In this document: positions 1 through 64,000 of the stretch, in pieces
How positions within the stretch are numbered: position 1 is the first letter of the stretch
Layout of the letters: each line of letters opens with the position of its first letter
Assembly (NCBI GenBank): GCA_903861125.1
Contig: CAIOTF010000014.1
Coordinates: 54,497-118,496 of the forward strand
Length of the DNA stretch: 64,000 nucleotides
Direction: 5' to 3'
Source: an uncultured Ignavibacteriota bacterium
GTDB taxonomy: Bacteria > Bacteroidota > Ignavibacteria > UBA10030 > UBA8401
Position numbers and translations under genes: made by a program
The notes under the pieces: model-generated
The model's database searches: none
What the model saw: the letters and a program-made list of their open reading frames with translations, nothing else
What the model was told of the DNA's origin: nothing

Positions 1-2053
1 AATTTATAACCCGACCGATTTTTACGTTACTAGGGATGAGTTCACAAAGCGGATACCATTTTTAGATTCGTTGGGGAACATCTTTCCGGACCCGAATAAT
101 CCAGGTTTTCCTTATTACTCTGATGACCCGCGTTTGGGTTCAAATAGTTCGCCCTATTATTTCAATCCGCTCGGTCGAAAACTTACATATAGGAATTTCG
201 GTTTCGTTCAGGCTCCAACCATCGATAGGCTTGGAAAACCTTCAGGGGACAGTGCTTTAATTCCGCTGAACACAAGCCAATCCTATAATATCCAGGGAAA
301 TCTTGCGTATCGCTTATCTTCAACGATGCGTTTGAAATATGAAGTTGTCTACGATAATGCGGAAAGCAAAAGTGCGTCATATTATGCCTTCCGGTTCAAT
401 CCGGACGGTAGACCGACCAATTACAGTAATGGCCTCGTTCAGGCATTGGATTGGACGCATACATTAAGCAATTCCATGTTCTATACTATCAAACTTTCTT
501 CCGGATACAGTGAAGATAAAACGTATGCGTATGAAAATATCAATGATCCTCGCTACCTTCCTGCATTCTACCAAACGACATTGCCGATCGTCGGATTTTA
601 TACCGGCGGTGTTTCGCTCGGCAGAACATTCCGCACATCGCAATCAAATGGCGGGAAGATCGATCTGCAGGCGCAATTGTTCGGCGATCATGAAGTGAAA
701 GTAGGAGCCGAAGTACGTCTTCATACCATTAAACTGGAATCGTACGATCTTGAATTTTACGATGTGAATAATCCAAGCCGCATCGTGGATGATTTTCAGG
801 ATGTGTACAGCGACAGTATAAAATATGCTGCCCGTAAACCTGACGTGAAATCAGGATATATAAATTTCGAGAAAACACCGAAACAGATTTCGATGTATGT
901 TCAGGACAAAATCGAACTTGAAAAATCGCTGATACTGAATGTCGGATTGCGGTACGAATATTTTGATCCGGCATCGAAGTTCAATCCGAAATTAAGCGAT
1001 GCACTTTCTGCCCGTGACACCACATTCCTTACCAAAGATCTTGTCAACGCAGAAGTGAAACACACATTCAGCCCTCGTATCAGCATCGCGTATCCGATTA
1101 CTGATCAAGGAGTGATCCGGTTCTCCTACGGTCACTTTTATCAGCTTGGCAATCTGTCATCACTGTATACAAATTCAAATTTCCGCGTGGCAGGTTCACA
1201 GCCGATTTTTGGAAACGCAGATGTAAAACCGCAGCGAAGTGTTCAATATGAAATAGGTCTTCAACAGGGATTAACGCCTGATCTCCGGTTGGAGGTTGTC
1301 GGGTTCTACAAAGATGTCCGCGATTATATCTTCAGGCAAATCGTCGTTACGGCAAAAGGGGATATCTCATACGAAGTATTGACCAACTTGGATTATGCGA
1401 ATTCACGCGGTCTTACAGTTTCTCTTTATCAAAGAAGAATGCCGGGAAGCATTTTCTCTTCTTCGATTGATTATACGTTCTCTGTAGCGGAGGGGAATAG
1501 AACAGAACCACGTGCCGACTTTTTCTTCAGCGAAAAGTCTGGAAAGAGTGCGGAAACATTTCTTGTCCCTCAGAGTTTCGACAGAACACACATCCTGAAT
1601 ACGACGATGAATTTCAGCGAATCTGATAATTACTCCGTAAGTCTTATCAGCCGTATGCAATCCGGCGCGCCGTATACTGCAAGTATTCCTGCCAGTCTTG
1701 CAACACAGCTTTCGCAGTTCATTCAGAACAGTTCAGTAAAGCCGTTCCAATGGTCCGTTGATGTGAAGATGGAAAAATATATTATGTTCGGTGGTTTCCG
1801 GTATTCATTATTTGTGCAAGTGGATAATCTTTTCGATACACGAAGCGAAACCGATGTGTACTCGAACAGTGGTAAAGCATTATATAATGCAAATCAAGTG
1901 GCAAATCCGAAGGAGTTTCAGGATATCCGACATAGGATAACCAATGGTGATCCCGGCATGATTCCGTTATCAGCTGTCGATAATTATTATATGAATCCCC
2001 AAAATGTCAGTCGTCCGCGCTTAGCTCGCTTCGGCTTTTCAGTACTTTTTTAA
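1..2053 (+). CDS. Outer-membrane beta-barrel protein, probably the C-terminal part of a TonB-dependent receptor; the 5' end is truncated by the window edge
   Basis: The frame is open from nt 2 with no stop, and the first in-frame start candidate is TTG at 71. The alternating amphipathic beta-strand pattern and the C-terminal ...RFGFSVLF ending in Phe are the usual barrel signature. The gene lies directly upstream of a large surface protein, as in receptor/cargo loci. Confidence 0.5.
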   Translation, partial: IYNPTDFYVTRDEFTKRIPFLDSLGNIFPDPNNPGFPYYSDDPRLGSNSSPYYFNPLGRKLTYRNFGFVQAPTIDRLGKPSGDSALIPLNTSQSYNIQGNLAYRLSSTMRLKYEVVYDNAESKSASYYAFRFNPDGRPTNYSNGLVQALDWTHTLSNSMFYTIKLSSGYSEDKTYAYENINDPRYLPAFYQTTLPIVGFYTGGVSLGRTFRTSQSNGGKIDLQAQLFGDHEVKVGAEVRLHTIKLESYDLEFYDVNNPSRIVDDFQDVYSDSIKYAARKPDVKSGYINFEKTPKQISMYVQDKIELEKSLILNVGLRYEYFDPASKFNPKLSDALSARDTTFLTKDLVNAEVKHTFSPRISIAYPITDQGVIRFSYGHFYQLGNLSSLYTNSNFRVAGSQPIFGNADVKPQRSVQYEIGLQQGLTPDLRLEVVGFYKDVRDYIFRQIVVTAKGDISYEVLTNLDYANSRGLTVSLYQRRMPGSIFSSSIDYTFSVAEGNRTEPRADFFFSEKSGKSAETFLVPQSFDRTHILNTTMNFSESDNYSVSLISRMQSGAPYTASIPASLATQLSQFIQNSSVKPFQWSVDVKMEKYIMFGGFRYSLFVQVDNLFDTRSETDVYSNSGKALYNANQVANPKEFQDIRHRITNGDPGMIPLSAVDNYYMNPQNVSRPRLARFGFSVLF

Positions 2054-2060
2054 ATAGATC

Positions 2061-5000
2061 ATGAACAAGGGAACTATTCGTATGAAGAAAAGTTTGTTAA
2101 TAACTCTTCTGGTTTTATTTTCAATAGCAGCATCACAGGAATCGAAGATCGACTTCCGCACTGCCGATATCAAATTTATGAATAAGCAGCAGCTGCGCGA
2201 ATTTCAGCGCTGGCGTGAAGACCAGTTCCGAATGATGAAATCGTCGGGCATGCAGTCCGAAGTGAAGAGTCTTGTAATTCAGGGAAATAAGATTCGTTCT
2301 ATTATTTACAACACAGGCGCCATCAGTAATCCCGGTGTTACAGGGAACGTGTTGGATCTTGTATGGAATGGTCTTGGCTATGGGTATGAGTTTGGTCCGC
2401 TCGTCACTTCCCGCGTTCCTCGGTCTGCTAATCCTAATGATTCAGTGAATATTGTTATTGACGGATTCGGAGGATCGAGTCGAAGCACAGCAGACGGTGA
2501 TTTTGCTCCCGATGGAGTTACCAAATGGGGCTGGCTGCCCAAAGGAGGGTATTCAGCGGCTGGACAAAATGATCTTGCCAGTTGGGGTGCACGAACATCT
2601 GACCTTCGAATCAAACCGAAATCGTGGCCGGAAACATGGTATAATTCCATTATAGGTGAATATATCTATCCTTCGTTCCTTGGTGGTAATGCAACAGTAC
2701 CGGATGAAGAAGTGTATTACGTTGTAGATGACTCAACGGATGCTGAATTTGATTATTTCCCGATGACAAGCAATACTGCTCATCGTGGACTTGGTATTAA
2801 TTTGGAAGTAAGGACATTTCAATTTGCAAATCCTTTGGCCGAAGATATTATTTTTCTTGTTTATACCGCAGAGAATGATCCAAAATCAAAAATGCTTCCA
2901 AAAGTCTATTTTGGTATGTTTGGCGACCCGCACGTTGGTGGTTATAATAATTTTGCAGATGATGCCGCAGAATTTATTCCTGCCCGCCCAATCGGTATTT
3001 CGGCATTTGATATGCGCTTGATACAGGACGGGAAAACAACTACTCCGTTGTCACGTAACATGGTGTATACATGGGATCCGGACGGCAAAAGTGATGTATC
3101 TACAATTGCGCCGGGATATTTTGGATATAAATTTCTGGAAAGCCCGAATAACAGCATTGATGGAATCGACAATGATGATGACGGTTTGAAAGATGAAAGT
3201 CCATATAATGACAAAGGAACTTTTATTGATGGTGTCAACGTCCCCTTAACAACTGGTATATTTGATACAACAAAATATATTGCATTGTATGGTACACCGA
3301 AACCGCGTTGGTCCGGTGATGAAGATGGAGATTGGGATAAAGAAAAGGATGACCTTGGCGTAGATGGAATTTTTGGGACCGGCGATTTCGGAGAAGGGAA
3401 CGGTGTCCCTGATCAATTGATAGGTCCAGACGGTTCATGGCTCGGTTCGGAACCGAACTTTGGATTCCGTGATGTTAACGAATCTGATCAGATCGGTTTG
3501 AGAAGCTTTTGGTCCTTGACCTTCGGCGGTAACAATCGTCCGAAAAACGATAATTTGATGTACAACAGTATTGTTGCACAATTCGATACGGCAGCACTTT
3601 CGACACTATATAGAACAGATCCGGCTAATCTTGGTGATTATATATTTCTCTATGGTTCAGGTCCGTTTGAAATGGATCCTGGTCATCGGGAGCGTTTTTC
3701 TATTGCACTGTTGATGGGGCAGGACCTTAAAGATCTTTTGTTGAATTCTGAGACAGCACAACTAGTACTGGCGGCAAACTATCGTTTCGCGCAGCCTCCT
3801 CCAAAACCAAAAGTAACAGCTGTGGCTGGTAACGGACGCGTAACATTATATTGGGATAATTCTGCCGAGAACGCGAGTGATCCGTTTTCCGGAAAAAAAG
3901 ATTTTGAAGGATATAAAATCTATCGCAGTCAGGACTTTACATTCAAAGATGTTTTCAGTATTACCGATGGCAACGGGTATGCGTTCCTGGGCAAAGCATT
4001 GTATGATCAGCAGGCAAGGAAATCAGCATTGTGGCATCGTCCTTGGACAAAAGCTGAACAGGATAAATATCTCGGTGGGTTTATGCCGGTGGAATATCGC
4101 GGACGCTACATAAAATATTATATGGGTGAACCGAGCGATGCATCGGGTATTCTGCATGAGTATGTCGACTCGACCGTTACCAACGGAATCAACTATTATT
4201 ACGCCGTTGTATCGTTCGATCACGGTGACGACAGTCTCCAACTTCCGCCGTCTGAAAGCCAGTCGATCATTCAGCGTGATGCCGTTACGCAGGAATTCAA
4301 ATTTGATGTGAACACAGTTTCCGTCGTGCCGAATTCCGAAGCAAAAGGTCTTGTCAGTACAAAGTCAGAACTGCAAAACGGAATGTCTCTCACTCATCCA
4401 AAAGGAGCCGGTACTGGGAGCATTCATTTTAAGGTATTGAACGAATTAGCACTGACAAACGGACAGTATAAAGTAACATTTGCAAAGACGAAGGTTGGGT
4501 CTGATACGGTTATTTCCTACAGCATCCTCAGAACTACTCCAGCTGTTGAGCATGTCACTGGTAACGAAAATTTATTTATTAATTTGCAGAATAAAAATTT
4601 TGTTTCGTCCAGCGTAAAGATATATGACGGTGCCGATACCACGGCGCCGCTCGTTGCCTCCACGTCGATCTTTGCTGATTCTGCTAATGGGAGACTACGG
4701 GCAACGGCAACAGGAGTTTTATTGCGAACAAAGACCTATACCGTAGCATATCAATATTATCCTGTTGCGAACAGTAGCTATTATAAAGCGAATGATTCCA
4801 ATCCGGTATTCGACGGTATCCGAACATATTTCATAGACGATTCGCTGATGCTGGACGGGACAAACACGGGATTCACCTCGAAAGCTAACTCGGATAGTAT
4901 GTCGGTAAATATTTCTTCTACTTTCTCCACATTGAAAAATAAACTGCATCCGATCGATTATAAGATAACGTTCATGTGCACTACCGCTGATACGAATGCA

Positions 5001-5702
5001 AGCGGTAATTACAGCGCACCGGCGGATTCGTTTGTTTCGTCTGCAACATTCCCATCGGCGAATAAAGCTTATGTGAAAACGCCATTCAAAGTGGAGAACG
5101 TTACCGACACAACCAAATTGACGATCATCATCCAGGACAAAACGGGACCGTTGAATAAGGCCGGACGATGGGACCTTGGTGAAGAAATTATTATAATGGA
5201 ATTGGCGACGCCTGTTTTACAATCAAAAATATTCCATAATATATCGATAACAAAGAAGAGCAGCGTGCTCAATTATGTAATACAGGCAGGCTCTGTCTTT
5301 AATATCAAAATGAAAAAACCTTTTAATGTGAATGATGTATTCGGATTCACAACCAAAGCGATGACGTACAATGCAGCGATTGGTGATCAGCAGCTGCAGA
5401 ATATAATTGTTGTACCGAATCCTTATGTGATCAGTAGTGCATTCGAATTACCGTCGAACAGACCTGATTTACGAGGGGATAGAGCCCTTCAGTTCAGAAA
5501 CCTTCCGAAGGAATGCACGATCCGTATCTACACTATCACAGGGGAATTGGTACAGACACTACGAAAAAATGATAACACTTCATATATGAACTGGGACCTT
5601 CTTTCATCTGAAAGCGCTCGTGTCGGGTATGGTGTTTATATTTATCATATTGAAACGCCGACCGGCGGTACGAAGATCGGTCGTCTTGGAATCATTAAAT
5701 AA
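2061..5702 (+). CDS. Large secreted cell-surface protein (1213 aa) with a type A T9SS C-terminal sorting domain; function unknown
   Basis: N-terminal signal peptide MKKSLLITLLVLFSIAASQ. Acidic DGIDNDDDGLKDE, which is Ca-binding-like. The last ~80 aa (VVPNPYV...IRIYTITGELV...GVYIYHIETPTGGTKIGRLGIIK) fit a Por secretion tail. Confidence 0.65.
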   Translation: MNKGTIRMKKSLLITLLVLFSIAASQESKIDFRTADIKFMNKQQLREFQRWREDQFRMMKSSGMQSEVKSLVIQGNKIRSIIYNTGAISNPGVTGNVLDLVWNGLGYGYEFGPLVTSRVPRSANPNDSVNIVIDGFGGSSRSTADGDFAPDGVTKWGWLPKGGYSAAGQNDLASWGARTSDLRIKPKSWPETWYNSIIGEYIYPSFLGGNATVPDEEVYYVVDDSTDAEFDYFPMTSNTAHRGLGINLEVRTFQFANPLAEDIIFLVYTAENDPKSKMLPKVYFGMFGDPHVGGYNNFADDAAEFIPARPIGISAFDMRLIQDGKTTTPLSRNMVYTWDPDGKSDVSTIAPGYFGYKFLESPNNSIDGIDNDDDGLKDESPYNDKGTFIDGVNVPLTTGIFDTTKYIALYGTPKPRWSGDEDGDWDKEKDDLGVDGIFGTGDFGEGNGVPDQLIGPDGSWLGSEPNFGFRDVNESDQIGLRSFWSLTFGGNNRPKNDNLMYNSIVAQFDTAALSTLYRTDPANLGDYIFLYGSGPFEMDPGHRERFSIALLMGQDLKDLLLNSETAQLVLAANYRFAQPPPKPKVTAVAGNGRVTLYWDNSAENASDPFSGKKDFEGYKIYRSQDFTFKDVFSITDGNGYAFLGKALYDQQARKSALWHRPWTKAEQDKYLGGFMPVEYRGRYIKYYMGEPSDASGILHEYVDSTVTNGINYYYAVVSFDHGDDSLQLPPSESQSIIQRDAVTQEFKFDVNTVSVVPNSEAKGLVSTKSELQNGMSLTHPKGAGTGSIHFKVLNELALTNGQYKVTFAKTKVGSDTVISYSILRTTPAVEHVTGNENLFINLQNKNFVSSSVKIYDGADTTAPLVASTSIFADSANGRLRATATGVLLRTKTYTVAYQYYPVANSSYYKANDSNPVFDGIRTYFIDDSLMLDGTNTGFTSKANSDSMSVNISSTFSTLKNKLHPIDYKITFMCTTADTNASGNYSAPADSFVSSATFPSANKAYVKTPFKVENVTDTTKLTIIIQDKTGPLNKAGRWDLGEEIIIMELATPVLQSKIFHNISITKKSSVLNYVIQAGSVFNIKMKKPFNVNDVFGFTTKAMTYNAAIGDQQLQNIIVVPNPYVISSAFELPSNRPDLRGDRALQFRNLPKECTIRIYTITGELVQTLRKNDNTSYMNWDLLSSESARVGYGVYIYHIETPTGGTKIGRLGIIK

Positions 5703-5722
5703 AAACCTGGAGAACTGGCTCA

Positions 5723-6756
5723 TGAAATTTGCTATTCGTTTATCGGTAATCGTACTTGTTCTCGCTACGGTACATGTTGCCTCTGCGCAGATCAGCAGAA
5801 CGACAACAAAAGTAGGGACGACTGTAGCGCAGTTCCTTAAAATCGGGGCCGGTGCGCGTGCCGTTGCAATGGGAGGCAGCGCTGCCGCAATGGATGGGGA
5901 TGTTTATTCCATTTACTGGAATCCTGGTTCTCTTGCCCGTCTTAAAACGCCCGGAGAAGCTTCGTTCAATCATACTCAGTGGCTCGCCGACATCAACTAT
6001 AACTATGCAGCTGCCGGTTTAACGATTGATGGCGTAGGAACACTCGGACTTTCTGTAACGTCGGTCACTATGCCTGAAGAAATTGTCCGGACTGAAATCA
6101 ATCCAGAGGGTGACGGACGTCGGTGGAGCTATAGCGCATTCGCTATGGGACTTTCTTTTGCCCGATCCTTAACAGACAGATTTTCGATCGGATTCACGAC
6201 TAAATATGTTCATGAAGGTATTTGGAATATGGCTGCTTCCGGATTTGCTTTCGATATTGGAACGATCTATACGACCACGTTCAATGGTTTGAAAATCGGT
6301 GCTAGTATTTCCAATTTCGGAACAAAAATGAGACTAGACGGACAGGATATTTCGTTCAATAATTTCCCGACAGGTGAACAGGGTCAAGGTCCGCAAAATA
6401 TCCAATCGTTATATAAAACAGAAGCGTATGATATTCCATTACAATTCCGCATCGGTTTTGCGATGGATGTACTGAATATGGATGTCATTCGGGCTACGGC
6501 TTCGGTCGATGCAACGCATCCGAACGATAACGTGGAATACGTAAATTCGGGTATGGAATTGGCATACGATGAAATGTTCTTTGCCCGCGTGGGATATAAT
6601 TCAATGTTCAATGAAAATTCCGAACAGGGATTAACCTGGGGTGTTGGTATGTATTTCCAGGTGACAAATCTCAACGGCATTAAAGTTGATTACGCATTTG
6701 CCGACCAGGGACGTCTCACTAATGTGCAATATGTTTCAGTGAGTGTGACCTACTAA
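5723..6756 (+). CDS. FadL/TodX/PorV-like outer-membrane beta-barrel protein (possible T9SS PorV/PorQ-family shuttle)
   Basis: The ATG at 5723 gives a clean signal peptide MKFAIRLSVIVLVLATVHVASAQ, whereas the ORF-track start at 5620 overlaps the upstream gene. The N-terminal motif GAGARAVAMGGSAAAMDGDVYSIYWNPGSLA resembles the FadL-family consensus (G-L-G-R-A-x-S-G-E-A-A...N-P-A). The C-terminus is aromatic-rich. Confidence 0.5.
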
Positions 6757-6781
6757 AAAATAACCTGTAATGAAACATTAT

Positions 6782-6826
6782 GACCTTGCAGAGAATAATT
6801 CTTTGCAAGGTCTTTTTATTTTAAGT
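6782..6826 (+). terminator. Rho-independent terminator downstream of the barrel gene
   Basis: Hairpin gaccttgcagag...ctttgcaaggtc followed by tctttttatttt. Confidence 0.5.
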
Positions 6827-7197
6827 ATGATCATAAAAGTATTGCACGTTAGCACACGTCCGGGAAACTAGATAAGAATTCTATCATCATTAGTATTACG
6901 TCTGGCACAGTGTCTTATTCTCTAATGGGCATATACCTTGATGTTTGTCTGAAGCACTTCTTCGTGGCGTTGAAATATAAATCATTATGCCGAACTTGTT
7001 TCAATTTTCGGAATCCACACTCCGGACCCCGAAATGCTTCTGTGCGGCATGCCGTATGAAGAGACAAGTTCAGTATGAGGCAGCAAATACACCGCAGCAT
7101 GTCTGTTGGACCACCTCGTGGAGTTGTGGTGATGATGTATTCAATTGTTTTGAATAGTGCCTATAAGTTCAGATCTCATAAAACATGCACAAAAGAT

Positions 7198-7232
7198 CAA
7201 AAAAAAACCTGAGTTCATCACTCAGGTTTTTT
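7198..7232. terminator. Bidirectional intrinsic terminator
   Basis: An A9 run, then cctgagt-tcatc-actcagg, then a T6 run. It reads as a hairpin plus U-tract on both strands and sits 3' of the minus-strand gene that ends at 7251. Confidence 0.55.
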
Positions 7233-7250
7233 ACGGTAAACATGAAAATA

Positions 7251-9161
7251 TTATTTAACCATTAACATTTTAATGTTCTTCTCAACGTTACCGGCCTTCA
7301 TTGTTGCAATATAAGCACCCGTTGCAACCGTTTTGCCGCTCTTATCTTTTCCATTCCATGTAACATTGTGCGAACCTTTTGCATACTCTTCATTGTTTGC
7401 CAATGTTACAACTTCCTTGCCGAGCATATCATAAACGCGTAAAGAAATTTTCTTGGTCAAGGGGAGAACAAAATTGATTGTTGTCGACGGGTTGAACGGA
7501 TTCGGGAAATTCTGATTCAACTCGTAATCGTCCGGAGTGATCACTGTAAGATCTTTCGTGGAGACCGATCCTACGACATCTGCTTCTAACGATCTGATGA
7601 TCCATTTCTTAGCGTTGGTCACATTCTTTGATGAATCCACGACGAATGCCTGTGTATTAATGTCGAATTTCTGCCAGGAATATGTCGTTGAATCTATCAA
7701 CGCCTGATAAGGAAGAATAACTTCCATCTTGCCATCACCATCAACATCCATTGGTTTGGACATTTTTGATACAAAACCTTCACCGAGTGTTTTTACTGTA
7801 TCCTTAATTCCCATAGAATCACGATAACTAACTGTTGCAAGAATATCAGCTTCGCCTTTATAATACACTTTGCGGATGTAACTTGACGAGTCTCTCAGTG
7901 AACCGGTCCCTTTATATTCAATGGCAACCACATTACTGGGATACGATGAACCAACAAGGATCTCTGATTTTCCATTTCTGTCGAGGTCAGCGACAACACC
8001 GGTAAAATTAGACATTCCTACACCCGACGTTGTTTGAGCAACTTTCGCTGCTATACGGACTGCATGTGTCGAATCAGATTTCTGAACATTATCGCTGGTG
8101 TTATAGTCAACAACATACATAGCACCGTCAAGATCACTCAAACCGCCATACAGAGGAAAATACACTTCAAAATTTTTATCCTTGTCAAGGTCTGCAACTA
8201 CTCCGCCGAATAATGCAACATAATCATTACCGGGGGTCATTTGATAATATTGATTGTTATTTACCGGAGCTGTAGTGTCCGGCATAACATACGTATCCGG
8301 TCCGGTTACTTTTATTACCCAATAATCAGAAAAATTCCAATTATGGCAGACAATTTCCATTTTCCCGTCGCCATTAAGGTCGGCAGGATGAACGGCATAC
8401 GGAGATCCGCCGCCGAATTTAGAACTCGCCATCAGGAGTGAACTTCCTTCAATTTCAAATGTTGCGAAACCCTGACTTTCGAAATCCCATCCGCCGACAG
8501 CATGGATAATCAGAAAATCATCATTTGCAGATCCTGTAACATTTTTGGGTGTCAATAATTCCTGTTGTCCGTCACCGTCAACATCGGTTACTTCAAACTG
8601 TTCTACCGTCAGTTGCAGACCAATTTCAACCGGTGTTCCTGCCCGCGTACCGAAATTTGCACCATACGCAACAGTATTTGATATCATTGCTGAAGGAACT
8701 TTTCCAAATTTGTGGCTGCCATTGACACCGTCCCATTCAAAAATTAGGATACCGCCCGCTGTACCGGCGCGGGGGAATATAATTTCGCCTCTACCATCGC
8801 CATCCATATCGCCTGAGCGGATAGTTCGTGGAGTTGAACTGCCTCCAGCACCATACGGAAGACCTGCCAGGGTATCTAAACGCGGAGAAGACCAAATCCA
8901 TTCCAATGTATCGTTTCCTGCTGCCTGGAAGACGTGAACACGACCAGTTTTAGTATAATCAGTTATAATAATTTCAGGTTTTCCATCGTGGTCGAGATCG
9001 GGAGCGACCCAGCATCCGCGGACACCAATATCGCCGAAATATGCACTGTCAGGTTTAACAAACGTCTTTTTTGGAACAAATTTTGCGCCTACGTGGGTCT
9101 GACCGAAGGCAAACGCCGCGACCAAGATGGATAAAAAAATCAGTATATTTGTTCTTTTCAT
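7251..9161 (-). CDS. Secreted protein with FG-GAP/integrin-like repeats and a type A T9SS C-terminal sorting domain
   Basis: Signal peptide MKRTNILIFLSILVAAFAFGQ. At least 7 repeats of the D-x-D/N-x-D-G-x-x-E-I/L Ca-binding FG-GAP motif (DLDHDGKPEII, DMDGDGRGEII, DVDGDGQQELL, DLNGDGKMEIV, DLDRNGKSEIL, DVDGDGKMEVI). C-terminal NFPNPFNPSTTINF...LRVYDMLGKEV...GAYIATMKAG matches a Por_Secre_tail. Confidence 0.7.
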   Translation of the reverse strand: MKRTNILIFLSILVAAFAFGQTHVGAKFVPKKTFVKPDSAYFGDIGVRGCWVAPDLDHDGKPEIIITDYTKTGRVHVFQAAGNDTLEWIWSSPRLDTLAGLPYGAGGSSTPRTIRSGDMDGDGRGEIIFPRAGTAGGILIFEWDGVNGSHKFGKVPSAMISNTVAYGANFGTRAGTPVEIGLQLTVEQFEVTDVDGDGQQELLTPKNVTGSANDDFLIIHAVGGWDFESQGFATFEIEGSSLLMASSKFGGGSPYAVHPADLNGDGKMEIVCHNWNFSDYWVIKVTGPDTYVMPDTTAPVNNNQYYQMTPGNDYVALFGGVVADLDKDKNFEVYFPLYGGLSDLDGAMYVVDYNTSDNVQKSDSTHAVRIAAKVAQTTSGVGMSNFTGVVADLDRNGKSEILVGSSYPSNVVAIEYKGTGSLRDSSSYIRKVYYKGEADILATVSYRDSMGIKDTVKTLGEGFVSKMSKPMDVDGDGKMEVILPYQALIDSTTYSWQKFDINTQAFVVDSSKNVTNAKKWIIRSLEADVVGSVSTKDLTVITPDDYELNQNFPNPFNPSTTINFVLPLTKKISLRVYDMLGKEVVTLANNEEYAKGSHNVTWNGKDKSGKTVATGAYIATMKAGNVEKNIKMLMVK

Positions 9162-9340
9162 TGTAGCTCCTAAATGATGAAAGATGATGTGGATTGTTGT
9201 TTCATACCGTAGTGTTACATCATTGCCTTAAAAATAGTCAAACTCTTATAGTGAATCAAGATTTCTATTGAATATTTTATCTTCATTTATTTGAATTGTG
9301 AGGGTTATTTGGTATTTTTTGATACATATTATGGATATGA

Positions 9341-10369
9341 GTGAATAAAGAATCGGTTTTTCATACTGTAAAGAATCTATTACTGATCAAACCCCGTGCC
9401 ATCGGAGATATTCTTCTTTCTACGCCAGTTATCAAGAATTTGAAAATTCAATTTCCAGATATTCAGATTGACTTCCTGTGTGAAAATTTTGCCCTTGATG
9501 TTGTTATGGGGAATCCCTATCTGCGAGAGGTGTTGGCGTTTGATAAAAAAAAGGATTCAACAGTATCGGTAATCAGTCGCATTCGTCAAAAAAAATACGA
9601 TATGGTAATCGATCTTTTTAGTAACCCGCGAACAGCACTGATGACCCGGTTCAGCGGTGCAAAACACAGGGTAGGTTTTCCATTCAGGGGACGTGCCTAC
9701 GCTTATAATATCCATATATCTCCTCGTGGTGGCGAAGTCCACAATATTGATTTTAACCTTGATGTGTTGCGTCATTTTGGTTTGACTATTGAGGATCCCC
9801 GGCCGGATTTTTTTGTTGGCAGTAGAGAGGATTTAACGGCGCAGACTTGGTTCAAAGAGCGTAATTTCTTGCCTGGTAGTATTGTCGGGATCAATCCAAG
9901 CGGAGGGTGGTATACAAAAAAATGGAATTCTGATTCATACGCACGCTTAGCTGACCGGATTATTGTGAATGATAAAAAGAATATAGTATTCTTCTGGGGT
10001 CCGGGAGAATATGACGATGTTCAAAAAATACGCGAGCAGATGATTCACAAGAGTGAAATAATTCCAAAAACCAACTTAAAAGAAATGGCTGCATTCCTTC
10101 AATCATGTACATATCTAATCAGCAACGATTCTGGCCCGATGCATATCGCCGCATCACTTGGCGTTCCAACGCTTGGTATCTATGGACCGACAAATCCTTA
10201 TTTGCAAGGCCCGTATGGAAAAAATAACCATTGGGTAAGACATGAAGCATTGGATTGCTTGGAATGTAATCTTACCGAATGCCCGATCGGTAATGTCTGT
10301 ATGAAAGACCTTTCTGTAGATACAGTGTATAATGCTTATCAACTGATCAAAAATATTAATTCGAAATAG
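9341..10369 (+). CDS. Glycosyltransferase family 9 (ADP-heptose:LPS heptosyltransferase-like)
   Basis: Motifs LLIKPRAIGDILLSTPVIKNLK and C-terminal SNDSGPMHIAASLGVPTLGIYGPTNP are typical of the RfaF/WaaC/WaaQ family. GTG start. Confidence 0.75.
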   Translation: MNKESVFHTVKNLLLIKPRAIGDILLSTPVIKNLKIQFPDIQIDFLCENFALDVVMGNPYLREVLAFDKKKDSTVSVISRIRQKKYDMVIDLFSNPRTALMTRFSGAKHRVGFPFRGRAYAYNIHISPRGGEVHNIDFNLDVLRHFGLTIEDPRPDFFVGSREDLTAQTWFKERNFLPGSIVGINPSGGWYTKKWNSDSYARLADRIIVNDKKNIVFFWGPGEYDDVQKIREQMIHKSEIIPKTNLKEMAAFLQSCTYLISNDSGPMHIAASLGVPTLGIYGPTNPYLQGPYGKNNHWVRHEALDCLECNLTECPIGNVCMKDLSVDTVYNAYQLIKNINSK

Positions 10370-10370
10370 T

Positions 10371-11525
10371 ATGGCAAAAAAAATAATTCGTAAGAAAAAA
10401 TCGTCAAAAAAACTTTTCATCCCCGATTGTAAACGGTTTACTGGATACAAACCGTGCTTTCCCGGGACGGCTTGTTATAAAGAATGTGTAGATCATCAGC
10501 CCATCGGGAAGAAAATACTCATTGTAAATTTAGATGCTATGGGGGCTGTAGTGCAAACAACTGCGATGCTTCCTGCAATTAAAAGAAAATATCCTAATAG
10601 TCATATCTCATGGATTACGCTGAAAAATTCGTACCGTTTGCTTGATAATAATCCGCTGCTCGATGCCGTATACGTGTGGGAACCGGAAAATTGGCTCATC
10701 CTTCAGCAGATTGAATTCGACGTTGTTTACCAAACGGACAAAACGAAACGGTCGTGTGCCTTCGGAAATACTCTGAAAGCAAAGGAAAAGATAGGTTTTG
10801 GACTGAATAAAAGCGGTCAGATCGTTCCCTTGAACAAAGAAGCCGAATACAGCTACATTCTTGGTCTTGATGACGATCTGAAATTCCATAAAAACGAACA
10901 ATACGGCACTCAGATTCTCCAGGAATCGATGAAATTGAAATTCAAAAGAGACGAGTACATTCTTGAATTGTCTGCGGAAGAGAAACAATTCTGTGACAAC
11001 TATAAGAGCGAAAACGGTTTGAACAACGGAGATCTGATCGTTGGGTTCAATACCGGATGCTCATATCTCTATCAGAACAAAAAAATGACGATTGATCAGC
11101 ATGTACAATTGATCAATACAATGTATTCACTGAAGGGTATCCGGCTGGTGATAGTCGGCGGACCCGAAGATACGGAACGAAACGCAGAGATCGTCAGAAG
11201 GGTTGGGGAGAAGGTTTTAAGCACGCCAACGACTGAAGGAGTGCGCAGAGGAATCTGTTACGAAAATATCTGCGATGTAATTATTACCGGTGATTCGTTC
11301 GGCATGCATGTTGCCATAGGACTGAAAAAACAAGTTATCGCATGGTTCGGTTTAAGCTGCTGGAACGAAATTGACGTGTACGATCGTGGAATTAAACTTA
11401 TTCCTACGGGATTGTTTTGTGCACCATGCTGGAAAAAACAATGTCCGCATAATCTGGAATGTATCTCAATGATTGATCAACACGTCATTGTCTCAGAAGT
11501 GAAACGGATGGCGGCAAAAAAGTAA
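10371..11525 (+). CDS. Glycosyltransferase family 9 (heptosyltransferase-like) with extra N- and C-terminal cysteine clusters
   Basis: KILIVNLDAMGAVVQTTAMLPAIKRKYPNSHISWIT and ITGDSFGMHVAIGLKKQVIAWFG place it in GT9. The N-terminus has C-x8-C-x5-C-x3-C and the C-terminus has C-x2-C-x4-C-x5-C. Confidence 0.7.
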   Translation: MAKKIIRKKKSSKKLFIPDCKRFTGYKPCFPGTACYKECVDHQPIGKKILIVNLDAMGAVVQTTAMLPAIKRKYPNSHISWITLKNSYRLLDNNPLLDAVYVWEPENWLILQQIEFDVVYQTDKTKRSCAFGNTLKAKEKIGFGLNKSGQIVPLNKEAEYSYILGLDDDLKFHKNEQYGTQILQESMKLKFKRDEYILELSAEEKQFCDNYKSENGLNNGDLIVGFNTGCSYLYQNKKMTIDQHVQLINTMYSLKGIRLVIVGGPEDTERNAEIVRRVGEKVLSTPTTEGVRRGICYENICDVIITGDSFGMHVAIGLKKQVIAWFGLSCWNEIDVYDRGIKLIPTGLFCAPCWKKQCPHNLECISMIDQHVIVSEVKRMAAKK

Positions 11526-11572
11526 TTCTTTAAAATCACGACCGGTCAACCTTCCTCAGATGATCGGAATGA

Positions 11573-12058
11573 TCACGGCTTTACCCCTTTTTCCAAAAGG
11601 TAATCTGGAAATTTTTTCTTCTCGTATTGATTTTCCGCAATAAAACTCAACACATAGATGAACCTGCCTGGCTCAATGTAACCGGGTAGCATGGTGATAG
11701 CTTCGCCATTGCTTTTCAGGAACAGTGTTGCAGGATAACCGGTAATGCTCATCCCTTGCACGAAGTCAGATGGTCTCATCTTATGTCCTGAATAGGTTAT
11801 TGTGTCTTTGGCTTCTGCATTTAATTTGATGATAACAAAATTCTTTTCAAGATATTCCGTTATGTGCTTGTCGGAATATGTTTTGGAATCCATGGTCTTA
11901 CACCAGGTGCACCAATCCGTATACACATCTATCAAGATCTTTTTCCCGGAAATTCTTGCTATGTTTAATCCTTCATCGAATTTATTCCAACGAGGGGTTT
12001 TTGCGACTGACATAGTTGAGATGAAGAGCACAAGCAGAATAAGCAGAGTTTTTTTCAT
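11573..12058 (-). CDS. Periplasmic thioredoxin-fold thiol:disulfide oxidoreductase
   Basis: Signal peptide MKKTLLILLVLFISTMSVA and the WCTWC (CxxC) active-site motif. It is the last gene of the long minus-strand operon. Confidence 0.65.
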   Translation of the reverse strand: MKKTLLILLVLFISTMSVAKTPRWNKFDEGLNIARISGKKILIDVYTDWCTWCKTMDSKTYSDKHITEYLEKNFVIIKLNAEAKDTITYSGHKMRPSDFVQGMSITGYPATLFLKSNGEAITMLPGYIEPGRFIYVLSFIAENQYEKKKFPDYLLEKGVKP

Positions 12059-12097
12059 AATGATTGTTGTTGAGGATAAATAAAAAAGTGAAAATAA

Positions 12098-13132
12098 TTA
12101 ATTTCCATTGAACGATTGCTGCAAAATCATGTCAATACGCGAAAGAACCGAGCCGATAGGAATCTCATCAAATGTACACATTTTTGGATCGCCGGGACAT
12201 CGCTGCTGGCAAAATCCTGCGGTCGGTTCTATCACTTCCGATCTGTTTCCAAGTGAACCCCACAATTTTGACGAACAAGCAGGAAGAGGACAAAACATTG
12301 TTACTGTGGGTACTTTTAATGCGGCAGCAATATGCTGTGTACCGGTGCTGGATGAGACCAACACTGAAAGCATGCTGCAGAGTGCAATCAATTCCCGAAG
12401 GTCGCTACCCGAATAGACAATATGCTTTTTTTTGAATTGTTCGAATTGGTTCTCCATATGAGTGTTTGCAACACCAATATTGATGAACAATTGGTGTCGA
12501 TCTGAGAGTTTTTCGCACAGATTTACATATTGTTCAGGTTTCCAGTTCGGCACTGAATTATTTGAACTGGGATTGATACCAATAACCGGTTTATCCGGAT
12601 CGAAGCCTCGTTCAGCCAAAAAATTCTTCGCGTGTTCTTTTTCTTCGTTAGTGACAAATAATTCTGTTGCGATATCATCGACAGTTATGCCGATCTTTCT
12701 GCCAAGATCCATCACATAGTCAGCCTCGTGACGAAGAGGAATGTATTTATTTCTGCTCACTGTTTTTGTTCCGGTGAGGATCTGATAAATTTTTCCACCA
12801 ACCCCGATCCGCTGTTGTATTCCTGCAAGGAACATCATCCATGCATGCCGTTCACGCGGTAGCGGCATTAGTCCTGTATCGAACTTCAGCGAACGCAGAT
12901 GAGCAACTTGATTCCAAAACCCCTTTCTTCCAGAATTAGCACCGTGCGGATCGTCGGTAATCAGAAGGTCAATGTTAGGGTTATTCTTAAGCAAAACGCC
13001 TGAAACTGAATTTACCATCACACCGACAAAGGAATTCGGAAACGATTGTTTCACAGCGCGGATGAGAGGAGTTGTGAGAACAACATCACCGATACGGTCC
13101 GGACGGATGATAAGAATTCGGCGTGGTGTCAT
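12098..13132 (-). CDS. Glycosyltransferase family 9 (heptosyltransferase-like)
   Basis: RILIIRPDRIGDVVLTTPLIRAVKQSFPNSFVGVMV and VSSSTGTQHIAAALKVPTVTMFCP. Confidence 0.75.
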   Translation of the reverse strand: MTPRRILIIRPDRIGDVVLTTPLIRAVKQSFPNSFVGVMVNSVSGVLLKNNPNIDLLITDDPHGANSGRKGFWNQVAHLRSLKFDTGLMPLPRERHAWMMFLAGIQQRIGVGGKIYQILTGTKTVSRNKYIPLRHEADYVMDLGRKIGITVDDIATELFVTNEEKEHAKNFLAERGFDPDKPVIGINPSSNNSVPNWKPEQYVNLCEKLSDRHQLFINIGVANTHMENQFEQFKKKHIVYSGSDLRELIALCSMLSVLVSSSTGTQHIAAALKVPTVTMFCPLPACSSKLWGSLGNRSEVIEPTAGFCQQRCPGDPKMCTFDEIPIGSVLSRIDMILQQSFNGN

Positions 13133-14160
13133 TGCAGAACTTGTTTATAGACAGCAAGTGTTTTTTCTGCTACGGTGCTCCAAAGGAATTCCTTTTTAAT
13201 ATGTTCTCTGAGGGCCGAAGTCTTTTGAGCATTCAACGCATGTATAATGCCATTCCTGATCGATTCTACGGAACGCGGTTCAACATAAACCGCATGTGAT
13301 TCGAAATAATCTTTGGTGCCGCCGTACGGAGTGATAACAATCTTTGCTCCGGCAAGTGCTGCTTCGAGAGCCGCAATACCGGGTGTCTCAAAAAGAGAAG
13401 GAAGGGCGAAAACACTGCATGCTGCATATGCCGAGGCAAGCATTTCTGAATCGTTCTCAAGTCCGTCAATGAGGAGAATGTTCTTCGAAAGTTTTGTCTC
13501 TTCCAGACATTGTTTTCCTTCGGAAGTTCCTGAGATTTTTCCGATGATGACTGCCGGATGATCGACATTTTTTAACGCTTTGATGAGTTGAAGTACATTC
13601 TTTCGTGCGGGACCGATATGACCGACATTAAGAATGAAATTATCGATGCCGTATTTTTTTTTGAACAAAGAAGGATCACCGTGTTCAAAGCGTGCTTCAA
13701 CTCCGTTGGGCACAACCGATATCTTTCCGGGTGCAATACCTAATCCGTTACCAAGCAGTGTTGCCTCATCACGCGTATTCGGCAGAACTGATTTAGACCA
13801 ATTGCAAATCTGCTGCGTATAATCATAACTCGTCCAGATACCGGATTTGAAATGTTTCAAAGTCTTTGATATCCCGAGGATCGTCCGGATATATGCCGGA
13901 GAATGCTCGGTGAAAAAAATCGATGAACTTACGAAGGGAATATTGAAATTATTCATTACACTTGCCAAATGAAATGTTCCCAGGTTAGCCGAGAATAGAT
14001 GAACGAGATCGCACGATGTGCGGTCAAACTGTTCCCACGGATGGAAAAGGGAGACATGTACGCCGAGTTTTTCCAGTTCATTCTTTGTTTGCAGGATCTG
14101 GACACGCGGTCCGCCATGCAGCAGGGATAATGATTGATATGTTGCAAAAGTTATGTTCAT
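13129..14160 (-). CDS. Glycosyltransferase family 4 (GT-B, group 1)
   Basis: C-terminal E-x7-E region ETPGIAALEAALAGAKIVITPYGGTKDYF. There are 4-nt overlaps with both neighbouring genes. Confidence 0.7.
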   Translation of the reverse strand: MNITFATYQSLSLLHGGPRVQILQTKNELEKLGVHVSLFHPWEQFDRTSCDLVHLFSANLGTFHLASVMNNFNIPFVSSSIFFTEHSPAYIRTILGISKTLKHFKSGIWTSYDYTQQICNWSKSVLPNTRDEATLLGNGLGIAPGKISVVPNGVEARFEHGDPSLFKKKYGIDNFILNVGHIGPARKNVLQLIKALKNVDHPAVIIGKISGTSEGKQCLEETKLSKNILLIDGLENDSEMLASAYAACSVFALPSLFETPGIAALEAALAGAKIVITPYGGTKDYFESHAVYVEPRSVESIRNGIIHALNAQKTSALREHIKKEFLWSTVAEKTLAVYKQVLQ

Positions 14161-15680
14161 TCAGTAGTCTTTATCCACCAATCAAGTGCATTCTGAAGTA
14201 TATGACGTGCATCGAATGTGCGGGAACTCATAATATTTTTAGGTGATTCTATCTCTCTTTTGACCATGGTGAAGGAAACTTTGTTCAAATCAATTTTCCC
14301 ATTGATGCTGATGATTGCTTCACTGAGATCAGGTAAAATGATACGGCAGTAAGTGTCACCCGACGAAGATTCTATCGTTCCGTCTGAAAATCTTAATTGT
14401 GGAAGCGTTGAAGACCGTTGTTTCCACCAGTCTGAATATTGTGTATACGAAAGTTTCAGAATATTTCGCTCGTTAATATAACGAAAAACTTCTTCAAAGA
14501 CTCCGTTGTGTTCATGCGTGGGGTGATGATACAGACAGATCGGTTCGTTTAGCAGTATGTTTGTATCGATCACAGTCCGGTAATGTGCCGCCATTTCCTC
14601 ATCGCTCATCCGGGCGCGAAGCATCGTCCCGATACAGACCGGATGGATGGGGAGCTGCGGGAACGGTAGAAACCGGTTCTTCATGAACGGATATGAAGGG
14701 AGATTATCGTAATCATATGCAAATTCGGATGAATATTGAAATCCGAGCGACTCAATAGCCTCTGCATATTCTTTGTTCCATTCACCTGTGGGTGCTGTAA
14801 TGCCCTTTGGATTCAGATTGTTCTTACGGAGAAGCATAAGTGCTTTTTCGAAATTCTCTCTGTTCAATATTGTGCTGCGGTGCAGCAGATGTTCATAACA
14901 ATGAACGCCGATCTCCTGGTGCTCGAATTTTTTGAAATAGGGAAGCCACGATTCATGGCTTTTTACGTCCAGGAACCATGTGGTTGGAATATAGTGGCGC
15001 TCGCTCAACTGATAGATCTGTTCGATCTGACTTTGCGTACCCTTGTCTGAATCGATCCTCATCGTGAATACAGTCGGTTCGGAATCGGGGTAATACCATT
15101 GATGAACAAAGGGCATCTGTTGAAGATGATGAAGTTTCTGTATTAGAGAAAAGATCAGTTGTCTTAGCGTGCCTTTGCTGCGCAAGGCCACAGTTTCGTT
15201 GGGCATTCTTCCGGTATTTCGGTAGAAATTATTTCTTTGCGAATTAGTAGAGATAGCCACATTGATATCTATCCCAAGGTATGCTTTCCATCCATCGCCG
15301 AATGGTTCAACGTCGGCAAAGTCGTTATTATGGAAAAAAGAAACGCGGGAAAACAAATCAAGGATGCCGTTGAATTGGTAGAGATCATTTTTTGATGGCG
15401 GTAAAGAGCGAACGAATGATTTCGATACGGTCCTGTCATCTACTGCATTTACAGAATTCGTTGTATACAACACGGATCCGCCGCGGCGAACAAAATCCTC
15501 TAAACTAGTTTGCAGGAACGTATCCATTGTGCCGTTGACAATGATAACGGAAAAATCATTCAGCAGGTTAGAACCATCTGACACAACAGAAAAAGGAATG
15601 CCGATCTGGCGTAAGACCAATTCCCAGACCGGTTCGTAACGAACCAACCCGATCTGCATTATGAAAGGATTATTTCGCAT
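14157..15680 (-). CDS. Hypothetical protein with a divergent polysaccharide-deacetylase-like (CE4/NodB-fold) signature
   Basis: Loose matches to CE4 motifs: RIDSD, HCYEH (an H-x3-H), and LYHHPTHE. It sits between two GT4 genes. The similarity is weak. Confidence 0.35.
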   Translation of the reverse strand: MRNNPFIMQIGLVRYEPVWELVLRQIGIPFSVVSDGSNLLNDFSVIIVNGTMDTFLQTSLEDFVRRGGSVLYTTNSVNAVDDRTVSKSFVRSLPPSKNDLYQFNGILDLFSRVSFFHNNDFADVEPFGDGWKAYLGIDINVAISTNSQRNNFYRNTGRMPNETVALRSKGTLRQLIFSLIQKLHHLQQMPFVHQWYYPDSEPTVFTMRIDSDKGTQSQIEQIYQLSERHYIPTTWFLDVKSHESWLPYFKKFEHQEIGVHCYEHLLHRSTILNRENFEKALMLLRKNNLNPKGITAPTGEWNKEYAEAIESLGFQYSSEFAYDYDNLPSYPFMKNRFLPFPQLPIHPVCIGTMLRARMSDEEMAAHYRTVIDTNILLNEPICLYHHPTHEHNGVFEEVFRYINERNILKLSYTQYSDWWKQRSSTLPQLRFSDGTIESSSGDTYCRIILPDLSEAIISINGKIDLNKVSFTMVKREIESPKNIMSSRTFDARHILQNALDWWIKTTE

Positions 15681-16653
15681 TGATCAAGGAGTCAATGTGG
15701 GAGGTTAGTTGTTGTTCCCGTTTATGTTTTGTAAATAATGTTGCAATACGTTCACGAGCCGATGAATTATTATTTTGCGCTAACCCAGTCATTACGGCTT
15801 TCACAGCATCTTGAACATTCCCATAGTCTATAATGCTGCCGGATTCTCCAATCGCTGTAGGAATACCTCCAACATTGGTCCCAATGGGGTAACATTCGCA
15901 CAACATCGCTTCGCAGACTGTGTTTGGCAATCCTTCGCGTAGCGATGGTTGCAGGTACACAGATGCTTTCTGATAGTATGCCAGCAGTTCAGTTTGCGGA
16001 ACAAATTCAATAACTACAATATTAGAAGGGATGGCAAATTGTTTTGTAATCTCATTTTTCATTCCAACAAGAACGAACGATTGCTTCGGCATTGCAGAAG
16101 CAATATCGAATAAAAAATCTATTCCTTTGATCCTAACACGTGTAAGACTGTCGCACTGTGCAACGGTCAGAATGATCTTTTCTTTTGTTCTTCCCGGTTC
16201 CCAACGGCCGGAATCGTATCCGGTGGGAACGATATGAATATTCTTCCCGTCATACCGGGCAAGCCGTATCGCATCTTGTCTTAGAGAATCATCAACGGCG
16301 AGGACAATGTCAGCATTCATGATTCCATATCGTACGATCTTCGATTTCCACCTACTGTTCCAAATACCGTAGTCCAATTCATGCATGTTCGCAACATCCA
16401 CTCCGCCAAGGACAATGATCGATTCTTTGCCGAATAACTTCGCAAGGAAAACAAGGACAGATGAGTAGACTGAGGCGAACCAGGAAAATGTTACATCGGA
16501 GGAGGGGAGTGCAAAAAGAAATTTTATAAAAGTTAATGGGCCTGAAGAAATGATTTCTTTAACAGAATACCGTGAGCGAAGAAAAGAAAAATCTTCCCGA
16601 ATGAAGGATGTAGAGAATGCTGCTGTGAACAATATTTTCGATTTTTTGTTCAC
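15670..16653 (-). CDS. Glycosyltransferase family 4
   Basis: REGLPNTVCEAMLCECYPIGTNVGGIPTAIGESGSIID, a GT4 E-x7-E motif. Confidence 0.7.
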   Translation of the reverse strand: MNKKSKILFTAAFSTSFIREDFSFLRSRYSVKEIISSGPLTFIKFLFALPSSDVTFSWFASVYSSVLVFLAKLFGKESIIVLGGVDVANMHELDYGIWNSRWKSKIVRYGIMNADIVLAVDDSLRQDAIRLARYDGKNIHIVPTGYDSGRWEPGRTKEKIILTVAQCDSLTRVRIKGIDFLFDIASAMPKQSFVLVGMKNEITKQFAIPSNIVVIEFVPQTELLAYYQKASVYLQPSLREGLPNTVCEAMLCECYPIGTNVGGIPTAIGESGSIIDYGNVQDAVKAVMTGLAQNNNSSARERIATLFTKHKREQQLTSHIDSLINAK

Positions 16654-16664
16654 GAAAGATCAGT

Positions 16665-17558
16665 CTAAAGACTAAACGTGATCGAAAATATATGGTTGGG
16701 GGAAAAGGCCCCGCTCATTGGAACGAAAGCGTAATCCAATCGAAGAATGCCGTATAGAACACCCGCACCTGTCGAAAATGATTTCGTCTCATATCCGGTT
16801 TGATATCCTCCGCGCAGCATGAACATTGAATCGTACACAGCCTCGGCTCCCAGTTGCAGATGAGTACCGTCGTCGTTCAATGTTTTTACGGCATCGCCGG
16901 CAGTGAGCAACAAAATTTCATTTGTAAGCGACAAGCCATAGGAAGCGCCAATCCGAACGGTTGTAGGAAGCACCGAACGTTCTGAACGTAAAATACCCAT
17001 CTTCCCGAGGTTAAGAAGGCTCATGCCGATATTAAGATTATCGAGTGCTTTATAGAAAATGCCGGCGTCAAATCCATAACCGCTTGCTTCATCAACGAAG
17101 ATCTTTTCATATAGTAATTTCCCGGTGAGACCGACCGTCAACTTATCCGATACAGAAAAAGCAGCGCCGATACCAAGGGCACCGTTGCGGGCTCCGAATG
17201 TTCCTTCGGCATCACCGGGGCGCAAGCGGACTTCAATGTTATTCACAGAAGTTGTATATGCAGAAATCCCGATTGAAACATCATTTCCCGGTATAGTTGC
17301 ACCGATATAATCAGCGGTTGTTTCGGCAAAACCTTGCCGATGGCTTATCATTAATTGTCGACCGGAGAAACGAATCGACGCAGGATTATAACCATACGAA
17401 GAGTGATCGTTAGTCACCGAAGTAAATGATTCACCCATTGCTACGGAACGAGCATCATTTCCTTGTTTGAGGAACGTCAAACCGGTATTGATACTTTGAG
17501 CGAAAGCAGAAAACGAGCAGAAGAGGAGAATAAATAATATGGTTCGTATCTTCGTCAT
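16665..17558 (-). CDS. FadL/PorV-like outer-membrane beta-barrel protein
   Basis: Signal peptide MTKIRTILFILLFCSFSAFAQ. N-terminal motif ARSVAMGESFTSVTNDHSSYGYNPASI is shared with ORFs 5723-6756 and 17555-18526. C-terminal aromatic residue. Confidence 0.5.
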   Translation of the reverse strand: MTKIRTILFILLFCSFSAFAQSINTGLTFLKQGNDARSVAMGESFTSVTNDHSSYGYNPASIRFSGRQLMISHRQGFAETTADYIGATIPGNDVSIGISAYTTSVNNIEVRLRPGDAEGTFGARNGALGIGAAFSVSDKLTVGLTGKLLYEKIFVDEASGYGFDAGIFYKALDNLNIGMSLLNLGKMGILRSERSVLPTTVRIGASYGLSLTNEILLLTAGDAVKTLNDDGTHLQLGAEAVYDSMFMLRGGYQTGYETKSFSTGAGVLYGILRLDYAFVPMSGAFSPNHIFSITFSL

Positions 17559-18526
17559 ATTCTTATCGAAAGAGAAATTACGTGAATGGAGAACAGACCG
17601 TACGGTTCAAGAATATAGGCATAATTCACAGAAGGTTTCCAATCCGTATAATCCGTCCGTACGGTAAATCCGAAAGAGGGGTGAGCTTGATCGGGTTTTT
17701 TCAGATCCCAACCGTCGATACCGGCACGAATGGTTATTGCTTCTATCGGGGTGACTTCGCCGCCAGCACGAATGATCAGAGTGGATCTGTTGCTACGTTC
17801 AAGTTCCGCTGAAAGCAATCCTCCAAAATCATCGAAGGCATAGGAGATACCCACTGCTTGCCGTTCCGGGAATTTATCGATAGTTGAATTTCCCAGCTGT
17901 CCGTAAAGATCGGAGGTATCCCATCGGTATTTTGCATTCACATCTTTATATGTACCGGCGATCATTAGTTTTGAGGTGATAGGATAGATGAAACCGAAAT
18001 CAAATCCGGCTCCGGTGGATGACAGTTTATCGAAAAGAGAGAAATAATATAATTTTGTTGTGAGTCCAATCGTCAATTTCCTGATCCGTAGTGCGAACGA
18101 CAGGGAGAATTGATTTTCGGAAACGGAATAGGTCTCAGTTTTGTAACCATCGTTATCCCGTCCGTCGATGTTTGACACTCCTGCATTAAGAATACCGAAT
18201 GAAATTCCGGCATTGGTATCGATCGGTTGAGAATAGTAGATCGAATTCAAACTTCGGTCGAGCGACAATATACCGTACGAAACAGACGCACTGTTGTTTT
18301 TCAGCAGGGCAATGGCGGCCGGATTATAGTAACCGGAATTCTCTCCTTCTTTTACAGCAGTTAAAGCATTTCCCATGCCCATTCCTCTTGCACCGAAACC
18401 CATGCGCGAAAATGCTCCGGGAGTTCCTGCAAGTTGTGCCGATGAGATTACGGTACACAACAATAATGCTGCCGATAGTATGGTTGCTCTATTGAATGAC
18501 AAGTATTTTTCCCCAGCGTGGTTCAT
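17555..18526 (-). CDS. FadL/PorV-like outer-membrane beta-barrel protein (paralog of the gene downstream)
   Basis: Signal peptide ...AALLLCTVISSAQ. Motif GARGMGMGNALTAVKEGENSGYYNPAAIA. The annotated start overlaps the upstream gene by 38 nt, so the true start may be later. Confidence 0.5.
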   Translation of the reverse strand: MNHAGEKYLSFNRATILSAALLLCTVISSAQLAGTPGAFSRMGFGARGMGMGNALTAVKEGENSGYYNPAAIALLKNNSASVSYGILSLDRSLNSIYYSQPIDTNAGISFGILNAGVSNIDGRDNDGYKTETYSVSENQFSLSFALRIRKLTIGLTTKLYYFSLFDKLSSTGAGFDFGFIYPITSKLMIAGTYKDVNAKYRWDTSDLYGQLGNSTIDKFPERQAVGISYAFDDFGGLLSAELERSNRSTLIIRAGGEVTPIEAITIRAGIDGWDLKKPDQAHPSFGFTVRTDYTDWKPSVNYAYILEPYGLFSIHVISLSIRI

Positions 18527-20051
18527 CGTTGTCTATTACGATCTGATAAAAATATACACCATTGGTAACCAAAGAGTTGTTCTCATTTCTTCCATCCCAT
18601 AGTTCGTCATGTTCGCGCGTAGATTCGCGTACTGCGTTCTGAACGACGGTCCGGACTAGATTCATTCCAAAATCAAAAATACGTAACGTTACTTTGGCAG
18701 CCGACGGTTTTCCTGTTGCATAATGGATGCGCACTGTCTCGTCGTCCGGTGCAAAAGGATTCGGATATGCATATGTTTCCGAGGTGGACGGAAGTTTTAA
18801 TGATGCGTGTAGGATCGTCCAATTGCTGCCGAACGGTGTATTGATGTTGTCGATCGTCTTCACTGCACCGTCAGCGCCGCCAAACCAGGCGGTGTCGCCC
18901 GATGATGCAGCCGCAAAGAATTTGCTCTGTGTATACCGTTGACGTGTAGACTTATCGTAGATCGATCCTGTCTGTATCCAGGATTGTCCGAAGTCGCTTG
19001 AACGGAAGATACCGTTGTCTGTCGGAACATACACAACATCTCCCTTGAAACCGAAATTGTGAGGGAATTCTCCGAGCAATGCTTGTTTCCACGAGATACC
19101 GCCATCTTCGGTAAAACTGACGCCGCGTTTTTCAGTATTGTCCGAAGCATTTATTGTCGCTGCCCAGATGATATTTTTTGTTGAAGTTTTTTGCTTGCCT
19201 ATGCCCACAATAAAATTGCCTGAAATGGGATTGAGTTGAGTTTGTTTGGTAAATTTCGTCCAGGACAATCCTCTATTTGTTGTTTTATTGATGCCGCCGG
19301 CCGATCCAATCCAAACCGTGGAATCGTTCTCCGCAAAAACAGAGAATGCCCTGTGGTTCAAATTGTTCTGCAATCCTAATGCTCCGCCGGAAGGAGAGAG
19401 ATCGAAGACGAGAGAATCATTCGGTGAGATGGATGTAAGATTATCCGGCGGCAGGATGACGCGTTTCCATGTTTTGCCGGTATCGTTTGTCACTCGCGCC
19501 ATGCCGGCGAACGAGCAGATATAAACGGAACTTCCTGCAATGGCGATATCGTACGTGATATTATTGATCGCCGTTGTAATTCCTAATGCGCGGATCGTGC
19601 TTTTCGAATTCCAGAATAACGTATCAACATTTTTTGTATCCAATGGCTGCGCGATTACTTTCCACGTCTCACCGCCGTCAGAAGAATACCGCAATCCGCT
19701 TCCTTCTGGTAAGGATTGGTTATCACGCACCACAGAGTGTGCGGTTGCAACCCACACATTTTTCCCTCTTACTGCCAATGCCGAAATATCTTCTTTGCCG
19801 AATTCCGGTGAATCATAATAATTTTTCCAGGTTCGTCCGCCGTCCGCCGATCTGCTCAAGCCTTTACCGGTGCCGAGCCAAATTGTATCATTACTGATGA
19901 CGATATCGGTAATGCTGTTGCCTGCCTGAAGCGTCGGTAATGAATTTGATTGTGAAAGCTTGAACGATTGTTCTGAAAGAATGTGTGGCTGTGCAATCGC
20001 AATTCTCAGACACGCAAATATATATAGCAAACGTGAAATAGGTTTTTTCAT
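18489..20051 (-). CDS. BNR/Asp-box repeat beta-propeller protein with a type A T9SS C-terminal sorting domain
   Basis: Signal peptide. At least 5 S-x-D-x-G-x-T/S-W repeats (SADGGRTWK, SSDGGETWK, TNDTGKTWK, TNRGLSWT, SSDFGQSWI). C-terminal YAYPNPFAPDDETVRIHY...GVYFYQIVIDNDEPRWGKILVIQ. Confidence 0.65.
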   Translation of the reverse strand: MKKPISRLLYIFACLRIAIAQPHILSEQSFKLSQSNSLPTLQAGNSITDIVISNDTIWLGTGKGLSRSADGGRTWKNYYDSPEFGKEDISALAVRGKNVWVATAHSVVRDNQSLPEGSGLRYSSDGGETWKVIAQPLDTKNVDTLFWNSKSTIRALGITTAINNITYDIAIAGSSVYICSFAGMARVTNDTGKTWKRVILPPDNLTSISPNDSLVFDLSPSGGALGLQNNLNHRAFSVFAENDSTVWIGSAGGINKTTNRGLSWTKFTKQTQLNPISGNFIVGIGKQKTSTKNIIWAATINASDNTEKRGVSFTEDGGISWKQALLGEFPHNFGFKGDVVYVPTDNGIFRSSDFGQSWIQTGSIYDKSTRQRYTQSKFFAAASSGDTAWFGGADGAVKTIDNINTPFGSNWTILHASLKLPSTSETYAYPNPFAPDDETVRIHYATGKPSAAKVTLRIFDFGMNLVRTVVQNAVRESTREHDELWDGRNENNSLVTNGVYFYQIVIDNDEPRWGKILVIQ

Positions 20052-20899
20052 TGAATGAATATCCTTTTGATGATCACATTGGAATATGCATTCGACTGAT
20101 CTTTTGCGGCAAAAATGAAATCCCGGTAAGTGTTCCGGGTGGTAGAATTGAATATTGGGACAATAATTGAATAGATTCCGTCACCTGCCAGACTATCACC
20201 GCTTGTCAATCCAAATTGGGGGAGCACCGTCTTCCCGCCGTCATCAGAAAGTGAAAATGTTCCTACAACGGATGAATCAGGACGTTGAGATGTCAATATA
20301 ACTGATACGATGTCGTTCAATCCCTGCTGATCGGACACTCCAAGCGAGATATAAATCAGATTCACGGAATCAGCACTGTTCGGAACCCGCACGGAATCCG
20401 GAGATGAAAGATTGAAAATGGTCGGTGCGTTGTTCGTCGATAAAATGATATTGAGAGGAATGTTGAATGTATTGCTTGAGAAGCCTTCTTTGTCAGTTGC
20501 AGTGAACTGGACATTATAGATACCGATGACATCTTTTGGTAATTTAAGATCGATCTGCGCATTATATTTGCCATCCGATGCATTTACATCAGGTGCTATG
20601 CCATTGTCATGCAATGTTCCCGAAGTGAACAATTTTCCCGAAGGCGAGATCACTCTGAACGATATCGTTGCAATATCAGCTAGACCGTTATCGTCGCCTG
20701 CATAGACGTATCCAAGCATTGAAATATCGATCGTAGTTCCTGTTGAGGATATTTTCCCAAAATCTACGATGGCTGGGGCGATACTTGCTTCGATGATTGA
20801 AGGAGGTATTTGTGTGTCAATAACAGCGTTATCACTCGGAGCTTTGCATCCGGCGATTGCTATAACGGCACACAATAATAGGCGAAGTGTTCGGTCCAT
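20048..20899 (-). CDS. Lipoprotein, probably with Ig-like folds; first gene of the long minus-strand operon
   Basis: Lipobox LLCAVIAIAGC after the N-terminal Met. Beta-rich, Ser/Thr/Asn-rich sequence. 4-nt ATGA overlap with the BNR gene. Confidence 0.5.
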   Translation of the reverse strand: MDRTLRLLLCAVIAIAGCKAPSDNAVIDTQIPPSIIEASIAPAIVDFGKISSTGTTIDISMLGYVYAGDDNGLADIATISFRVISPSGKLFTSGTLHDNGIAPDVNASDGKYNAQIDLKLPKDVIGIYNVQFTATDKEGFSSNTFNIPLNIILSTNNAPTIFNLSSPDSVRVPNSADSVNLIYISLGVSDQQGLNDIVSVILTSQRPDSSVVGTFSLSDDGGKTVLPQFGLTSGDSLAGDGIYSIIVPIFNSTTRNTYRDFIFAAKDQSNAYSNVIIKRIFIQ

Positions 20900-20901
20900 A
20901 T

Positions 20902-20932
20902 CAAAAAAAAACCGAGGACTTTATCCTCGGTT
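20902..20932 (-). terminator. Intrinsic terminator for the upstream minus-strand operon that ends with the M50 protease
   Basis: On the minus strand the sequence reads ccgagga-uaaag-uccucgg followed by U9. The U-tract ends 3 nt before the ATG of the lipoprotein gene. Confidence 0.5.
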
Positions 20933-21070
20933 AGAATAAAGCAATCTGCAATTAAAAAGTTGTTCGCAAAAATTTGTATCGGAATCTAATGTATCGAACT
21001 TTTCTATGGCAGACTGCAATTGTTATTGAATTCTTTAACAATAATAATAAAATTTTGTTTGAGAGTCAAA

Positions 21071-22003
21071 CTAAAAGGCAATATTGAACGGTGATGGCGT
21101 AAAACTAATGACTAAAATTCCAAATGTAAGCCAACCAATAAGACGACGGTTTGCATCTAATTCAGTTTCATCTTCAACCGGAGGATGATATAATTTTACC
21201 ACGAACAGCAGTATCAATGTCCAAAAGACCCATCCGGACCAACCGATAGTAGTTTCAACACCAAGCAGCGGTAATAATCCGGCCGCACCAAGAAGAAAAA
21301 TAAAGCCAAATGAGACATTTGCGACCATGGTATGATTTCTTCCAAACATCGTGTAGGAAAGATGTCCGCCGTCCAGTTGTCCGATGGGAATCAAATTCAT
21401 TGCGGTAACAAAAAGCCCGAACCATCCTGTGCAAAGGAAGGGATAATGATACATCTCGCTCATCGGCGGTATGAAATCTGTAGCACCGTTTGTCAGTATA
21501 AGTCCGAAAAAATTATACAACAGGGAATGTCCAAAAGTCAATCCGATTCCTTGCTGTGTCTGAGTGAAATAATCGGGATGAATCTTAAGAATGAATTCTT
21601 TACCAGGAAGGTGCGTGAATCCGTATATCAATATTGCGATCGTTGCAAAAAATCCGGCGATCGGACCGGCAACGCCGATGTCGAACATCACCTTCTTGGA
21701 GGGGATAGGAGACTGCGTTTTAATTATTGCACCGAATGTACCGAAATTCATAAAACCTGGCACCGATGGAGTAGGGATGAAGAACGGCAGCGTTGCATCA
21801 ACACCGTGATAACGCGCGGCAAAATAATGTCCGAACTCGTGACAGGTGAGAATGAAAAGGATTGAAAACGAATACGGCAGACCGTACGCAAAATTGGAAA
21901 GTTCAAACGGATCGATATTGAGCCAAGCCACACCGGCCACCGTTGTAGTAAAGAAAGTTGCAATGAACAGAGAAAGATGGAGAAGAATTTTTCTGATAGT
22001 CAT
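21071..22003 (-). CDS. Site-2-protease-like integral-membrane zinc metallopeptidase (M50 family)
   Basis: The HExxH motif (HEFGHYFAARYHG) lies in a transmembrane segment and the protein is polytopic, as in RseP/SpoIVFB-type proteases. Confidence 0.6.
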   Translation of the reverse strand: MTIRKILLHLSLFIATFFTTTVAGVAWLNIDPFELSNFAYGLPYSFSILFILTCHEFGHYFAARYHGVDATLPFFIPTPSVPGFMNFGTFGAIIKTQSPIPSKKVMFDIGVAGPIAGFFATIAILIYGFTHLPGKEFILKIHPDYFTQTQQGIGLTFGHSLLYNFFGLILTNGATDFIPPMSEMYHYPFLCTGWFGLFVTAMNLIPIGQLDGGHLSYTMFGRNHTMVANVSFGFIFLLGAAGLLPLLGVETTIGWSGWVFWTLILLFVVKLYHPPVEDETELDANRRLIGWLTFGILVISFTPSPFNIAF

Positions 22004-22006
22004 AAT

Positions 22007-22822
22007 TTAAAAATCAATATTGAATCCAACGCCGGAATATGTATCACTGCGGTCATGATATTCCCCGTGGATGCTGTTGCCGGAATAATAGATGAAGAAA
22101 ACTTTTGTCCCTCGTCCGCTCCAGTTGCCCATCTTTGCTCCCGCTTGAAACTCGTGCCGTGGACGAAGTCCAGTCACCGTAAACTGATAGGCAGCATATC
22201 CATGAACCGAATCGAAAAGAGATTGATGATATTCACCTCCGAAATATTCGGCGAATTTCGGCAATGTAGTCGGATCGACATGCCAAAGATAGAGTGTGCC
22301 GAAATAGATTCGAAGAGAACTGACAGGTTCATAACTGACGGCAAGATCAAAAAATTCCCTGCTGTACACCCTTGGATGTATGCCATCTTTCCATAATCCT
22401 TGTGTACCGTCATAATGTCCGTCAACAAAGTGTGCGCTGATGTGGCTCAGTCGCAATCGTGATGAGAAGAGACCGCAATCCAGAGAATCAGCGTAATTGA
22501 TATTGAAACCGAAGAGATAATCCACAGCATCTACGGGAAAATGAAAATCCTTTTCTCCGCGAAGCAAGGTGAATGTAAAGAAATCTGATCCGATTGTAAG
22601 ATGCTTTCGGCTCTCCTGGAAAGTGTATTGAAATAAATCAACGGAATTGCCGATATCCAGTCTCAACCGGTTATCGTTTGCATGCCAGATCAGTCCCACG
22701 CGCGGTTCGAATGTTTGTGCTGTCAACGGTCTGAAAAGAAGAGGTCCGGATGCAAATGAGAAACCAGATTCCGCTGCAGATGTCAGTGAGACAAGAGAAA
22801 GAAGAAGAAAAATATGTTTCAT
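22007..22822 (-). CDS. Small outer-membrane beta-barrel protein (MipA/OmpV-like); hypothetical
   Basis: Signal peptide MKHIFLLLSLVSLTSA and the alternating pattern ending in ...GVGFNIDF with a C-terminal Phe. The start overlaps the stop of the upstream PHP gene by 1 nt (TAATG). Confidence 0.45.
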   Translation of the reverse strand: MKHIFLLLSLVSLTSAAESGFSFASGPLLFRPLTAQTFEPRVGLIWHANDNRLRLDIGNSVDLFQYTFQESRKHLTIGSDFFTFTLLRGEKDFHFPVDAVDYLFGFNINYADSLDCGLFSSRLRLSHISAHFVDGHYDGTQGLWKDGIHPRVYSREFFDLAVSYEPVSSLRIYFGTLYLWHVDPTTLPKFAEYFGGEYHQSLFDSVHGYAAYQFTVTGLRPRHEFQAGAKMGNWSGRGTKVFFIYYSGNSIHGEYHDRSDTYSGVGFNIDF

Positions 22823-24432
22823 TACGGTTGAATCCAAATCGGGTTTGTATAACAGAATCCGTCACGGTCTATTCCGTGTCCATGCTGAGTGTATGCCTCT
22901 GCTCTAATATACGAAAAGAATTCCGCTTGATGCCAATCGCTTATCTGATGAATGGAATACGGATTCCTGAACTGCCTGATCTCAAAAAGTATGCGTTCAC
23001 CTTTGCCGATGATCCCTATAAAAATTTTGATGTGAGTGAATGTTCCGAATTCATCCGTTGTTTCACCGTGAAATTTTACAACAAATTTTTTTCCACTCAC
23101 TGTTTCTCCAATCCTGCCTACGTCTGGCGAATCCGTTTCCATTTCGATCGTCAGCAAAGGACCATTGGTAATAACAGTTCTCCCTTTTCCCATTGCATCA
23201 ATCACATCAGATTCCGTTAAGGCCGAAACAAGCGCAGCCGTCTTCATTTTGCCAAAGAGCTGAGCTTCATTTTCTCTGAACATGACCATCGGAATTCCGA
23301 TCTGAACAAAGCGGTTAAAGTTTCCATGGGCATCGTTTCCGGCAAGGATGAATTTTTTTTCTCCCCGGTTGAGCATCCATTTCCAAACGTCCATGCCTCG
23401 GTAAAAACCGTCCGAACGCGATCCGTTTAAGATTTGAATACCTGAGAGTTCTTTTTCACTCATATCTTTCAAGGACCATTCGTCCCGCTTCAGCAATACT
23501 TTCTGCAGGGACGAAACATCCTCCGTCGGATGAGCAGCATATGCTACGACATTATTTTCTTTTTGTGAGAGAATTTCACCAATGGTAAACTCGCTTTCGG
23601 TGGTGAACCATTTTTCAGCTCCATCACCTGAGCCATGAAAGAAACGGCGGTTACCGAAGAGAAGAAAATGCACATTATAGTTCTCCGAATTTGTGCAGGA
23701 GACTTCTTCTCCGCGAATTACGGCGAAATCTTTTTCTCTCGCGTTTACCTGGTCGATCTCATTCTGGTATTCTTTCCATTTTGGGATTTCCGGATCGTTT
23801 ATAAGATAATTATCGGCTGAATCATCAAGATCATAAGAATGATCGGTAACTCCCACGAACGACAATCCCATAGAGCGGCACAAATGGGGTGCGGCAGCGA
23901 CCGGAGAACCGAATTCAACCTGATCCTCGGTATACGTAGAATGTGTATGTGTATCTCCGTAGATCCAGCCGTTTACCGACGGTAAATATGTCTTAGAACG
24001 ATAGAATTTCAGAGGTGGTTTAGAAGTGAATCGATGGTTGTTATTGTGGGTAATTTTTATTTTTCCTTTTTGTTTCGTGACAATCTCAACATCAACATGC
24101 ATCATGCCATACTTTGAAGCCAAATTACCCGTAAAGTTCAGGTCCAGGATCTTCCACCAGAAGTGAGATCTGATCATTAATGCAGGCGAAAATTCAAATG
24201 TGTGTGTATACTCCTGCCTCGCATTGTGTGAGATGGTTACGGTGATGCTCAACAACTGAATCGGATAGATATCGGCATCTTTGATTAGGATGAGTACCGG
24301 ATACGGTTTGTCCGGGTCTAAACGGTGAGGACCGTCGGCAATAATCTCTGGTTCGGAATTATTGTACAGACTGAAGAAATATTTGAAACGATAATGAGTC
24401 TCAGCATATAAGAAGAAAGGAAGAAGGAACAT
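22822..24432 (-). CDS. PHP-domain metal-dependent phosphoesterase-like protein with an N-terminal domain of unknown function
   Basis: GDTHTHSTYTED...VGVTDHS and later HP/NDAHG histidine clusters are typical of the PHP (polymerase/histidinol-phosphatase) fold. Confidence 0.5.
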   Translation of the reverse strand: MFLLPFFLYAETHYRFKYFFSLYNNSEPEIIADGPHRLDPDKPYPVLILIKDADIYPIQLLSITVTISHNARQEYTHTFEFSPALMIRSHFWWKILDLNFTGNLASKYGMMHVDVEIVTKQKGKIKITHNNNHRFTSKPPLKFYRSKTYLPSVNGWIYGDTHTHSTYTEDQVEFGSPVAAAPHLCRSMGLSFVGVTDHSYDLDDSADNYLINDPEIPKWKEYQNEIDQVNAREKDFAVIRGEEVSCTNSENYNVHFLLFGNRRFFHGSGDGAEKWFTTESEFTIGEILSQKENNVVAYAAHPTEDVSSLQKVLLKRDEWSLKDMSEKELSGIQILNGSRSDGFYRGMDVWKWMLNRGEKKFILAGNDAHGNFNRFVQIGIPMVMFRENEAQLFGKMKTAALVSALTESDVIDAMGKGRTVITNGPLLTIEMETDSPDVGRIGETVSGKKFVVKFHGETTDEFGTFTHIKIFIGIIGKGERILFEIRQFRNPYSIHQISDWHQAEFFSYIRAEAYTQHGHGIDRDGFCYTNPIWIQP

Positions 24433-25514
24433 TAGGATATCGCCGTTAAGAGATGATCAATGCGCTGACGTAGCACTGAATAATCATTGTGAAATTGTGT
24501 AAATCCGGAATATGAATTGAATTGCTCCATCGCACGCGTCAGTGAAAATTCTTTTTGTGATTCAAAATAGCAGATCTTTTGATCCTTCAGCCGCTGAGCC
24601 AAATATATCTGCTCAGTTTGCTGCGGGGTCGGAACAAAAACAGCATTGGCACCGAGATGTGACAGATCCATGATGGTGCTGTATCCCGGCCGTGAAATGA
24701 TGATATGTGATGCAGCAATTGCTTCCGACAATTCACCGGAAGTAAGGGAACCTATTAATGTGAGAGTGTCCGAGAGTTTCATCTTTAAGAATCTCTCCGG
24801 AGTGCCACGTACAACCAGCGCACGCAGTGTAGTCGTTTTTAGCTGATCCGTAATTAATGTTTCAAATAATGTTCGCTGAGGTTCCGGTCCGGAAAGAATC
24901 ACAAGAACATCGAGCTCTTTTTTTGTTGCGGCAATCCGCTTCAGACGTGAAAGGGGACCGATGAAAAAAGAATTTTGTGGAAGGACGGAATCGTGCGAAA
25001 GTTCTCCGCTGAGATTGTTCTCAGATTCGATATCAGGAATCCATACTTCGCTAAATGGCCTCATCAAATGTTTGTTTGCGTAATCAACAATCCCTTGTCC
25101 CCAGCGTAAATACGCGGAGAGTAGGATCCTGAGCTGATGCACCACGTATACTGATGGGACATTTACAGAATATGCACCCCAGCGGTTATCCGAAATAACG
25201 GCATCAATGCCATGGTCATTCACTATCTTTTCCAGTAATCGATGTTCATCGCCGATTCCTTTGAATAGTTTCGGCAGTTGACGGAACATCGTCCACGCCA
25301 TATTTGCGTTCACTGGATATTGTATCGCATACCCGGGATACCGGATATGCTCAAGGTCGGGGAATTCTTTTTTCAGCAATTCTGCCGGACGATTGTCGGC
25401 CGCGATTATGACCTCAGCCCCTTTCGCAATCAGTTCTTGGATGATCGGGATACACCTGGTAGCATGGCCAAGTCCCCAATCAAGCGGAGCGATCAGAATC
25501 CGTTTCTTCCTCAT
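24432..25514 (-). CDS. GT-B glycosyltransferase (GT1/GT28-like, MJ1255-type)
   Basis: N-terminal RILIAPLDWGLGHATRCIPIIQELIAKGAEVIIA is the nucleotide-sugar-binding Gly-rich loop of MurG/UGT-like enzymes. Confidence 0.55.
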   Translation of the reverse strand: MRKKRILIAPLDWGLGHATRCIPIIQELIAKGAEVIIAADNRPAELLKKEFPDLEHIRYPGYAIQYPVNANMAWTMFRQLPKLFKGIGDEHRLLEKIVNDHGIDAVISDNRWGAYSVNVPSVYVVHQLRILLSAYLRWGQGIVDYANKHLMRPFSEVWIPDIESENNLSGELSHDSVLPQNSFFIGPLSRLKRIAATKKELDVLVILSGPEPQRTLFETLITDQLKTTTLRALVVRGTPERFLKMKLSDTLTLIGSLTSGELSEAIAASHIIISRPGYSTIMDLSHLGANAVFVPTPQQTEQIYLAQRLKDQKICYFESQKEFSLTRAMEQFNSYSGFTQFHNDYSVLRQRIDHLLTAIS

Positions 25515-26164
25515 CGTATTGCTCCAAACGAGTATCCGCGCCGTTTGATTTCCGGTATCACACTATCAAGGATGTCAACGATCCGGCGTTGAGTGAGATC
25601 ATTATCATGATATACAAGGATTGCGCCATCCGAAAGATTTTTTAGCGAAACGCGTACGACCCGGTCATGTGTCCATTGCCGGAAATCGCCGGTCAGGCAG
25701 CTCCACATCACAAGAATGCAGCCAAGTTCACGTGCCGCTAAGATGGTCTTTCGGGAAAAAAATCCAAATGGCGGACGAAACAAACGTACATTTTGGTGGA
25801 TTATATCCGCGATGATTTTTTTCGTTTGGAGTATCTCTTCCTTAGTTTTTGTCTCGGATAATGCAAGCGATCGGGAATGATTGAATGCATGGATTCCGAT
25901 GGAATGGCCCTCATCTGCAATACGGCGGACAATCTCCTCGCGTCCCTGTATGTTTTTCCCGGAAAGAAAAAACGTTGCACGGACTTCATGTTTTTTCAAA
26001 AGATCCAGTACAGCTGGTGTTGCAGCAGTATGCGGTCCGTCATCGAACGTAAGGTACACTTTTTTGCCGGGCATTCGCCAGAGCAAAGAAGGAAAGAGTA
26101 TCTGATGTATAATGCCGGTATGCGAGATCATGCTGATTCTTTTTTTAACGTGCGCTCTTTCCAT
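25511..26164 (-). CDS. Polysaccharide deacetylase (CE4, NodB homology domain), cytoplasmic and NodB-sized
   Basis: Canonical motifs: YLTFDDGP (motif 1), HSIGIHAFNHS (H-x-x-x-H, motif 2), and VLVMWS/LVYHDND. 217 aa with no signal peptide. Confidence 0.8.
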   Translation of the reverse strand: MERAHVKKRISMISHTGIIHQILFPSLLWRMPGKKVYLTFDDGPHTAATPAVLDLLKKHEVRATFFLSGKNIQGREEIVRRIADEGHSIGIHAFNHSRSLALSETKTKEEILQTKKIIADIIHQNVRLFRPPFGFFSRKTILAARELGCILVMWSCLTGDFRQWTHDRVVRVSLKNLSDGAILVYHDNDLTQRRIVDILDSVIPEIKRRGYSFGAIR

Positions 26165-27279
26165 TCAAAAGAAAAAAAATATCCGCCGATAGTTGAAATA
26201 AGAACAAAGGGAATATGGATGATCGCCGTAACAATAAAATATTTCATCGCATCAGAGGTTTTTGTTATGGTTGCAAACCGATGCATAATCAGATAATCGG
26301 TCAAAAATTTTCCCGTCACGACGATCCAGGGGATGATATTCCATTCAACCAGTGTCAGTGGTAACGCTATCGTCAACGCAACGTACATAATAAATGTGCA
26401 GATCATAAAGAACATCATATACGGCGGATAATAAGCGGTCTGTCCGACCCAACGCATGCGCTGATGAAAAACTGCTTTCCATGTCATAACCGGATGCGTT
26501 GAAATAGCTGCATCATCATCGAAGGCAAACCGCGCCTTCCATTTTCCTGACGCTGCGATCTTTTGTGCGAGTAATGAATCATCCCCCGTATTAATGTGGG
26601 TCAACGCATCAAATCCATCTGCTTCATCGAATGCTTCAATACTGAATGCCATATTGCTTCCGTTGCTGACCAAAACCCGCTTCATCCCTATGGCGCCGGC
26701 AGCAATTGCCGTGTAGGAAATAAAATCCAGGAATTGAATTCCCCAAAACGGCGACGAGATACGGTCATCCTTTCCGTACTTTGTCAGTCCTGTAACGACT
26801 CCGACATTCTCTTCAAAATACGAATTGATCGCTGAAATCCAGCCGGGAGAGGCGATGCAATCTGCATCGGTGGTAATGATGATCTCGCTCGCAGAATGCT
26901 GGATCCCCAATGTCATCGCACGGATCTTCGGGGAACGTATCGTTGAGGTGATATCGGATTTCAAGAGTGTTATTGTTACGGTGGATCGTTGTGCAATTTC
27001 TTTTACTATTTCAGGGGTTCTGTCCGTTGATTGATCGTCGATAACGATGATCGCAAGTTTTTCTTTGGGATAATCCTGAATGAGCAGAGAGTTCAGGATG
27101 CGTTCAATATAATTCTCCTCGTTACGGGCCGGAATGATGACGGTAACGGAATGTTGAACCGTGTTTTTTCCTTTTGTCAATCGGGCGAGACCGCGAAAGA
27201 AGAATAGAATTTGGCGTACATACACTGCCAGCAGAAAAATCAAAAGAACGGAGGTATATTCAATGAATATCCTCATCAT
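26128..27279 (-). CDS. Membrane-embedded processive GT2 glycosyltransferase (NodC/PgaC/chitin-synthase-like)
   Basis: N-terminal TM segment, then VTVIIPARNEENYIERILNSLLIQDYP, a DD motif and QRMRW (the Q-x-x-R-W of processive beta-glycan synthases), with 3-4 C-terminal TM helices. Confidence 0.7.
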   Translation of the reverse strand: MMRIFIEYTSVLLIFLLAVYVRQILFFFRGLARLTKGKNTVQHSVTVIIPARNEENYIERILNSLLIQDYPKEKLAIIVIDDQSTDRTPEIVKEIAQRSTVTITLLKSDITSTIRSPKIRAMTLGIQHSASEIIITTDADCIASPGWISAINSYFEENVGVVTGLTKYGKDDRISSPFWGIQFLDFISYTAIAAGAIGMKRVLVSNGSNMAFSIEAFDEADGFDALTHINTGDDSLLAQKIAASGKWKARFAFDDDAAISTHPVMTWKAVFHQRMRWVGQTAYYPPYMMFFMICTFIMYVALTIALPLTLVEWNIIPWIVVTGKFLTDYLIMHRFATITKTSDAMKYFIVTAIIHIPFVLISTIGGYFFSFEWKERTLKKESA

Positions 27280-28220
27280 TTTCTTTTCAATTTTAAAACA
27301 AGTATCGCACCAATTGCCGTAGGAACAATGACATTTGCGAACGACATGATGATGGATGCATTGAATGCTACTGCCGCACTTGCGCCGACCTTCTCAAAAA
27401 AGAAAACCGCGGCACTTTCGCGGACGCCAAGATCGCCGAACGATATCGGCAGTATCACAGCCTTCACAAAAAAAACCGAGGCGGCACAGATCATCGTATC
27501 GGAGAGCGAAACATTCCCGAAAGCGGAAGCTAAAAAATAAAATTCGAACAAGATAACAGCATACAGCATTGAAGTTAAAACAAATAACACTCTCGCGTTG
27601 GAATTGTGAAATTCATCTTCAATCACCCGGAACATTTCATAAAACCGGTGTGCTCGTATTCTTTCCGGAAGCAATTGAAGAAAAATTTTCACCTTCTCAG
27701 GAAAAAGATACAGGATAGCGATTAAACTCAAGATAATAATGATGAAAATGGTGTAGTAAGGATTCCAATATTCAATAAAATAGTTTGAAACGAACATCAG
27801 CAAACCAACACCGCCAATAATAAATGTTAAAGCTGCCCAGTATAATTTGTCTACGATAGTTATGCCGATGATTTTTGCTTTATGTACATTTGGGTGACTC
27901 GCAATCCTTCCTGCAAATTCCCCCAATTGAGCAGGCGTGAAGAATCCTGCCATAAACCCTACAAACAATGATGTGAATACTTCATCGTTGGAAATATCCT
28001 TTGAAACAAGGCGGAGCAAATATCTCCAACGGTAAAAATGAACGATCAACTGAATTACCGCCAAAGCAAATCCAGCAGACAGGTAGAACGTATTTGCATG
28101 CTGGAATGATTGAACTACTGCACGAACATCAATGTAGTAGATCAAACCACCAAGCAGTATCGTTGAGACAAGAATTTTTGCAGCCGTTAATACGGCTGGA
28201 TGCGAAAAAAATGCTTTCAC
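27276..28220 (-). CDS. Flippase-like polytopic membrane protein (UPF0104 / lysyl-PG-synthase TM-domain family)
   Basis: About 8 predicted TM helices and no catalytic motifs. Such proteins are often found between GT2 genes. Confidence 0.5.
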   Translation of the reverse strand: MKAFFSHPAVLTAAKILVSTILLGGLIYYIDVRAVVQSFQHANTFYLSAGFALAVIQLIVHFYRWRYLLRLVSKDISNDEVFTSLFVGFMAGFFTPAQLGEFAGRIASHPNVHKAKIIGITIVDKLYWAALTFIIGGVGLLMFVSNYFIEYWNPYYTIFIIIILSLIAILYLFPEKVKIFLQLLPERIRAHRFYEMFRVIEDEFHNSNARVLFVLTSMLYAVILFEFYFLASAFGNVSLSDTMICAASVFFVKAVILPISFGDLGVRESAAVFFFEKVGASAAVAFNASIIMSFANVIVPTAIGAILVLKLKRK

Positions 28221-29320
28221 GTGTTGGCGGATCCTTTCCAGTCAAATTTCATAAGAACGCCAAGCGGAGCGATGCAAAAAGAATACAAGACCAGAAGAGT
28301 TTCATCTGCAGCGAATTCGGGGACGGAAAATTCTTCGCCTAATAATTTCTTGCCGTGTGAAATAAAAGCAGCATCCGCATTGAATTTAACCATCAAAGCA
28401 ATCAATGAGAAGAGTGGTGTAAAAAAAAATCCTGCGAACACAGCGAGGTGGAACAAATGGATCAGCGAATACATCAATTGAATTTTTTTCGGATAAAAAA
28501 TGCTTGCAGAGACATGCCGTGTGCGCTGGCTGACAAACTGTTTGAATGAAGCAGGTGGTACAGTACGGATATAGCTTTCAAGTGACGTCATATACCGGAT
28601 TTTCCACAGGGTCTTGCGCTGTACGAGCTGCAGGAACAAATCGTCATCTCCACTAATGGAATGTTTGATCTTTTCAAACCCGCCGACCTCTTCAAAAACT
28701 TCCCTGCGATATGCAAAATTTCTGCCTGTACACATAAATGCATTTTGCAGCCCGATCGCTGAAGCTGCAATCAACGAATTTTTAAATTCTTCGTACCGCA
28801 GGAAACTATTCGGCGCGGCAGGCATATACGGACTGTATCCGGCAACCACGCCAACATCGTTGGTAAAATTTTCTGAAATTTCATTCAACCAGTTTTTCGG
28901 TACAAGACAGTCAGCATCTGTGAATGCAAAAATGTTAAATTTGGATTGTGCGATGGCTGTGCGAAGTGCATTTTTTTTATGAGGCATGTCGCTGCTGTTC
29001 GATGTAATATTTATCGTCCGAACGTTACCATGCCGATGGGCGAATAATTCTGCTATTGATGCCGTCGAATCTGTCGATCGGTCGTTAACAACAAGAATTT
29101 CAAACTGTTCTGAAGGATATTTCTGCTCTACAAGCGATTGCAGCAGGGAGGAAATATTTTTTTCCTCATTCCTGGCCGCAACAATAACGGAAATTCCTTG
29201 ATGGCCATTGGTATGTTTCGGACTTGAAAGTCTTGTTAAGCCGAGCCACAATATGTAATGAATGCCAACATATACAGCACAGAGTGGGAGAAGGACCCAG
29301 AAATCAAATAGTTCAACCAT
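28217..29320 (-). CDS. Membrane-associated GT2 glycosyltransferase
   Basis: ISVIVAARNEEKNISSLLQSLVEQKYPSEQFEILVVNDRSTDST and a DxD region, flanked by TM segments. It is the first gene of the minus-strand operon. Confidence 0.7.
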   Translation of the reverse strand: MVELFDFWVLLPLCAVYVGIHYILWLGLTRLSSPKHTNGHQGISVIVAARNEEKNISSLLQSLVEQKYPSEQFEILVVNDRSTDSTASIAELFAHRHGNVRTINITSNSSDMPHKKNALRTAIAQSKFNIFAFTDADCLVPKNWLNEISENFTNDVGVVAGYSPYMPAAPNSFLRYEEFKNSLIAASAIGLQNAFMCTGRNFAYRREVFEEVGGFEKIKHSISGDDDLFLQLVQRKTLWKIRYMTSLESYIRTVPPASFKQFVSQRTRHVSASIFYPKKIQLMYSLIHLFHLAVFAGFFFTPLFSLIALMVKFNADAAFISHGKKLLGEEFSVPEFAADETLLVLYSFCIAPLGVLMKFDWKGSANT

Positions 29321-29433
29321 GAAAGAAAAATAGCCAAAGATTTGATGCTATTCAATACAATAGAAAATGTTTTGCAGAAAGCAAATAACAGGTAATTAGC
29401 GTTTGCTTTCTCGTTTTCTTCAATTATATTCAT

Positions 29434-30075
29434 TTGTCTAAAAAAGGAAAGAGAACGATGCGCCAATTAGTGATAGGAATTGCTGGAGGAACAGGGTCCG
29501 GAAAGACTTCAGTAACAAATAAAATTCTTGAACGATTGCATTTTACCGAGAATGTTGTTGTTATACAGCATGACTCCTATTATCGTGATCTCACGTCGTA
29601 TGGCGGACTGACACCCGATCATATCAATTTCGATCATCCGGATTCGCTCGAAACATCACTGCTGACAGAACACATAAAAAATCTGCGAAAAGGAAATGCT
29701 ATCGAGCAGCCGTTGTATAATTTTACAACGCATTCACGGATGAAAGAAACCCGTCATCTTGAACCGAAAGACATCATTATCATCGAAGGAATTTTGATCT
29801 TTGCATCCCTGGAACTGCGTAATCTGATGGATATAAAGATCTTTATTGACACCGATGCAGATGAACGCCTGCTGCGCCGTCTGAAACGTGATATCATAGA
29901 AAGGGGCCGTTCAATAGATTCTGTCATGAATCAATATGTTGCCACCGTGAAGCCGATGCATCTGGAATTTGTTGAACCAAGCAAGCGGTATGCCGATGTG
30001 ATCATACCGTCGGGAAGCGAGAATCTTGTCGGTATTGATATGGTAGCCGTGAAGATCGGAACCATGCTGAAATAA
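29434..30075 (+). CDS. udk: Uridine kinase
   Basis: P-loop VIGIAGGTGSGKTSV and VIQHDSYYRD. The true start may be the internal Met at about 29458. Confidence 0.85.
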   Translation: MSKKGKRTMRQLVIGIAGGTGSGKTSVTNKILERLHFTENVVVIQHDSYYRDLTSYGGLTPDHINFDHPDSLETSLLTEHIKNLRKGNAIEQPLYNFTTHSRMKETRHLEPKDIIIIEGILIFASLELRNLMDIKIFIDTDADERLLRRLKRDIIERGRSIDSVMNQYVATVKPMHLEFVEPSKRYADVIIPSGSENLVGIDMVAVKIGTMLK

Positions 30076-30218
30076 GGACTTTCCGGCCTGAATTTATGCA
30101 CATATTAATAATTATACATGCGGATTAAGAAAAGCTAACGTCCCAAAATTTTCTTTTTACTTTTCTAAAATTACTATATCTTCATCACGCGAATTCAATT
30201 GAAAGTTAACAACTGAGA

Positions 30219-31499
30219 ATGACTAGTAGAAGCAAACTATCGTATACGGGTCCTGCAGTACATCAGTCGTATAAAAAAACGACTCTCGCCAACGGCATTC
30301 GTGTTCTCAGCGAAGAAATTTCCTCAGTAAAATCTGCATCAATCGGCATTTGGATCGACACAGGCTCGTGTAATGAAACAGAACTCACCAATGGAATATC
30401 ACATTTCATCGAACACATGATGTTCAAAGGAACCGATAAACGTAATTACCAGCAGATCGCGCAAAGTCTGGAATCGGTCGGTGGTTACATGAACGCATTC
30501 ACGACCAAAGAGCATACCTGCTATTACGCCCGTGTGCTTGATGAATATGTGGAGAAGGCGGTTGATGTACTTTCAGATATGGTGCTGCATTCAATATTCC
30601 CCGTTAGGGAAATGGAGAAAGAAAAGACCGTAATTCTCGAAGAGATAAAACGTTCCGAGGATGACCCGGATGATCTGGTGCAGGAATATTTTGAGAAACA
30701 TTTGTTCGGCGGACATCCGTTTGCACGCCCTATCATCGGATCAGCGGAAAACGTTTCGCGGTTTACACGCGACAATCTCTTTGATTACACAAAGAAATTC
30801 TATACGAACAAAAATATCATTCTCGCAGCGGCCGGAAATATCACGCACGATCAAATGGTAAAACTCGCTGAAAAGTATCTGACGCAGAAGAGGACCGCCG
30901 GAGAAAAATTCAAAACATTTTCGGCAGTAAAACCGAAGCTGAATTCGCAGGAATATTCCAAGCCGATCCAGCAGGCGCATCTCTGCACCGGCACGATTGC
31001 CTTCAGCGTACACGATAAAATGCGTTATCCTGCGTTGGTGATGAATTCAGTTCTTGGCGATGGAATGAGTTCGCGTTTGTTCCAGCAGATTCGCGAGAAA
31101 CATGGATTGGCGTACAGCGTTTATTCGTTCCTGGGACTAATGAAGGATACCGGTTCATTCGGCATTTATCTCGGCACAGATAAAAAATCCGTTCAAAAAG
31201 CTCTTGATCTTTCCTACAAAGAACTGATAAAATTGAAAACAAAACTAATGGCAGCCTCTGAACTACAGAGGGCAAAGGCGCAGTTAAAGGGAAGTATGCT
31301 CTTAAGCCTGGAGAGCACATCGAACCGTATGATGCGTCTTGCCAATGGGGAATTATATTATGGAGAATACACTCCGCTTGATTCGATTGTAAAAAATATT
31401 GATTCCGTCACGATCGATGACGTTCAAGCCGTATCACATCAACTGTTCGATATTGAGAAATTTACCACCGTAATACTAAATCCGGAAATGAAAAACTAA
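30219..31499 (+). CDS. M16 family zinc peptidase (insulinase-like)
   Basis: Inverted zincin motif H-x-x-E-H (GISHFIEHMMFKGT) and a downstream Glu. Confidence 0.8.
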   Translation: MTSRSKLSYTGPAVHQSYKKTTLANGIRVLSEEISSVKSASIGIWIDTGSCNETELTNGISHFIEHMMFKGTDKRNYQQIAQSLESVGGYMNAFTTKEHTCYYARVLDEYVEKAVDVLSDMVLHSIFPVREMEKEKTVILEEIKRSEDDPDDLVQEYFEKHLFGGHPFARPIIGSAENVSRFTRDNLFDYTKKFYTNKNIILAAAGNITHDQMVKLAEKYLTQKRTAGEKFKTFSAVKPKLNSQEYSKPIQQAHLCTGTIAFSVHDKMRYPALVMNSVLGDGMSSRLFQQIREKHGLAYSVYSFLGLMKDTGSFGIYLGTDKKSVQKALDLSYKELIKLKTKLMAASELQRAKAQLKGSMLLSLESTSNRMMRLANGELYYGEYTPLDSIVKNIDSVTIDDVQAVSHQLFDIEKFTTVILNPEMKN

Positions 31500-31538
31500 A
31501 TTACCACAACAATTAACTTAAACAAGTGAGATGAAACT

Positions 31539-32654
31539 ATGATTATCGGGATTCCAAAAGAGATAAAAACAAATGAAAACCGTGTAGGATTTGTACCTGT
31601 CGGTGTCGAGACTCTGCGCCAATTCGGACACACCGTATTCGTCGAAACCAAAGCCGGAGTCGGCAGCGGTTTTGAAGATTCAGCATACATTGAAGCAGGT
31701 GCAAAGATCGCAAAGAATGCAAAGGAATTGTATCACAAAGCCGACATGATCATCAAAGTGAAAGAACCGATCAAACAGGAATATAACCTTATCCGCCGCG
31801 ATCAGATTGTTTTCACGTATTTCCATTTTGCTGCGAGCAAAGAATTGACCGTTGCAATGGTGAAATCGCAAGCTGTCTGTATTGCATACGAGACCGTACA
31901 GAAGGACGATGGTTCGCTGCCACTTCTTATTCCGATGAGTGAAGTTGCCGGACGTATGGCACCGCAGGAGGGAGCAAAATATCTTGAACGCACAATGGGC
32001 GGAAGAGGGATTTTACTCGGCGGAGTTCCTGGCACCGAACCTGCAAACGTAGTTGTTATCGGCGGTGGAATTGTCGGAACGCAGGCAGCAAAGATCGCCG
32101 CCGGTTTCGGCGCCAAGGTGACGATCCTTGACAATAATCTGTATCGTCTGCGACAGCTCGATGATTTTATGCCGAAGAACGTTACGACGATGATGAGCAA
32201 TGCATACAATATTCGTAAGATTATTCAAACTGCCGATCTCGTCATCGGTGCAGTGTTAATCCCTGGTGCTAAAGCGCCGAAACTGATCAAGAAAGAAATG
32301 TTGAAAACAATGAAGCCGGGCTCGGTGATTGTAGACGTTGCCGTAGATCAGGGCGGATGCATTGAAACATGTAAACCGACCACCCATGAGAATCCGACAT
32401 TTGTTATCGATAATGTGATCCACTACTGCGTGGCGAACATGCCGGGCGCAGTACCGTTCACATCAACGATCGCTTTGACAAATGCTACGCTGCCGTACGC
32501 AGTGGAACTGGCAAACAAAGGATGGGAAAAAGCGGTACAGCAGAATAAGGAATTGAAGCTCGGCTTGAATATGGTTGACGGTCTTATCACCTACAAAGGT
32601 GTGGCTGATGCGTTCAACATGAAATACACGCCGGTCGACACGATCCTCCGTTAA
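31539..32654 (+). CDS. ald: Alanine dehydrogenase
   Basis: MIIGIPKEIKTNENRVGFVPVGVETL... and the GGGIVGTQAAKIAAGFGAKVTILD Rossmann fold. 371 aa. Confidence 0.9.
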   Translation: MIIGIPKEIKTNENRVGFVPVGVETLRQFGHTVFVETKAGVGSGFEDSAYIEAGAKIAKNAKELYHKADMIIKVKEPIKQEYNLIRRDQIVFTYFHFAASKELTVAMVKSQAVCIAYETVQKDDGSLPLLIPMSEVAGRMAPQEGAKYLERTMGGRGILLGGVPGTEPANVVVIGGGIVGTQAAKIAAGFGAKVTILDNNLYRLRQLDDFMPKNVTTMMSNAYNIRKIIQTADLVIGAVLIPGAKAPKLIKKEMLKTMKPGSVIVDVAVDQGGCIETCKPTTHENPTFVIDNVIHYCVANMPGAVPFTSTIALTNATLPYAVELANKGWEKAVQQNKELKLGLNMVDGLITYKGVADAFNMKYTPVDTILR

Positions 32655-32666
32655 TATCCGATACAA

Positions 32667-32700
32667 AAACCTTCCGGAGAATCTCCGGAAGGTTTTTTAT
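32667..32700 (+). terminator. Intrinsic terminator after ald
   Basis: aaccttccggaga-at-ctccggaaggtt followed by a T-run. Confidence 0.55.
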
Positions 32701-32810
32701 TTTAAACAACCGGCAATTTTCCCCTTCCATTCTTGATTTTTTTTTGATACATTTGTTCAATGTTATATAAAGTAATTGTTTAACGCTCGACACAAATCTT
32801 TCTGATACCA

Positions 32811-34484
32811 ATGCCTAACGTAAAAATTACTCTTGACGGCGCTCAATACGAAGTAGATAATAAAAAGACGATCCTTGAAGCCGCGCGCGACAATAAGATC
32901 CATATCCCTCATTTTTGCTATCACGATAAACTTTCTGCATCCGGTAACTGCCGAATTTGTCTGGTCGAAGTCGAAAAAATGCCGAAACTTGCGATATCGT
33001 GCATGACGCAAGTAGCCGAAGGGATGATCATCAATACAAAGAATGAACGGGTCATTAATGCTCGCGAAGCAGTGATGGAATTCATTCTTATCAACCATCC
33101 ATTGGATTGTCCCATCTGCGACGAAGCAGGCGAATGCAAATTGCAGGATTACGCATACAAATACAGCAAAGGGTTTAGCAGATTTGTAGATACAAAGAAT
33201 CATAAAGAAAAACGCGTCGAGATCGGTCCGCGCGTGATGTTCGATGCAGAACGCTGCATATCATGCTCGCGATGCATCAGATTTTGCGATGAGATCGCCG
33301 GTGTTCATCAATTGCAATTTGTCAATCGCGGCGATAGAGTAACCATCCAAACATTCCCTGGCGAATCGCTGGATAATCCATATTCCATGAACGTGGTGGA
33401 TATCTGTCCTGTCGGTGCATTAACAAATAAAGATTTCCGTTTCAAATCGCGCGTATGGGAAATGTCATTTACCGATTCGGTCTGTCACGGTTGCGCACGG
33501 GGATGTAATATAGAGATCGGTGTGCGAAACAACGAAATTCTTCGTTTGAATCCGCGACGGAATGATGATGTGAACAGTGCATGGATGTGCGATCACGGCC
33601 GATTGAACACCTGGAAAAATGTAAACGCAGAGAATCGGATCAAATCTTCCAAAATCAGAAAAGAAGGTCAGTTGGTCGAAGTGGGTTGGGACGAAGCGAT
33701 CGCAAAAGCTGCGTCGGAATTGAAATCATTCGGTAAAAATGAGATCGCAGTGCTTGGTTCCGCTTTTGCCACTAACGAAGATAATTATGTCTTTGCTAAA
33801 TTTGCCCGTGAAGTTCTCGGCACCCGCAATATAGATTTCTGTCCTCATGTTGAAGGGACTGATGATGCCGTTCTTATTAGAGCTGATAAAACGCCGAACG
33901 CTTCCGGAGCAGAACTTGTAGGGATTGTTCCGCAAGAGAACGGAATGGATTTTCAGCAGATTATTTCCGCCATCAAAGCCGGAAAGATTAAAGCGTTGTA
34001 TTGTCTTGAAGATGACATTGCTTCAGTGCCTGGTATCGAAGATGCGTTATCGAATCTCGAATTTTTTGCCGTTCACGCGACCAATCACAGTAAAACAACA
34101 CAGTATGCTCATGTAGTTTTCGCAGCTTCAACCTATGCAGAAAAGAACGGTACCGTAACAAATTTCCAAAAACGTGTTCAGCGCGTTCGCCCTGCAGTGA
34201 CAACATTCGAGCAGGACCGGGCGTTGGATAATTTTGAAATGAGTCGTTGGGACAAATTTGCCGCACATAACGACAAATGGGGGAAAGGTCCCCGCCGTGA
34301 TGCACGTCCTTCATGGAAGATCATCACAAGTATTGCCGGTGTGATGGGAACGAAATATAAATTCAACAATGCCGACGATGTCTTCAATGAAATATGTCAA
34401 AAGATTGACGGTTTCAAAGGACTTTCATATTTAAAGGTGGGTGTAAAAGGTGCGGTTGTAAAACAAAATCATGTTGCAGTCTAA
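32811..34484 (+). CDS. nuoG: NADH-quinone oxidoreductase subunit G-like, short form (2Fe-2S and 4Fe-4S N-terminal domains, truncated molybdopterin domain)
   Basis: CYHDKLSASGNCRICLVEV, HPLDCPICDEAGECKLQD, CISCSRCIRFC. Only 557 aa. Confidence 0.8.
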   Translation: MPNVKITLDGAQYEVDNKKTILEAARDNKIHIPHFCYHDKLSASGNCRICLVEVEKMPKLAISCMTQVAEGMIINTKNERVINAREAVMEFILINHPLDCPICDEAGECKLQDYAYKYSKGFSRFVDTKNHKEKRVEIGPRVMFDAERCISCSRCIRFCDEIAGVHQLQFVNRGDRVTIQTFPGESLDNPYSMNVVDICPVGALTNKDFRFKSRVWEMSFTDSVCHGCARGCNIEIGVRNNEILRLNPRRNDDVNSAWMCDHGRLNTWKNVNAENRIKSSKIRKEGQLVEVGWDEAIAKAASELKSFGKNEIAVLGSAFATNEDNYVFAKFAREVLGTRNIDFCPHVEGTDDAVLIRADKTPNASGAELVGIVPQENGMDFQQIISAIKAGKIKALYCLEDDIASVPGIEDALSNLEFFAVHATNHSKTTQYAHVVFAASTYAEKNGTVTNFQKRVQRVRPAVTTFEQDRALDNFEMSRWDKFAAHNDKWGKGPRRDARPSWKIITSIAGVMGTKYKFNNADDVFNEICQKIDGFKGLSYLKVGVKGAVVKQNHVAV

Positions 34485-34500
34485 CCGATAGATTATAGTT

Positions 34501-35580
34501 ATGGAAATTTCACCAGTAATAGAAGCTCTTATTAAGATTATTGTAGTCATCTTTTTTATCCTTCTGCCGTGCGTTGCTTATCTCGGTGTTCAGTTGGAGA
34601 GAAAACTCAGCGCGTGGATCCAAAACAGGGTTGGTCCGAATCGTGTCGGTCCGTATGGACTGCTGCAGCCGCTTGCCGATATTCCGAAATTATTTTTCAA
34701 GGAAGATATTGTACCGGCTGCGGCGAATAAATTTGTTCATTCCCTCGGACCGCTCATTTCATTGACGATCGCATTTTCAACGTTTGCTGTTATGCCGTTC
34801 GGCGATACGCTACCTATTGTTGTCAATGGAGTGGTGCATAACATAAGTCTGCAAATTGCCAATGTAAATATCGGCGTGCTGTACGTTCTTGCACTTTCTT
34901 CACTTGCAGTGTACGGCATCACATTAAGCGGATGGTCGTCCAACAATAAATATTCTTTGCTCGGCGGTATTCGGTCTTCGGCGCAGATGATCAGTTATGA
35001 ACTTTCCCTTGGGTTATCGATTATCGGCATCGTGATGCTCAGCAACACGTTGCAGCTTAATGACATTGTAAAGGCGCAAAGTGGATATTATCTTTTTGGC
35101 TTTTTACCGAACTGGAATATCTTTGTGCAGCCGATCGGTTTCATCACCTTCTTTGTTGCGATGTTTGCGGAGACGAACCGTCTACCGTTCGATCTGCCCG
35201 AAGCAGAGCCGGAACTAGTTGCCGGATACCATACGGAATACACCGGAATGAAATTTGGAATGTTCATGCTTTCCGAATTCCTTGCTATGTTCGCGGCTGC
35301 AGGCATGATTACCACATTGTATCTTGGCGGCTGGCAGGCACCATATATTGAATATCTCAATCTGTCGCCGTTCGTTGTGAGTCTTGTTCAAGTTGGTGCA
35401 TTCTTCACGAAGTTTGCACTTATCGTAGTGTTCTTCATGATCGTCCGATGGTCCATGCCGAGGTTCCGCTATGATCAACTGATGAACATCGGATGGAAAG
35501 TGATGATTCCGCTCTCACTCCTGAACATCGCTCTTACTGGATTGTTTATTCTTAAACCTATTCACACTTGGTTCAATTAA
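34501..35580 (+). CDS. nuoH: NADH-quinone oxidoreductase subunit H
   Basis: QNRVGPNRVGPYGLLQPLADIPKLFFKED and an 8-TM profile. Confidence 0.9.
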   Translation: MEISPVIEALIKIIVVIFFILLPCVAYLGVQLERKLSAWIQNRVGPNRVGPYGLLQPLADIPKLFFKEDIVPAAANKFVHSLGPLISLTIAFSTFAVMPFGDTLPIVVNGVVHNISLQIANVNIGVLYVLALSSLAVYGITLSGWSSNNKYSLLGGIRSSAQMISYELSLGLSIIGIVMLSNTLQLNDIVKAQSGYYLFGFLPNWNIFVQPIGFITFFVAMFAETNRLPFDLPEAEPELVAGYHTEYTGMKFGMFMLSEFLAMFAAAGMITTLYLGGWQAPYIEYLNLSPFVVSLVQVGAFFTKFALIVVFFMIVRWSMPRFRYDQLMNIGWKVMIPLSLLNIALTGLFILKPIHTWFN

Positions 35581-35581
35581 T

Positions 35582-36097
35582 ATGAACGACGATAAACTAT
35601 TAGCAAAAAGTGAAGTGATCCGCGTAAAAGACCTTACGTTTTTACAACGGGCGTACGTCTTTGAGATTCTCAAAGGTATGTTCAAAGCGGCCAGACAGAT
35701 ATTCCAGCCATCATTCACGATAGAATATCCCGAAGTGAGATCAGAACGTGCAGCGTCGTTCCGCGGACGCCCTGTTCTTGTTGAAGAGAACGGCGTTGAG
35801 CGTTGTGTTGCGTGCGGATTATGCGCAAGGGTATGTCCGGCATTGGCGATTGAAGTGCAGGCGGCTCCTACGGAACTTGCGAAAGAACGATATCCCGAAA
35901 AATTTGAAATTAATATGACGCGCTGTATCTTCTGCGGATTCTGCGAAGAAGTTTGCCCTGAAGAAGCGATTATTATGAGCAATGAGTATGAACTTGCATT
36001 CTCCAGTCAGCAGGAATCGATCTTTGGCAAAGACAAACTGCTGAAATCGGCTGAAATAATGAAACCGCGGCTTGATTTTTTGCGCGATCACCGATGA
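35582..36097 (+). CDS. nuoI: NADH-quinone oxidoreductase subunit I (2x[4Fe-4S])
   Basis: CVACGLCARVCP and CIFCGFCEEVCP. Confidence 0.85.
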   Translation: MNDDKLLAKSEVIRVKDLTFLQRAYVFEILKGMFKAARQIFQPSFTIEYPEVRSERAASFRGRPVLVEENGVERCVACGLCARVCPALAIEVQAAPTELAKERYPEKFEINMTRCIFCGFCEEVCPEEAIIMSNEYELAFSSQQESIFGKDKLLKSAEIMKPRLDFLRDHR

Positions 36098-36203
36098 CCT
36101 CATAAGCAAATCGAATTATTTTGGAACTTTACAATGCGCTGGATATATTATCGGCGCATTGAAGTTTTAAACAAATTCAGTCATACTTCCGCAATAATAA
36201 AGG

Positions 36204-37775
36204 ATGTTCATCGTTGCAAGTCTTGCGCAAAGAACAGTTATGCTAACCACAGTATTTTCCGCAGCAACATACGGCATCAACGCCTACCTTATTGAAATCG
36301 AAACGAACATAGAAAACACTGTTCCAAATTTTTTCCTAGTCGGACTTCCGGACAATGCGGTGAAGGAATCGCGGGAACGTGTAGCAACTGCAATAAAGAA
36401 TTCTGCATACACATATCCGAATAAAAGAATCACCATTAATCTTGCACCAGCAGATGTAAAAAAGGAAGGCTCTGCATTCGATCTGCCGATTGCCATTGGT
36501 ATGCTGGGATCCAGCGGTCAGGTAAGAGAGGATCGGCTGAAAGAATTCATTATTCTTGGCGAACTTTCTTTGGAAGGAACTTTGAGACCAATCCACGGTG
36601 CGCTGCCTATTGCGGTAGAGATGAAGAAAAAAGGTATTCGCGGTGTTATTCTGCCGAAGCAGAACGCAAATGAAGCGGCGATGGTGGAAGGGATAGATGT
36701 GTATGGTGTTGAGACAATGACCGATGCTGTAGAGGTCCTTGAGGGAAAATCGGAGATCGAACCGCTGCGGCTCGATCTCCGAAAAGTATTTGCTGTGGAA
36801 CAAAAGTATCATCAGGATTTTTCCGACGTAAAAGGGCAGGAGAATGTGAAACGGGCGCTGGAAGTGGCTGCTGCAGGTGGCCACAATATTATTATGATTG
36901 GTCCTCCGGGATCAGGAAAGACAATGCTTGCACGCCGGTTGCCGAGCATCCTTCCACCAATGACATTTGAAGAAAGTATAGAGACGACGAAAATCCATTC
37001 TGTTTCCGGTTTACTCCCGCCCGGTTCGGCGCTTGTTGTGCAGCGTCCGTTCCGCTCTCCGCATCATACGATTTCCGATTCCGCACTTGTCGGCGGCGGT
37101 ACAATTCCTCGCCCCGGCGAGATATCTCTTTCACATCATGGCGTTTTGTTTTTGGATGAGCTTCCCGAATTTGCACGCAATGTGCTGGAAGTGATGCGCC
37201 AGCCGCTGGAAGATGGGAAAGTAACGATCAGCCGTTCAAAGATGTCGGTGGATTATCCGGCAAATTTCATGCTCGTTTGCGCTATGAATCCTTGTCCCTG
37301 TGGAAATTATGGGAATCCAAATCATGAATGTACATGTACGCCGATGATGATCCAGAAATATATGGCAAAGATCTCCGGTCCATTGCTCGACAGGATCGAT
37401 ATCCATATTGAAGTTCCTGCAGTGAAAGTGGTAGAACTCGCACAGAAGAAACAGGGAGAACCGTCGTAACACGTGCGAGATAGAGTGATGCATGCAAGAG
37501 AATTACAACTGAAACGGTTTACGGTACAGAAAAATCTCTTTTCCAATGCCGCAATGCAGTCAAAAGAAATACGTGAATTTTGCAGGATCGATCCGGCAGG
37601 TGAGGAATTGCTGAAAATGGCAATGACCAAACTCGGATTATCAGCTCGAGCATATGACAGGATCCTTAAAGTTTCACGAACGATCGCTGATCTTTCTGGC
37701 AGTGCAGAGATAGGGACAGAACATTTAAGCGAAGCGATCCAATATCGAAGTTTAGACAGGAATTTGTGGGTATAA
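36204..37775 (+). pseudogene. comM: YifB/ComM-family Mg-chelatase-like AAA+ ATPase reading frame interrupted by one in-frame TAA at 37467-37469 (421 aa N-terminal part plus 100 aa C-terminal part in the same frame)
   Basis: N-terminal Lon-like domain; P-loop GPPGSGKT; C-terminal Mg_chelatase_C-like LSARAYDRILKVSRTIADLSG. The ORF-track coordinates 36204 and 37473 differ by 1269, which is 3 x 423, so the two parts are in the same frame. Confidence 0.6.
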
Positions 37776-37988
37776 AGTTAGCAAAAAACCTTGCTTGGTT
37801 ATGAAAATTAGCTCTTACCTTGACAAAGGATTCCCTTCCGAAGTGATAAAACAATTGTAACAAAAGCATATTCTCGCTACATTCGTTGTAACTTCATTTC
37901 AATATTTTCGTAAACTCATCCCGCTATCGTGCTATTACTCTTAATCAATTTTTCATTGCTGCATATTCACAATCTTCAAGGAGATGAT

Positions 37989-40772
37989 ATGAAGACATTC
38001 GGTCTATTCCTTCTGGCTGCGGTTATTTCACTTTCACAGGTGAAAGCACAGACCAAAAGTATGGTTGCAGACATTAACATCCCGTACGAAAAATTCACAC
38101 TTGATAACGGTCTAACCGTGCTAGTCCACGAGGACCATAAGGCGCCTATCGTGGCTGTTAACGTATGGTATCACGTCGGATCAAAAAATGAAAAACCCGG
38201 CAGGACCGGATTTGCACATCTCTTTGAACATTTAATGTTCAACGGCTCTGAGAATTTTGATACGGACTATTTCCAAGCTTTGGAACGGATCGGTGCAACG
38301 GATCTAAACGGAACAACAAGTAATGACAGAACAAATTATTTCCAGAATGTTCCTACGCCTGCACTGGATATTGTTCTTTGGATGGAGTCTGACCGAATGG
38401 GACATTTGACCGGTGCTATCAGTCAGGCAAAACTTGATGAACAAAGGGGAGTAGTGCAGAATGAAAAACGGCAAGGCGATAATCAACCGTATTCTATCGC
38501 TGAAGAACTAACCACCAAAGCGACATATCCTGCCGGACATCCATATTCATGGACGGTGATCGGTTCACTGGAAGATCTGAATGCAGCGTCATTGGATGAT
38601 GTGAAAGAATGGTTCCGCAATTACTACGGCACAGCAAACGCAGTGATAGTTCTTGCCGGCGATATTGACCTGAAAACGGCAAAAGAAAAAATGCAGAAAT
38701 ATTTTGGCGATATACCTTCCGGTCCTCCGGTTGCTAAATATGATGAAAATGTTGCCAAGAGAACGGGAACAATTCGCCAACGTGCAGAAGACCGTGTTCC
38801 GCAAGCCCGATTCTTCAAAGTATGGAATACTCCAAAATATGCTTCGGCAGAAAATACATATCTCGATTTATTCGCAGATATTCTCGCATCAGGGAAAACA
38901 TCCAGATTATATAAACGCCTGGTGTATGACGAACAAATAGCGACAAATGTTTCTGCTTATGTTGACTCACGGGAGATCGGAAGTCAATTTAATATTGATG
39001 CAACGGCAAAACCTGGTGTGGATCTAGCAAAAATTGAAAAAGCGATTAACGAAGAAATGAAATTGCTGCTTGAAAAAGGACCCACCGAAAAAGAATTGCA
39101 GCGGGTGAAAACTCAATCCATCGCAGGATTTGTTCGCGGCATTGAACGCATCGGAGGATTCGGCGGAAAATCAGACATCCTTGCGAATTCGGAAGTCTTT
39201 GCCGGTTCACCGGATTATTATAAAACATATTTAAGCAATCTTAATGAAGCAACGGTTCAGAATATTGTCGCAACGGCAAATAAATGGCTAACCGATGGTG
39301 ATTACATTCTTGAAATTCACCCATTCCCTCAATTCAAGAACGATCAAACAGATTCTACCGTTCGGAAATCAATGCCGAAGATGGCAGCAGCAGCCGAAGC
39401 AAAATTTCCGAAGATTGAAAGAACAACCCTTTCAAACGGACTGAAAGTTATCCTTACCGAACGTTCTTCAGTTCCCGTAGTAAATTTTTCATTGCAAGTT
39501 GATGCCGGTTTTGCAGCAGATCAATTCTCAATTCCCGGCACGGCAAATTTAGCAATGGATGTTCTTGATGAAGGGACAAAAACCCGCAGTGCATTAGCTA
39601 TAAGCGAAGAACTTGCCCTTCTTGGTGCCAATCTTAATTCCGGATCAAATCTGGATAATTCGTCGGTTCGAATGTCGTCTTTGAAGGCAAATCTTGATGC
39701 GTCATTGAACATATTCGCCGATGTTATTCTGAATCCTTCTTTCCCGGATGAGGACTATAAACGATTACAGAAACAAAAGATCGCCGGGATTCAGCGTGAG
39801 AAAGTCACTCCAATCCAAATGGCGCTTCGTGTATTTCCGAAGATTCTCTATGGAACGGAACATGCGTACGGAAATCCTTTAACTGGTTCCGGCACGGAAC
39901 TGACGATGGCGAGCATTAAGCGCGATGACCTTATTAAATTTCATAAGACATGGTTCAAACCAAACAATGCAACATTAATTGTTGTCGGTGCAACGACGAT
40001 GAATGAAATTAAACCGAAACTTGAAAAATTATTTAAGGATTGGAAGTCGGGTGATGTTCCCAAAAAGAATATTGCGAAAGTGGAACAGCAATCGAAATCA
40101 ACTGTTTATATTGTCGATAAGCCCGGTTCGCAGCAGTCAATAATATTTGCAGGACACGTTTCGCTTCCCAAATCAAATCCGGATGAACTTGCCATTACCA
40201 TGATGAATGACGCTTTGGGTGGCGCTTTTACATCACGCGTTAATATGAATCTTCGGGAAGATAAACATTGGTCATATGGTGCCAGCACATTGTTCTATGC
40301 TGCCCGCGGACAGCGTCCGTTTTTAACATATGCGTCGGTGCAGACCGATAAGACAAAAGAATCAATGGTTGAAGTTGTAAAAGAGCTTAAAGAAGTTACT
40401 ACTACCCGACTGATAACGAAGGAAGAATTTGAAAAAGTTCAAAAAAATGCTGTGCTTGAGCTTTCAGGTTCGTGGGAAACAAACAATGCAGTTCTTGGTT
40501 CGCTGGCAGACATGGTATCGTATGGCTATGCGGATGATTATTACAGTACATATTCAAAAAAATTGAATGAACTAAGCTATGAGGAAGTGAAAAATTCCGC
40601 CGGAAAAGCGATTCATCCTGATAATCTTGTATGGGTTATTGTCGGCGACAAGGAAAAGATCGAGCAGGGGATTAAGGATTTGAATTATGGAGCAGTAAAA
40701 TACCTTGATGCTGATGGTAATGACGTGAATCAGCTTCAGCAAAAGGATCAGCCGATAGAAAAAAAGAAATAA
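37989..40772 (+). CDS. Secreted two-module M16 family zinc peptidase (PqqL-like)
   Basis: aaggag Shine-Dalgarno 7 nt upstream of the ATG at 37989. Signal peptide MKTFGLFLLAAVISLSQVKAQ. HxxEH motif (FAHLFEHLMFNGSENF). A second inactive M16 module follows. The ORF-track start at 37929 is probably too early. Confidence 0.8.
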   Translation: MKTFGLFLLAAVISLSQVKAQTKSMVADINIPYEKFTLDNGLTVLVHEDHKAPIVAVNVWYHVGSKNEKPGRTGFAHLFEHLMFNGSENFDTDYFQALERIGATDLNGTTSNDRTNYFQNVPTPALDIVLWMESDRMGHLTGAISQAKLDEQRGVVQNEKRQGDNQPYSIAEELTTKATYPAGHPYSWTVIGSLEDLNAASLDDVKEWFRNYYGTANAVIVLAGDIDLKTAKEKMQKYFGDIPSGPPVAKYDENVAKRTGTIRQRAEDRVPQARFFKVWNTPKYASAENTYLDLFADILASGKTSRLYKRLVYDEQIATNVSAYVDSREIGSQFNIDATAKPGVDLAKIEKAINEEMKLLLEKGPTEKELQRVKTQSIAGFVRGIERIGGFGGKSDILANSEVFAGSPDYYKTYLSNLNEATVQNIVATANKWLTDGDYILEIHPFPQFKNDQTDSTVRKSMPKMAAAAEAKFPKIERTTLSNGLKVILTERSSVPVVNFSLQVDAGFAADQFSIPGTANLAMDVLDEGTKTRSALAISEELALLGANLNSGSNLDNSSVRMSSLKANLDASLNIFADVILNPSFPDEDYKRLQKQKIAGIQREKVTPIQMALRVFPKILYGTEHAYGNPLTGSGTELTMASIKRDDLIKFHKTWFKPNNATLIVVGATTMNEIKPKLEKLFKDWKSGDVPKKNIAKVEQQSKSTVYIVDKPGSQQSIIFAGHVSLPKSNPDELAITMMNDALGGAFTSRVNMNLREDKHWSYGASTLFYAARGQRPFLTYASVQTDKTKESMVEVVKELKEVTTTRLITKEEFEKVQKNAVLELSGSWETNNAVLGSLADMVSYGYADDYYSTYSKKLNELSYEEVKNSAGKAIHPDNLVWVIVGDKEKIEQGIKDLNYGAVKYLDADGNDVNQLQQKDQPIEKKK

Positions 40773-40789
40773 CTGGTCAAGATAGTATA

Positions 40790-40828
40790 AAAAAAGTGCA
40801 GCACGCTAAAATGTGCCTGCACTTTTTT
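40790..40828. terminator. Probable bidirectional terminator between convergent genes
   Basis: An A7 run, then agtgcag...ctgcact, then a T6 run. Confidence 0.45.
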
Positions 40829-40916
40829 ATGTAATAAACAAATTCCGCGGTTATTTATAACCATCGTGATGCAGTGCCGGACAAGACGATCACCCGATTC
40901 AAGCAAATTTTATCTG

Positions 40917-42623
40917 TTAAATTTCCCTGCCGTACAACTTTAAAAATTTAGCTTCGCCGGTATTATCGGCGATAAGTATGATCTCCGAATTTGGAAGGAA
41001 TCGTGTCTCACCCGAAGTGATTTGTTCTGCTTTCCCCTCCGTTGAAATTCCTACGACATGGCATCCGATCGTTTCGCGCAGTTGAATGTCGTCAATGGTT
41101 TTTCCGATAAAACTCGATGGCGTCTTAACCTTGAAAACATCAACTCCTTCGGACAGCATCAGATACGTGCCATGCTTAAGATGATTGATGATAAAATTCG
41201 ATCCGAAAGACGCATACGAAAGAACGATATCGCATCCGGCCCGATGAAGAAGAGAGACGCTGCGTTCCGATGTTGCCCTGCTGATGATCTGAATATCCTT
41301 GCGCAAACTTCGATACAACGTGGCGAGATAAATATTTCTGTCATCGTTATGTGTGGCGATGATGATGGCCGGTGCTTTATTGAATCCTGATTTTTCCAAC
41401 ACGTCTGTTTGTGCTGCATCGCACACAATAACGTTTGCTACGTTGAGCGCTTTCTGTGGATTGATTTCCAGAACTTTGTAATCCAATCCATGTTCGTCAA
41501 AAGAACGGGCAACCCATCTGCCGACATTTCCTGCTCCGACGATCAGAATCGGATCGTCGGAAGAGTTATAGATGCAGAATAATTCATTGTATCGGGCAAT
41601 TGATGACTGATTGCCCGCGATGACGAGAATGGATTGTTTTGAAATTACGGTGTCAGGTGTCGGCAAATGGAAATGCGGTCCATCAAGAATGCCGATTACT
41701 GTAACACCGGTAATTTTTCGTAAATTTGTGTCTTTCAATTTCTTATTGACAAGCGGCGTTGCACATGCAGCGGCTTCTACAATAAAAAGTCCGTCGAACT
41801 GACCGAGTGGGTGAGCAATGGCATCACCGGCTATTGTTCGTCGTGCGAGAGACTGACCCATTGTTTCATCAAGTGTCAATACTTCGTTGGCACCGGCTGC
41901 AAGTAAGATATTATACGATTCCTGTTCAGTTGCAGTTGCAAGAATATGTATAGATTCCGATTTCTGACGTACCGCATGGATGATGGTTGTATTGGTGACA
42001 TCATCGTGCGTGGATGCGATCAGAGCGGCATGTTCTACGGAAAGTTGTTCATACGTCTCCGCATCGTCAAGATCACCCAGAATGGCACGCACACCATGAT
42101 CCCGCAGTTCCGAAGCTTCCTGTAAATTTGATGTGATTAGGAAATAGGGATAGGAGTAGTAGGCAAGTTTTTCTATCAATACGCTGGTGACCGGTCCGTA
42201 ATGTGTTAGAATGATATGTCCTCGCATACCCAAAGGCACTTCACGAGGGACGCGTGCTGTGGATTGAAATAGTTGAATGAGAGTGAACGGAATAATGACA
42301 AGAAGGAAAAATATTCCGGAGACGATCACAAAAACAGAAAAGACATATCCCGGTACTGTGGAAAAAACAATATCGCCGTATCCAACCGTCGTCATCGTTG
42401 CAAGTGTCCAATATACACCGACGAACCAATGGAACGATTTCCCTTCGTGCAGCATCATGTAATGGAATGTTGTTGAATAAAGTGCAAGCACAAAAGCAAA
42501 CAAAGAAAAGAGCCGCACTAACAGAAGTGCATTGCGCCGGCTCATCATCCGTTCTAGAAAAAACAGGGGACGACTTCGAAGTACTTTGAATCGCCGATAT
42601 GGGTATTGCAGGATCCGTTTCAT
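40917..42623 (-). CDS. Potassium channel with a TVGYGD selectivity filter and two RCK (TrkA-N/TrkA-C) domains
   Basis: N-terminal TM helices with the TTVGYGD pore signature. Two Rossmann-type GxGxxG RCK domains (LIVGAGNVGR; IVIAGHGR-like). Confidence 0.75.
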   Translation of the reverse strand: MKRILQYPYRRFKVLRSRPLFFLERMMSRRNALLLVRLFSLFAFVLALYSTTFHYMMLHEGKSFHWFVGVYWTLATMTTVGYGDIVFSTVPGYVFSVFVIVSGIFFLLVIIPFTLIQLFQSTARVPREVPLGMRGHIILTHYGPVTSVLIEKLAYYSYPYFLITSNLQEASELRDHGVRAILGDLDDAETYEQLSVEHAALIASTHDDVTNTTIIHAVRQKSESIHILATATEQESYNILLAAGANEVLTLDETMGQSLARRTIAGDAIAHPLGQFDGLFIVEAAACATPLVNKKLKDTNLRKITGVTVIGILDGPHFHLPTPDTVISKQSILVIAGNQSSIARYNELFCIYNSSDDPILIVGAGNVGRWVARSFDEHGLDYKVLEINPQKALNVANVIVCDAAQTDVLEKSGFNKAPAIIIATHNDDRNIYLATLYRSLRKDIQIISRATSERSVSLLHRAGCDIVLSYASFGSNFIINHLKHGTYLMLSEGVDVFKVKTPSSFIGKTIDDIQLRETIGCHVVGISTEGKAEQITSGETRFLPNSEIILIADNTGEAKFLKLYGREI

Positions 42624-42761
42624 TATTGTCCCTATGATCGTATGCAGAGTATAACGTAAAGATTAAAAAATATCAATCATGAAAAATAAATAAATCTGCC
42701 TACTTGACAAATGAACTCTATTTGCTATATTATATACAGTTCTTTTACAGCAATTATTGCA

Positions 42762-42873
42762 TTCATCAAGAGTGGACGAGGGACTGACCTGAAGACTCCA
42801 CAGCAACCGGCGATTCACACAGCGTCGTGCAGGTGCTAATTTCAGATTCTCTGCAAAGAGAACAACGATGAAC
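42762..42873 (+). promoter_or_regulatory. SAM-I (S-box) riboswitch aptamer
   Basis: ttcatcaagagtggacgagggactgacctgaagactccacagcaaccgg...gtgctaatttcagattctctgcaaagagaacaacgatgaa matches the S-box consensus (P1 uucauc/gaugaa, the AGAGNGGNGGAGGGACUGGCCCNAUGAAGCC core, the GCAACC pseudoknot element). It lies upstream of metY-metX. Confidence 0.8.
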
Positions 42874-42895
42874 TAAAAGTCTGAGCTTTTATATA

Positions 42896-42937
42896 AAACC
42901 TCTTTTAGTTTATTGTCTAAAAGGGGTTTTTTCGTTT
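42896..42937 (+). terminator. Riboswitch expression-platform terminator
   Basis: aacctcttttag...ctaaaaggggtt followed by ttttcgtttt, immediately 3' of the aptamer. Confidence 0.6.
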
Positions 42938-43099
42938 TAAATCATAGTCACCATGAATATTTCCAGTTTACACCTTTTCTACGCATCTCGGCCCGTTCTG
43001 GAGCATTCCTCGTCGTATTTCGACGGTAATTTTCTCTGTTGACGCTGACATCTATTCCTTAATCTACCGCGTAATTATTTGCTGCGCTGATTCAAATAG

Positions 43100-44482
<1,383 letters not shown>

Positions 44483-44528
44483 CGAATTGGCAATCAACCG
44501 TTACCTTTGAGTATTGAAGGTCTTTTAG

Positions 44529-45668
44529 GTGACGGTATTTTATCGACTTATCATGACAAAACATACAATAGTAAAAACGAACTTCGTTCAGTTATTTGAC
44601 GCAATAGATCCGTTACACATGGATTGCGGTGATTCTTTTTCTCCGGTGACTGTTGCATATGAAACGTACGGAACCTTGAATAAAGCAGGTGACAACGCCA
44701 TCGTTGTCTGCCATGCGCTTACGGGAAGTGCTCATGCTGCCGGATATTCGTCGGAAGATCCAAAATCGATCGGATGGTGGGACTCATTCATCGGTGAAGG
44801 TAAACCGCTTGATACAAAAAAATATTTCGTTATATGTTCAAATTTTCTCGGCGGATGTTATGGCACGACCGGTTCAAAATCTGTTGATCCGGCAACCGGA
44901 AAACCTTACGGATTAACATTCCCCCAAATGACGGTTCGGGATATGGTTCGGGTGCAAAAAAAGCTCGTCACATATCTTGGAGTTAATAAAATAAAAACAG
45001 TCATCGGCGGTTCGCTGGGAGGTATGCAGGTACTCGAGTGGGCCGTTTTGTTTCCAGACTTCGTTCAATCAATCATTCCGATTGCAACCTCGGTGCAGCA
45101 TTCACCGTGGGCGATCGGTTTGAACAATCTCTCGCGTCTTGCCATTATGAATGACCCTGACTGGAAAGATGGAAATTATTATGGATTTCCTCAACCGGAG
45201 AAAGGATTTTCACTCGCCAGGCAAATTGCGATGATCTCTTATCGAAGCGAAAAAGAATTTACACAACGTTTTTCCCGAGATCGTATTGTGAATGAAATTG
45301 ACTCATCGAATCGTTTTGATACGTCGAATATTTTCCAAGTGGAACGGTATCTTCACTATCAGGGAACAAAACTTGTTAATCGCTTTGATGCTAACACATA
45401 CATCTATATTTCAAGAGCTATGGATATTCATGATCTTGCATACGGCAGGGGAACCGTCCACGATGTATTGGGTTCTATATCAATTCCTGCACTCTGTATC
45501 GGTATAGATTCAGATATTCTCTATCCTGCAACAGAACAGCAAAGGATGGCTTCATTGCTGCCGAATTCAACATACCGGGAGATTTCATCGCCATATGGAC
45601 ACGATGCATTTCTCATCGAATTTGACCAAATGGAGGCACATGCAAGGAATTTTCTGTCAATAGTGTAA
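44529..45668 (+). CDS. metX: Homoserine O-acetyltransferase
   Basis: Alpha/beta hydrolase with the nucleophile elbow GGSLGGMQVLEW and an N-terminal MetX-type region. The start may be the internal Met at about 44556. Confidence 0.85.
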   Translation: MTVFYRLIMTKHTIVKTNFVQLFDAIDPLHMDCGDSFSPVTVAYETYGTLNKAGDNAIVVCHALTGSAHAAGYSSEDPKSIGWWDSFIGEGKPLDTKKYFVICSNFLGGCYGTTGSKSVDPATGKPYGLTFPQMTVRDMVRVQKKLVTYLGVNKIKTVIGGSLGGMQVLEWAVLFPDFVQSIIPIATSVQHSPWAIGLNNLSRLAIMNDPDWKDGNYYGFPQPEKGFSLARQIAMISYRSEKEFTQRFSRDRIVNEIDSSNRFDTSNIFQVERYLHYQGTKLVNRFDANTYIYISRAMDIHDLAYGRGTVHDVLGSISIPALCIGIDSDILYPATEQQRMASLLPNSTYREISSPYGHDAFLIEFDQMEAHARNFLSIV

Positions 45669-45681
45669 ACGTTACCCATTA

Positions 45682-45724
45682 CAAAAAATCCCGTCAGGAG
45701 AAGATCAGGACGGGATTTTTTTTG
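45682..45724 (+). terminator. Intrinsic terminator after metX
   Basis: atcccgtc-aggagaagatcag-gacgggat followed by a T8 run. Confidence 0.55.
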
Positions 45725-45764
45725 TCCATTATATTTCGTATTTTGGTGTAAATAGAAAGAAAAA

Positions 45765-47084
45765 ATGTCAAAACCTATCGTAGCAATTGTTGGCCGTCCT
45801 AACGTCGGGAAATCAACCTTATTCAATCGTCTCATTGGCTTGCAAACGGCCATTGTTGACGATGCACCGGGCATTACGCGTGATCGTCATTACGCCGAAG
45901 CAGAATGGACAGGGAAACCGTTCACAATTATAGATACGGGAGGATTTGTACCGGATTCCGATGAGATATTTGAAAAAGCAATACGAGAACAGACGCAGAT
46001 AGCCATCGAGGAATCGGACAAGATTATTTTTGTCGTTGATGGAAAAGAGGGACTGAATCACATCGACAAAGAATTGGCGAATATCCTCCGAAAAGAAAAC
46101 AAAAAAGTTATCCTTGTTGTCAATAAGATCGACTCTGCTCGCGAGGAAGCTCACTCAGCACAGTTCCATTCTCTTGGACTTGGAGATCTGTACACGATGA
46201 GTGCTCTCGGCGGAAGGAAGATCGGCGATTTTCTCGATGTTTTGACAGAGGAATTTGTCATTGATACTGGCGACCTTAAGGAAGATTCGCAACTGCGTAT
46301 TGCCATTATTGGAAAACCAAATGTTGGCAAATCGTCGATGGTGAATGCTCTGATCGGCAAGGAACGTTCTATAGTTACACCCATAGCCGGAACAACAAGA
46401 GATTCGATAGATTCAATCTACAATTATAACGGTGAAGAGATCTTGCTGGTGGATACCGCAGGATTGATGAGGAAAAGTAAAATACGGCAAAATGTAGATT
46501 TTTATTCTACGTTACGCACGCTGAAAGCAATCGACCGGTGTAATCTGGCCATTATTCTTTTTGACGCAAGCATCCCATTGGAAAAACAGGATTTTCGCAT
46601 TGTTCAAACGGCAGCGGAAAAGAACATCGGTGTTGTGTTAGGAATAAACAAATGGGATGCAGTGGAAGACAAGGATACGAATACTACCATCCGGTATGAA
46701 GCATCGCTTCGCGAAAAACTAAGGCAGTACGATTATATTCCGGTATTGTTTGTTTCGGCAAAAACGAAACAGCGTCTGCCGAAACTTTTAGACCTGGCAA
46801 AGAAAGTACACACAAATCGTGCAATGAGGATTCCAACCAGTTCGTTGAACGATACGCTCCTTACTGACATTGCACGGTATCCTCCGTCAACTAAAACGGG
46901 GAAAGATGTGAAATTGAATTATGTAACTCAGGTTAAAACATCACCGCCGGTATTTGCATTTTTTGCGAATGAACCCGAAATGGTCTCCGAGTCGTATAAA
47001 GGATTTTTACGAAACCGGATCCGTCATCATTACGGATTTGAAGGGGTGCCGCTGACGCTGGTCTTTAAGAAAAAAAGGAAATAG
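45765..47084 (+). CDS. der: Ribosome-biogenesis GTPase Der (EngA) with two G domains and a KH domain
   Basis: [16 protein letters not shown] and a second [17 protein letters not shown]-loop. Confidence 0.9.
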
Positions 47085-47103
47085 TTTACACTTTGGAGTT
47101 TCT

Positions 47104-47730
47104 ATGAGCACACTCACCGTTATTGACCACCCGCTTGTGCAGCGTGATGTTTCCATTCTTCGGGATAAAGACACTCCGAACCATCAGTTCCGAACCGTCC
47201 TCAATCGTATTGCAGGTATGATGGCTTTCGAAGTGACTCATGATTTTTCTTTAAAAGAATATTCCCTTGATACGCCGTTGGAAAAGACGAGCGGCGTGAA
47301 ACTAAAAGAACATATTGTTATCGTTCCGATTCTGCGTGCAGGTCTCGGCATGGTAGAAGGCTTTATGAATGTGCTGCCGGAAGCAAAAGTCGGTCATGTG
47401 GGTCTGTATCGCGATGAAGAAACATTGGAACCGGTGGACTATTATTCCAAATTTCCCAAAACACTTTCGAAAAGTTTGGTACTCCTTATCGATCCCATGC
47501 TGGCCACCGGCGGTAGTGCAAAAGCGGCTTTGACCTTTCTGAAAAATAAAGGGGCGGCCAATATCCGGTTTGTGTGTCTTGTTGCTTCACCTGCCGGCGT
47601 GAAGATCGTTCAAAAAAACCATCCAGATGTCGATATATATTGCGCTGTTGTTGACAGAGGATTGAACAACAACGGATATATCCTTCCCGGACTTGGCGAT
47701 GCAGGTGACAGGGTCTTTGGAACGGAGTGA
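47104..47730 (+). CDS. upp: Uracil phosphoribosyltransferase
   Basis: LTVIDHPLVQ...; PRPP-binding LLIDPMLATGGSA. Confidence 0.9.
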   Translation: MSTLTVIDHPLVQRDVSILRDKDTPNHQFRTVLNRIAGMMAFEVTHDFSLKEYSLDTPLEKTSGVKLKEHIVIVPILRAGLGMVEGFMNVLPEAKVGHVGLYRDEETLEPVDYYSKFPKTLSKSLVLLIDPMLATGGSAKAALTFLKNKGAANIRFVCLVASPAGVKIVQKNHPDVDIYCAVVDRGLNNNGYILPGLGDAGDRVFGTE

Positions 47731-48746
47731 ACGTGCGGAAAAACTTTTTCTTCATTGTAACCCTGCTGATAATTACCGCTACAACATTTCTCCAATCTCA
47801 GCTTCTTGAGGACAAACGGCAGCATTCACTACTTCTGCGCGGAATAGATCTGACCCTTCAGCAGCAATATGATTCGGCGGAAACGGTTTTTAAATCAATC
47901 ATCGCAGAATTTCCACGACATCCCGCAGGATACTTGTACCTGGCCGGACTGTTGCAGGCACGAAACACGGATTACGGGGACTGGTTCAATGCGAAACGAT
48001 ATGATTCATTACTCACAATCGTAGAAAATCTTTCTTTACCATTGATCAACAATAAAGGGACGGAAGCATTCGGGCATTACTATACCGGAAGTGCAGAAGC
48101 GTTTCGTTCGTACACGAAATCTGAAAATGGCAATCTTCCGTCCGGAATATACTACGGAATGTCTGCGGGCGCTTCACTTGAGCGGTGTGTCGCAATCGAT
48201 TCGAGTTTTACGGAAGCTAAAAATATTCTTGGTTCATTCTATTTCTGGCGGAGCAAGATGGCTTGGATTCCGTTCATTTCTGACAGAAGCGAAGAAGGTA
48301 TTCGTCTCATCACAGAGTCGTTTTCTCATCCGTACGAAAAACATCTTGCTTCACACAATTTGATGGTTATCTTTACTGAACAGAAACGATATGCCGATGC
48401 GGAAAAATACGGCAGGATCATGCTGAAGGAATACCCGGACAACCGTTTATTCCTGTGGAATATGATGACGGTTTATGAACAGTGGAATAAAAAGAAGGAG
48501 TTGCAGGACGTTGTTGTACGATTACTTAGCAGCACTATGAAAGGACAAGTGATCAACCGTTATGCTGAGGCGGTCTGCAGATTGAAATTGGCCCGATTTG
48601 CATTGGATGAGAATAATCCCGGAACAGCAAAAAAAGAACTGAATATGGTGATCGCTCTGCGGCCGTTCATCGGCAATGTAAAAGGAAACCTTAAGAAGAA
48701 GATCTCCGATGCAGAGGATCTTCTGGAAACGATAGAACATCAATAA
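47727..48746 (+). CDS. TPR-like repeat protein with an N-terminal signal or anchor; hypothetical
   Basis: Hydrophobic N-terminus FFFIVTLLIITATTFLQSQ and a helical-repeat composition. Confidence 0.4.
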   Translation: MNVRKNFFFIVTLLIITATTFLQSQLLEDKRQHSLLLRGIDLTLQQQYDSAETVFKSIIAEFPRHPAGYLYLAGLLQARNTDYGDWFNAKRYDSLLTIVENLSLPLINNKGTEAFGHYYTGSAEAFRSYTKSENGNLPSGIYYGMSAGASLERCVAIDSSFTEAKNILGSFYFWRSKMAWIPFISDRSEEGIRLITESFSHPYEKHLASHNLMVIFTEQKRYADAEKYGRIMLKEYPDNRLFLWNMMTVYEQWNKKKELQDVVVRLLSSTMKGQVINRYAEAVCRLKLARFALDENNPGTAKKELNMVIALRPFIGNVKGNLKKKISDAEDLLETIEHQ

Positions 48747-50938
48747 TGCTTCAAGCCAAACATAAAAAAAAATTAGATGATCTTCTGGCAGTATGCCATA
48801 AGAATCTGGCAAAAGTGAACGACGATCTCATCACTCGTGCATTTGAGATGAGTGTGGAAGCGCACAAACATGATATTCGAAGTTCCGGTGAACCGTTTTT
48901 CGGTCATCCGTTTGAAGTAGCGATGGTGGTTGCAAAGGAAATTGCTCTTGATGATATTTCTGTGGTTTCTGCGCTGCTGCATGATGTTGTGGAAGATACC
49001 GATATTGATATCCATGTGATCCGTAAAGAATTCGGCGATACCATCGCCGAGATTGTTGACGGTGCCACGAAGATCAGTAATATCTTCGATAGTCATGAGA
49101 TCACACAAGCGGAAAATTACCGCAAACTGCTTCTCTCCATGGTCAATGATATCCGTGTAATGATCATTAAATTTGCGGATCGTCTGCATAACATGCGTAC
49201 GCTGGAATATCTTCCCCCCGAAAAACAGCAGCGCATCGCAAAGGAAACGCTCGATATCTATGCGCCGTTTGCGCACCGCTTCGGTCTTGCGAAAATCAAA
49301 TGGGAACTTGAAGACCTTGCATTCAAACATCTGCACAGAAAAGAATATGAAGAGATTGCACACGGTCTAAATTCCAAAAGACGTGAACGGGAACATTATA
49401 TCCGTAAATTCATTGTTCCGGTGGAGTCACGGCTGCGTCAAAGCAATGTGAAGTTCGAAATCGAAGGTCGGCCGAAACATCTGTATAGCATCTATAACAA
49501 GATGGTGAAACGGAGTAAACCTCTTGAAGAGATCTACGATATGTTTGCTGTCCGTATAGTTTTGCTCACACCGGACAATAATGAATGCTTCACAGTCTAT
49601 GGGATTATTTCAGAAATCTATAAGCCGATCCCTGAGCGCTTTAAGAATTATATTTCCATCCCGAAAAAGAACGGTTACCAATCTCTTCACACCACCGTAG
49701 TTGGTCCGGAAGGAAAAATGGTCGAAGTACAGATCCGTACGCGCCTGATGCATGAGATCGCAGAACGCGGCGTTGCGGCCCACTGGTATTACAAGGAGAA
49801 TGGTTCGCAAGCGCCGCTGGACAAAGAACTGGAGAACTGGATCAATTGGGTCCGTGAAATGTTCGACCAGAAACATGCGGATGAAAATGTAACGCCAAAA
49901 GAACTCATCGAAAGTTTCAAACTCAATCTCTACCAGGACGAGATTTATGTTTTTACTCCGAAAGGAGATCTGAAAATCCTGCCCAAAGGTGCGACGGCAA
50001 TTGATTTCGCGTTTGAAATCCATTCCGATGTTGGGTTCCATACGATCGGAGCAAAAGTGAATGGAAGAATCGTTCCGCTGAACACTATTCTTCGCAGCGG
50101 AGATCAGGTTGAAGTGATCACTTCAAAGAAACAAAAACCGAATTTCGATTGGGAAAAATTTGCAATTACACATAAAGCAAAATCACATATTCGCCGTTAT
50201 ATCAAAGAAGAAGAACGTCTTCTGATAGATGCTGGGAAAGAGATCTGGGAGAAAAAAGCGAAGAAAGCAAAACTGCACATCAACGATGACGATTTGACAA
50301 AATTCGTCCATACAAAACGGTTTGATAATCTTCAGTTGTTCTATCTTGCCATCAAGAACGAAGATATCGACGCCGACGTTGTGATCAACGAGTTGACCGA
50401 TACGAAACAAAAAAGTGAAGGGGAAGTAAAAGCCGAAGAATCGACATCGATGTTTAACAAATTTGTCGATACTGCGCGGAATCTTACCACCGGGATATCG
50501 ATCTTCGGCACAAAGGGTGATATGCTCTACACCTACGCCAAATGCTGTAATCCCATTCCAGGCGACGATATTGTAGGATATGTTACGACGGGCGAAGGGA
50601 TAAAAATTCACAGAAAAAGCTGCAAAAATGTACAATCGATGCTGAGCAATGCGGAACAACGGATTGTGCGGGTCGACTGGCCGGAATCCGGCGCAGGTGA
50701 TTTTATTGCCGGTATCAAGATCTCCGGAAACGATCGAAGCGGTTTGTTGAATGATGTCACCAATGCGATATCCAATTTCAACAATACGAATATTCGCGGG
50801 GTAACGATCAATACCAAGGATTCATTCTTCGACGGTCAATTCATTCTGTATGTACAAGACATTGCTCATTTGAACAGCGTCATCGACCGGATACGGCGGG
50901 TAAAAAATATTACGAAGGTTGAGCGTTATGATGAATAA
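48746..50938 (+). CDS. rel: Bifunctional (p)ppGpp synthetase/hydrolase (RelA/SpoT family)
   Basis: HD hydrolase motif HDVVEDT, synthetase domain, and TGS and ACT domains. 730 aa. Confidence 0.9.
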   Translation: MLQAKHKKKLDDLLAVCHKNLAKVNDDLITRAFEMSVEAHKHDIRSSGEPFFGHPFEVAMVVAKEIALDDISVVSALLHDVVEDTDIDIHVIRKEFGDTIAEIVDGATKISNIFDSHEITQAENYRKLLLSMVNDIRVMIIKFADRLHNMRTLEYLPPEKQQRIAKETLDIYAPFAHRFGLAKIKWELEDLAFKHLHRKEYEEIAHGLNSKRREREHYIRKFIVPVESRLRQSNVKFEIEGRPKHLYSIYNKMVKRSKPLEEIYDMFAVRIVLLTPDNNECFTVYGIISEIYKPIPERFKNYISIPKKNGYQSLHTTVVGPEGKMVEVQIRTRLMHEIAERGVAAHWYYKENGSQAPLDKELENWINWVREMFDQKHADENVTPKELIESFKLNLYQDEIYVFTPKGDLKILPKGATAIDFAFEIHSDVGFHTIGAKVNGRIVPLNTILRSGDQVEVITSKKQKPNFDWEKFAITHKAKSHIRRYIKEEERLLIDAGKEIWEKKAKKAKLHINDDDLTKFVHTKRFDNLQLFYLAIKNEDIDADVVINELTDTKQKSEGEVKAEESTSMFNKFVDTARNLTTGISIFGTKGDMLYTYAKCCNPIPGDDIVGYVTTGEGIKIHRKSCKNVQSMLSNAEQRIVRVDWPESGAGDFIAGIKISGNDRSGLLNDVTNAISNFNNTNIRGVTINTKDSFFDGQFILYVQDIAHLNSVIDRIRRVKNITKVERYDE

Positions 50939-51362
50939 TGAATATTCACGTATCCTTGGTATCGATTACGGGACTGTCCGAATTGGATTGTCGGTGAGCG
51001 ATCCGTTAAAGATTATTGCGCAAGGATTAAAAACCATCCGCAATGATGCGAACAGCCTTCTGGAGATTAGTGCAGTGATCGCTCAGCAAAATATTGAGAA
51101 GATCATTGTCGGAAATCCTTTGAATTTGAAAGGTGAGGTGGGTACAAAGGCGGAAGAGGTGAACGAATTCGTCAAAAAATTGAAAGAGACGACCACTGTG
51201 GAGGTGATGCTTCTCGATGAACGGTTCACATCTGTTATGGCTCAACGGGCGATCATCAGCATGGGTACCAAGAAAAAGCAACGCGAAAACAACAAAGGGA
51301 AAGTGGACGAGGTTGCCGCTGCAATTCTGCTGCAGGGATACCTTGATTCACAGAAACGGTAA
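50919..51362 (+). CDS. ruvX: Putative pre-16S rRNA nuclease / Holliday-junction resolvase-like protein YqgF
   Basis: ILGIDYGTVRIGLSVSD RNase H-like fold. The true start is probably the Met near 50937. Confidence 0.8.
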   Translation: MSVMMNNEYSRILGIDYGTVRIGLSVSDPLKIIAQGLKTIRNDANSLLEISAVIAQQNIEKIIVGNPLNLKGEVGTKAEEVNEFVKKLKETTTVEVMLLDERFTSVMAQRAIISMGTKKKQRENNKGKVDEVAAAILLQGYLDSQKR

Positions 51363-51363
51363 C

Positions 51364-52113
51364 GTGGAGCAAAAAATTACTCAAGATATCGTTCGCGCGA
51401 ATATGGATCGAATTCTGCGGTGGATCAAAAAGAACAAAATCGCATCGATTGCTATTTCTGTCGCCGGTATTCTGTTCCTGCAGTATCTCGCACTTCCAAA
51501 TAATAGCCTGCAGTCGCTTCGCAAAAATAATCCGGGGAAAACGGCGATGATGGCGCAGCGTGAAGATGAGGCAGCAGAGTCCGGAAAGAAATTTCTGATA
51601 CAGCAGAATTGGGTGCCGTTATCCCGGATTTCAAAACACCTTGTCAATGCGGTCATCGTTTCGGAAGACGGAATGTTCTATGAACACGAAGGGGTGGATT
51701 GGTACGAGGTTGGTGAATCGATCGAAAAAAATTTTGAAAAAGGAAAAGCAGCCCGCGGGGGCAGTACGATCTCTCAGCAATTGTCAAAGAATTTATATCT
51801 TTCCACATCCAAAGACCCTATCCGTAAATTAAAGGAATTGATCATCACTTTACGCATGGAACGTATGTTGTCCAAACGGAGAATACTGGAAATCTATTTG
51901 AACGCAATTGAATGGGGCGACGGAGTATTTGGAGCAGAAGCGGCCTCGAAACGGTACTTCGGCAAATCCGCATCACAATTAACAAGAGAGGAAGCAGCGC
52001 AAATGGCTGCCGTGATACCAAGTCCCCGGAAACATCAGCCGAACGTGTTGTCCAAATACGTTGCGCGCCGTTCATCGATCATTCTCAGCCGGATGAGTGC
52101 AAGAGGCATGTGA
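51364..52113 (+). CDS. mtgA: Monofunctional biosynthetic peptidoglycan transglycosylase (GT51)
   Basis: IVSEDGMFYEHEGVDW and GGSTISQQLSKNLYL. GTG at 51364 follows directly after the ruvX stop; the ATG at 51403 is an alternative start. The ORF-track start at 51217 overlaps ruvX. Confidence 0.75.
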   Translation: MEQKITQDIVRANMDRILRWIKKNKIASIAISVAGILFLQYLALPNNSLQSLRKNNPGKTAMMAQREDEAAESGKKFLIQQNWVPLSRISKHLVNAVIVSEDGMFYEHEGVDWYEVGESIEKNFEKGKAARGGSTISQQLSKNLYLSTSKDPIRKLKELIITLRMERMLSKRRILEIYLNAIEWGDGVFGAEAASKRYFGKSASQLTREEAAQMAAVIPSPRKHQPNVLSKYVARRSSIILSRMSARGM

Positions 52114-52808
52114 TGAACATTCATGATGTGAAGATGTTGATCGACGAAGGCGAAGGATTTGAATTGGAATTCAAGCGGAAAGTCTCTTCGCCAAAAAAGA
52201 TTGCTAAGACATTATCGTCGTTTGCCAATACCAAAGGTGGAATTATCCTTTTCGGTGTTGACGATGACGGCTCGATCGTTGGAGTTGAAAGCGAGAAAAC
52301 AGAGCTAAGTTTGATTGAAGAGTCTGCTCAGATCAATTGCGAACCCCCCGTTATCGTTTCAATCAAGATCGTCCCACACAACCGTCTCGATGTTATTGTT
52401 GCTACCGTTAATGAGAGTGGTACAAAACCTCACTATGTAGTTGATGATGACGGTATGCGAAAAGTATTCATCCGCGTGAACGATAATACGGTGATTGCGA
52501 GTAAGGAAGTTATTAAAGTGTTACGGGACGAGCGTCCTGAAAAGCCGCCGCTTAAATTAACGATAGGTGAGAATGAAAAAAGGCTGTTCGAGTATCTAGA
52601 AAACCATTCACGCATTACCGTTTCGGAATTCTCCGTTCTGATCAATGTATCGCTTCGCCGCGCATCGAGGATCCTTACAACACTCGTACGTGCCGGCGTG
52701 GTCAGGATCCACACACTTGAGAAGACCGATTTCTTCACCCTTGCTTCCGATGATGAAGTATTCGCAGACAGTCGTATAAAACAATCCCGTACGCAACAGC
52801 CACGTTGA
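52113..52808 (+). CDS. AlbA_2 (Schlafen-like) domain putative transcriptional regulator with a C-terminal winged helix
   Basis: MNIHDVKMLIDEGEGFELEFKRKV...FANTKGGIILFGVDDDGSIVGV, with a C-terminal HTH-like RITVSEFSVLINVSLRRASRIL. The ATG at 52113 overlaps the mtgA stop codon. Confidence 0.5.
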   Translation: MNIHDVKMLIDEGEGFELEFKRKVSSPKKIAKTLSSFANTKGGIILFGVDDDGSIVGVESEKTELSLIEESAQINCEPPVIVSIKIVPHNRLDVIVATVNESGTKPHYVVDDDGMRKVFIRVNDNTVIASKEVIKVLRDERPEKPPLKLTIGENEKRLFEYLENHSRITVSEFSVLINVSLRRASRILTTLVRAGVVRIHTLEKTDFFTLASDDEVFADSRIKQSRTQQPR

Positions 52809-53280
52809 GCGATTGTTTAATACCATACATAGGTATTTCAACCCCCATATCTGCCTGTTCAATAATTTCCTTTGATACGCCGGTTATTTCATTTCCGAAA
52901 ACCAGACACAACGGAAAATCTTCTTGAGAAAGATCATAATAGGGAACACTTTTGTTTGTCAGTTCAAGCACGCAAATCTTGATATTCTGCTCCTTCAGTT
53001 TTGCAACCGCTTCCATTGGATTCATATGATACTCCCATGGAACTGTCTGTGTCGATCCGAGAGCTGTTTTATCGATCTCTTTTCTTGGGGGATAAGGGGT
53101 AAATCCTGTAAGATACAGTTTGTTCACTAAAGCGCCGTCGGAACTTCGGAAAATGGAACCGACGTTATAGAGGCTGCGAATATTGTCGGCCAAAGCGTAG
53201 ATCGGATTACGCTGGACCGAATCAATTTCGTCTATTTTCTTCCTGTTTATTGATATTTCGGCATGGGACAGTTTATGCAT
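52735..53280 (-). CDS. SpoU/TrmH-family RNA 2'-O-methyltransferase
   Basis: NVGSIFRSSDGALVNKLYLTGFT and the SPOUT knot motifs near the C-terminus. Confidence 0.7.
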   Translation of the reverse strand: MHKLSHAEISINRKKIDEIDSVQRNPIYALADNIRSLYNVGSIFRSSDGALVNKLYLTGFTPYPPRKEIDKTALGSTQTVPWEYHMNPMEAVAKLKEQNIKICVLELTNKSVPYYDLSQEDFPLCLVFGNEITGVSKEIIEQADMGVEIPMYGIKQSLNVAVAYGIVLYDCLRILHHRKQG

Positions 53281-53355
53281 GGGTATATAATATTTTTGGA
53301 TGAGAATTCTAAAATGAGTATATTCTTATTCAATTTAAGCCAAAAAAAGTGAGAT

Positions 53356-54030
53356 TTGAAGAAAATAATTATAGCCATTGATGGTCCGGCCGCATCGGGG
53401 AAAAGTTCTACCGCAAAACTTGTTGCAGCTACGCTTGGATATTTACATATCGATACAGGCGCTATGTACCGAGCAATGGCTCTGAAAATTCTTCGAAGTA
53501 AAGTCGATCCGAATGATACAGTGAAGATATCGGCGTTGGCGACGCGAACGTCGGTGCGACTTGCTTTACGTGAGGGCAAAATAAGAGTGGTATTGGATGG
53601 CGAAGAAGTGAGCGGAGAGATCAGGCTGCCTGAAGTAACGAATATTGTAAGTCCTATCAGCACCGTCTCTGATGTTCGGAAATTGATGGTGCATGAACAG
53701 CGAGCGATGGGACGTGAAGGCGGGATTGTGTTGGAAGGACGTGATATCGGGTCAGTAGTTTTCCCGAATGCCGAATTGAAGATCTTTATGGTGGCCGATG
53801 CACGCGAACGTGCGGTTCGACGAAGAAAAGAACTGGGAACAAAAGGTGTTGAGATCTCCGTTGAAGAACTGGAAAAAGAGATTTTGGAAAGGGACCGTAT
53901 AGATTCCGGTCGTTCCGTTAGTCCTTTGTTAAAAGCGGATGACGCAATAGAATTGGATACGACAAATCTTTCCATAGAAGAACAAGTGGAATTCATCGTA
54001 GAGAAAGCGCGGAAGATCATAGAACAATGA
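53356..54030 (+). CDS. cmk: Cytidylate kinase
   Basis: IIIAIDGPAASGKSSTAKLVA...IDTGAMYRA. Confidence 0.9.
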   Translation: MKKIIIAIDGPAASGKSSTAKLVAATLGYLHIDTGAMYRAMALKILRSKVDPNDTVKISALATRTSVRLALREGKIRVVLDGEEVSGEIRLPEVTNIVSPISTVSDVRKLMVHEQRAMGREGGIVLEGRDIGSVVFPNAELKIFMVADARERAVRRRKELGTKGVEISVEELEKEILERDRIDSGRSVSPLLKADDAIELDTTNLSIEEQVEFIVEKARKIIEQ

Positions 54031-54911
54031 AAGTGACCGTCGATAATAATTCGGGATTTTGCTGGGGGGTTGTACGAACGGTTGATATTGCCGAACAGGA
54101 ACTTGCCGAAACGGGTAAACTGTATTCGCTAGGCGAGATCATCCATAATCCTGTAGAGATTGGCCGGCTGGAAAAGAAAGGTTTGCGGACGGTGCGCCAT
54201 GAGGATCTGCGCAATCTGAAAGATGCCAAAGTATTAATCCGGGCACACGGCGAACCTCCCGAAACATTCCGGAAGATGAAGGAATGGGGTATTGATGTTA
54301 TCGATGCAACTTGTCCGGTCGTGACTAAGGTGCAGGAACGGATAAGAAAATTTTTCGATAAACAATTTCAGATAGTCATCTTTGGAAAAAAGGACCATGC
54401 TGAAGTGATCGGTTTGGTCGGTCATACGAATGGAACGGCAATCGTCATCAAATCGGTAGCCGAACTGGACAAACTCGATTTTACAAAAAAGACCGTCCTC
54501 TTTTCCCAGACAACAATGGACAAAGAGACGTTCTATGCAATACGTGATGCGATTAGAGAGAGGATCATAGCCGAATTTGAGGTGGGAACATTCGAAGAGA
54601 TGGCGGTCGATTTCCATGCAAAGGATACGATCTGCGGACAAGTATCGGGGCGGGATAAAAAATTACGCGATTTTTCCAAAAGCAATGATGTTATGATCTT
54701 TGTTGCTGGCAAAATGAGTTCGAACGGTAAAGTGCTGTATGAAATTGCACGATCTGAGAATCCGCGAACATATTTTATTGAGAGTGAAATTGAACTGAAA
54801 CAGGAATGGTTCAATGGAGCTGAGACAACCGGTATCAGTGGCGCGACGTCAACACCGCAATGGCTTATGGAGCGGGTAAAAAAAGAAATTGAAACAAAGT
54901 ATTCAAAGTAA
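54027..54911 (+). CDS. ispH: 4-hydroxy-3-methylbut-2-enyl diphosphate reductase
   Basis: GFCWGVVRTVDIAE, and conserved Cys at about positions 12, 96 and 196 that bind the 4Fe-4S cluster. Confidence 0.9.
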   Translation: MKVTVDNNSGFCWGVVRTVDIAEQELAETGKLYSLGEIIHNPVEIGRLEKKGLRTVRHEDLRNLKDAKVLIRAHGEPPETFRKMKEWGIDVIDATCPVVTKVQERIRKFFDKQFQIVIFGKKDHAEVIGLVGHTNGTAIVIKSVAELDKLDFTKKTVLFSQTTMDKETFYAIRDAIRERIIAEFEVGTFEEMAVDFHAKDTICGQVSGRDKKLRDFSKSNDVMIFVAGKMSSNGKVLYEIARSENPRTYFIESEIELKQEWFNGAETTGISGATSTPQWLMERVKKEIETKYSK

Positions 54912-55068
54912 TATCTGGTCATCCAAAACAAACTAAATCATACACTAATCAGTAATCGATTGTTGTTGTTGTGCAGAGTTAAATTCTGATGACCGTTTAA
55001 CAAAACGCAAAAACAATGGTCTGGTTCTCGTTCTAGCAGTCTCAGAACAGAGAACATGGAGACACGTA

Positions 55069-56817
55069 ATGTCACAAAAAGAAGAAATAGATGTACTCAT
55101 CGACGAGAAGCCGTATTCCGATGAGGAAATGAAACAGTTGATGGAAATGTACGAAGGAACTTTGGGTAAAATTACCCAGGGTGAGATCGTTAAAGGAAAG
55201 ATCGTATTCATCGGACATAATGATGTCGTGTTGGATATCGGTTTCAAATCCGAAGGTACAGTTCCGATCGGCGAATTTCCAAACATTAAAGATCTGAAGA
55301 TCGGCGATGAAGTTGAGGTATTTCTCGAAAGCATCGAAGATAAAGACGGTCAGATGGTTCTTTCACGCAAACGCGCTGATTTCATGCGTGTATGGGAAAA
55401 GGTTACACGATCATACACCAGCGGTGAAGTGGTGCAAGGCAAGATCATCCGCCGTATCAAAGGGGGACTTGTTGTAGATGTGATGGGCATCGATGCATTC
55501 CTGCCCGGTTCACAGATCGACGTTCGTCCTGTTCGTGATTTTGATGCATTACTTGGAAAAGAAATGGATTTCCGCGTGGTGAAGGTTAATCATCCGTCGG
55601 AAAATATTGTTGTCAGTCATAAGATCCTTGTTGAAGAGGAACTTTCTGGACAAAGAAAAACGATCCTTTCCGGCCTTGAAAAAGGTCAGATCCTTGAAGG
55701 TATCGTTAAAGCAATCGCTGATTTCGGTGTGTTCATCGATCTCGGCGGAGTTGACGGTCTTGTGCATATTACAGACCTGTCGTGGGGACGTATCAACCAT
55801 CCTTCAGAAGTTGTAAAACTTGATCAGACGCTGAATGTGGTTGTTCTTGATTTCGATCAGGAAAAGAAACGTATCTCGCTGGGCATGAAACAACTGCAGC
55901 CGCATCCATGGGAAAAGATCGACGAACGTTATCCGATCGGCCAAAAGGTCAGCGGAAAAGTCGTATCGCTTACGGATTACGGTGCATTCATTGAAATTGA
56001 AAAAGGAATTGAAGGTCTTATCCATATTTCTGAAATGAGCTGGACCCAGCATGTAAAGCATCCGTCACAGATGGTTTCCATGGGTCAGGTGATCGAAGCG
56101 GTCATTTTGTCGCTCGATGCAGCCGGTAAAAAGATCTCGCTCGGAATGAAACAACTCGAACCCGATCCCTGGAGTTCGCTGATGGTGAAATATCCGATTG
56201 GATCCAAACATACCGGAACGGTACGCAACTTGACGAACTTCGGCGTCTTCGTCGAACTCGAACAGGGAATTGACGGTCTTATTCACATTTCTGATCTGTC
56301 GTGGACGAAGAAAATCCGTCACCCAGGCGAAATTGTGAAGAAAGGCGACAGCATCGAAGTGATTATTCTCGGTGTTGATGTTGATCAACGCCGTATCTCG
56401 CTCGGACACAAACAGATGAACGATAATCCGTGGGATACGTTCGGCAGTCAGTACAAAGTCAATACCGAGGTTGAGGGTAAAGTGGTTCGCATCATCGAAA
56501 AAGGTGTGATCGTTGAACTTCCGCTTGGCGTAGATGGTTTTGTTCCGCTGTCGCAGTTGTCGCAAACACCGATCAAGAATCTTGCAGAAGCATTCCAGGT
56601 CGGCGACAAACTTCCGATGTCTGTCATCGAGTTTGACGGCGAAAGTAAAAAAATCGTTCTTTCCGTCGTAGAGTATCTGCGCGGCAAAGAGCAGAAGATC
56701 ATTGATGACTATGTTGCAAAGCATAAGCTTCCTCCTATTACTCTGAAAGATGCGCTCCCAGTGGAGATGACACCTGAAGAGAAAAGGGCGGCAGATGAAG
56801 AAGCATCATTGAAATAA
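55069..56817 (+). CDS. rpsA: 30S ribosomal protein S1 (six S1 domains)
   Basis: Repeated S1 motifs G-x-V-x-x-I-x-x-F/Y-G-x-F-V...G-L-x-H-I-S. This is the cmk-ispH-rpsA arrangement. Confidence 0.9.
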   Translation: MSQKEEIDVLIDEKPYSDEEMKQLMEMYEGTLGKITQGEIVKGKIVFIGHNDVVLDIGFKSEGTVPIGEFPNIKDLKIGDEVEVFLESIEDKDGQMVLSRKRADFMRVWEKVTRSYTSGEVVQGKIIRRIKGGLVVDVMGIDAFLPGSQIDVRPVRDFDALLGKEMDFRVVKVNHPSENIVVSHKILVEEELSGQRKTILSGLEKGQILEGIVKAIADFGVFIDLGGVDGLVHITDLSWGRINHPSEVVKLDQTLNVVVLDFDQEKKRISLGMKQLQPHPWEKIDERYPIGQKVSGKVVSLTDYGAFIEIEKGIEGLIHISEMSWTQHVKHPSQMVSMGQVIEAVILSLDAAGKKISLGMKQLEPDPWSSLMVKYPIGSKHTGTVRNLTNFGVFVELEQGIDGLIHISDLSWTKKIRHPGEIVKKGDSIEVIILGVDVDQRRISLGHKQMNDNPWDTFGSQYKVNTEVEGKVVRIIEKGVIVELPLGVDGFVPLSQLSQTPIKNLAEAFQVGDKLPMSVIEFDGESKKIVLSVVEYLRGKEQKIIDDYVAKHKLPPITLKDALPVEMTPEEKRAADEEASLK

Positions 56818-56831
56818 TCATGTTCCGAACG

Positions 56832-56869
56832 GTGCCGCTCGCTTTGGTGTGAGCGGCACTTCTATTTTT
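56832..56869 (+). terminator. Intrinsic terminator after rpsA
   Basis: gtgccgctc-gctttggtgt-gagcggcac followed by ttctatttttg. It ends about 5 nt before the mtaB ATG. Confidence 0.5.
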
Positions 56870-56874
56870 GAAAA

Positions 56875-58227
56875 ATGAAAGCATCGTTCTATACATTGGG
56901 CTGTAAATTGAATTATGCCGAGACTGCATCTCTGGAGCGTCAGTTTACAGACCGCGGATTCGATGTCGTTCCATTTTCAGATCCGTCTGACGTGTGTATC
57001 ATCAATACCTGCACGGTAACGGAGCGAGCAGACAGAGAAGCGCGTCAGATCGTTCGGCGCGCATTGCGCAGGTCGCCGAATGCTTTCATTGCCGTTGTAG
57101 GGTGTTATGCACAGCTGGATCCGGAAACAATTGCCTCTATTGACGGAGTTGATATCGTTCTTGGAGCAAGCGAGAAATTCCGGATGTTTGATTTTGCAGG
57201 ATCATTCCAAAAATATTCTTCTCCCAAAGTATTTGTTTCGCCAATTGCGACCGTGAATGATTTCGGACCTGCGTTTTCCGGAGGAGTGGATGACCGCACT
57301 CGGGCTTTTCTAAAAGTTCAGGATGGCTGCGATTACACATGTGCATTCTGTACTATTCCACTGGCCCGAGGGGAAAGCCGGAGTCAATCCATTGATGCGT
57401 GTGTTTCACAGGCGCGTCAACTGGTTGAGATGGGATATAAGGAGATCGTTCTAACAGGGGTCAATGTCGGAGATTTTGGGAAAAAGGACGGACGGTCGCT
57501 TTTGCAATTGCTCAAACGGTTGAATTCAGTGGACGGCATCGAACGCATCAGGGTAAGTTCAATCGAACCGAATTTACTGAATGATGAATTGATCGATTTT
57601 TGGCTCGGATCAGAAAAAATATGCGATCATTTCCATATCCCATTGCAGAACGGAACAAATGAGATTCTTCGTGCTATGCGCAGGCGTTACACTTCGGAAG
57701 ATTACCAGAAGTTGATACTGAATATTCGCGAAAAATCACCCGATGCCGGTATCGGCATTGATGTAATTGTTGGTTTTCCCGGTGAGACTGAGCAGTTGTT
57801 CGAAAAAAATTTCAAAGTTATTCACGAACTTCCGGTAAGTTATTTACATGTTTTCACGTATTCAGAACGGCCCAATACGCCGTCGATCGATTTTCCCGGA
57901 AGGATAGAACCGCGAGTTCGTTATACACATAGCGATAAACTGAGAATACTGGGTCAGATGAAGAGGTCGGCTTTCTATCATTCACAAAAAGACAGTATTC
58001 GGCCTGTATTGATTGAAGGTACGATAGAAGAAAATATGCTTTCGGGATATACGGATAATTATGTGCGCGTACGGGTGCCGTATCACCCTTCACTTGAAAA
58101 TTCCGTCGCTATGGTTCGTATCGGCACTCATTCCGGAGAAGTGTGCGACGGTGAGATTATCAGTGTAAAATCAAAACAATCGTTGATTAATCCAATGCTT
58201 CCCATTCTTAATTCTGTCATACGGTAG
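56875..58227 (+). CDS. mtaB: Radical-SAM tRNA methylthiotransferase (MtaB/YqeV-like)
   Basis: N-terminal MTTase domain FYTLGCKLNYAE, radical-SAM CDYTCAFC, and a C-terminal TRAM-like region. Confidence 0.7.
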   Translation: MKASFYTLGCKLNYAETASLERQFTDRGFDVVPFSDPSDVCIINTCTVTERADREARQIVRRALRRSPNAFIAVVGCYAQLDPETIASIDGVDIVLGASEKFRMFDFAGSFQKYSSPKVFVSPIATVNDFGPAFSGGVDDRTRAFLKVQDGCDYTCAFCTIPLARGESRSQSIDACVSQARQLVEMGYKEIVLTGVNVGDFGKKDGRSLLQLLKRLNSVDGIERIRVSSIEPNLLNDELIDFWLGSEKICDHFHIPLQNGTNEILRAMRRRYTSEDYQKLILNIREKSPDAGIGIDVIVGFPGETEQLFEKNFKVIHELPVSYLHVFTYSERPNTPSIDFPGRIEPRVRYTHSDKLRILGQMKRSAFYHSQKDSIRPVLIEGTIEENMLSGYTDNYVRVRVPYHPSLENSVAMVRIGTHSGEVCDGEIISVKSKQSLINPMLPILNSVIR

Positions 58228-58348
58228 AGGGATAAAAAAGGAACTTGATACTACTTCAATCAAACAATATCTTAATAGCAGAACAGAAATGTTTATCTGT
58301 TCTCATAATGATCAGCAGTGTATGTCTGATCGCTTTTTGAGGAGTAGT

Positions 58349-59077
58349 ATGAAATCATTACGCTTGATAGTCATTCTTTTAATGACCAGTTATCCGGTCT
58401 TTGCTCAAGAACATCTTTATCAATTTCGTGCCGAACTGTCTGCAGCAAACAATTCTTCGGTGCAATCACACGAAGTATCTACTGTTTCCAAAAAATCTCC
58501 TGTCATGGCTGTTGTCTATTCGCTGCTGCTTCCGGGTATGGGAGAATTATATGCCGATGGATTTAGTCAAGGTAGGTATTCGTTGCTCGCCGAAGGCGGA
58601 TTGTGGATGACCTATTTTTCTTTCCGCCAGTACGGGGCATGGATACAGAATGATTCCCGTAATTTTGCAGCATCGCATGCCGGTGCTCAGGTCAACGGTA
58701 AGGACGATCAATATTTTGTGAACATTGGAAATTTCGGAGACACGTATGAGTACAATGAAAAAAAACTACGTGACAGGGAACTGGCGAAAGTATACGATGT
58801 GAATGCCGGATATGCATGGAAGTGGGATAGCGATGCGAGTAGAAAAGAATTCAGGACAATGCGCGTTTCGAGCGAGCGTGTGCTGAATAACTCACGGTTC
58901 GTCATTGCATCGATTGTTGTTAACAGGGTCATCAGTGCTATCAACGCTGCACGGTTGACGAGAATGTTTAATCAGCGGGTGAATGATGAACTCGGCTCCT
59001 GGTGGATCGAATCGTCGCTGATCAATGAGGGGCTTAAGCCTGACGGAATGAAACTGAGTATTGTACACAGATTTTAA
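58349..59077 (+). CDS. Hypothetical secreted protein
   Basis: The ATG at 58349 is preceded by ggag and encodes the signal peptide MKSLRLIVILLMTSYPVFAQ. The earlier in-frame starts lack a signal peptide. Confidence 0.4.
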   Translation: MKSLRLIVILLMTSYPVFAQEHLYQFRAELSAANNSSVQSHEVSTVSKKSPVMAVVYSLLLPGMGELYADGFSQGRYSLLAEGGLWMTYFSFRQYGAWIQNDSRNFAASHAGAQVNGKDDQYFVNIGNFGDTYEYNEKKLRDRELAKVYDVNAGYAWKWDSDASRKEFRTMRVSSERVLNNSRFVIASIVVNRVISAINAARLTRMFNQRVNDELGSWWIESSLINEGLKPDGMKLSIVHRF

Positions 59078-59083
59078 ACCAAA

Positions 59084-59107
59084 CCCCGCTGAGCGGGGCT
59101 TTTTTTT
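59084..59107 (+). terminator. Intrinsic terminator
   Basis: ccccgc-tga-gcgggg followed by a T8 run, directly abutting the truA ATG. Confidence 0.5.
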
Positions 59108-59839
59108 ATGAAACGGAACATTAAACTTTTAATAGAATACGACGGAACAGATTTTGTCGGCTGGCAGCGGCAATTGAACGGAAGGACTGTGCAGGAAGAG
59201 ATCGAAAAAGCTTTGAAGACGATCACGCTTGAAGAAATAGGTATTGTCGGCGCCGGAAGAACGGACAGCGGTGTTCATGCACGCGGACAGGTAGCAAATT
59301 TTAATACATCCAGTATCCTTACGCTGAATGATTTTTATCGTGGATTGAATGGTATTGTTCCGGACGACATCGTGATAAGGAAAGCCGAGGAAGCCGATGA
59401 AAAATTTTCTGCTCGGTACAGTGCTACGGCGAGAGAATATCGCTATGTCATTTCAAAGAATCCTACTGCTATTGATAGAAAATACTGCTGGCAGATCGGC
59501 TATCAGTTTGATATCGAGAAAATGAACCGTATTGCATTATCAATACTCGAAATGCAGGATTTTCAATCTTTTTGTAAATCCGATTCAGAGGTAAAACATT
59601 ATCTATGTCAGATTTATGAATCACGGTGGTATGAAGAAGATTCCAAATTGATCTATTTGGTTCGTGCTAATCGTTTTCTGCAAGGGATGGTAAGAGCTCT
59701 TGTAGGAACCATGGTGGATATTGGACGAGGACATGTTCTGGAAGATCAATTTCAACAAATAGTAAAATCAAAAGACCGCTCAAAAGCAGGACAGGCGGCA
59801 CCTGCACGCGGATTGTTTCTGGACCGCGTAACTTATTGA
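59108..59839 (+). CDS. truA: tRNA pseudouridine(38-40) synthase
   Basis: IEYDGTDFVGWQRQ and the GAGRTDSGVHA catalytic Asp region. Confidence 0.85.
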   Translation: MKRNIKLLIEYDGTDFVGWQRQLNGRTVQEEIEKALKTITLEEIGIVGAGRTDSGVHARGQVANFNTSSILTLNDFYRGLNGIVPDDIVIRKAEEADEKFSARYSATAREYRYVISKNPTAIDRKYCWQIGYQFDIEKMNRIALSILEMQDFQSFCKSDSEVKHYLCQIYESRWYEEDSKLIYLVRANRFLQGMVRALVGTMVDIGRGHVLEDQFQQIVKSKDRSKAGQAAPARGLFLDRVTY

Positions 59840-59870
59840 ATATCAACGAGTTTTAGAGTAAATTCAGTGT

Positions 59871-60881
59871 ATGATACAAGAAGCTCTGCATAAATTGATC
59901 GAAAAAACAGACTTGTCAAAGCAGGAATCGTACGACTGTATTAAAGAAATCATGTCGGGAAGGGCATCTGATGCTTTGATATCTGCATTTCTGACAGGAA
60001 TGAGGATGAAGGGTGAAACTTCCTTGGAAATTGCAGGATGTGCCCTCGCAATGCGTGAGCTATCCACTCAGATCAAAACTAAGCATCATAAAGTCATTGA
60101 CACTTGTGGCACCGGTGGAGACGGTTTGGGCACTTTCAATATCTCTACAGCTTCGGCTATCGTTGCATCTGCCGCAGGTGCTATTGTTGCAAAACACGGC
60201 AACCGCGCAATTTCCAGTAAATGTGGAAGTGCGGATGTATTGAAAGCGCTTGGCGTAAAAATCGAAATCGAAAAAGAAAAAGTAGAAAGCTGTTTGGATG
60301 AAATCGGGATAGCATTTCTATTTGCACCGCTTCTTCATGGCTCAATGAAACATGCCATGCCTGTCCGCCGCCAATTAGGTATCAGAACCGTTTTTAATGT
60401 TCTCGGACCGCTGACAAACCCTGCAGGAGCCAAACGGCAGGTGTTAGGGGTCTTTCGCAGGGGATTGACAGAGACATTGGCTAATGTGCTGCTTGAACTA
60501 GGAACGGAACGTGCAATGGTTGTTCATGGAAGCGGCGGGATGGATGAACTATCAACAATCGGTGAAACAAAAATCAGTGAGATCAAGAATAGGAATATTG
60601 AGACATACACATTTTCTCATGAATCAGTAGGGATTTCCGGAACTGATTTATCTGCAATTGCCGGAGGCGATGCGGAAGAAAATGCAAGGATACTAACAGC
60701 GGTTTTTGATGGAGCAAAAGGTGCACCTCGCGATATTGTTGTACTAAATGCAGGTGCGGCAATCTATATATCTGGCATCACAAGTTCAATTAAAGATGGT
60801 GTTCACGTTGCACAGGATGCAATTGAAAACGGGGCTGCCAGAAAAAAAATGAAGGAGTTGATTGAGTTTACAAACTCTTAA
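59871..60881 (+). CDS. trpD: Anthranilate phosphoribosyltransferase
   Basis: DTCGTGGDGLGTFNISTASAIVASAAGAIVAKHGNRA. Confidence 0.9.
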   Translation: MIQEALHKLIEKTDLSKQESYDCIKEIMSGRASDALISAFLTGMRMKGETSLEIAGCALAMRELSTQIKTKHHKVIDTCGTGGDGLGTFNISTASAIVASAAGAIVAKHGNRAISSKCGSADVLKALGVKIEIEKEKVESCLDEIGIAFLFAPLLHGSMKHAMPVRRQLGIRTVFNVLGPLTNPAGAKRQVLGVFRRGLTETLANVLLELGTERAMVVHGSGGMDELSTIGETKISEIKNRNIETYTFSHESVGISGTDLSAIAGGDAEENARILTAVFDGAKGAPRDIVVLNAGAAIYISGITSSIKDGVHVAQDAIENGAARKKMKELIEFTNS

Positions 60882-61737
60882 TATGTTAATTCAAAGCAAA
60901 CATATACCTTTCTATCGATCGGTGCTGCAAAAGTTTCCTTTCTTTAAGAAGAAAGAAGTTTCAGAAGAACAGGTCATTCAAGTGCTGGAAGAGGGAGAAC
61001 GCAGCGGTGCTATAGACAAGACAGAGCATGAATTGATCAAAAGTATTCTTGAGTTTACCGACACAACCGTGAAGGAAGTGATGGTTCCGCGAACGGATGT
61101 GTTTGCGGTTGATATTACGATGCAGAGGGATAGACTTCTTCAGTCGTTGATCGATCAAGGCTATACCAGGGTTCCGGTGTACAGGGAATCGATCGATAAT
61201 ATTGTTGGTATCATTTACACAAAAGATCTGATCGGCATGCTGGAACATCGCGACCTCATCATTCTGCAGGATATCATCCGGCCTGCATATATGGTTCCTG
61301 AATCAAAAAAGATAAGTCTTTTGCTGAAAGAACTTCAAAAAAATCGCCAGCATATGGCCATCGTCATCGATGAATTTGGCGGAACAGAAGGGATCGTCAC
61401 TGCCGAAGATATCATCGAAGAGATCGTCGGGGAGATCAGAGATGAATATGATGATGAACAGAGCGACGATGTTACATTCAGCGATGGTGCGACCGTTGTC
61501 AGCGGTGGCATGAGCATTCATAATTTTAACGAACAATTTTCGACAGATATTCCCGAAGACTCACAGTATGATACCATTAGCGGTTTTCTCCATCAGTTGA
61601 CAGAAAGAATACCTGAACTTCACGAAGAGATCAAATATGAGAATGTCTCATTCACTGTTGTGAAGAAGAATGAGCGCCGCATTCGTCAAGTGAAGATCAA
61701 AATAAAGCCTAAAGAAACTGACCAAACACATGAATAA
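60862..61737 (+). CDS. CBS-pair plus CorC_HlyC domain protein (CorC/TlyC family; a cytosolic module normally associated with a transporter)
   Basis: Two CBS motifs (VKEVMVPRTDVF...; IVGIIYTKDL) and the C-terminal transporter-associated domain. The start is probably the internal Met at about 60883, just after the trpD stop. Confidence 0.65.
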   Translation: MSLQTLNMLIQSKHIPFYRSVLQKFPFFKKKEVSEEQVIQVLEEGERSGAIDKTEHELIKSILEFTDTTVKEVMVPRTDVFAVDITMQRDRLLQSLIDQGYTRVPVYRESIDNIVGIIYTKDLIGMLEHRDLIILQDIIRPAYMVPESKKISLLLKELQKNRQHMAIVIDEFGGTEGIVTAEDIIEEIVGEIRDEYDDEQSDDVTFSDGATVVSGGMSIHNFNEQFSTDIPEDSQYDTISGFLHQLTERIPELHEEIKYENVSFTVVKKNERRIRQVKIKIKPKETDQTHE

Positions 61738-62527
61738 CAAGTTATCGGAAATACTGGCACATAAAATACTCGAAGTTGAAAAACGAAAACTGGAAATTTC
61801 GTTTGATGAACTTATTGAGAAAGCATGGCAATCTCCGGCAGCGCTCGATTTTGAAGATGCACTGAAGCAAGAGAACGGCATTGCGTGTATCGCCGAGATA
61901 AAAAAAGCATCACCATCTAAGGGAATCATCACGAAGGATTTTGTTCCCACAAAAATTGCACGAGAATATAAGGAAGGCGGAGCGAGTGCGATCTCAGTAT
62001 TGACCGATGAAAAATATTTTCACGGCAAATCGGAATATATTGCAGCTGCAAAAAGCGCCTCTTTTTTGCCGATCCTGCGCAAGGATTTCATTATCGATGA
62101 ATATCAGATCTATGAAACGCGATGCATTGGCGCCGATGCAATACTGCTGATTGTCAGTGCATTGACCGATATACAACTCCGTTCTTTTCTTACCACGGCG
62201 GATGATCTGTCACTTTCCACGCTTGTAGAATGCCATTCCAAAGAAGAGATCGAAAGAGCTTTGGACGCGGGTGCTAAGATCATCGGTATCAATAACCGTG
62301 ATTTGCAGTCATTCAGTGTCAATGTCGATCTTTCTCTGATGCTCAAAAATTTCATCCCCAATTCATGTACTACCGTAAGCGAAAGCGGCATTAAGAACTT
62401 TAATACCGTTCAGCGTCTTTCACAGGCCGGCTTTGATGCAGTCTTGGTCGGTGAACAATTAATGGCTCAGTCCGATAGGCGTAAAGCACTGGAAGAGCTG
62501 CTCGGACCGCGTGAGCGTGAACAGTGA
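61730..62527 (+). CDS. trpC: Indole-3-glycerol phosphate synthase
   Basis: ILAHKILEV...IAEIKKASPSKG...NNRDL. Confidence 0.85.
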   Translation: MNNKLSEILAHKILEVEKRKLEISFDELIEKAWQSPAALDFEDALKQENGIACIAEIKKASPSKGIITKDFVPTKIAREYKEGGASAISVLTDEKYFHGKSEYIAAAKSASFLPILRKDFIIDEYQIYETRCIGADAILLIVSALTDIQLRSFLTTADDLSLSTLVECHSKEEIERALDAGAKIIGINNRDLQSFSVNVDLSLMLKNFIPNSCTTVSESGIKNFNTVQRLSQAGFDAVLVGEQLMAQSDRRKALEELLGPREREQ

Positions 62528-63159
62528 GTCCGTATTTCATAAAAATATGCGGTATTACAACCTATGACGATGCGGTGATGGCGATAGAGGCAGGAGCAAC
62601 AGCTATCGGATTCAATTTCTATTCGAAGAGTAAACGGTATATTCAACCGGAACGTGCCAAAGAGATTGCCGATAGGATCCGGGGAAAAATATCGATCGTC
62701 GGGATATTTGTAAACGAAGATGCGGCTGCCGTACGGGCGATCGGTGCATCGGTGAAACTTACCTATTGTCAATTCCATGGCGATGAAGAACCGGAATATG
62801 TAAATAGGTTCTCGAATGCGATTAAGTCATTCCGTGTGAACGAATCGCTGAAGAATGTATATTTCGACGATTACAAAACTGCTGCATTTTTACTTGATGC
62901 ATATGATGAAAAAGAATTTGGCGGTACGGGGAAAACTTTCAATTGGCTTCTTGCTCGGGAAGCCAACGAATTCGGTAAGATCATTTTGGCAGGCGGATTG
63001 AACGACGCGAATGTGATAGATGCTATTGAAACCGTTGAACCGTGGGGCGTAGATGTGAGCAGCGGTGTAGAGATCGAACCCGGAAAGAAAGATGCAGAAA
63101 AAGTAAAGAAGTTTGTTGTGAACGCCCGTAATGCATTTGAACGATCATTGGAAATTTAA
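62524..63159 (+). CDS. trpF: Phosphoribosylanthranilate isomerase
   Basis: [34 protein letters not shown]. Confidence 0.85.
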
Positions 63160-63161
63160 GA

Positions 63162-64000
63162 ATGAACTTTGAGAGTCGCATATATCCTGATGTTCCCGAT
63201 GCACAAGGTCATTTTGGTGATTTTGGAGGACGGTATATACCCGAAACACTTCTGCCGGCATCGGAAGAACTGACGGCTTGGTATGCAAAAGTGAAGAATG
63301 ACGAAACTTTCCAAAAAGAATTTCAATATTATCTGAAATATTTTGTTGGCCGTGAGACGCCGTTGTTTTTTGCTGAACGGCTGACAATGCATGCCGGCGG
63401 AGCGAAAATTTATCTTAAGCGTGAAGATTTGTGCCACACAGGGGCGCATAAGATAAACAATACAATTGGTCAGATCCTGATCGCTCAGCGGATGGGAAAA
63501 AAACGTATTATTGCAGAAACAGGTGCAGGTCAGCATGGAGTAGCAACGGCAACAGTTTGTGCTTTGTTTGGTTTGCAGTGTGTTGTGTATATGGGTGAAG
63601 AGGATATGGAGCGTCAGGCGCCGAATGTATATCGTATGAAATTGCTCGGCGCTGAAGTGCGGGCGGTTTCTTCCGGTAGTAAAACATTGAAGGATGCAAC
63701 CAGTGAAGCAATCCGTGACTGGGTTACAAATGTGCAAGATACATTTTATATCATCGGTTCTGTTGTAGGCATGCATCCGTATCCGATGATGGTAAGGGAT
63801 TTTCAATCGGTGATCGGTAAAGAAACACGACAACAGATCCTTGAGTGCGAACATTCTCTGCCGGATGCCATTATAGCATGTGTTGGTGGAGGTAGCAACG
63901 CTATGGGTATTTTCTATCCTTTCCTGAATGATACTCCGGCAGTGAAATTGATCGGCGTTGAGGCGGCGGGATACGGATTGGATTCCGGAAAACATTCTGC
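63162..64000 (+). CDS. trpB: Tryptophan synthase beta chain, 3' end truncated by the window edge
   Basis: [23 protein letters not shown]...[16 protein letters not shown]...[10 protein letters not shown]. There is no stop before the window end, so it is absent from the ORF track. The 279 aa minus-strand ORF at 63156-63995 is its antisense shadow. Confidence 0.85.

Follow-up and report, generated by a model that had tools for sequence, protein, structure and literature searches.

The window, a stretch of 64,000 nt from an uncultured Ignavibacteriota bacterium, contains on its minus strand an eight-gene operon running from position 29,320 to 21,071, in the order GT2 glycosyltransferase (GT2-A), UPF0104 flippase-like protein, second GT2 with a QRMRW motif (GT2-B), CE4 deacetylase, GT-B glycosyltransferase, PHP metallohydrolase, DUF1207 barrel and M50 protease. 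ORF calls and searches with Pfam and NCBIfam recovered all eight ORFs, with every family as named in the initial annotation, although the range given there (22,007–29,320) leaves out the M50 gene and the corrected unit is 21,071–29,320. The junctions consist of one GTGA, three ATGA and two TAATG overlaps, of 4 nt or 1 nt, and one gap of 3 nt, bearing out the translational coupling proposed earlier. Upstream, a divergent intergenic region of 113 nt (29,321–29,433, minus strand), presumed to hold the operon promoter, separates the GT2-A gene from a uridine kinase gene on the plus strand (PF00485, 152 bits); no convincing promoter consensus was seen on reading this region. The operon is closed by an intrinsic terminator (20,910–20,932, minus strand; 10-bp stem with five G-C pairs and a T9 tail), which ranked first among terminator-like sites in a scan of positions 17,000–30,500; the same scan found no internal terminator between the PHP gene and the barrel and protease genes. 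With such tight junctions and a strong terminator the genes look co-transcribed, and the eight genes are one real, tightly packed operon.

GT2-A (28,217–29,320, minus strand; 367 aa) is a membrane-anchored family-2 glycosyltransferase (PF00535, 86 bits; PF13641, 85 bits; PF13506, 47.6 bits) with the motifs DDxSxDxT, DAD and GDDD, and with QRTRH in place of QxxRW, a W-to-H change that is kept among close orthologues. Its best NCBIfam matches (MftF, 76 bits; PgaC, 62 bits; HpnI, 57.5 bits) are all far under their cut-offs. It is 34% identical to GT2-B (26,128–27,279, minus strand; 383 aa; PF00535, 88.6 bits), a membrane-embedded GT2 with a minimal cellulose-synthase-like fold. An alignment of GT2-B shows as invariant DD81–82, DAD138–140, G232, D234 and S235 (GDDS), and Q273, R274, R276 and W277 of the QRMRW motif (residues 273–277). 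In its AlphaFold model (pLDDT 90.4) there are one N-terminal (residues 2–31) and three C-terminal membrane helices (286–308, 316–338 and 342–368), and the catalytic domain probably faces the cytoplasm because basic residues directly follow the first helix (positive-inside rule). Foldseek retrieved PcManGT (E 6e-17) and then BcsA and hyaluronan synthase, with TM 0.62–0.71.

The QxxRW motif had been taken as a sign of processivity, which it does not show: non-processive lipid glycosyltransferases, such as the GT21 ceramide glucosyltransferase and HpnI, also have it, and models of this type are the best or near-best matches of the GT2s. PF13506, the GT21 ceramide-glucosyltransferase family, gave 55 bits for GT2-B and 48 bits for GT2-A, and the hopanoid-associated HpnB and HpnI models reached 71 and 58 bits (cut-offs 379 and 310). 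In a PDB profile search, ceramide glucosyltransferase was the only solved protein that aligned through the QxxRW region of GT2-B (query 39–335); however, the C-terminal half of GT2-B alone matched no solved structure significantly by sequence, and this resemblance is therefore weak.

Between the two GT2 genes, overlapping GT2-A by GTGA and GT2-B by ATGA, lies the gene for a polytopic protein of the UPF0104/LPG_synthase_TM family, that of the MprF flippase domain (27,276–28,220, minus strand; 314 aa). It matches PF03706 over its full length (96.7 bits) and TIGR00374, 'flippase-like domain', above the cut-off (49.4 versus 43.2 bits), has multiple hydrophobic segments and is predicted to be a lipid flippase or scramblase.

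The CE4 enzyme (NodB-homology domain; PF01522, 127 bits), predicted to be cytoplasmic, is encoded at 25,511–26,131 on the minus strand. The gene had been assigned to 25,511–26,164 (217 aa), and only the start needs revision: it is most likely at 26,131, giving 206 aa and an ATGA overlap, and gene callers chose this same start on identical metagenome contigs. The motifs TFDDGP, HxxxH and RPP are intact, the N-terminal LFPSxxW segment is conserved, and 23 orthologues share T28, F29, D30, D31, G32, P33, H81, H85, R119, P120, P121, W143, D149, H175 and D176. Neither the protein nor its 22 orthologues have a signal peptide or a hydrophobic N-terminus, in agreement with the earlier description of a cytoplasmic, NodB-sized enzyme. 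Also as described, BLASTP places it nearer to NodB of S. meliloti (30% identity, 100 bits) than to PgaB or IcaB, to which nothing significant was found. The NodB model, with 119 bits (cut-off 240), is nonetheless exceeded by those of PdaB (146), PgdA (133) and PdaA (131), so that by these scores the CE4, for all its resemblance to NodB, stands no further from peptidoglycan deacetylases, although it is not an orthologue of the secreted ones.

Downstream follow a soluble GT-B-fold glycosyltransferase of the GT28-C/Glyco_trans_1_3 (MJ1255/VC2487-like) type (24,432–25,514, minus strand; 360 aa; PF04101, 43.4 bits; PF13528, 34.2 bits; TIGR00661, 49 bits, under its cut-off), without TM segments and without a solved homologue in the sequence search, and a PHP-family metal-dependent hydrolase (22,822–24,432, minus strand; 536 aa) with three domains, an N-terminal beta-sandwich, the PHP barrel and a C-terminal beta-sandwich, plus an invariant aromatic N-terminal peptide. 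No signal peptides or TM segments were found in the CE4, GT-B and PHP proteins. Overlapping the PHP gene by TAATG is that of a DUF1207-family outer-membrane beta-barrel (22,007–22,822, minus strand; PF06727, 23.4 bits, cut-off 22; orthologues annotated DUF1207), which starts at the ATG at 22,822 (271 aa), not at the TTG at 22,837, and has the signal peptide MKHIFLLLSLVSLTSAAES and the invariant motifs RxRxSHISAHxVDGH and HGEY. The last gene, starting 3 nt past the barrel stop codon, encodes an M50 (site-2 protease family) intramembrane metalloprotease lacking a PDZ domain (21,071–22,003, minus strand; 310 aa; PF02163, 66 bits), with the conserved motifs HEFGH (residues 55–59) and NxxPxxxxDGGH (203–214, LDGGH). 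An RseP equivalog was rejected (18.8 bits, cut-off 147.6).

The same eight-gene order occurs in relatives with proteins only 45–65% identical (loci L003, L005, L007 and L085), and hence the arrangement is not due to chance. The order flippase-like gene, GT2-B, CE4, GT2 is found in Melioribacteraceae, Ignavibacteriales, Rhodothermales (including cultured Rubrivirga) and unclassified Bacteroidota. A CE4 gene is present in 10 of 35 well-flanked loci, in all 10 directly downstream of a GT2-B-type gene and in nine together with a flippase-like gene; the unit conserved across phyla is thus a flippase-like protein, a GT2 and a CE4, with or without another GT2. In the more distant KSB1 candidate division and unclassified MAGs, the GT2s are paired not with CE4 but with radical-SAM enzymes and Wzi-like capsule-anchor proteins (PF14052, 66 bits), neighbours that hint at a surface polysaccharide in those organisms.

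The initial annotation held this combination of parts to be uncharacterised, which is half true, because its core logic has been characterised experimentally in hexSDF and gpgSDF (PMC10128005, PMC12713373) and a conserved archaeal neighbourhood of UPF0104, polysaccharide deacetylase and glycosyltransferase genes was flagged in 2015 (PMC5898192). The hexSDF operon of Clostridioides difficile is responsible for the synthesis of aminohexosyl-hexosyl-diradylglycerol, loss of the deacetylase leads to accumulation of an N-acetylated lipid intermediate, and HexS carries an MGDG-synthase-like annotation (PMC10128005). By family description, the two operons share a triad of glycosyltransferase, polysaccharide deacetylase of the Pfam type (CE4) and MprF-flippase-domain protein standing alone; here, however, CE4 is paired with a membrane-embedded GT2 instead of a soluble GT-B, the glycosyltransferases number three and are joined by the PHP, barrel and M50 proteins, the host is didermic and no two-component regulator is adjacent. 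We take the annotation of HexS to denote a GT28-type family, and the window also has a GT28-C-type GT-B. In Pseudomonas aeruginosa, gpgSDF makes glucosaminyl-phosphatidylglycerol: the GlcNAc that GpgS attaches to a membrane lipid is turned into GlcN by a deacetylase in the cytoplasm (PMC12713373). This Gram-negative system shares a UPF0104 (COG0392) predicted flippase and the cytoplasmic-face chemistry predicted here, but its synthase GpgS belongs to the soluble GT4 enzymes and its deacetylase GpgD to the COG3233 type instead of the Pfam CE4 family; with the NCBI GlcNAc-PG synthase model no operon protein reached E 0.01, and a GT4 of the neighbouring operon stayed at 23 bits (cut-off 480). Neither HexF nor GpgF is needed for synthesis of the respective lipid (PMC10128005, PMC12713373). 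Fusions of UPF0104 to GT-A or GT-B domains are a further comparative-genomic precedent. Likewise, in the hopanoid pathway HpnI adds GlcNAc to a lipid that HpnK, not a CE4-family enzyme, then deacetylates. Likeness to HpnI and to GT21 ceramide glucosyltransferase extends to the PF13506 match, the set D, DxD, D, QxxRW and the layout of one N-terminal and several C-terminal helices, whereas the HpnI and HpnB models are matched far below their cut-offs and no hopanoid genes are nearby.

Considering the observed gene content, catalytic motifs, topology, tight coupling and module conservation, the operon products most likely build a sugar-decorated membrane lipid, de-acetylate it and flip it across the inner membrane. 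The general idea of a HexNAc glycoconjugate or glycolipid, partly de-N-acetylated and moved across a membrane, was already in the initial annotation and is plausible. We infer donor sugar, acceptor lipid, step order and flipping as follows. The core would be glycosylation of a lipid headgroup on the cytoplasmic side of the inner membrane, where GT2-B, through its four helices and cytoplasmic GT-A domain, would transfer N-acetyl-hexosamine, presumably from UDP-HexNAc, to a membrane lipid or glycolipid primer; CE4 would remove the N-acetyl group, leaving a free, cationic amine. GT2-A and the soluble GT-B may add or prime further sugars, probably giving a headgroup of two or three sugars, the PHP enzyme may hydrolyse some intermediate or carrier at an ester bond, probably that of a phosphoester, and the UPF0104 protein would bring the completed lipid into the periplasmic leaflet. 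As for the DUF1207 barrel and the M50 protease, they are part of an envelope backbone conserved throughout the class. The cytoplasmic location of CE4 counts for a lipid product, since a polymer extruded during synthesis is out of reach for a deacetylase in the cytoplasm; the PF13506, HpnB and HpnI matches and the missing polymer-export parts were counted likewise. Against it count the lack in the operon of any lipid-synthesis gene (acyltransferase, CDP-alcohol transferase or serine palmitoyltransferase), the fold of GT2-B, which is about equally close to processive polymer synthases and to non-processive enzymes, with QxxRW kept, the Wzi-like neighbours in distant relatives, the only putative flippase activity of stand-alone UPF0104 proteins, the dispensability of HexF and GpgF, and a PHP enzyme, barrel and protease that are not accounted for.

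An unlikely alternative is that one or both GT2s are processive and make a GlcNAc-rich chain (chitin-, PNAG- or NodC-like), partly de-N-acetylated by CE4 and surface-bound, with the DUF1207 barrel as outer-membrane anchor or exit. The Wzi-like proteins beside distant GT2 pairs, the translationally coupled barrel, and in GT2-B the full D, DxD, GDD, QxxRW set, the cellulose-synthase-like fold with BcsA and hyaluronan synthase among the top structural matches and a weak similarity to IcaA along the full length (23% over residues 27–360, 57 bits) agree with such a polymer, but GT2-B has only four TM helices and the model scores do not: NodC gave 32 bits for GT2-B and 21 for GT2-A (cut-off 550), PgaC/IcaA 52–62 bits (cut-off 422) and CelA 16.5 bits. 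Alignments to authentic NodC are confined to the N-terminal half, which binds the nucleotide (38 and 45 bits for GT2-B and GT2-A), and by BLASTP the GT2s are as distant from NodC, PgaC, IcaA and BcsA as those families from one another; IcaA aligns to PgaC with 316 bits, versus 50–57 bits for GT2-B to either. Pfam and NCBIfam found in the operon no NodA-type acyltransferase, ABC exporter, PgaA, PgaD/IcaD, PilZ, Wza/Wzc or secreted deacetylase. As in NodC/NodB, a membrane GT2 with QxxRW adjoins a cytoplasmic CE4 of about 210 aa, but NodA and the NodIJ exporter are missing and the conserved partner is a lipid-flippase-family protein; the label of a NodB/NodC-like pair thus fails. PgaABCD/IcaADBC, for poly-beta-1,6-GlcNAc, likewise unite a GT2 synthase, a CE4-family deacetylase and an outer-membrane component, whereas PgaB and IcaB are exported, act outside the cytoplasm and are not significantly similar to the CE4 here, and PgaD/IcaD and a PgaA-type porin are lacking here. 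Model scores and the missing NodA, exporter, PgaA and PgaD led us to reject a NodB/NodC or biofilm-polysaccharide system.

Less probable still is a polyprenyl-phosphate donor pathway, in which a GT2 loads HexNAc on undecaprenyl phosphate, CE4 deacetylates it, the flippase-like protein flips it, a periplasmic transferase encoded elsewhere decorates LPS or secreted proteins and PHP recycles the carrier phosphate, as in ArnC/ArnD/ArnEF or the Francisella/Bordetella lipid A amino-sugar pathways. The order GT2, CE4-type deacylase, flippase is exactly the logic of Arn (undecaprenyl-phosphate-L-Ara4N), in which the sugar that a GT2 loads on a lipid carrier loses its acyl group to a CE4-superfamily enzyme on the cytoplasmic side and is then flipped; a phosphoesterase is present, and in the adjacent operon are genes for GT9 and GT4 enzymes of the LPS-core type and for outer-membrane proteins resembling those of type IX secretion. 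However, the GT2s are not dolichyl- or undecaprenyl-phosphate sugar transferases of the ArnC/DPM1 type: the ArnC model gave 28.6 bits (cut-off 529), BLASTP aligned only the N-terminal 130 residues, and they carry QxxRW and an interface-helix architecture that are missing in ArnC/DPM1-type enzymes. Similarity of CE4 to ArnD is negligible (BLASTP, 26 bits), ArnE/F are small SMR-like proteins, not UPF0104, and no ArnT-like GT-C transferase was found in the operon or its conserved neighbours. A composite locus deserves more credit than either of these, if short of an even chance: the genes from GT2-A to PHP could be a variable cassette upstream of an unrelated class-wide envelope block (GT2, DUF1207, M50 and the next operon), the barrel and protease having no glycoconjugate role. 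Cultured Rosettibacter firmus has, without flippase-like, CE4 or PHP genes, only GT2, DUF1207 and M50, followed by choice-of-anchor X, BNR, two outer-membrane proteins, GT4 and GT9, and locus L078 is similar; DUF1207 and M50 were found beside these GT2s only in Ignavibacteria-type genomes, and the core module (flippase-like, GT2, CE4, GT2) also exists in Rhodothermales and other groups without them. Conversely, translational coupling ties the barrel and protease genes to that of the PHP enzyme, with no internal terminator, and a GT2 of this family adjoins DUF1207-M50 even in the reduced loci, which suggests some functional tie between the GT2 product, the barrel and the protease.

Taken as a whole, our analysis gives a probability of about 0.5 to the operon being a GT2-based, multi-sugar variant of the synthase–deacetylase–flippase module for an amino-sugar membrane lipid. 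Its logic would be the same as that of hexSDF and gpgSDF, but built on GT2 instead of GT28 or GT4 synthases.

ORF calls on the window revealed eight consecutive genes on the minus strand, from 29320 to 21071. In gene order, these encode GT2-A, a family-2 glycosyltransferase (28217–29320); a UPF0104/LPG_synthase_TM "flippase-like" membrane protein (27276–28220; PF03706, 96.7 bits); GT2-B, a second family-2 glycosyltransferase (26128–27279); a deacetylase of the NodB homology domain type, CE4 (25511–26131; PF01522, 127 bits); a soluble GT-B enzyme with GT28-C and Glyco_trans_1_3 matches (24432–25514); a 536-aa PHP-type protein (22822–24432); a DUF1207 protein with a signal peptide (22007–22822; PF06727); and an M50 protease (21071–22003; PF02163). 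The successive junctions are GTGA, ATGA, ATGA, ATGA, TAATG, TAATG and a 3-nt gap, and the best-scoring terminator-like hairpin in the scanned region (20932–20910, minus strand) lies directly 3′ of the M50 gene. Pfam and NCBIfam searches, which also identified both GT2s, returned for the operon genes the same families as the initial annotation; nevertheless, the range proposed there, 22007–29320, leaves out the M50 gene, and two gene starts had to be moved. The likeliest start of CE4 is at 26131 (206 aa) and that of the DUF1207 protein is the ATG at 22822 (271 aa), with gene callers on identical metagenome contigs agreeing on both. At the other end of the operon, a divergent 113-nt spacer lies between GT2-A and a uridine kinase gene. 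This position is occupied by an IS240-type transposase gene and an N6/N4 DNA methyltransferase-endonuclease gene in a relative with 57% identity (loci L085/L086, 4500–7500), and therefore the promoter-proximal spacer tolerates insertions.

GT2-B shows the features of membrane-embedded, synthase-like GT2 enzymes, with a GT-A domain, the D, DxD and third acidic motifs, QxxRW (here QRMRW) and interface/TM helices; residues D81, D82, D138, D140, G232, D234, S235, Q273, R274, R276 and W277 were invariant in an alignment of 15 homologs that are 41–83% identical. Its AlphaFold model (pLDDT 90) consists of a GT-A domain with a single membrane helix at the N terminus and three at the C terminus. The best Foldseek match was PcManGT, a minimal cellulose-synthase-like mannosyltransferase; BcsA and hyaluronan synthases ranked next (TM 0.62–0.71). 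GT2-A, a paralog 34% identical to GT2-B, has the same features save the final Trp: its clade carries Q-R-x-R-H (QRTRH, conserved; GT2-A residues 264–269, gene 28217–29320) vs. Q-R-x-R-W in GT2-B. The missing acceptor-stacking Trp suggests that GT2-A uses another acceptor, or that it plays a non-catalytic or priming role.

The motifs and fold of GT2-B, which has only four predicted TM helices, are common to processive synthases and to non-processive lipid glycosyltransferases, QxxRW being found in the latter too. Both GT2s matched the Pfam family GT21 of ceramide glucosyltransferases (55 and 48 bits), and in a profile search against PDB sequences only the alignment with ceramide glucosyltransferase extended through the QxxRW region; this resemblance is weak, however, because the C-terminal half of GT2-B alone found no PDB sequence match, either as a single sequence or as a profile. 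The best or near-best NCBIfam matches of both proteins were the hopanoid-associated HpnI (TIGR03472, cut-off 310 bits; GT2-B 58.4 and GT2-A 57.5 bits) and HpnB (TIGR03469, cut-off 379 bits; 71.2 and 57.3 bits).

GT2-B and CE4 had been described in the initial annotation as a NodB/NodC-like pair, a label that failed every membership test run, whether with models, with BLASTP or through the missing NodA and exporter. On the NodC model (TIGR04242, cut-off 550 bits) GT2-B reached 32.0 and GT2-A 21.4 bits, and on the PgaC/IcaA model (TIGR03937, cut-off 422 bits) 51.6 and 62.4 bits, respectively. As references for BLASTP we used S. meliloti NodB and NodC (pSymA), E. coli PgaB, PgaC, ArnC, ArnD, BcsA and YbhN, and staphylococcal IcaA and IcaB. 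GT2-B is 28.6% identical to NodC over 126 N-terminal residues (37.7 bits) and GT2-A 23% over 249 residues (45.4 bits); the scores of GT2-A and GT2-B were 69 and 50 bits to PgaC, and 49 and 57 bits to IcaA. On the same scale, IcaA and PgaC score 316 bits with each other, and NodC and PgaC 74 bits. The window GT2s thus branch separately within the synthase-like GT2 superfamily and, by these sequence scores, NodC is not their nearest relative. The CelA model gave 16.5 bits. On the model for ArnC (PRK10714, cut-off 529 bits), one of the DPM1-like polyprenyl-phosphate sugar transferases, whose architecture has no QxxRW, GT2-B and GT2-A obtained 28.6 and 18.1 bits, and BLASTP to E. coli ArnC aligned only some 130–170 N-terminal residues (40 and 29 bits). 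Of the eight operon and six flanking proteins scanned, none matched the NodA N-acyltransferase or the NodIJ-type exporter families, and Pfam and NCBIfam searches found no homologs of PgaD, IcaD or PgaA within the operon. A NodBC identity was rejected on the model scores and on BLASTP to S. meliloti NodB and NodC, and a PNAG (Pga/Ica) identity on the model scores and on BLASTP to E. coli PgaB/C/D and staphylococcal IcaA/B.

The deacetylase itself belongs to the metal-dependent enzymes with a CE4/NodB-homology domain (PF01522, 127.3 bits vs. a cut-off of 23.1). The motifs that define it (TFDD, H(S/T)xxH, RPP, a D..W-type motif and a C-terminal His) are all intact; across 23 orthologs, conservation is 90% or higher at T28 F29 D30 D31 G32 P33, H81/H85, R119 P120 P121, W143/D149 and H175 D176. 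No signal peptide or TM segment was found in CE4 or in 22 orthologs, with which it also shares an N-terminal LFPSxxW segment; the deacetylases of PNAG systems, by contrast, are exported by way of a signal peptide or as lipoproteins. The suggestion that it resembles NodB rather than PgaB or IcaB is fair, given 30% identity (100 bits) to NodB and no significant BLASTP similarity to PgaB or IcaB. Nonetheless, the models for PdaB (146 bits), PgdA (133 bits) and PdaA (131 bits) scored above that for NodB (119.3 bits; TIGR04243, cut-off 240 bits), all four under their own cut-offs, and generic plasmid-borne deacetylases were 32–37% identical (108–133 bits). By sequence, CE4 is therefore at least as near to peptidoglycan-type deacetylases as to NodB, and the generic plasmid-borne enzymes are as near too.

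The assignment of the flippase-like protein rests on profile HMMs, since BLASTP with E. coli YbhN, also of PF03706, gave no similarity at E ≤ 1. No solved homolog of the GT-B enzyme was found by sequence. The predicted PHP protein scored 79.7 bits, at the threshold of the CehA/McbA metallohydrolase model (NF038032, cut-off 80); the PHP family is defined by a (beta/alpha)7 barrel with His/Asp/Glu metal ligands. The protein represents a three-domain family of ca. 1,800 homologs with no Pfam match. Its first 24 residues (window 24361–24432) contain a peptide, P-x-F-L-Y-A-E-T-H-Y-R-F-K-Y-F-F-S, that hardly varies in homologs down to 44% identity, in spite of the very low confidence of its model (pLDDT < 50). 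This stretch may lie at the membrane interface or bind a partner.

The DUF1207 protein (22007–22822) matched the C-terminal half only of PF06727 (23.4 bits vs. a gathering threshold of 22), a domain carried by nearly all of the 120 homologs listed. This predicted barrel belongs to a family of ca. 1,600 proteins, of which the best 120 all come from Ignavibacteria-type genomes or unclassified Bacteroidota and are annotated only as DUF1207; in the literature, the sole mention of DUF1207 was a predicted Chlamydia beta-barrel. The motifs RxRxSHISAHxVDGH (residues 122–136) and HGEY (252–255) are invariant. The H-x-S spacing is reminiscent of the His and Ser residues in PagL, a lipid A deacylase, a likeness for which profile and PDB searches gave no support, the barrel profile having no match in the PDB; more generally, the S-H-x-S-x-H and H-G-E motifs would resemble those of outer-membrane lipid hydrolases. 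The last gene of the operon encodes a genuine M50 protease (PF02163, 66 bits vs. a cut-off of 27.2) with conserved HExxH (H55 E56 F57 G58 H59) and NxxPxxxxDG (N203 ... D211 G212 G213 H214) motifs, although it is not RseP (18.8 bits on the equivalog model, cut-off 147.6).

Comparison with 86 loci from genomes and metagenomes indicated that the full eight-gene order is also present in relatives (L003, L005, L007 and L085; proteins 45–65% identical), and that a core of flippase-like, GT2-B, CE4 and GT2 genes is kept in more distant Melioribacteraceae, Ignavibacteriales, Rhodothermales and unclassified Bacteroidota. The core module occurs in the cultured Rubrivirga sp. IMCC43871; the full operon was identified in no cultured organism. 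In 35 loci the flanks reach 5 kb or more on both sides, and CE4 was found in 10 of these, always directly downstream of a GT2-B-type gene (10/10) and accompanied in nine by the flippase-like gene, while the PHP gene was confined to loci with at least two GT2s (5/5). From these counts, GT2-B and CE4, whose pairing had already been pointed out, form a real conserved unit whose third partner belongs to the lipid flippase family. Some close relatives (L004, 8013–10029; L005) contain an additional, third GT2 between CE4 and the GT-B gene, which appears to have been lost in the lineage of the window, and in L004 ca. 2 kb are inserted between GT2-B and CE4.

Homologous GT2-A/GT2-B pairs were also found with radical-SAM genes (L012, L014, L015, L020 and L009, e.g., L014, 8684–16554; L013, 7866–8906 and 12953–13930; L083, 11230–12267) in a Cytophagia-labeled MAG, candidate division KSB1, unclassified MAGs and some Ignavibacteria. 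Each of these loci encodes between one and three enzymes of the radical-SAM or radical-SAM/SPASM type, nearest to the uncharacterized PTO1314 family but under its cut-off, which replace CE4 in several cases, as in L083. Also present are the PHP hydrolase known from the window and a Wzi-like outer-membrane protein, as in the KSB1 and unclassified MAGs, a DUF3108 protein or a methyltransferase. No known system is like this gene set. The radical-SAM genes, together with the top-ranking HpnB and HpnI models, led us to consider a link to hopanoids (HpnI/HpnK/HpnJ). We rejected it, as the HpnB and HpnI scores are far under their cut-offs; additionally, the radical-SAM proteins of the relatives gave nothing above noise against hopanoid models (HpnH, 42 bits vs. 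a cut-off of 225).

Among the loci compared, DUF1207-M50 and the genes downstream adjoin these GT2s only in Ignavibacteria-type genomes. The cultured Melioribacteraceae Rosettibacter firmus (L087, GCA_036860695.1, 8874–19457) has a reduced locus with a single GT2 of a third paralog type, 32–33% identical to both window GT2s, followed by DUF1207, M50, an outer-membrane block, a FemAB-like acyltransferase, a GT4 and a GT9; the flippase-like, CE4 and PHP genes are all absent from it.

Elsewhere in the window, a second tightly packed operon of nine genes (11573–20899, minus strand) begins directly past the terminator. Its products are, in order, a "choice-of-anchor X" lipoprotein, a BNR/sortilin-like protein whose C-terminal domain is of the type IX secretion kind, and two PorV/PorP/FadL-like outer-membrane proteins, followed by a GT4, a 507-aa CE4-like protein marginally under the PF01522 cut-off (22.6 bits), another GT4, a GT9 heptosyltransferase-like protein and a thioredoxin/DsbD-like protein. 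Its gene order is kept across Ignavibacteria-type genomes, and the operon may link components of type IX secretion with a glycan resembling the LPS core. A SAM riboswitch (42760–42874, plus strand; RF00162, 64.5 bits) precedes genes for an O-acetylhomoserine sulfhydrylase-type PLP enzyme and an alpha/beta-hydrolase similar to homoserine O-acetyltransferase; this unit is ordinary control of methionine biosynthesis.

Two characterized systems combine a glycosyltransferase, a deacetylase and a flippase-domain protein. In the C. difficile hexSDF module, the glycosyltransferase puts an N-acetyl-hexosamine on a glycolipid, the polysaccharide deacetylase HexD is required for the amino form, with accumulation of the acetylated intermediate in its absence, and HexF is an MprF-like flippase-domain protein (PMC10128005). 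Likewise, the P. aeruginosa gpgSDF genes, sufficient in E. coli, specify a GlcNAc-phosphatidylglycerol made by GpgS and deacetylated by the cytoplasmic GpgD, together with the UPF0104 protein GpgF (PMC12713373). Comparative genomics had already placed UPF0104 genes of archaea beside polysaccharide deacetylase and glycosyltransferase genes (PMC5898192), and had also noted fusions of UPF0104 to GT-A or GT-B domains. The window operon holds the corresponding genes, all overlapping: PF03706 (96.7 bits), PF01522 (127 bits), and the GT2 and GT-B genes. On our analysis, its arrangement reproduces the synthase-deacetylase-flippase logic proven for those two lipids. It differs from hexSDF and gpgSDF in that the synthase is a membrane GT2 instead of a soluble GT28 or GT4, and in having three glycosyltransferases, a conserved but uncharacterized three-domain PHP hydrolase and a translationally coupled outer-membrane barrel and M50 protease; the host, an uncultured didermic lineage, is also unlike both. 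None of the operon proteins reached E 0.01 on the GpgS model (NF053787, cut-off 480 bits), on which a GT4 of the neighboring operon (13129–14160) scored 23.3 bits.

Based on this match we propose a five-step, GT2-based pathway for an amino-sugar glycolipid, with a probability of about 0.5. On the cytoplasmic side, GT2-B would attach a HexNAc to a membrane lipid, and the cytoplasmic CE4 would then de-N-acetylate the lipid-borne sugar. The headgroup would be primed or extended by GT2-A and the GT-B enzyme, and the finished lipid flipped by the UPF0104 protein, with the PHP hydrolase acting on an ester, probably a phosphoester, of an intermediate. Our search for literature on the polar lipids of Ignavibacteria or Melioribacter found nothing useful.

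We favor a lipid over a PNAG-like polymer because CE4 is cytoplasmic, and an extruded polymer is out of reach of a cytoplasmic deacetylase, and because the operon lacks polymer-export parts. The same arguments make it unlikely that processive GT2s produce a short oligo- or polysaccharide, even if the fold and motifs of GT2-B are compatible with processivity and the Wzi-like proteins encoded near the GT2s of distant relatives are a hint of a surface glycan in those lineages. We keep as a minor, quite improbable alternative an Arn-like sugar donor on polyprenyl phosphate, with which LPS or secreted proteins would be decorated in the periplasm, as the GT2s are of the wrong subclass and no GT-C transferase was found in the operon or among its conserved neighbors. 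We also dropped the logic of low-molecular-weight thiol synthesis (MshA/MshB, BshA/BshB), in which a glycosyltransferase is followed by a deacetylase, because here the glycosyltransferase is membrane-embedded and its conserved partner belongs to a flippase family. Whatever the chemistry, the barrel and the protease could be a separate conserved envelope block outside the pathway, a tentative possibility, somewhat on the doubtful side, that is favored by the persistence of DUF1207-M50 in R. firmus without the flippase-like, CE4 and PHP genes.

A wider reading of the amino-sugar glycolipid pathway would make the operon, with its relatives in Ignavibacteria and other FCB-group lineages, an uncharacterized envelope pathway to a multi-sugar, partly de-N-acetylated cationic glycolipid that is made by GT2 synthases, flipped by UPF0104, delivered to the outer membrane and bound or enzymatically remodeled by the co-transcribed barrel, with the PHP protein contributing a new phosphoester step. 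Taken jointly these elements are quite unlikely to hold; if true, they would define a second major class of outer-membrane glycolipid alongside LPS.

The proposed pathway is not categorically new, because its core logic is already known, and the case cautions that QxxRW plus an adjoining CE4 is insufficient for a NodBC-like or PNAG-like label. Should the prediction prove right, C. difficile and P. aeruginosa would not be alone in using a glycosyltransferase, deacetylase and UPF0104 module to make amino-sugar membrane lipids; there would be widespread tuning of membrane charge in the largely uncultured Ignavibacteria and in Rhodothermales, by means of another synthase family (GT2). It would likewise provide the first functional handles on three large families without a characterized member, namely this GT2 clade (over 1,000 homologs), the three-domain PHP proteins (ca. 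1,800) and the Ignavibacterial DUF1207 barrels (ca. 1,600).

What the first reader, a model, noticed from the sequence alone, without database searches (positions are those of the whole stretch)
37440..37500. Conserved yifB/comM reading frame broken by a single in-frame TAA
ORFs 36204-37469 and 37473-37775 are in the same frame (start difference 1269 = 3 x 423). They are separated only by the TAA at 37467-37469 and one codon. Together they rebuild a complete Mg-chelatase-like ATPase, ...KKQGEPS-stop-HVRDRVMHARELQLKRF..., and the break falls where the family has a conserved linker. The sequence is otherwise intact with no frameshift. Candidate explanations are a very recent nonsense mutation (a nascent pseudogene), a sequencing or assembly base error, or stop-codon readthrough or a split two-part protein. 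TAA is used as an ordinary stop elsewhere in this window, so code reassignment is unlikely.
Basis: seen in the sequence. Interest (0 to 1): 0.5.

Follow-up and report, generated by a model that had tools for sequence, protein, structure and literature searches.

The report
Recent nonsense mutation in comM/yifB
A single real point mutation (most likely CAA to TAA) cuts short the DNA-recombination helicase gene comM/yifB in one clonal strain of an uncultured bacterium, while rare sister contigs keep the intact gene; this is an ordinary young loss-of-function allele.

Summary
A TAA at 37467-37469 lies in frame inside an otherwise perfect yifB/comM gene (36240-37775). The two pieces match the YifB profile colinearly, with only the stop and one codon between them.

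It is not an assembly error. The exact 421-aa truncated product occurs on 41 contigs made by independent pipelines. Ten contigs I fetched, from different runs and samples, are 99.97-100% identical to the window.

Two other contigs encode the full-length protein. One is identical to the window protein except for Gln at the stop position. All 119 full-length relatives of about 70-97% identity that I checked carry a sense codon there, and 17 different residues occur at that site.

TAA is the commonest stop in the window and also ends this gene. No other gene in the window is split, no RNA structure follows the stop, and the window holds no tRNA.

The stop sits at the start of the C-terminal helical domain. 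That domain carries an invariant arginine (codon 37647-37649), which aligns with the trans-acting arginine finger R463 of Legionella ComM. The truncated product should therefore be catalytically defective.

Verdict: a very recent, strain-level nonsense allele, segregating in a natural population. It is ordinary.

The parts
36240..37466 (+). N-terminal 409 codons of yifB/comM. The mechanical ORF starts at ATG 36204. Contains the Lon-like ChlI domain (about 36297-36665) and the AAA+ Mg_chelatase core (about 36816-37430).
   Evidence: Pfam PF13541 6.6e-47 and PF01078 3.2e-100. TIGR00368 563 bits over profile positions 1-405. Homologues start at MLTTV.
36900..36923 (+). Walker A motif GPPGSGKT, intact.
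   Evidence: Read from the sequence. These columns are invariant in 51 homologues. They align with Walker A residues 218-225 of L. pneumophila ComM (PMC11612176).
37146..37160 (+). Walker B region LFLDE, intact.
   Evidence: Read from the sequence. L315 to E319 are invariant.
37467..37469 (+). Premature TAA, codon 422 counted from ATG 36204. The intact allele has Gln here, so the change is inferred to be CAA to TAA, a C-to-T transition at 37467.
   Evidence: P0124 and P0001 have ...GEPSQHVRDRV.... CAA is a common Gln codon in this window: 299 CAA against 322 CAG.
37470..37772 (+). The 101 codons of the C-terminal helical (lid) domain, now downstream of the stop and still undamaged.
   Evidence: Pfam PF13335 8.8e-34. 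TIGR00368 profile positions 408-499. Identical in amino-acid sequence to the intact allele P0124.
37473..37475 (+). In-frame GTG 3 nt after the stop. A possible restart codon, hypothetical only.
   Evidence: The nearest GGAG (37455-37458) lies 14 nt upstream, which is poor spacing.
37488..37490 (+). In-frame ATG 18 nt after the stop. Gene callers start a 95-aa ORF here on 12 contigs (P0122).
37647..37649 (+). CGA codon for the invariant arginine R482 of the intact protein, in the motif LSARAYDR. It aligns with R463, the trans-acting arginine finger of L. pneumophila ComM. The truncated product lacks it.
   Evidence: Alignment to 8rxd. PMC11612176 states that R463 of the neighbouring subunit coordinates the gamma-phosphate. 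Invariant in 51 homologues.
37773..37775 (+). Natural TAA stop of yifB/comM.
   Evidence: Homologues end at the same residue...DRNLWV or ...DRNLWM. TAA is therefore read as stop in this same gene.

Best explanation
This is a genuine, very recent nonsense mutation in the yifB/comM gene of one clonal strain of an uncultured bacterium of the Bacteroidota/Ignavibacteria group. The change is most likely CAA (Gln) to TAA at 37467. The sample names suggest that the strain comes from oxygen-stratified freshwater lakes. Translation ends after residue 421 (409 if counted from the likely true start). The product keeps the Lon-like N-domain and the AAA+ core with Walker A and Walker B. It lacks the whole C-terminal helical domain, including the invariant arginine that reaches into the neighbouring subunit's ATP site in the ComM hexamer. 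The truncated protein is therefore predicted to be defective in ATP hydrolysis and DNA branch migration, making this a loss-of-function or strongly hypomorphic allele. What is shown: the stop, its reality, its restriction to one strain, the existence of the intact allele, and the location of the missing residues. What is inferred: the ancestral codon, the loss of activity, and the phenotype. The expected phenotype is reduced integration of heterologous transforming DNA, if this organism is competent at all.
For: (1) The gene is colinear across the stop and is clearly YifB/ComM: TIGR00368 and three Pfam domains, L. pneumophila ComM 8rxd at E = 2e-125, and fold match TM 0.72-0.77. (2) The base call is real. 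The exact 421-aa product is on 41 contigs from NCBI, Logan and ENA, and the index lists it in 67 blocks. Ten fetched contigs from different runs and biosamples (L001, L082-L090) are identical to the window over 3.6-11 kb, or differ by a single base elsewhere; all carry the TAA-truncated gene. (3) Intact alleles exist. P0124 is identical apart from Gln at the site. P0001 has Gln plus one other substitution. Both sit in the same gene neighbourhood. (4) The stop is derived. All 119 full-length relatives checked have a sense codon, with 17 different residues; the nearest ones have E, Y, T and S. (5) The mutation is recent. No amino-acid change has occurred in the 101 downstream codons relative to the intact allele. 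(6) There is no recoding. TAA ends 30 of 53 ORFs and ends this gene too, and TAAC ends 5 other ORFs. No other gene in the window is split. (7) The missing part matters. The C piece holds many invariant residues, including R482, which equals Lp ComM R463. A C-terminal GFP fusion inactivates V. cholerae ComM (PMC6158740).
Against: No reads, transcripts or proteins were available, so loss of function is inferred rather than measured. DNA of the intact allele could not be fetched, so CAA as the ancestral codon is inferred. The stop allele far outnumbers the intact allele, 42 contigs against 2. That would be unexpected for a strongly deleterious mutation and leaves room for neutrality, hitch-hiking or some retained function. 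In-frame GTG and ATG codons lie 3 and 18 nt after the stop, so some C-terminal fragment might be made.
Confidence: 0.85

Rival explanations
1. Functional two-piece ComM. After terminating at TAA, ribosomes restart at GTG 37473 or ATG 37488. The 95-100-aa helical domain then re-associates with the 409-aa body to give an active split AAA+ helicase.
For: Start codons lie 3 and 18 nt after the stop. The break is at a domain boundary, at the N-cap of the first helix of the C-terminal domain and after a 7-residue loop. The downstream piece is undamaged. The allele is common in the sampled population. This organism seldom uses Shine-Dalgarno sites, so the lack of one says little.
Against: No relative has this arrangement; all 119 are single polypeptides. 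Zero divergence since the mutation means the intact downstream piece is explained by youth alone. No good ribosome-binding site is present: GGAG lies 14 nt from the GTG. One stop-allele contig carries a further G305V change at an invariant glycine, which hints at relaxed constraint, though this is a single case. No reassembly of a split AAA+ core and lid has been shown for this family.
Confidence: 0.08
2. Low-level or programmed readthrough or suppression of the TAA restores full-length protein.
For: The near-cognate tRNA-Gln would restore the ancestral residue. The site tolerates 17 different residues, so any insertion would probably work.
Against: The stop is not conserved in any relative. 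The RNA around and after the stop folds no better than shuffled controls, z = -0.75. TAAC is an ordinary terminator here, ending 5 other ORFs. The window holds no tRNA, suppressor or otherwise. From general knowledge, UAA is the least leaky stop in bacteria.
Confidence: 0.03
3. Sequencing or assembly error: the true base at 37467 is C.
For: A single-base difference from an otherwise identical full-length allele.
Against: The same base appears in contigs assembled independently from several runs and biosamples by at least three pipelines. The truncated product is on 41 contigs. The intact allele is assembled in other samples of the same accession series, so the pipelines can call either allele.
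Confidence: 0.02
4. Genetic-code change, with TAA read as Gln in this organism.
For: The intact allele has Gln, the residue that UAA encodes in some reassigned codes.
Against: TAA ends 30 of 53 ORFs, including this gene at exactly the homologues' C-terminus. Genes are tightly packed and none of the others is split.
Confidence: 0.01

Closest known systems
ComM of Legionella pneumophila (PDB 8rxd, 8rxk, 8rxs, 8rxt) and of Vibrio cholerae and Acinetobacter baylyi: a hexameric AAA+ branch-migration helicase of natural transformation
   Same: The same three-domain architecture: Lon-like ChlI domain, Mg_chelatase AAA+ core, Mg_chelatase_C. Sequence match E = 2e-125, about 40% identity, TM 0.72-0.77. 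Walker A, Walker B, the sensor arginines and the arginine-finger equivalent are all encoded.
   Different: Here the reading frame is cut by TAA before the C-terminal domain. Competence of this uncultured organism is unknown, and the activity was not tested.
Natural inactivation of comM in Acinetobacter baumannii (AbaR and Tn7-like islands, IS elements, defence islands), Aggregatibacter actinomycetemcomitans and Pasteurellaceae
   Same: The same gene is recurrently knocked out in natural populations while intact alleles persist in the species. In A. baumannii the result is lower transformation with heterologous DNA (PMC11472951; PMC11441513, listed).
   Different: Those cases are mostly insertions of mobile elements. 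Here it is a single nonsense substitution, and no mobile element lies nearby: the neighbours are nuoG/H/I, an M16 peptidase and a TrkA-type channel.
Ordinary nascent pseudogenes: a single premature stop in an otherwise intact bacterial gene
   Same: One derived stop, no secondary decay, restricted to one strain, intact allele in sister genomes.
   Different: Nothing notable, except that the broken allele is the majority form among the available contigs.

Membership tests
YifB/ComM family Mg-chelatase-like AAA+ ATPase (TIGR00368) | Score above the curated family cut-off | tested here: met
   The N piece alone scores 563.1 bits against a cut-off of 362.4. The C piece adds 104 bits on profile positions 408-499.
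YifB/ComM family Mg-chelatase-like AAA+ ATPase (TIGR00368) | Three domains in the order ChlI (PF13541), Mg_chelatase (PF01078), Mg_chelatase_C (PF13335) in one polypeptide | tested here: not met
   All three domains are encoded in order and in frame, but the TAA separates PF13335 from the rest. The intact allele P0124 has all three in one chain. At the DNA level this is a member gene; its primary product is a truncated member.
YifB/ComM family Mg-chelatase-like AAA+ ATPase (TIGR00368) | Walker A, Walker B and a trans-acting arginine | tested here: met
   All are present in the DNA: GPPGSGKT at 36900-36923, LFLDE at 37146-37160, and R482 at 37647-37649, which lies downstream of the stop.
YifB/ComM family Mg-chelatase-like AAA+ ATPase (TIGR00368) | ComM-like fold | tested here: met
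   The AlphaFold model of the intact allele has mean pLDDT 68 and is poor for residues 258-363. Its best PDB match is 8rxd_A at E = 9.5e-37, TM 0.72/0.77.
YifB/ComM family Mg-chelatase-like AAA+ ATPase (TIGR00368) | ATP-dependent hexamerisation, helicase and branch-migration activity, and a role in transformation | not testable with these tools
   Needs biochemistry or genetics.
Nascent pseudogene (nonsense allele) | Premature stop relative to orthologues, with an intact allele in conspecific genomes | tested here: met
   All 119 relatives have a sense codon. P0124 is identical apart from Gln at the site.
Nascent pseudogene (nonsense allele) | Loss of function or expression | not testable with these tools
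   Inferred only, from loss of the conserved C-terminal domain and of the R463 equivalent.
Programmed stop-codon readthrough or recoding | The stop is conserved among related lineages | tested here: not met
   The stop is found only in the one clonal strain. Relatives at 97%, 92%, 91% and 90% identity have E, T, Y and S.
Programmed stop-codon readthrough or recoding | A stimulatory RNA element or special stop context | tested here: not met
   Fold z-score -0.75 for 37430-37560. TAAC is used as a normal terminator 5 times in the window.
Stable split gene (two independently translated subunits) | The split is conserved in relatives | tested here: not met
   All listed homologues are single chains of about 511 aa.
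Stable split gene (two independently translated subunits) | The downstream piece has its own translation start | tested here: inconclusive
   A GTG at +3 and an ATG at +18 exist, with no well-spaced SD. SD use is rare in this window anyway.
Stop-codon reassignment (TAA = sense) | TAA is absent as a terminator and common inside genes | tested here: not met
   TAA ends 30 of 53 ORFs, and no other gene is broken.

The most novel reading that the evidence does not exclude
The broken allele is not simply decay. It is the dominant form in a natural lake population because it is tolerated or favoured. One possibility is that loss of ComM-dependent branch migration is selected, for example because it limits recombination with divergent DNA or protects resident mobile elements, as proposed for comM disruption in Acinetobacter. 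The other is that the two pieces are both made, by termination and reinitiation at GTG 37473 or ATG 37488, and reassemble into a working split AAA+ helicase.
Probability: 0.1. Interest if true: 0.45.

Novelty: already known. Interest (0 to 1): 0.15.

Why it matters
It matters little beyond annotation. The gene should be annotated as one yifB/comM pseudogene or nonsense allele, not as two genes; gene callers currently emit a 421-aa protein and a 95-aa protein. It adds one environmental example, outside the Proteobacteria, to the known pattern that comM is repeatedly inactivated within species while intact alleles persist. Both alleles appear to exist in one metagenome series. The site could therefore serve as a natural marker for tracking a strain sweep, or for asking whether loss of ComM changes recombination in the wild. 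That is a modest population-genetic use, not a new mechanism.

Tried and rejected
(1) I scanned genome contigs and metagenome contigs for an exact 47-mer spanning the site, with N at 37467. Neither scan gave a match, so no additional alleles came from those collections.

(2) The search for related loci with the intact protein returned only relatives of 87% identity or less in genome contigs, and 67% or less in metagenome contigs. This helped place the organism among uncultured Bacteroidota/Ignavibacteria-type MAGs, but not to see close alleles.

(3) DNA for the intact alleles P0001 and P0124 and for the 97% relative P0002 was not available ('no file'). The ancestral codon is therefore inferred rather than read.

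(4) The RNA fold around the stop showed nothing beyond shuffled controls.

(5) The tRNA scan of the window found none.

(6) The promoter and terminator scan of 35900-38100 gave counts no higher than shuffled sequence and no internal promoter before the C piece.

(7) The Shine-Dalgarno survey found few SD motifs anywhere, so it is uninformative for the restart question.

(8) Code reassignment was rejected on stop-codon usage.

(9) I did not search for naturally split YifB proteins in distant lineages. Full-length hits would swamp the capped output.

(10) The link between the samples and Buck et al. 2021 (PRJEB38681) rests on the record label 'BUCK21-1' and on the accession ranges. The accessions themselves were not found in the paper's text.

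Full report
**What is in the sequence**

Reading 36000-38000 and listing ORFs confirms the finding exactly. A 421-aa ORF (36204-37469) ends in TAA at 37467-37469. It is followed by one codon (CAC) and then an in-frame 100-aa ORF (37473-37775). The translation across the break reads ...[29 protein letters not shown]...

The NCBIfam model TIGR00368 (YifB family Mg chelatase-like AAA ATPase) matches the first piece on profile positions 1-405 (563 bits, cut-off 362.4). It matches the second piece on positions 408-499. The two ORFs are therefore one colinear gene with no indel.

Pfam places the ChlI/Lon-like domain and the Mg_chelatase AAA+ core in the first piece. Mg_chelatase_C falls in the second piece. 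Homologues are 511-513 aa and begin MLTTV, so the true start is probably ATG 36240.

**Is the stop real?**

The exact 421-aa truncated product is present in the public protein collection on 41 contigs from NCBI, Logan and ENA. The position index lists it in 67 blocks.

I fetched ten such contigs: L001, L082-L089 and L090. They come from different runs and biosamples and from different assemblers:
- ERR4195025, ERR4193653 and ERR4195111;
- BUCK21-1_SAMEA6872864, -815, -809 and -820;
- ERZ27313192, ERZ27313193 and ERZ27313194.

Eight are 100% identical to the window over 3.6-11 kb, and two differ at a single base elsewhere. All carry the TAA-truncated gene. An assembly or sequencing artefact is therefore excluded for practical purposes. 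The organism behaves as one clone seen in many samples.

The 'BUCK21-1' label and the accession ranges suggest the oxygen-stratified lake metagenomes of Buck et al. 2021 (PMC8121793, PRJEB38681). I could not verify the accession mapping, so this remains an inference.

**Is the stop ancestral or derived?**

The same 90%-identity cluster holds two full-length proteins. P0124 (523 aa) is identical to the window's conceptual product at every residue, except that Gln occupies the stop position. P0001 has the same Gln plus one other substitution. Both lie in the same neighbourhood of M16 peptidase, alanine dehydrogenase, nuoG, nuoH, nuoI and yifB.

The next relatives, at 97, 92, 91 and 90% identity, have E, T, Y and S at the site. 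Among 119 full-length homologues the site takes 17 different residues (S 29, A 23, D 14, E 11... Q 3) and is never a stop.

The stop is therefore derived and confined to one strain. It is most simply a CAA-to-TAA transition. CAA is a common Gln codon in this window, 299 against 322 CAG. The DNA of the intact allele was unavailable, so the ancestral codon is inferred.

The 101 downstream codons are unchanged relative to the intact allele, so the mutation is very young.

**Alternatives based on decoding**

- TAA ends 30 of the 53 large ORFs in the window. It also ends yifB itself, exactly where the homologues end.
- TAAC, the context of the internal stop, terminates five other ORFs.
- No other gene pair in the window has the signature of a split gene.
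- The window holds no tRNA.
- The RNA from 37430 to 37560 folds no better than shuffled controls, z = -0.75.
- Promoter-like and terminator-like matches in 35900-38100 are at background level, and none lies before the C piece.

Code reassignment and programmed readthrough therefore have no support.

**What the truncation removes**

An AlphaFold model of the intact allele has mean pLDDT 68. The C-terminal 100 residues are well predicted (pLDDT 77-92), while residues 258-363 are poor. The model shows a loop at 414-420 and a helix at 421-438. Residue 422, the stop, is thus the N-cap of the first helix of the C-terminal helical bundle.

This agrees with the Pfam boundaries: Mg_chelatase ends at 409 and Mg_chelatase_C starts at 418. 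The codon itself is variable, not conserved. It is flanked by invariant S421 and R425.

The model's best PDB match is Legionella pneumophila ComM (8rxd_A, E = 9.5e-37, TM 0.72/0.77). The sequence match to that chain is E = 2e-125.

[quoted passage not shown] R316 and R463 ('arginine finger') of the neighbouring subunit also contribute (PMC11612176). Counting through the alignment, Lp R463 is the R of LSARGYHR. It aligns with the R of LSARAYDR here, which is residue 482 of the intact protein (codon 37647-37649) and is invariant in 51 homologues. That residue lies downstream of the stop.

In V. cholerae a C-terminal GFP fusion already inactivates ComM (PMC6158740).

The 409/421-aa product keeps Walker A (36900-36923) and Walker B (37146-37160) but lacks a trans-acting catalytic arginine and the whole lid domain. 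I infer that it cannot sustain ATP-driven branch migration.

**Could the gene still work as two pieces?**

A GTG lies 3 nt after the stop and an ATG 18 nt after it. Gene callers emit a 95-aa ORF from the ATG on 12 contigs. Restart after termination is conceivable.

Lack of a well-spaced Shine-Dalgarno site says little, because this window shows few SD motifs in general. The nearest GGAG lies 14 nt before the GTG.

Against the idea:
- No relative has the split.
- The intactness of the C piece is fully explained by the youth of the mutation.
- One stop-allele contig (L090) differs from the window at a single base in 5.5 kb. That base changes invariant Gly305 of YifB to Val. This hints at relaxed constraint, but it is one case and could be an assembly error.

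I give this reading about 8%.

**Comparison with what is known**

[quoted passage not shown] Its loss lowers transformation with heterologous linear DNA about 100-fold without affecting DNA uptake or repair (PMC6158740).

comM is also a gene that natural populations repeatedly inactivate. About 22% of A. baumannii strains have it disrupted, mostly by AbaR/Tn7-like islands, IS elements or defence islands. Inactivation has also been reported in A. actinomycetemcomitans and in Pasteurellaceae (PMC11472951).

The present case is the same outcome by the simplest route, a point nonsense mutation, in an uncultured Bacteroidota/Ignavibacteria-type organism. The nearest named relatives are MAGs labelled Bacteroidota. 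The nearest GTDB species representative is 87% identical, and the next is an Ignavibacteriaceae MAG at 66%.

Nothing mobile lies nearby. The neighbours are housekeeping genes.

**Verdict**

Sequencing error, a stable split gene shared with relatives, programmed readthrough and code change are rejected or unsupported.

The one mildly notable point is that the broken allele is the majority form among available contigs, 42 against 2. This fits a clonal expansion in which loss of ComM is neutral or tolerated. Many of those contigs are re-assemblies of overlapping samples, so the ratio is not a population frequency.

Interest is low, and the kind of feature is already known.

Noticed in passing
window 37117 (L090, position equivalent): One contig carrying the stop allele (BUCK21-1_SAMEA6872820 scaffold_4958) differs from the window at a single base in 5.5 kb. 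The change is G to T at 37117, which turns the invariant Gly305 of YifB into Val. It is either a second hit in the already broken gene or an assembly error.
   Followed up: partly
window 42760-42874 (+): SAM riboswitch (RF00162, 64.5 bits, E = 1e-12). It lies upstream of a Cys/Met-metabolism PLP enzyme (43139-44482) and an alpha/beta hydrolase (44529-45668). This looks like an ordinary methionine-biosynthesis leader.
   Followed up: partly
window 2061-5702 (+): A 1213-aa ORF with no Pfam or NCBIfam match. It lies directly downstream (7-nt gap) of a TonB-dependent-receptor-like ORF (71-2053).
   Followed up: no
window 9341-29320: A long, tightly packed run of genes, mostly on the minus strand. 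The part I annotated (9341-15680) includes heptosyltransferase-like and glycosyltransferase genes, consistent with an LPS or polysaccharide biosynthesis cluster. ORFs beyond 15.7 kb were not annotated.
   Followed up: partly
window 31539-36097: nuoG-, nuoH- and nuoI-like genes follow an alanine dehydrogenase and end directly before yifB. No nuoJ-N follows, because an M16 peptidase comes next. The complex I genes seem to be split over more than one locus.
   Followed up: no
window 38252 (L086): The only other SNP among the fetched contigs is G to A at 38252, inside the 947-aa M16 peptidase gene. The population is otherwise clonal over the roughly 11 kb compared.
   Followed up: no
whole window: Few Shine-Dalgarno-like motifs lie upstream of ORF starts: about 9 of 49 have a GGAG, GAGG or AGGA core within 25 nt. 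This is consistent with a Bacteroidota-type translation-initiation style. GC content is 43.4%.
   Followed up: partly
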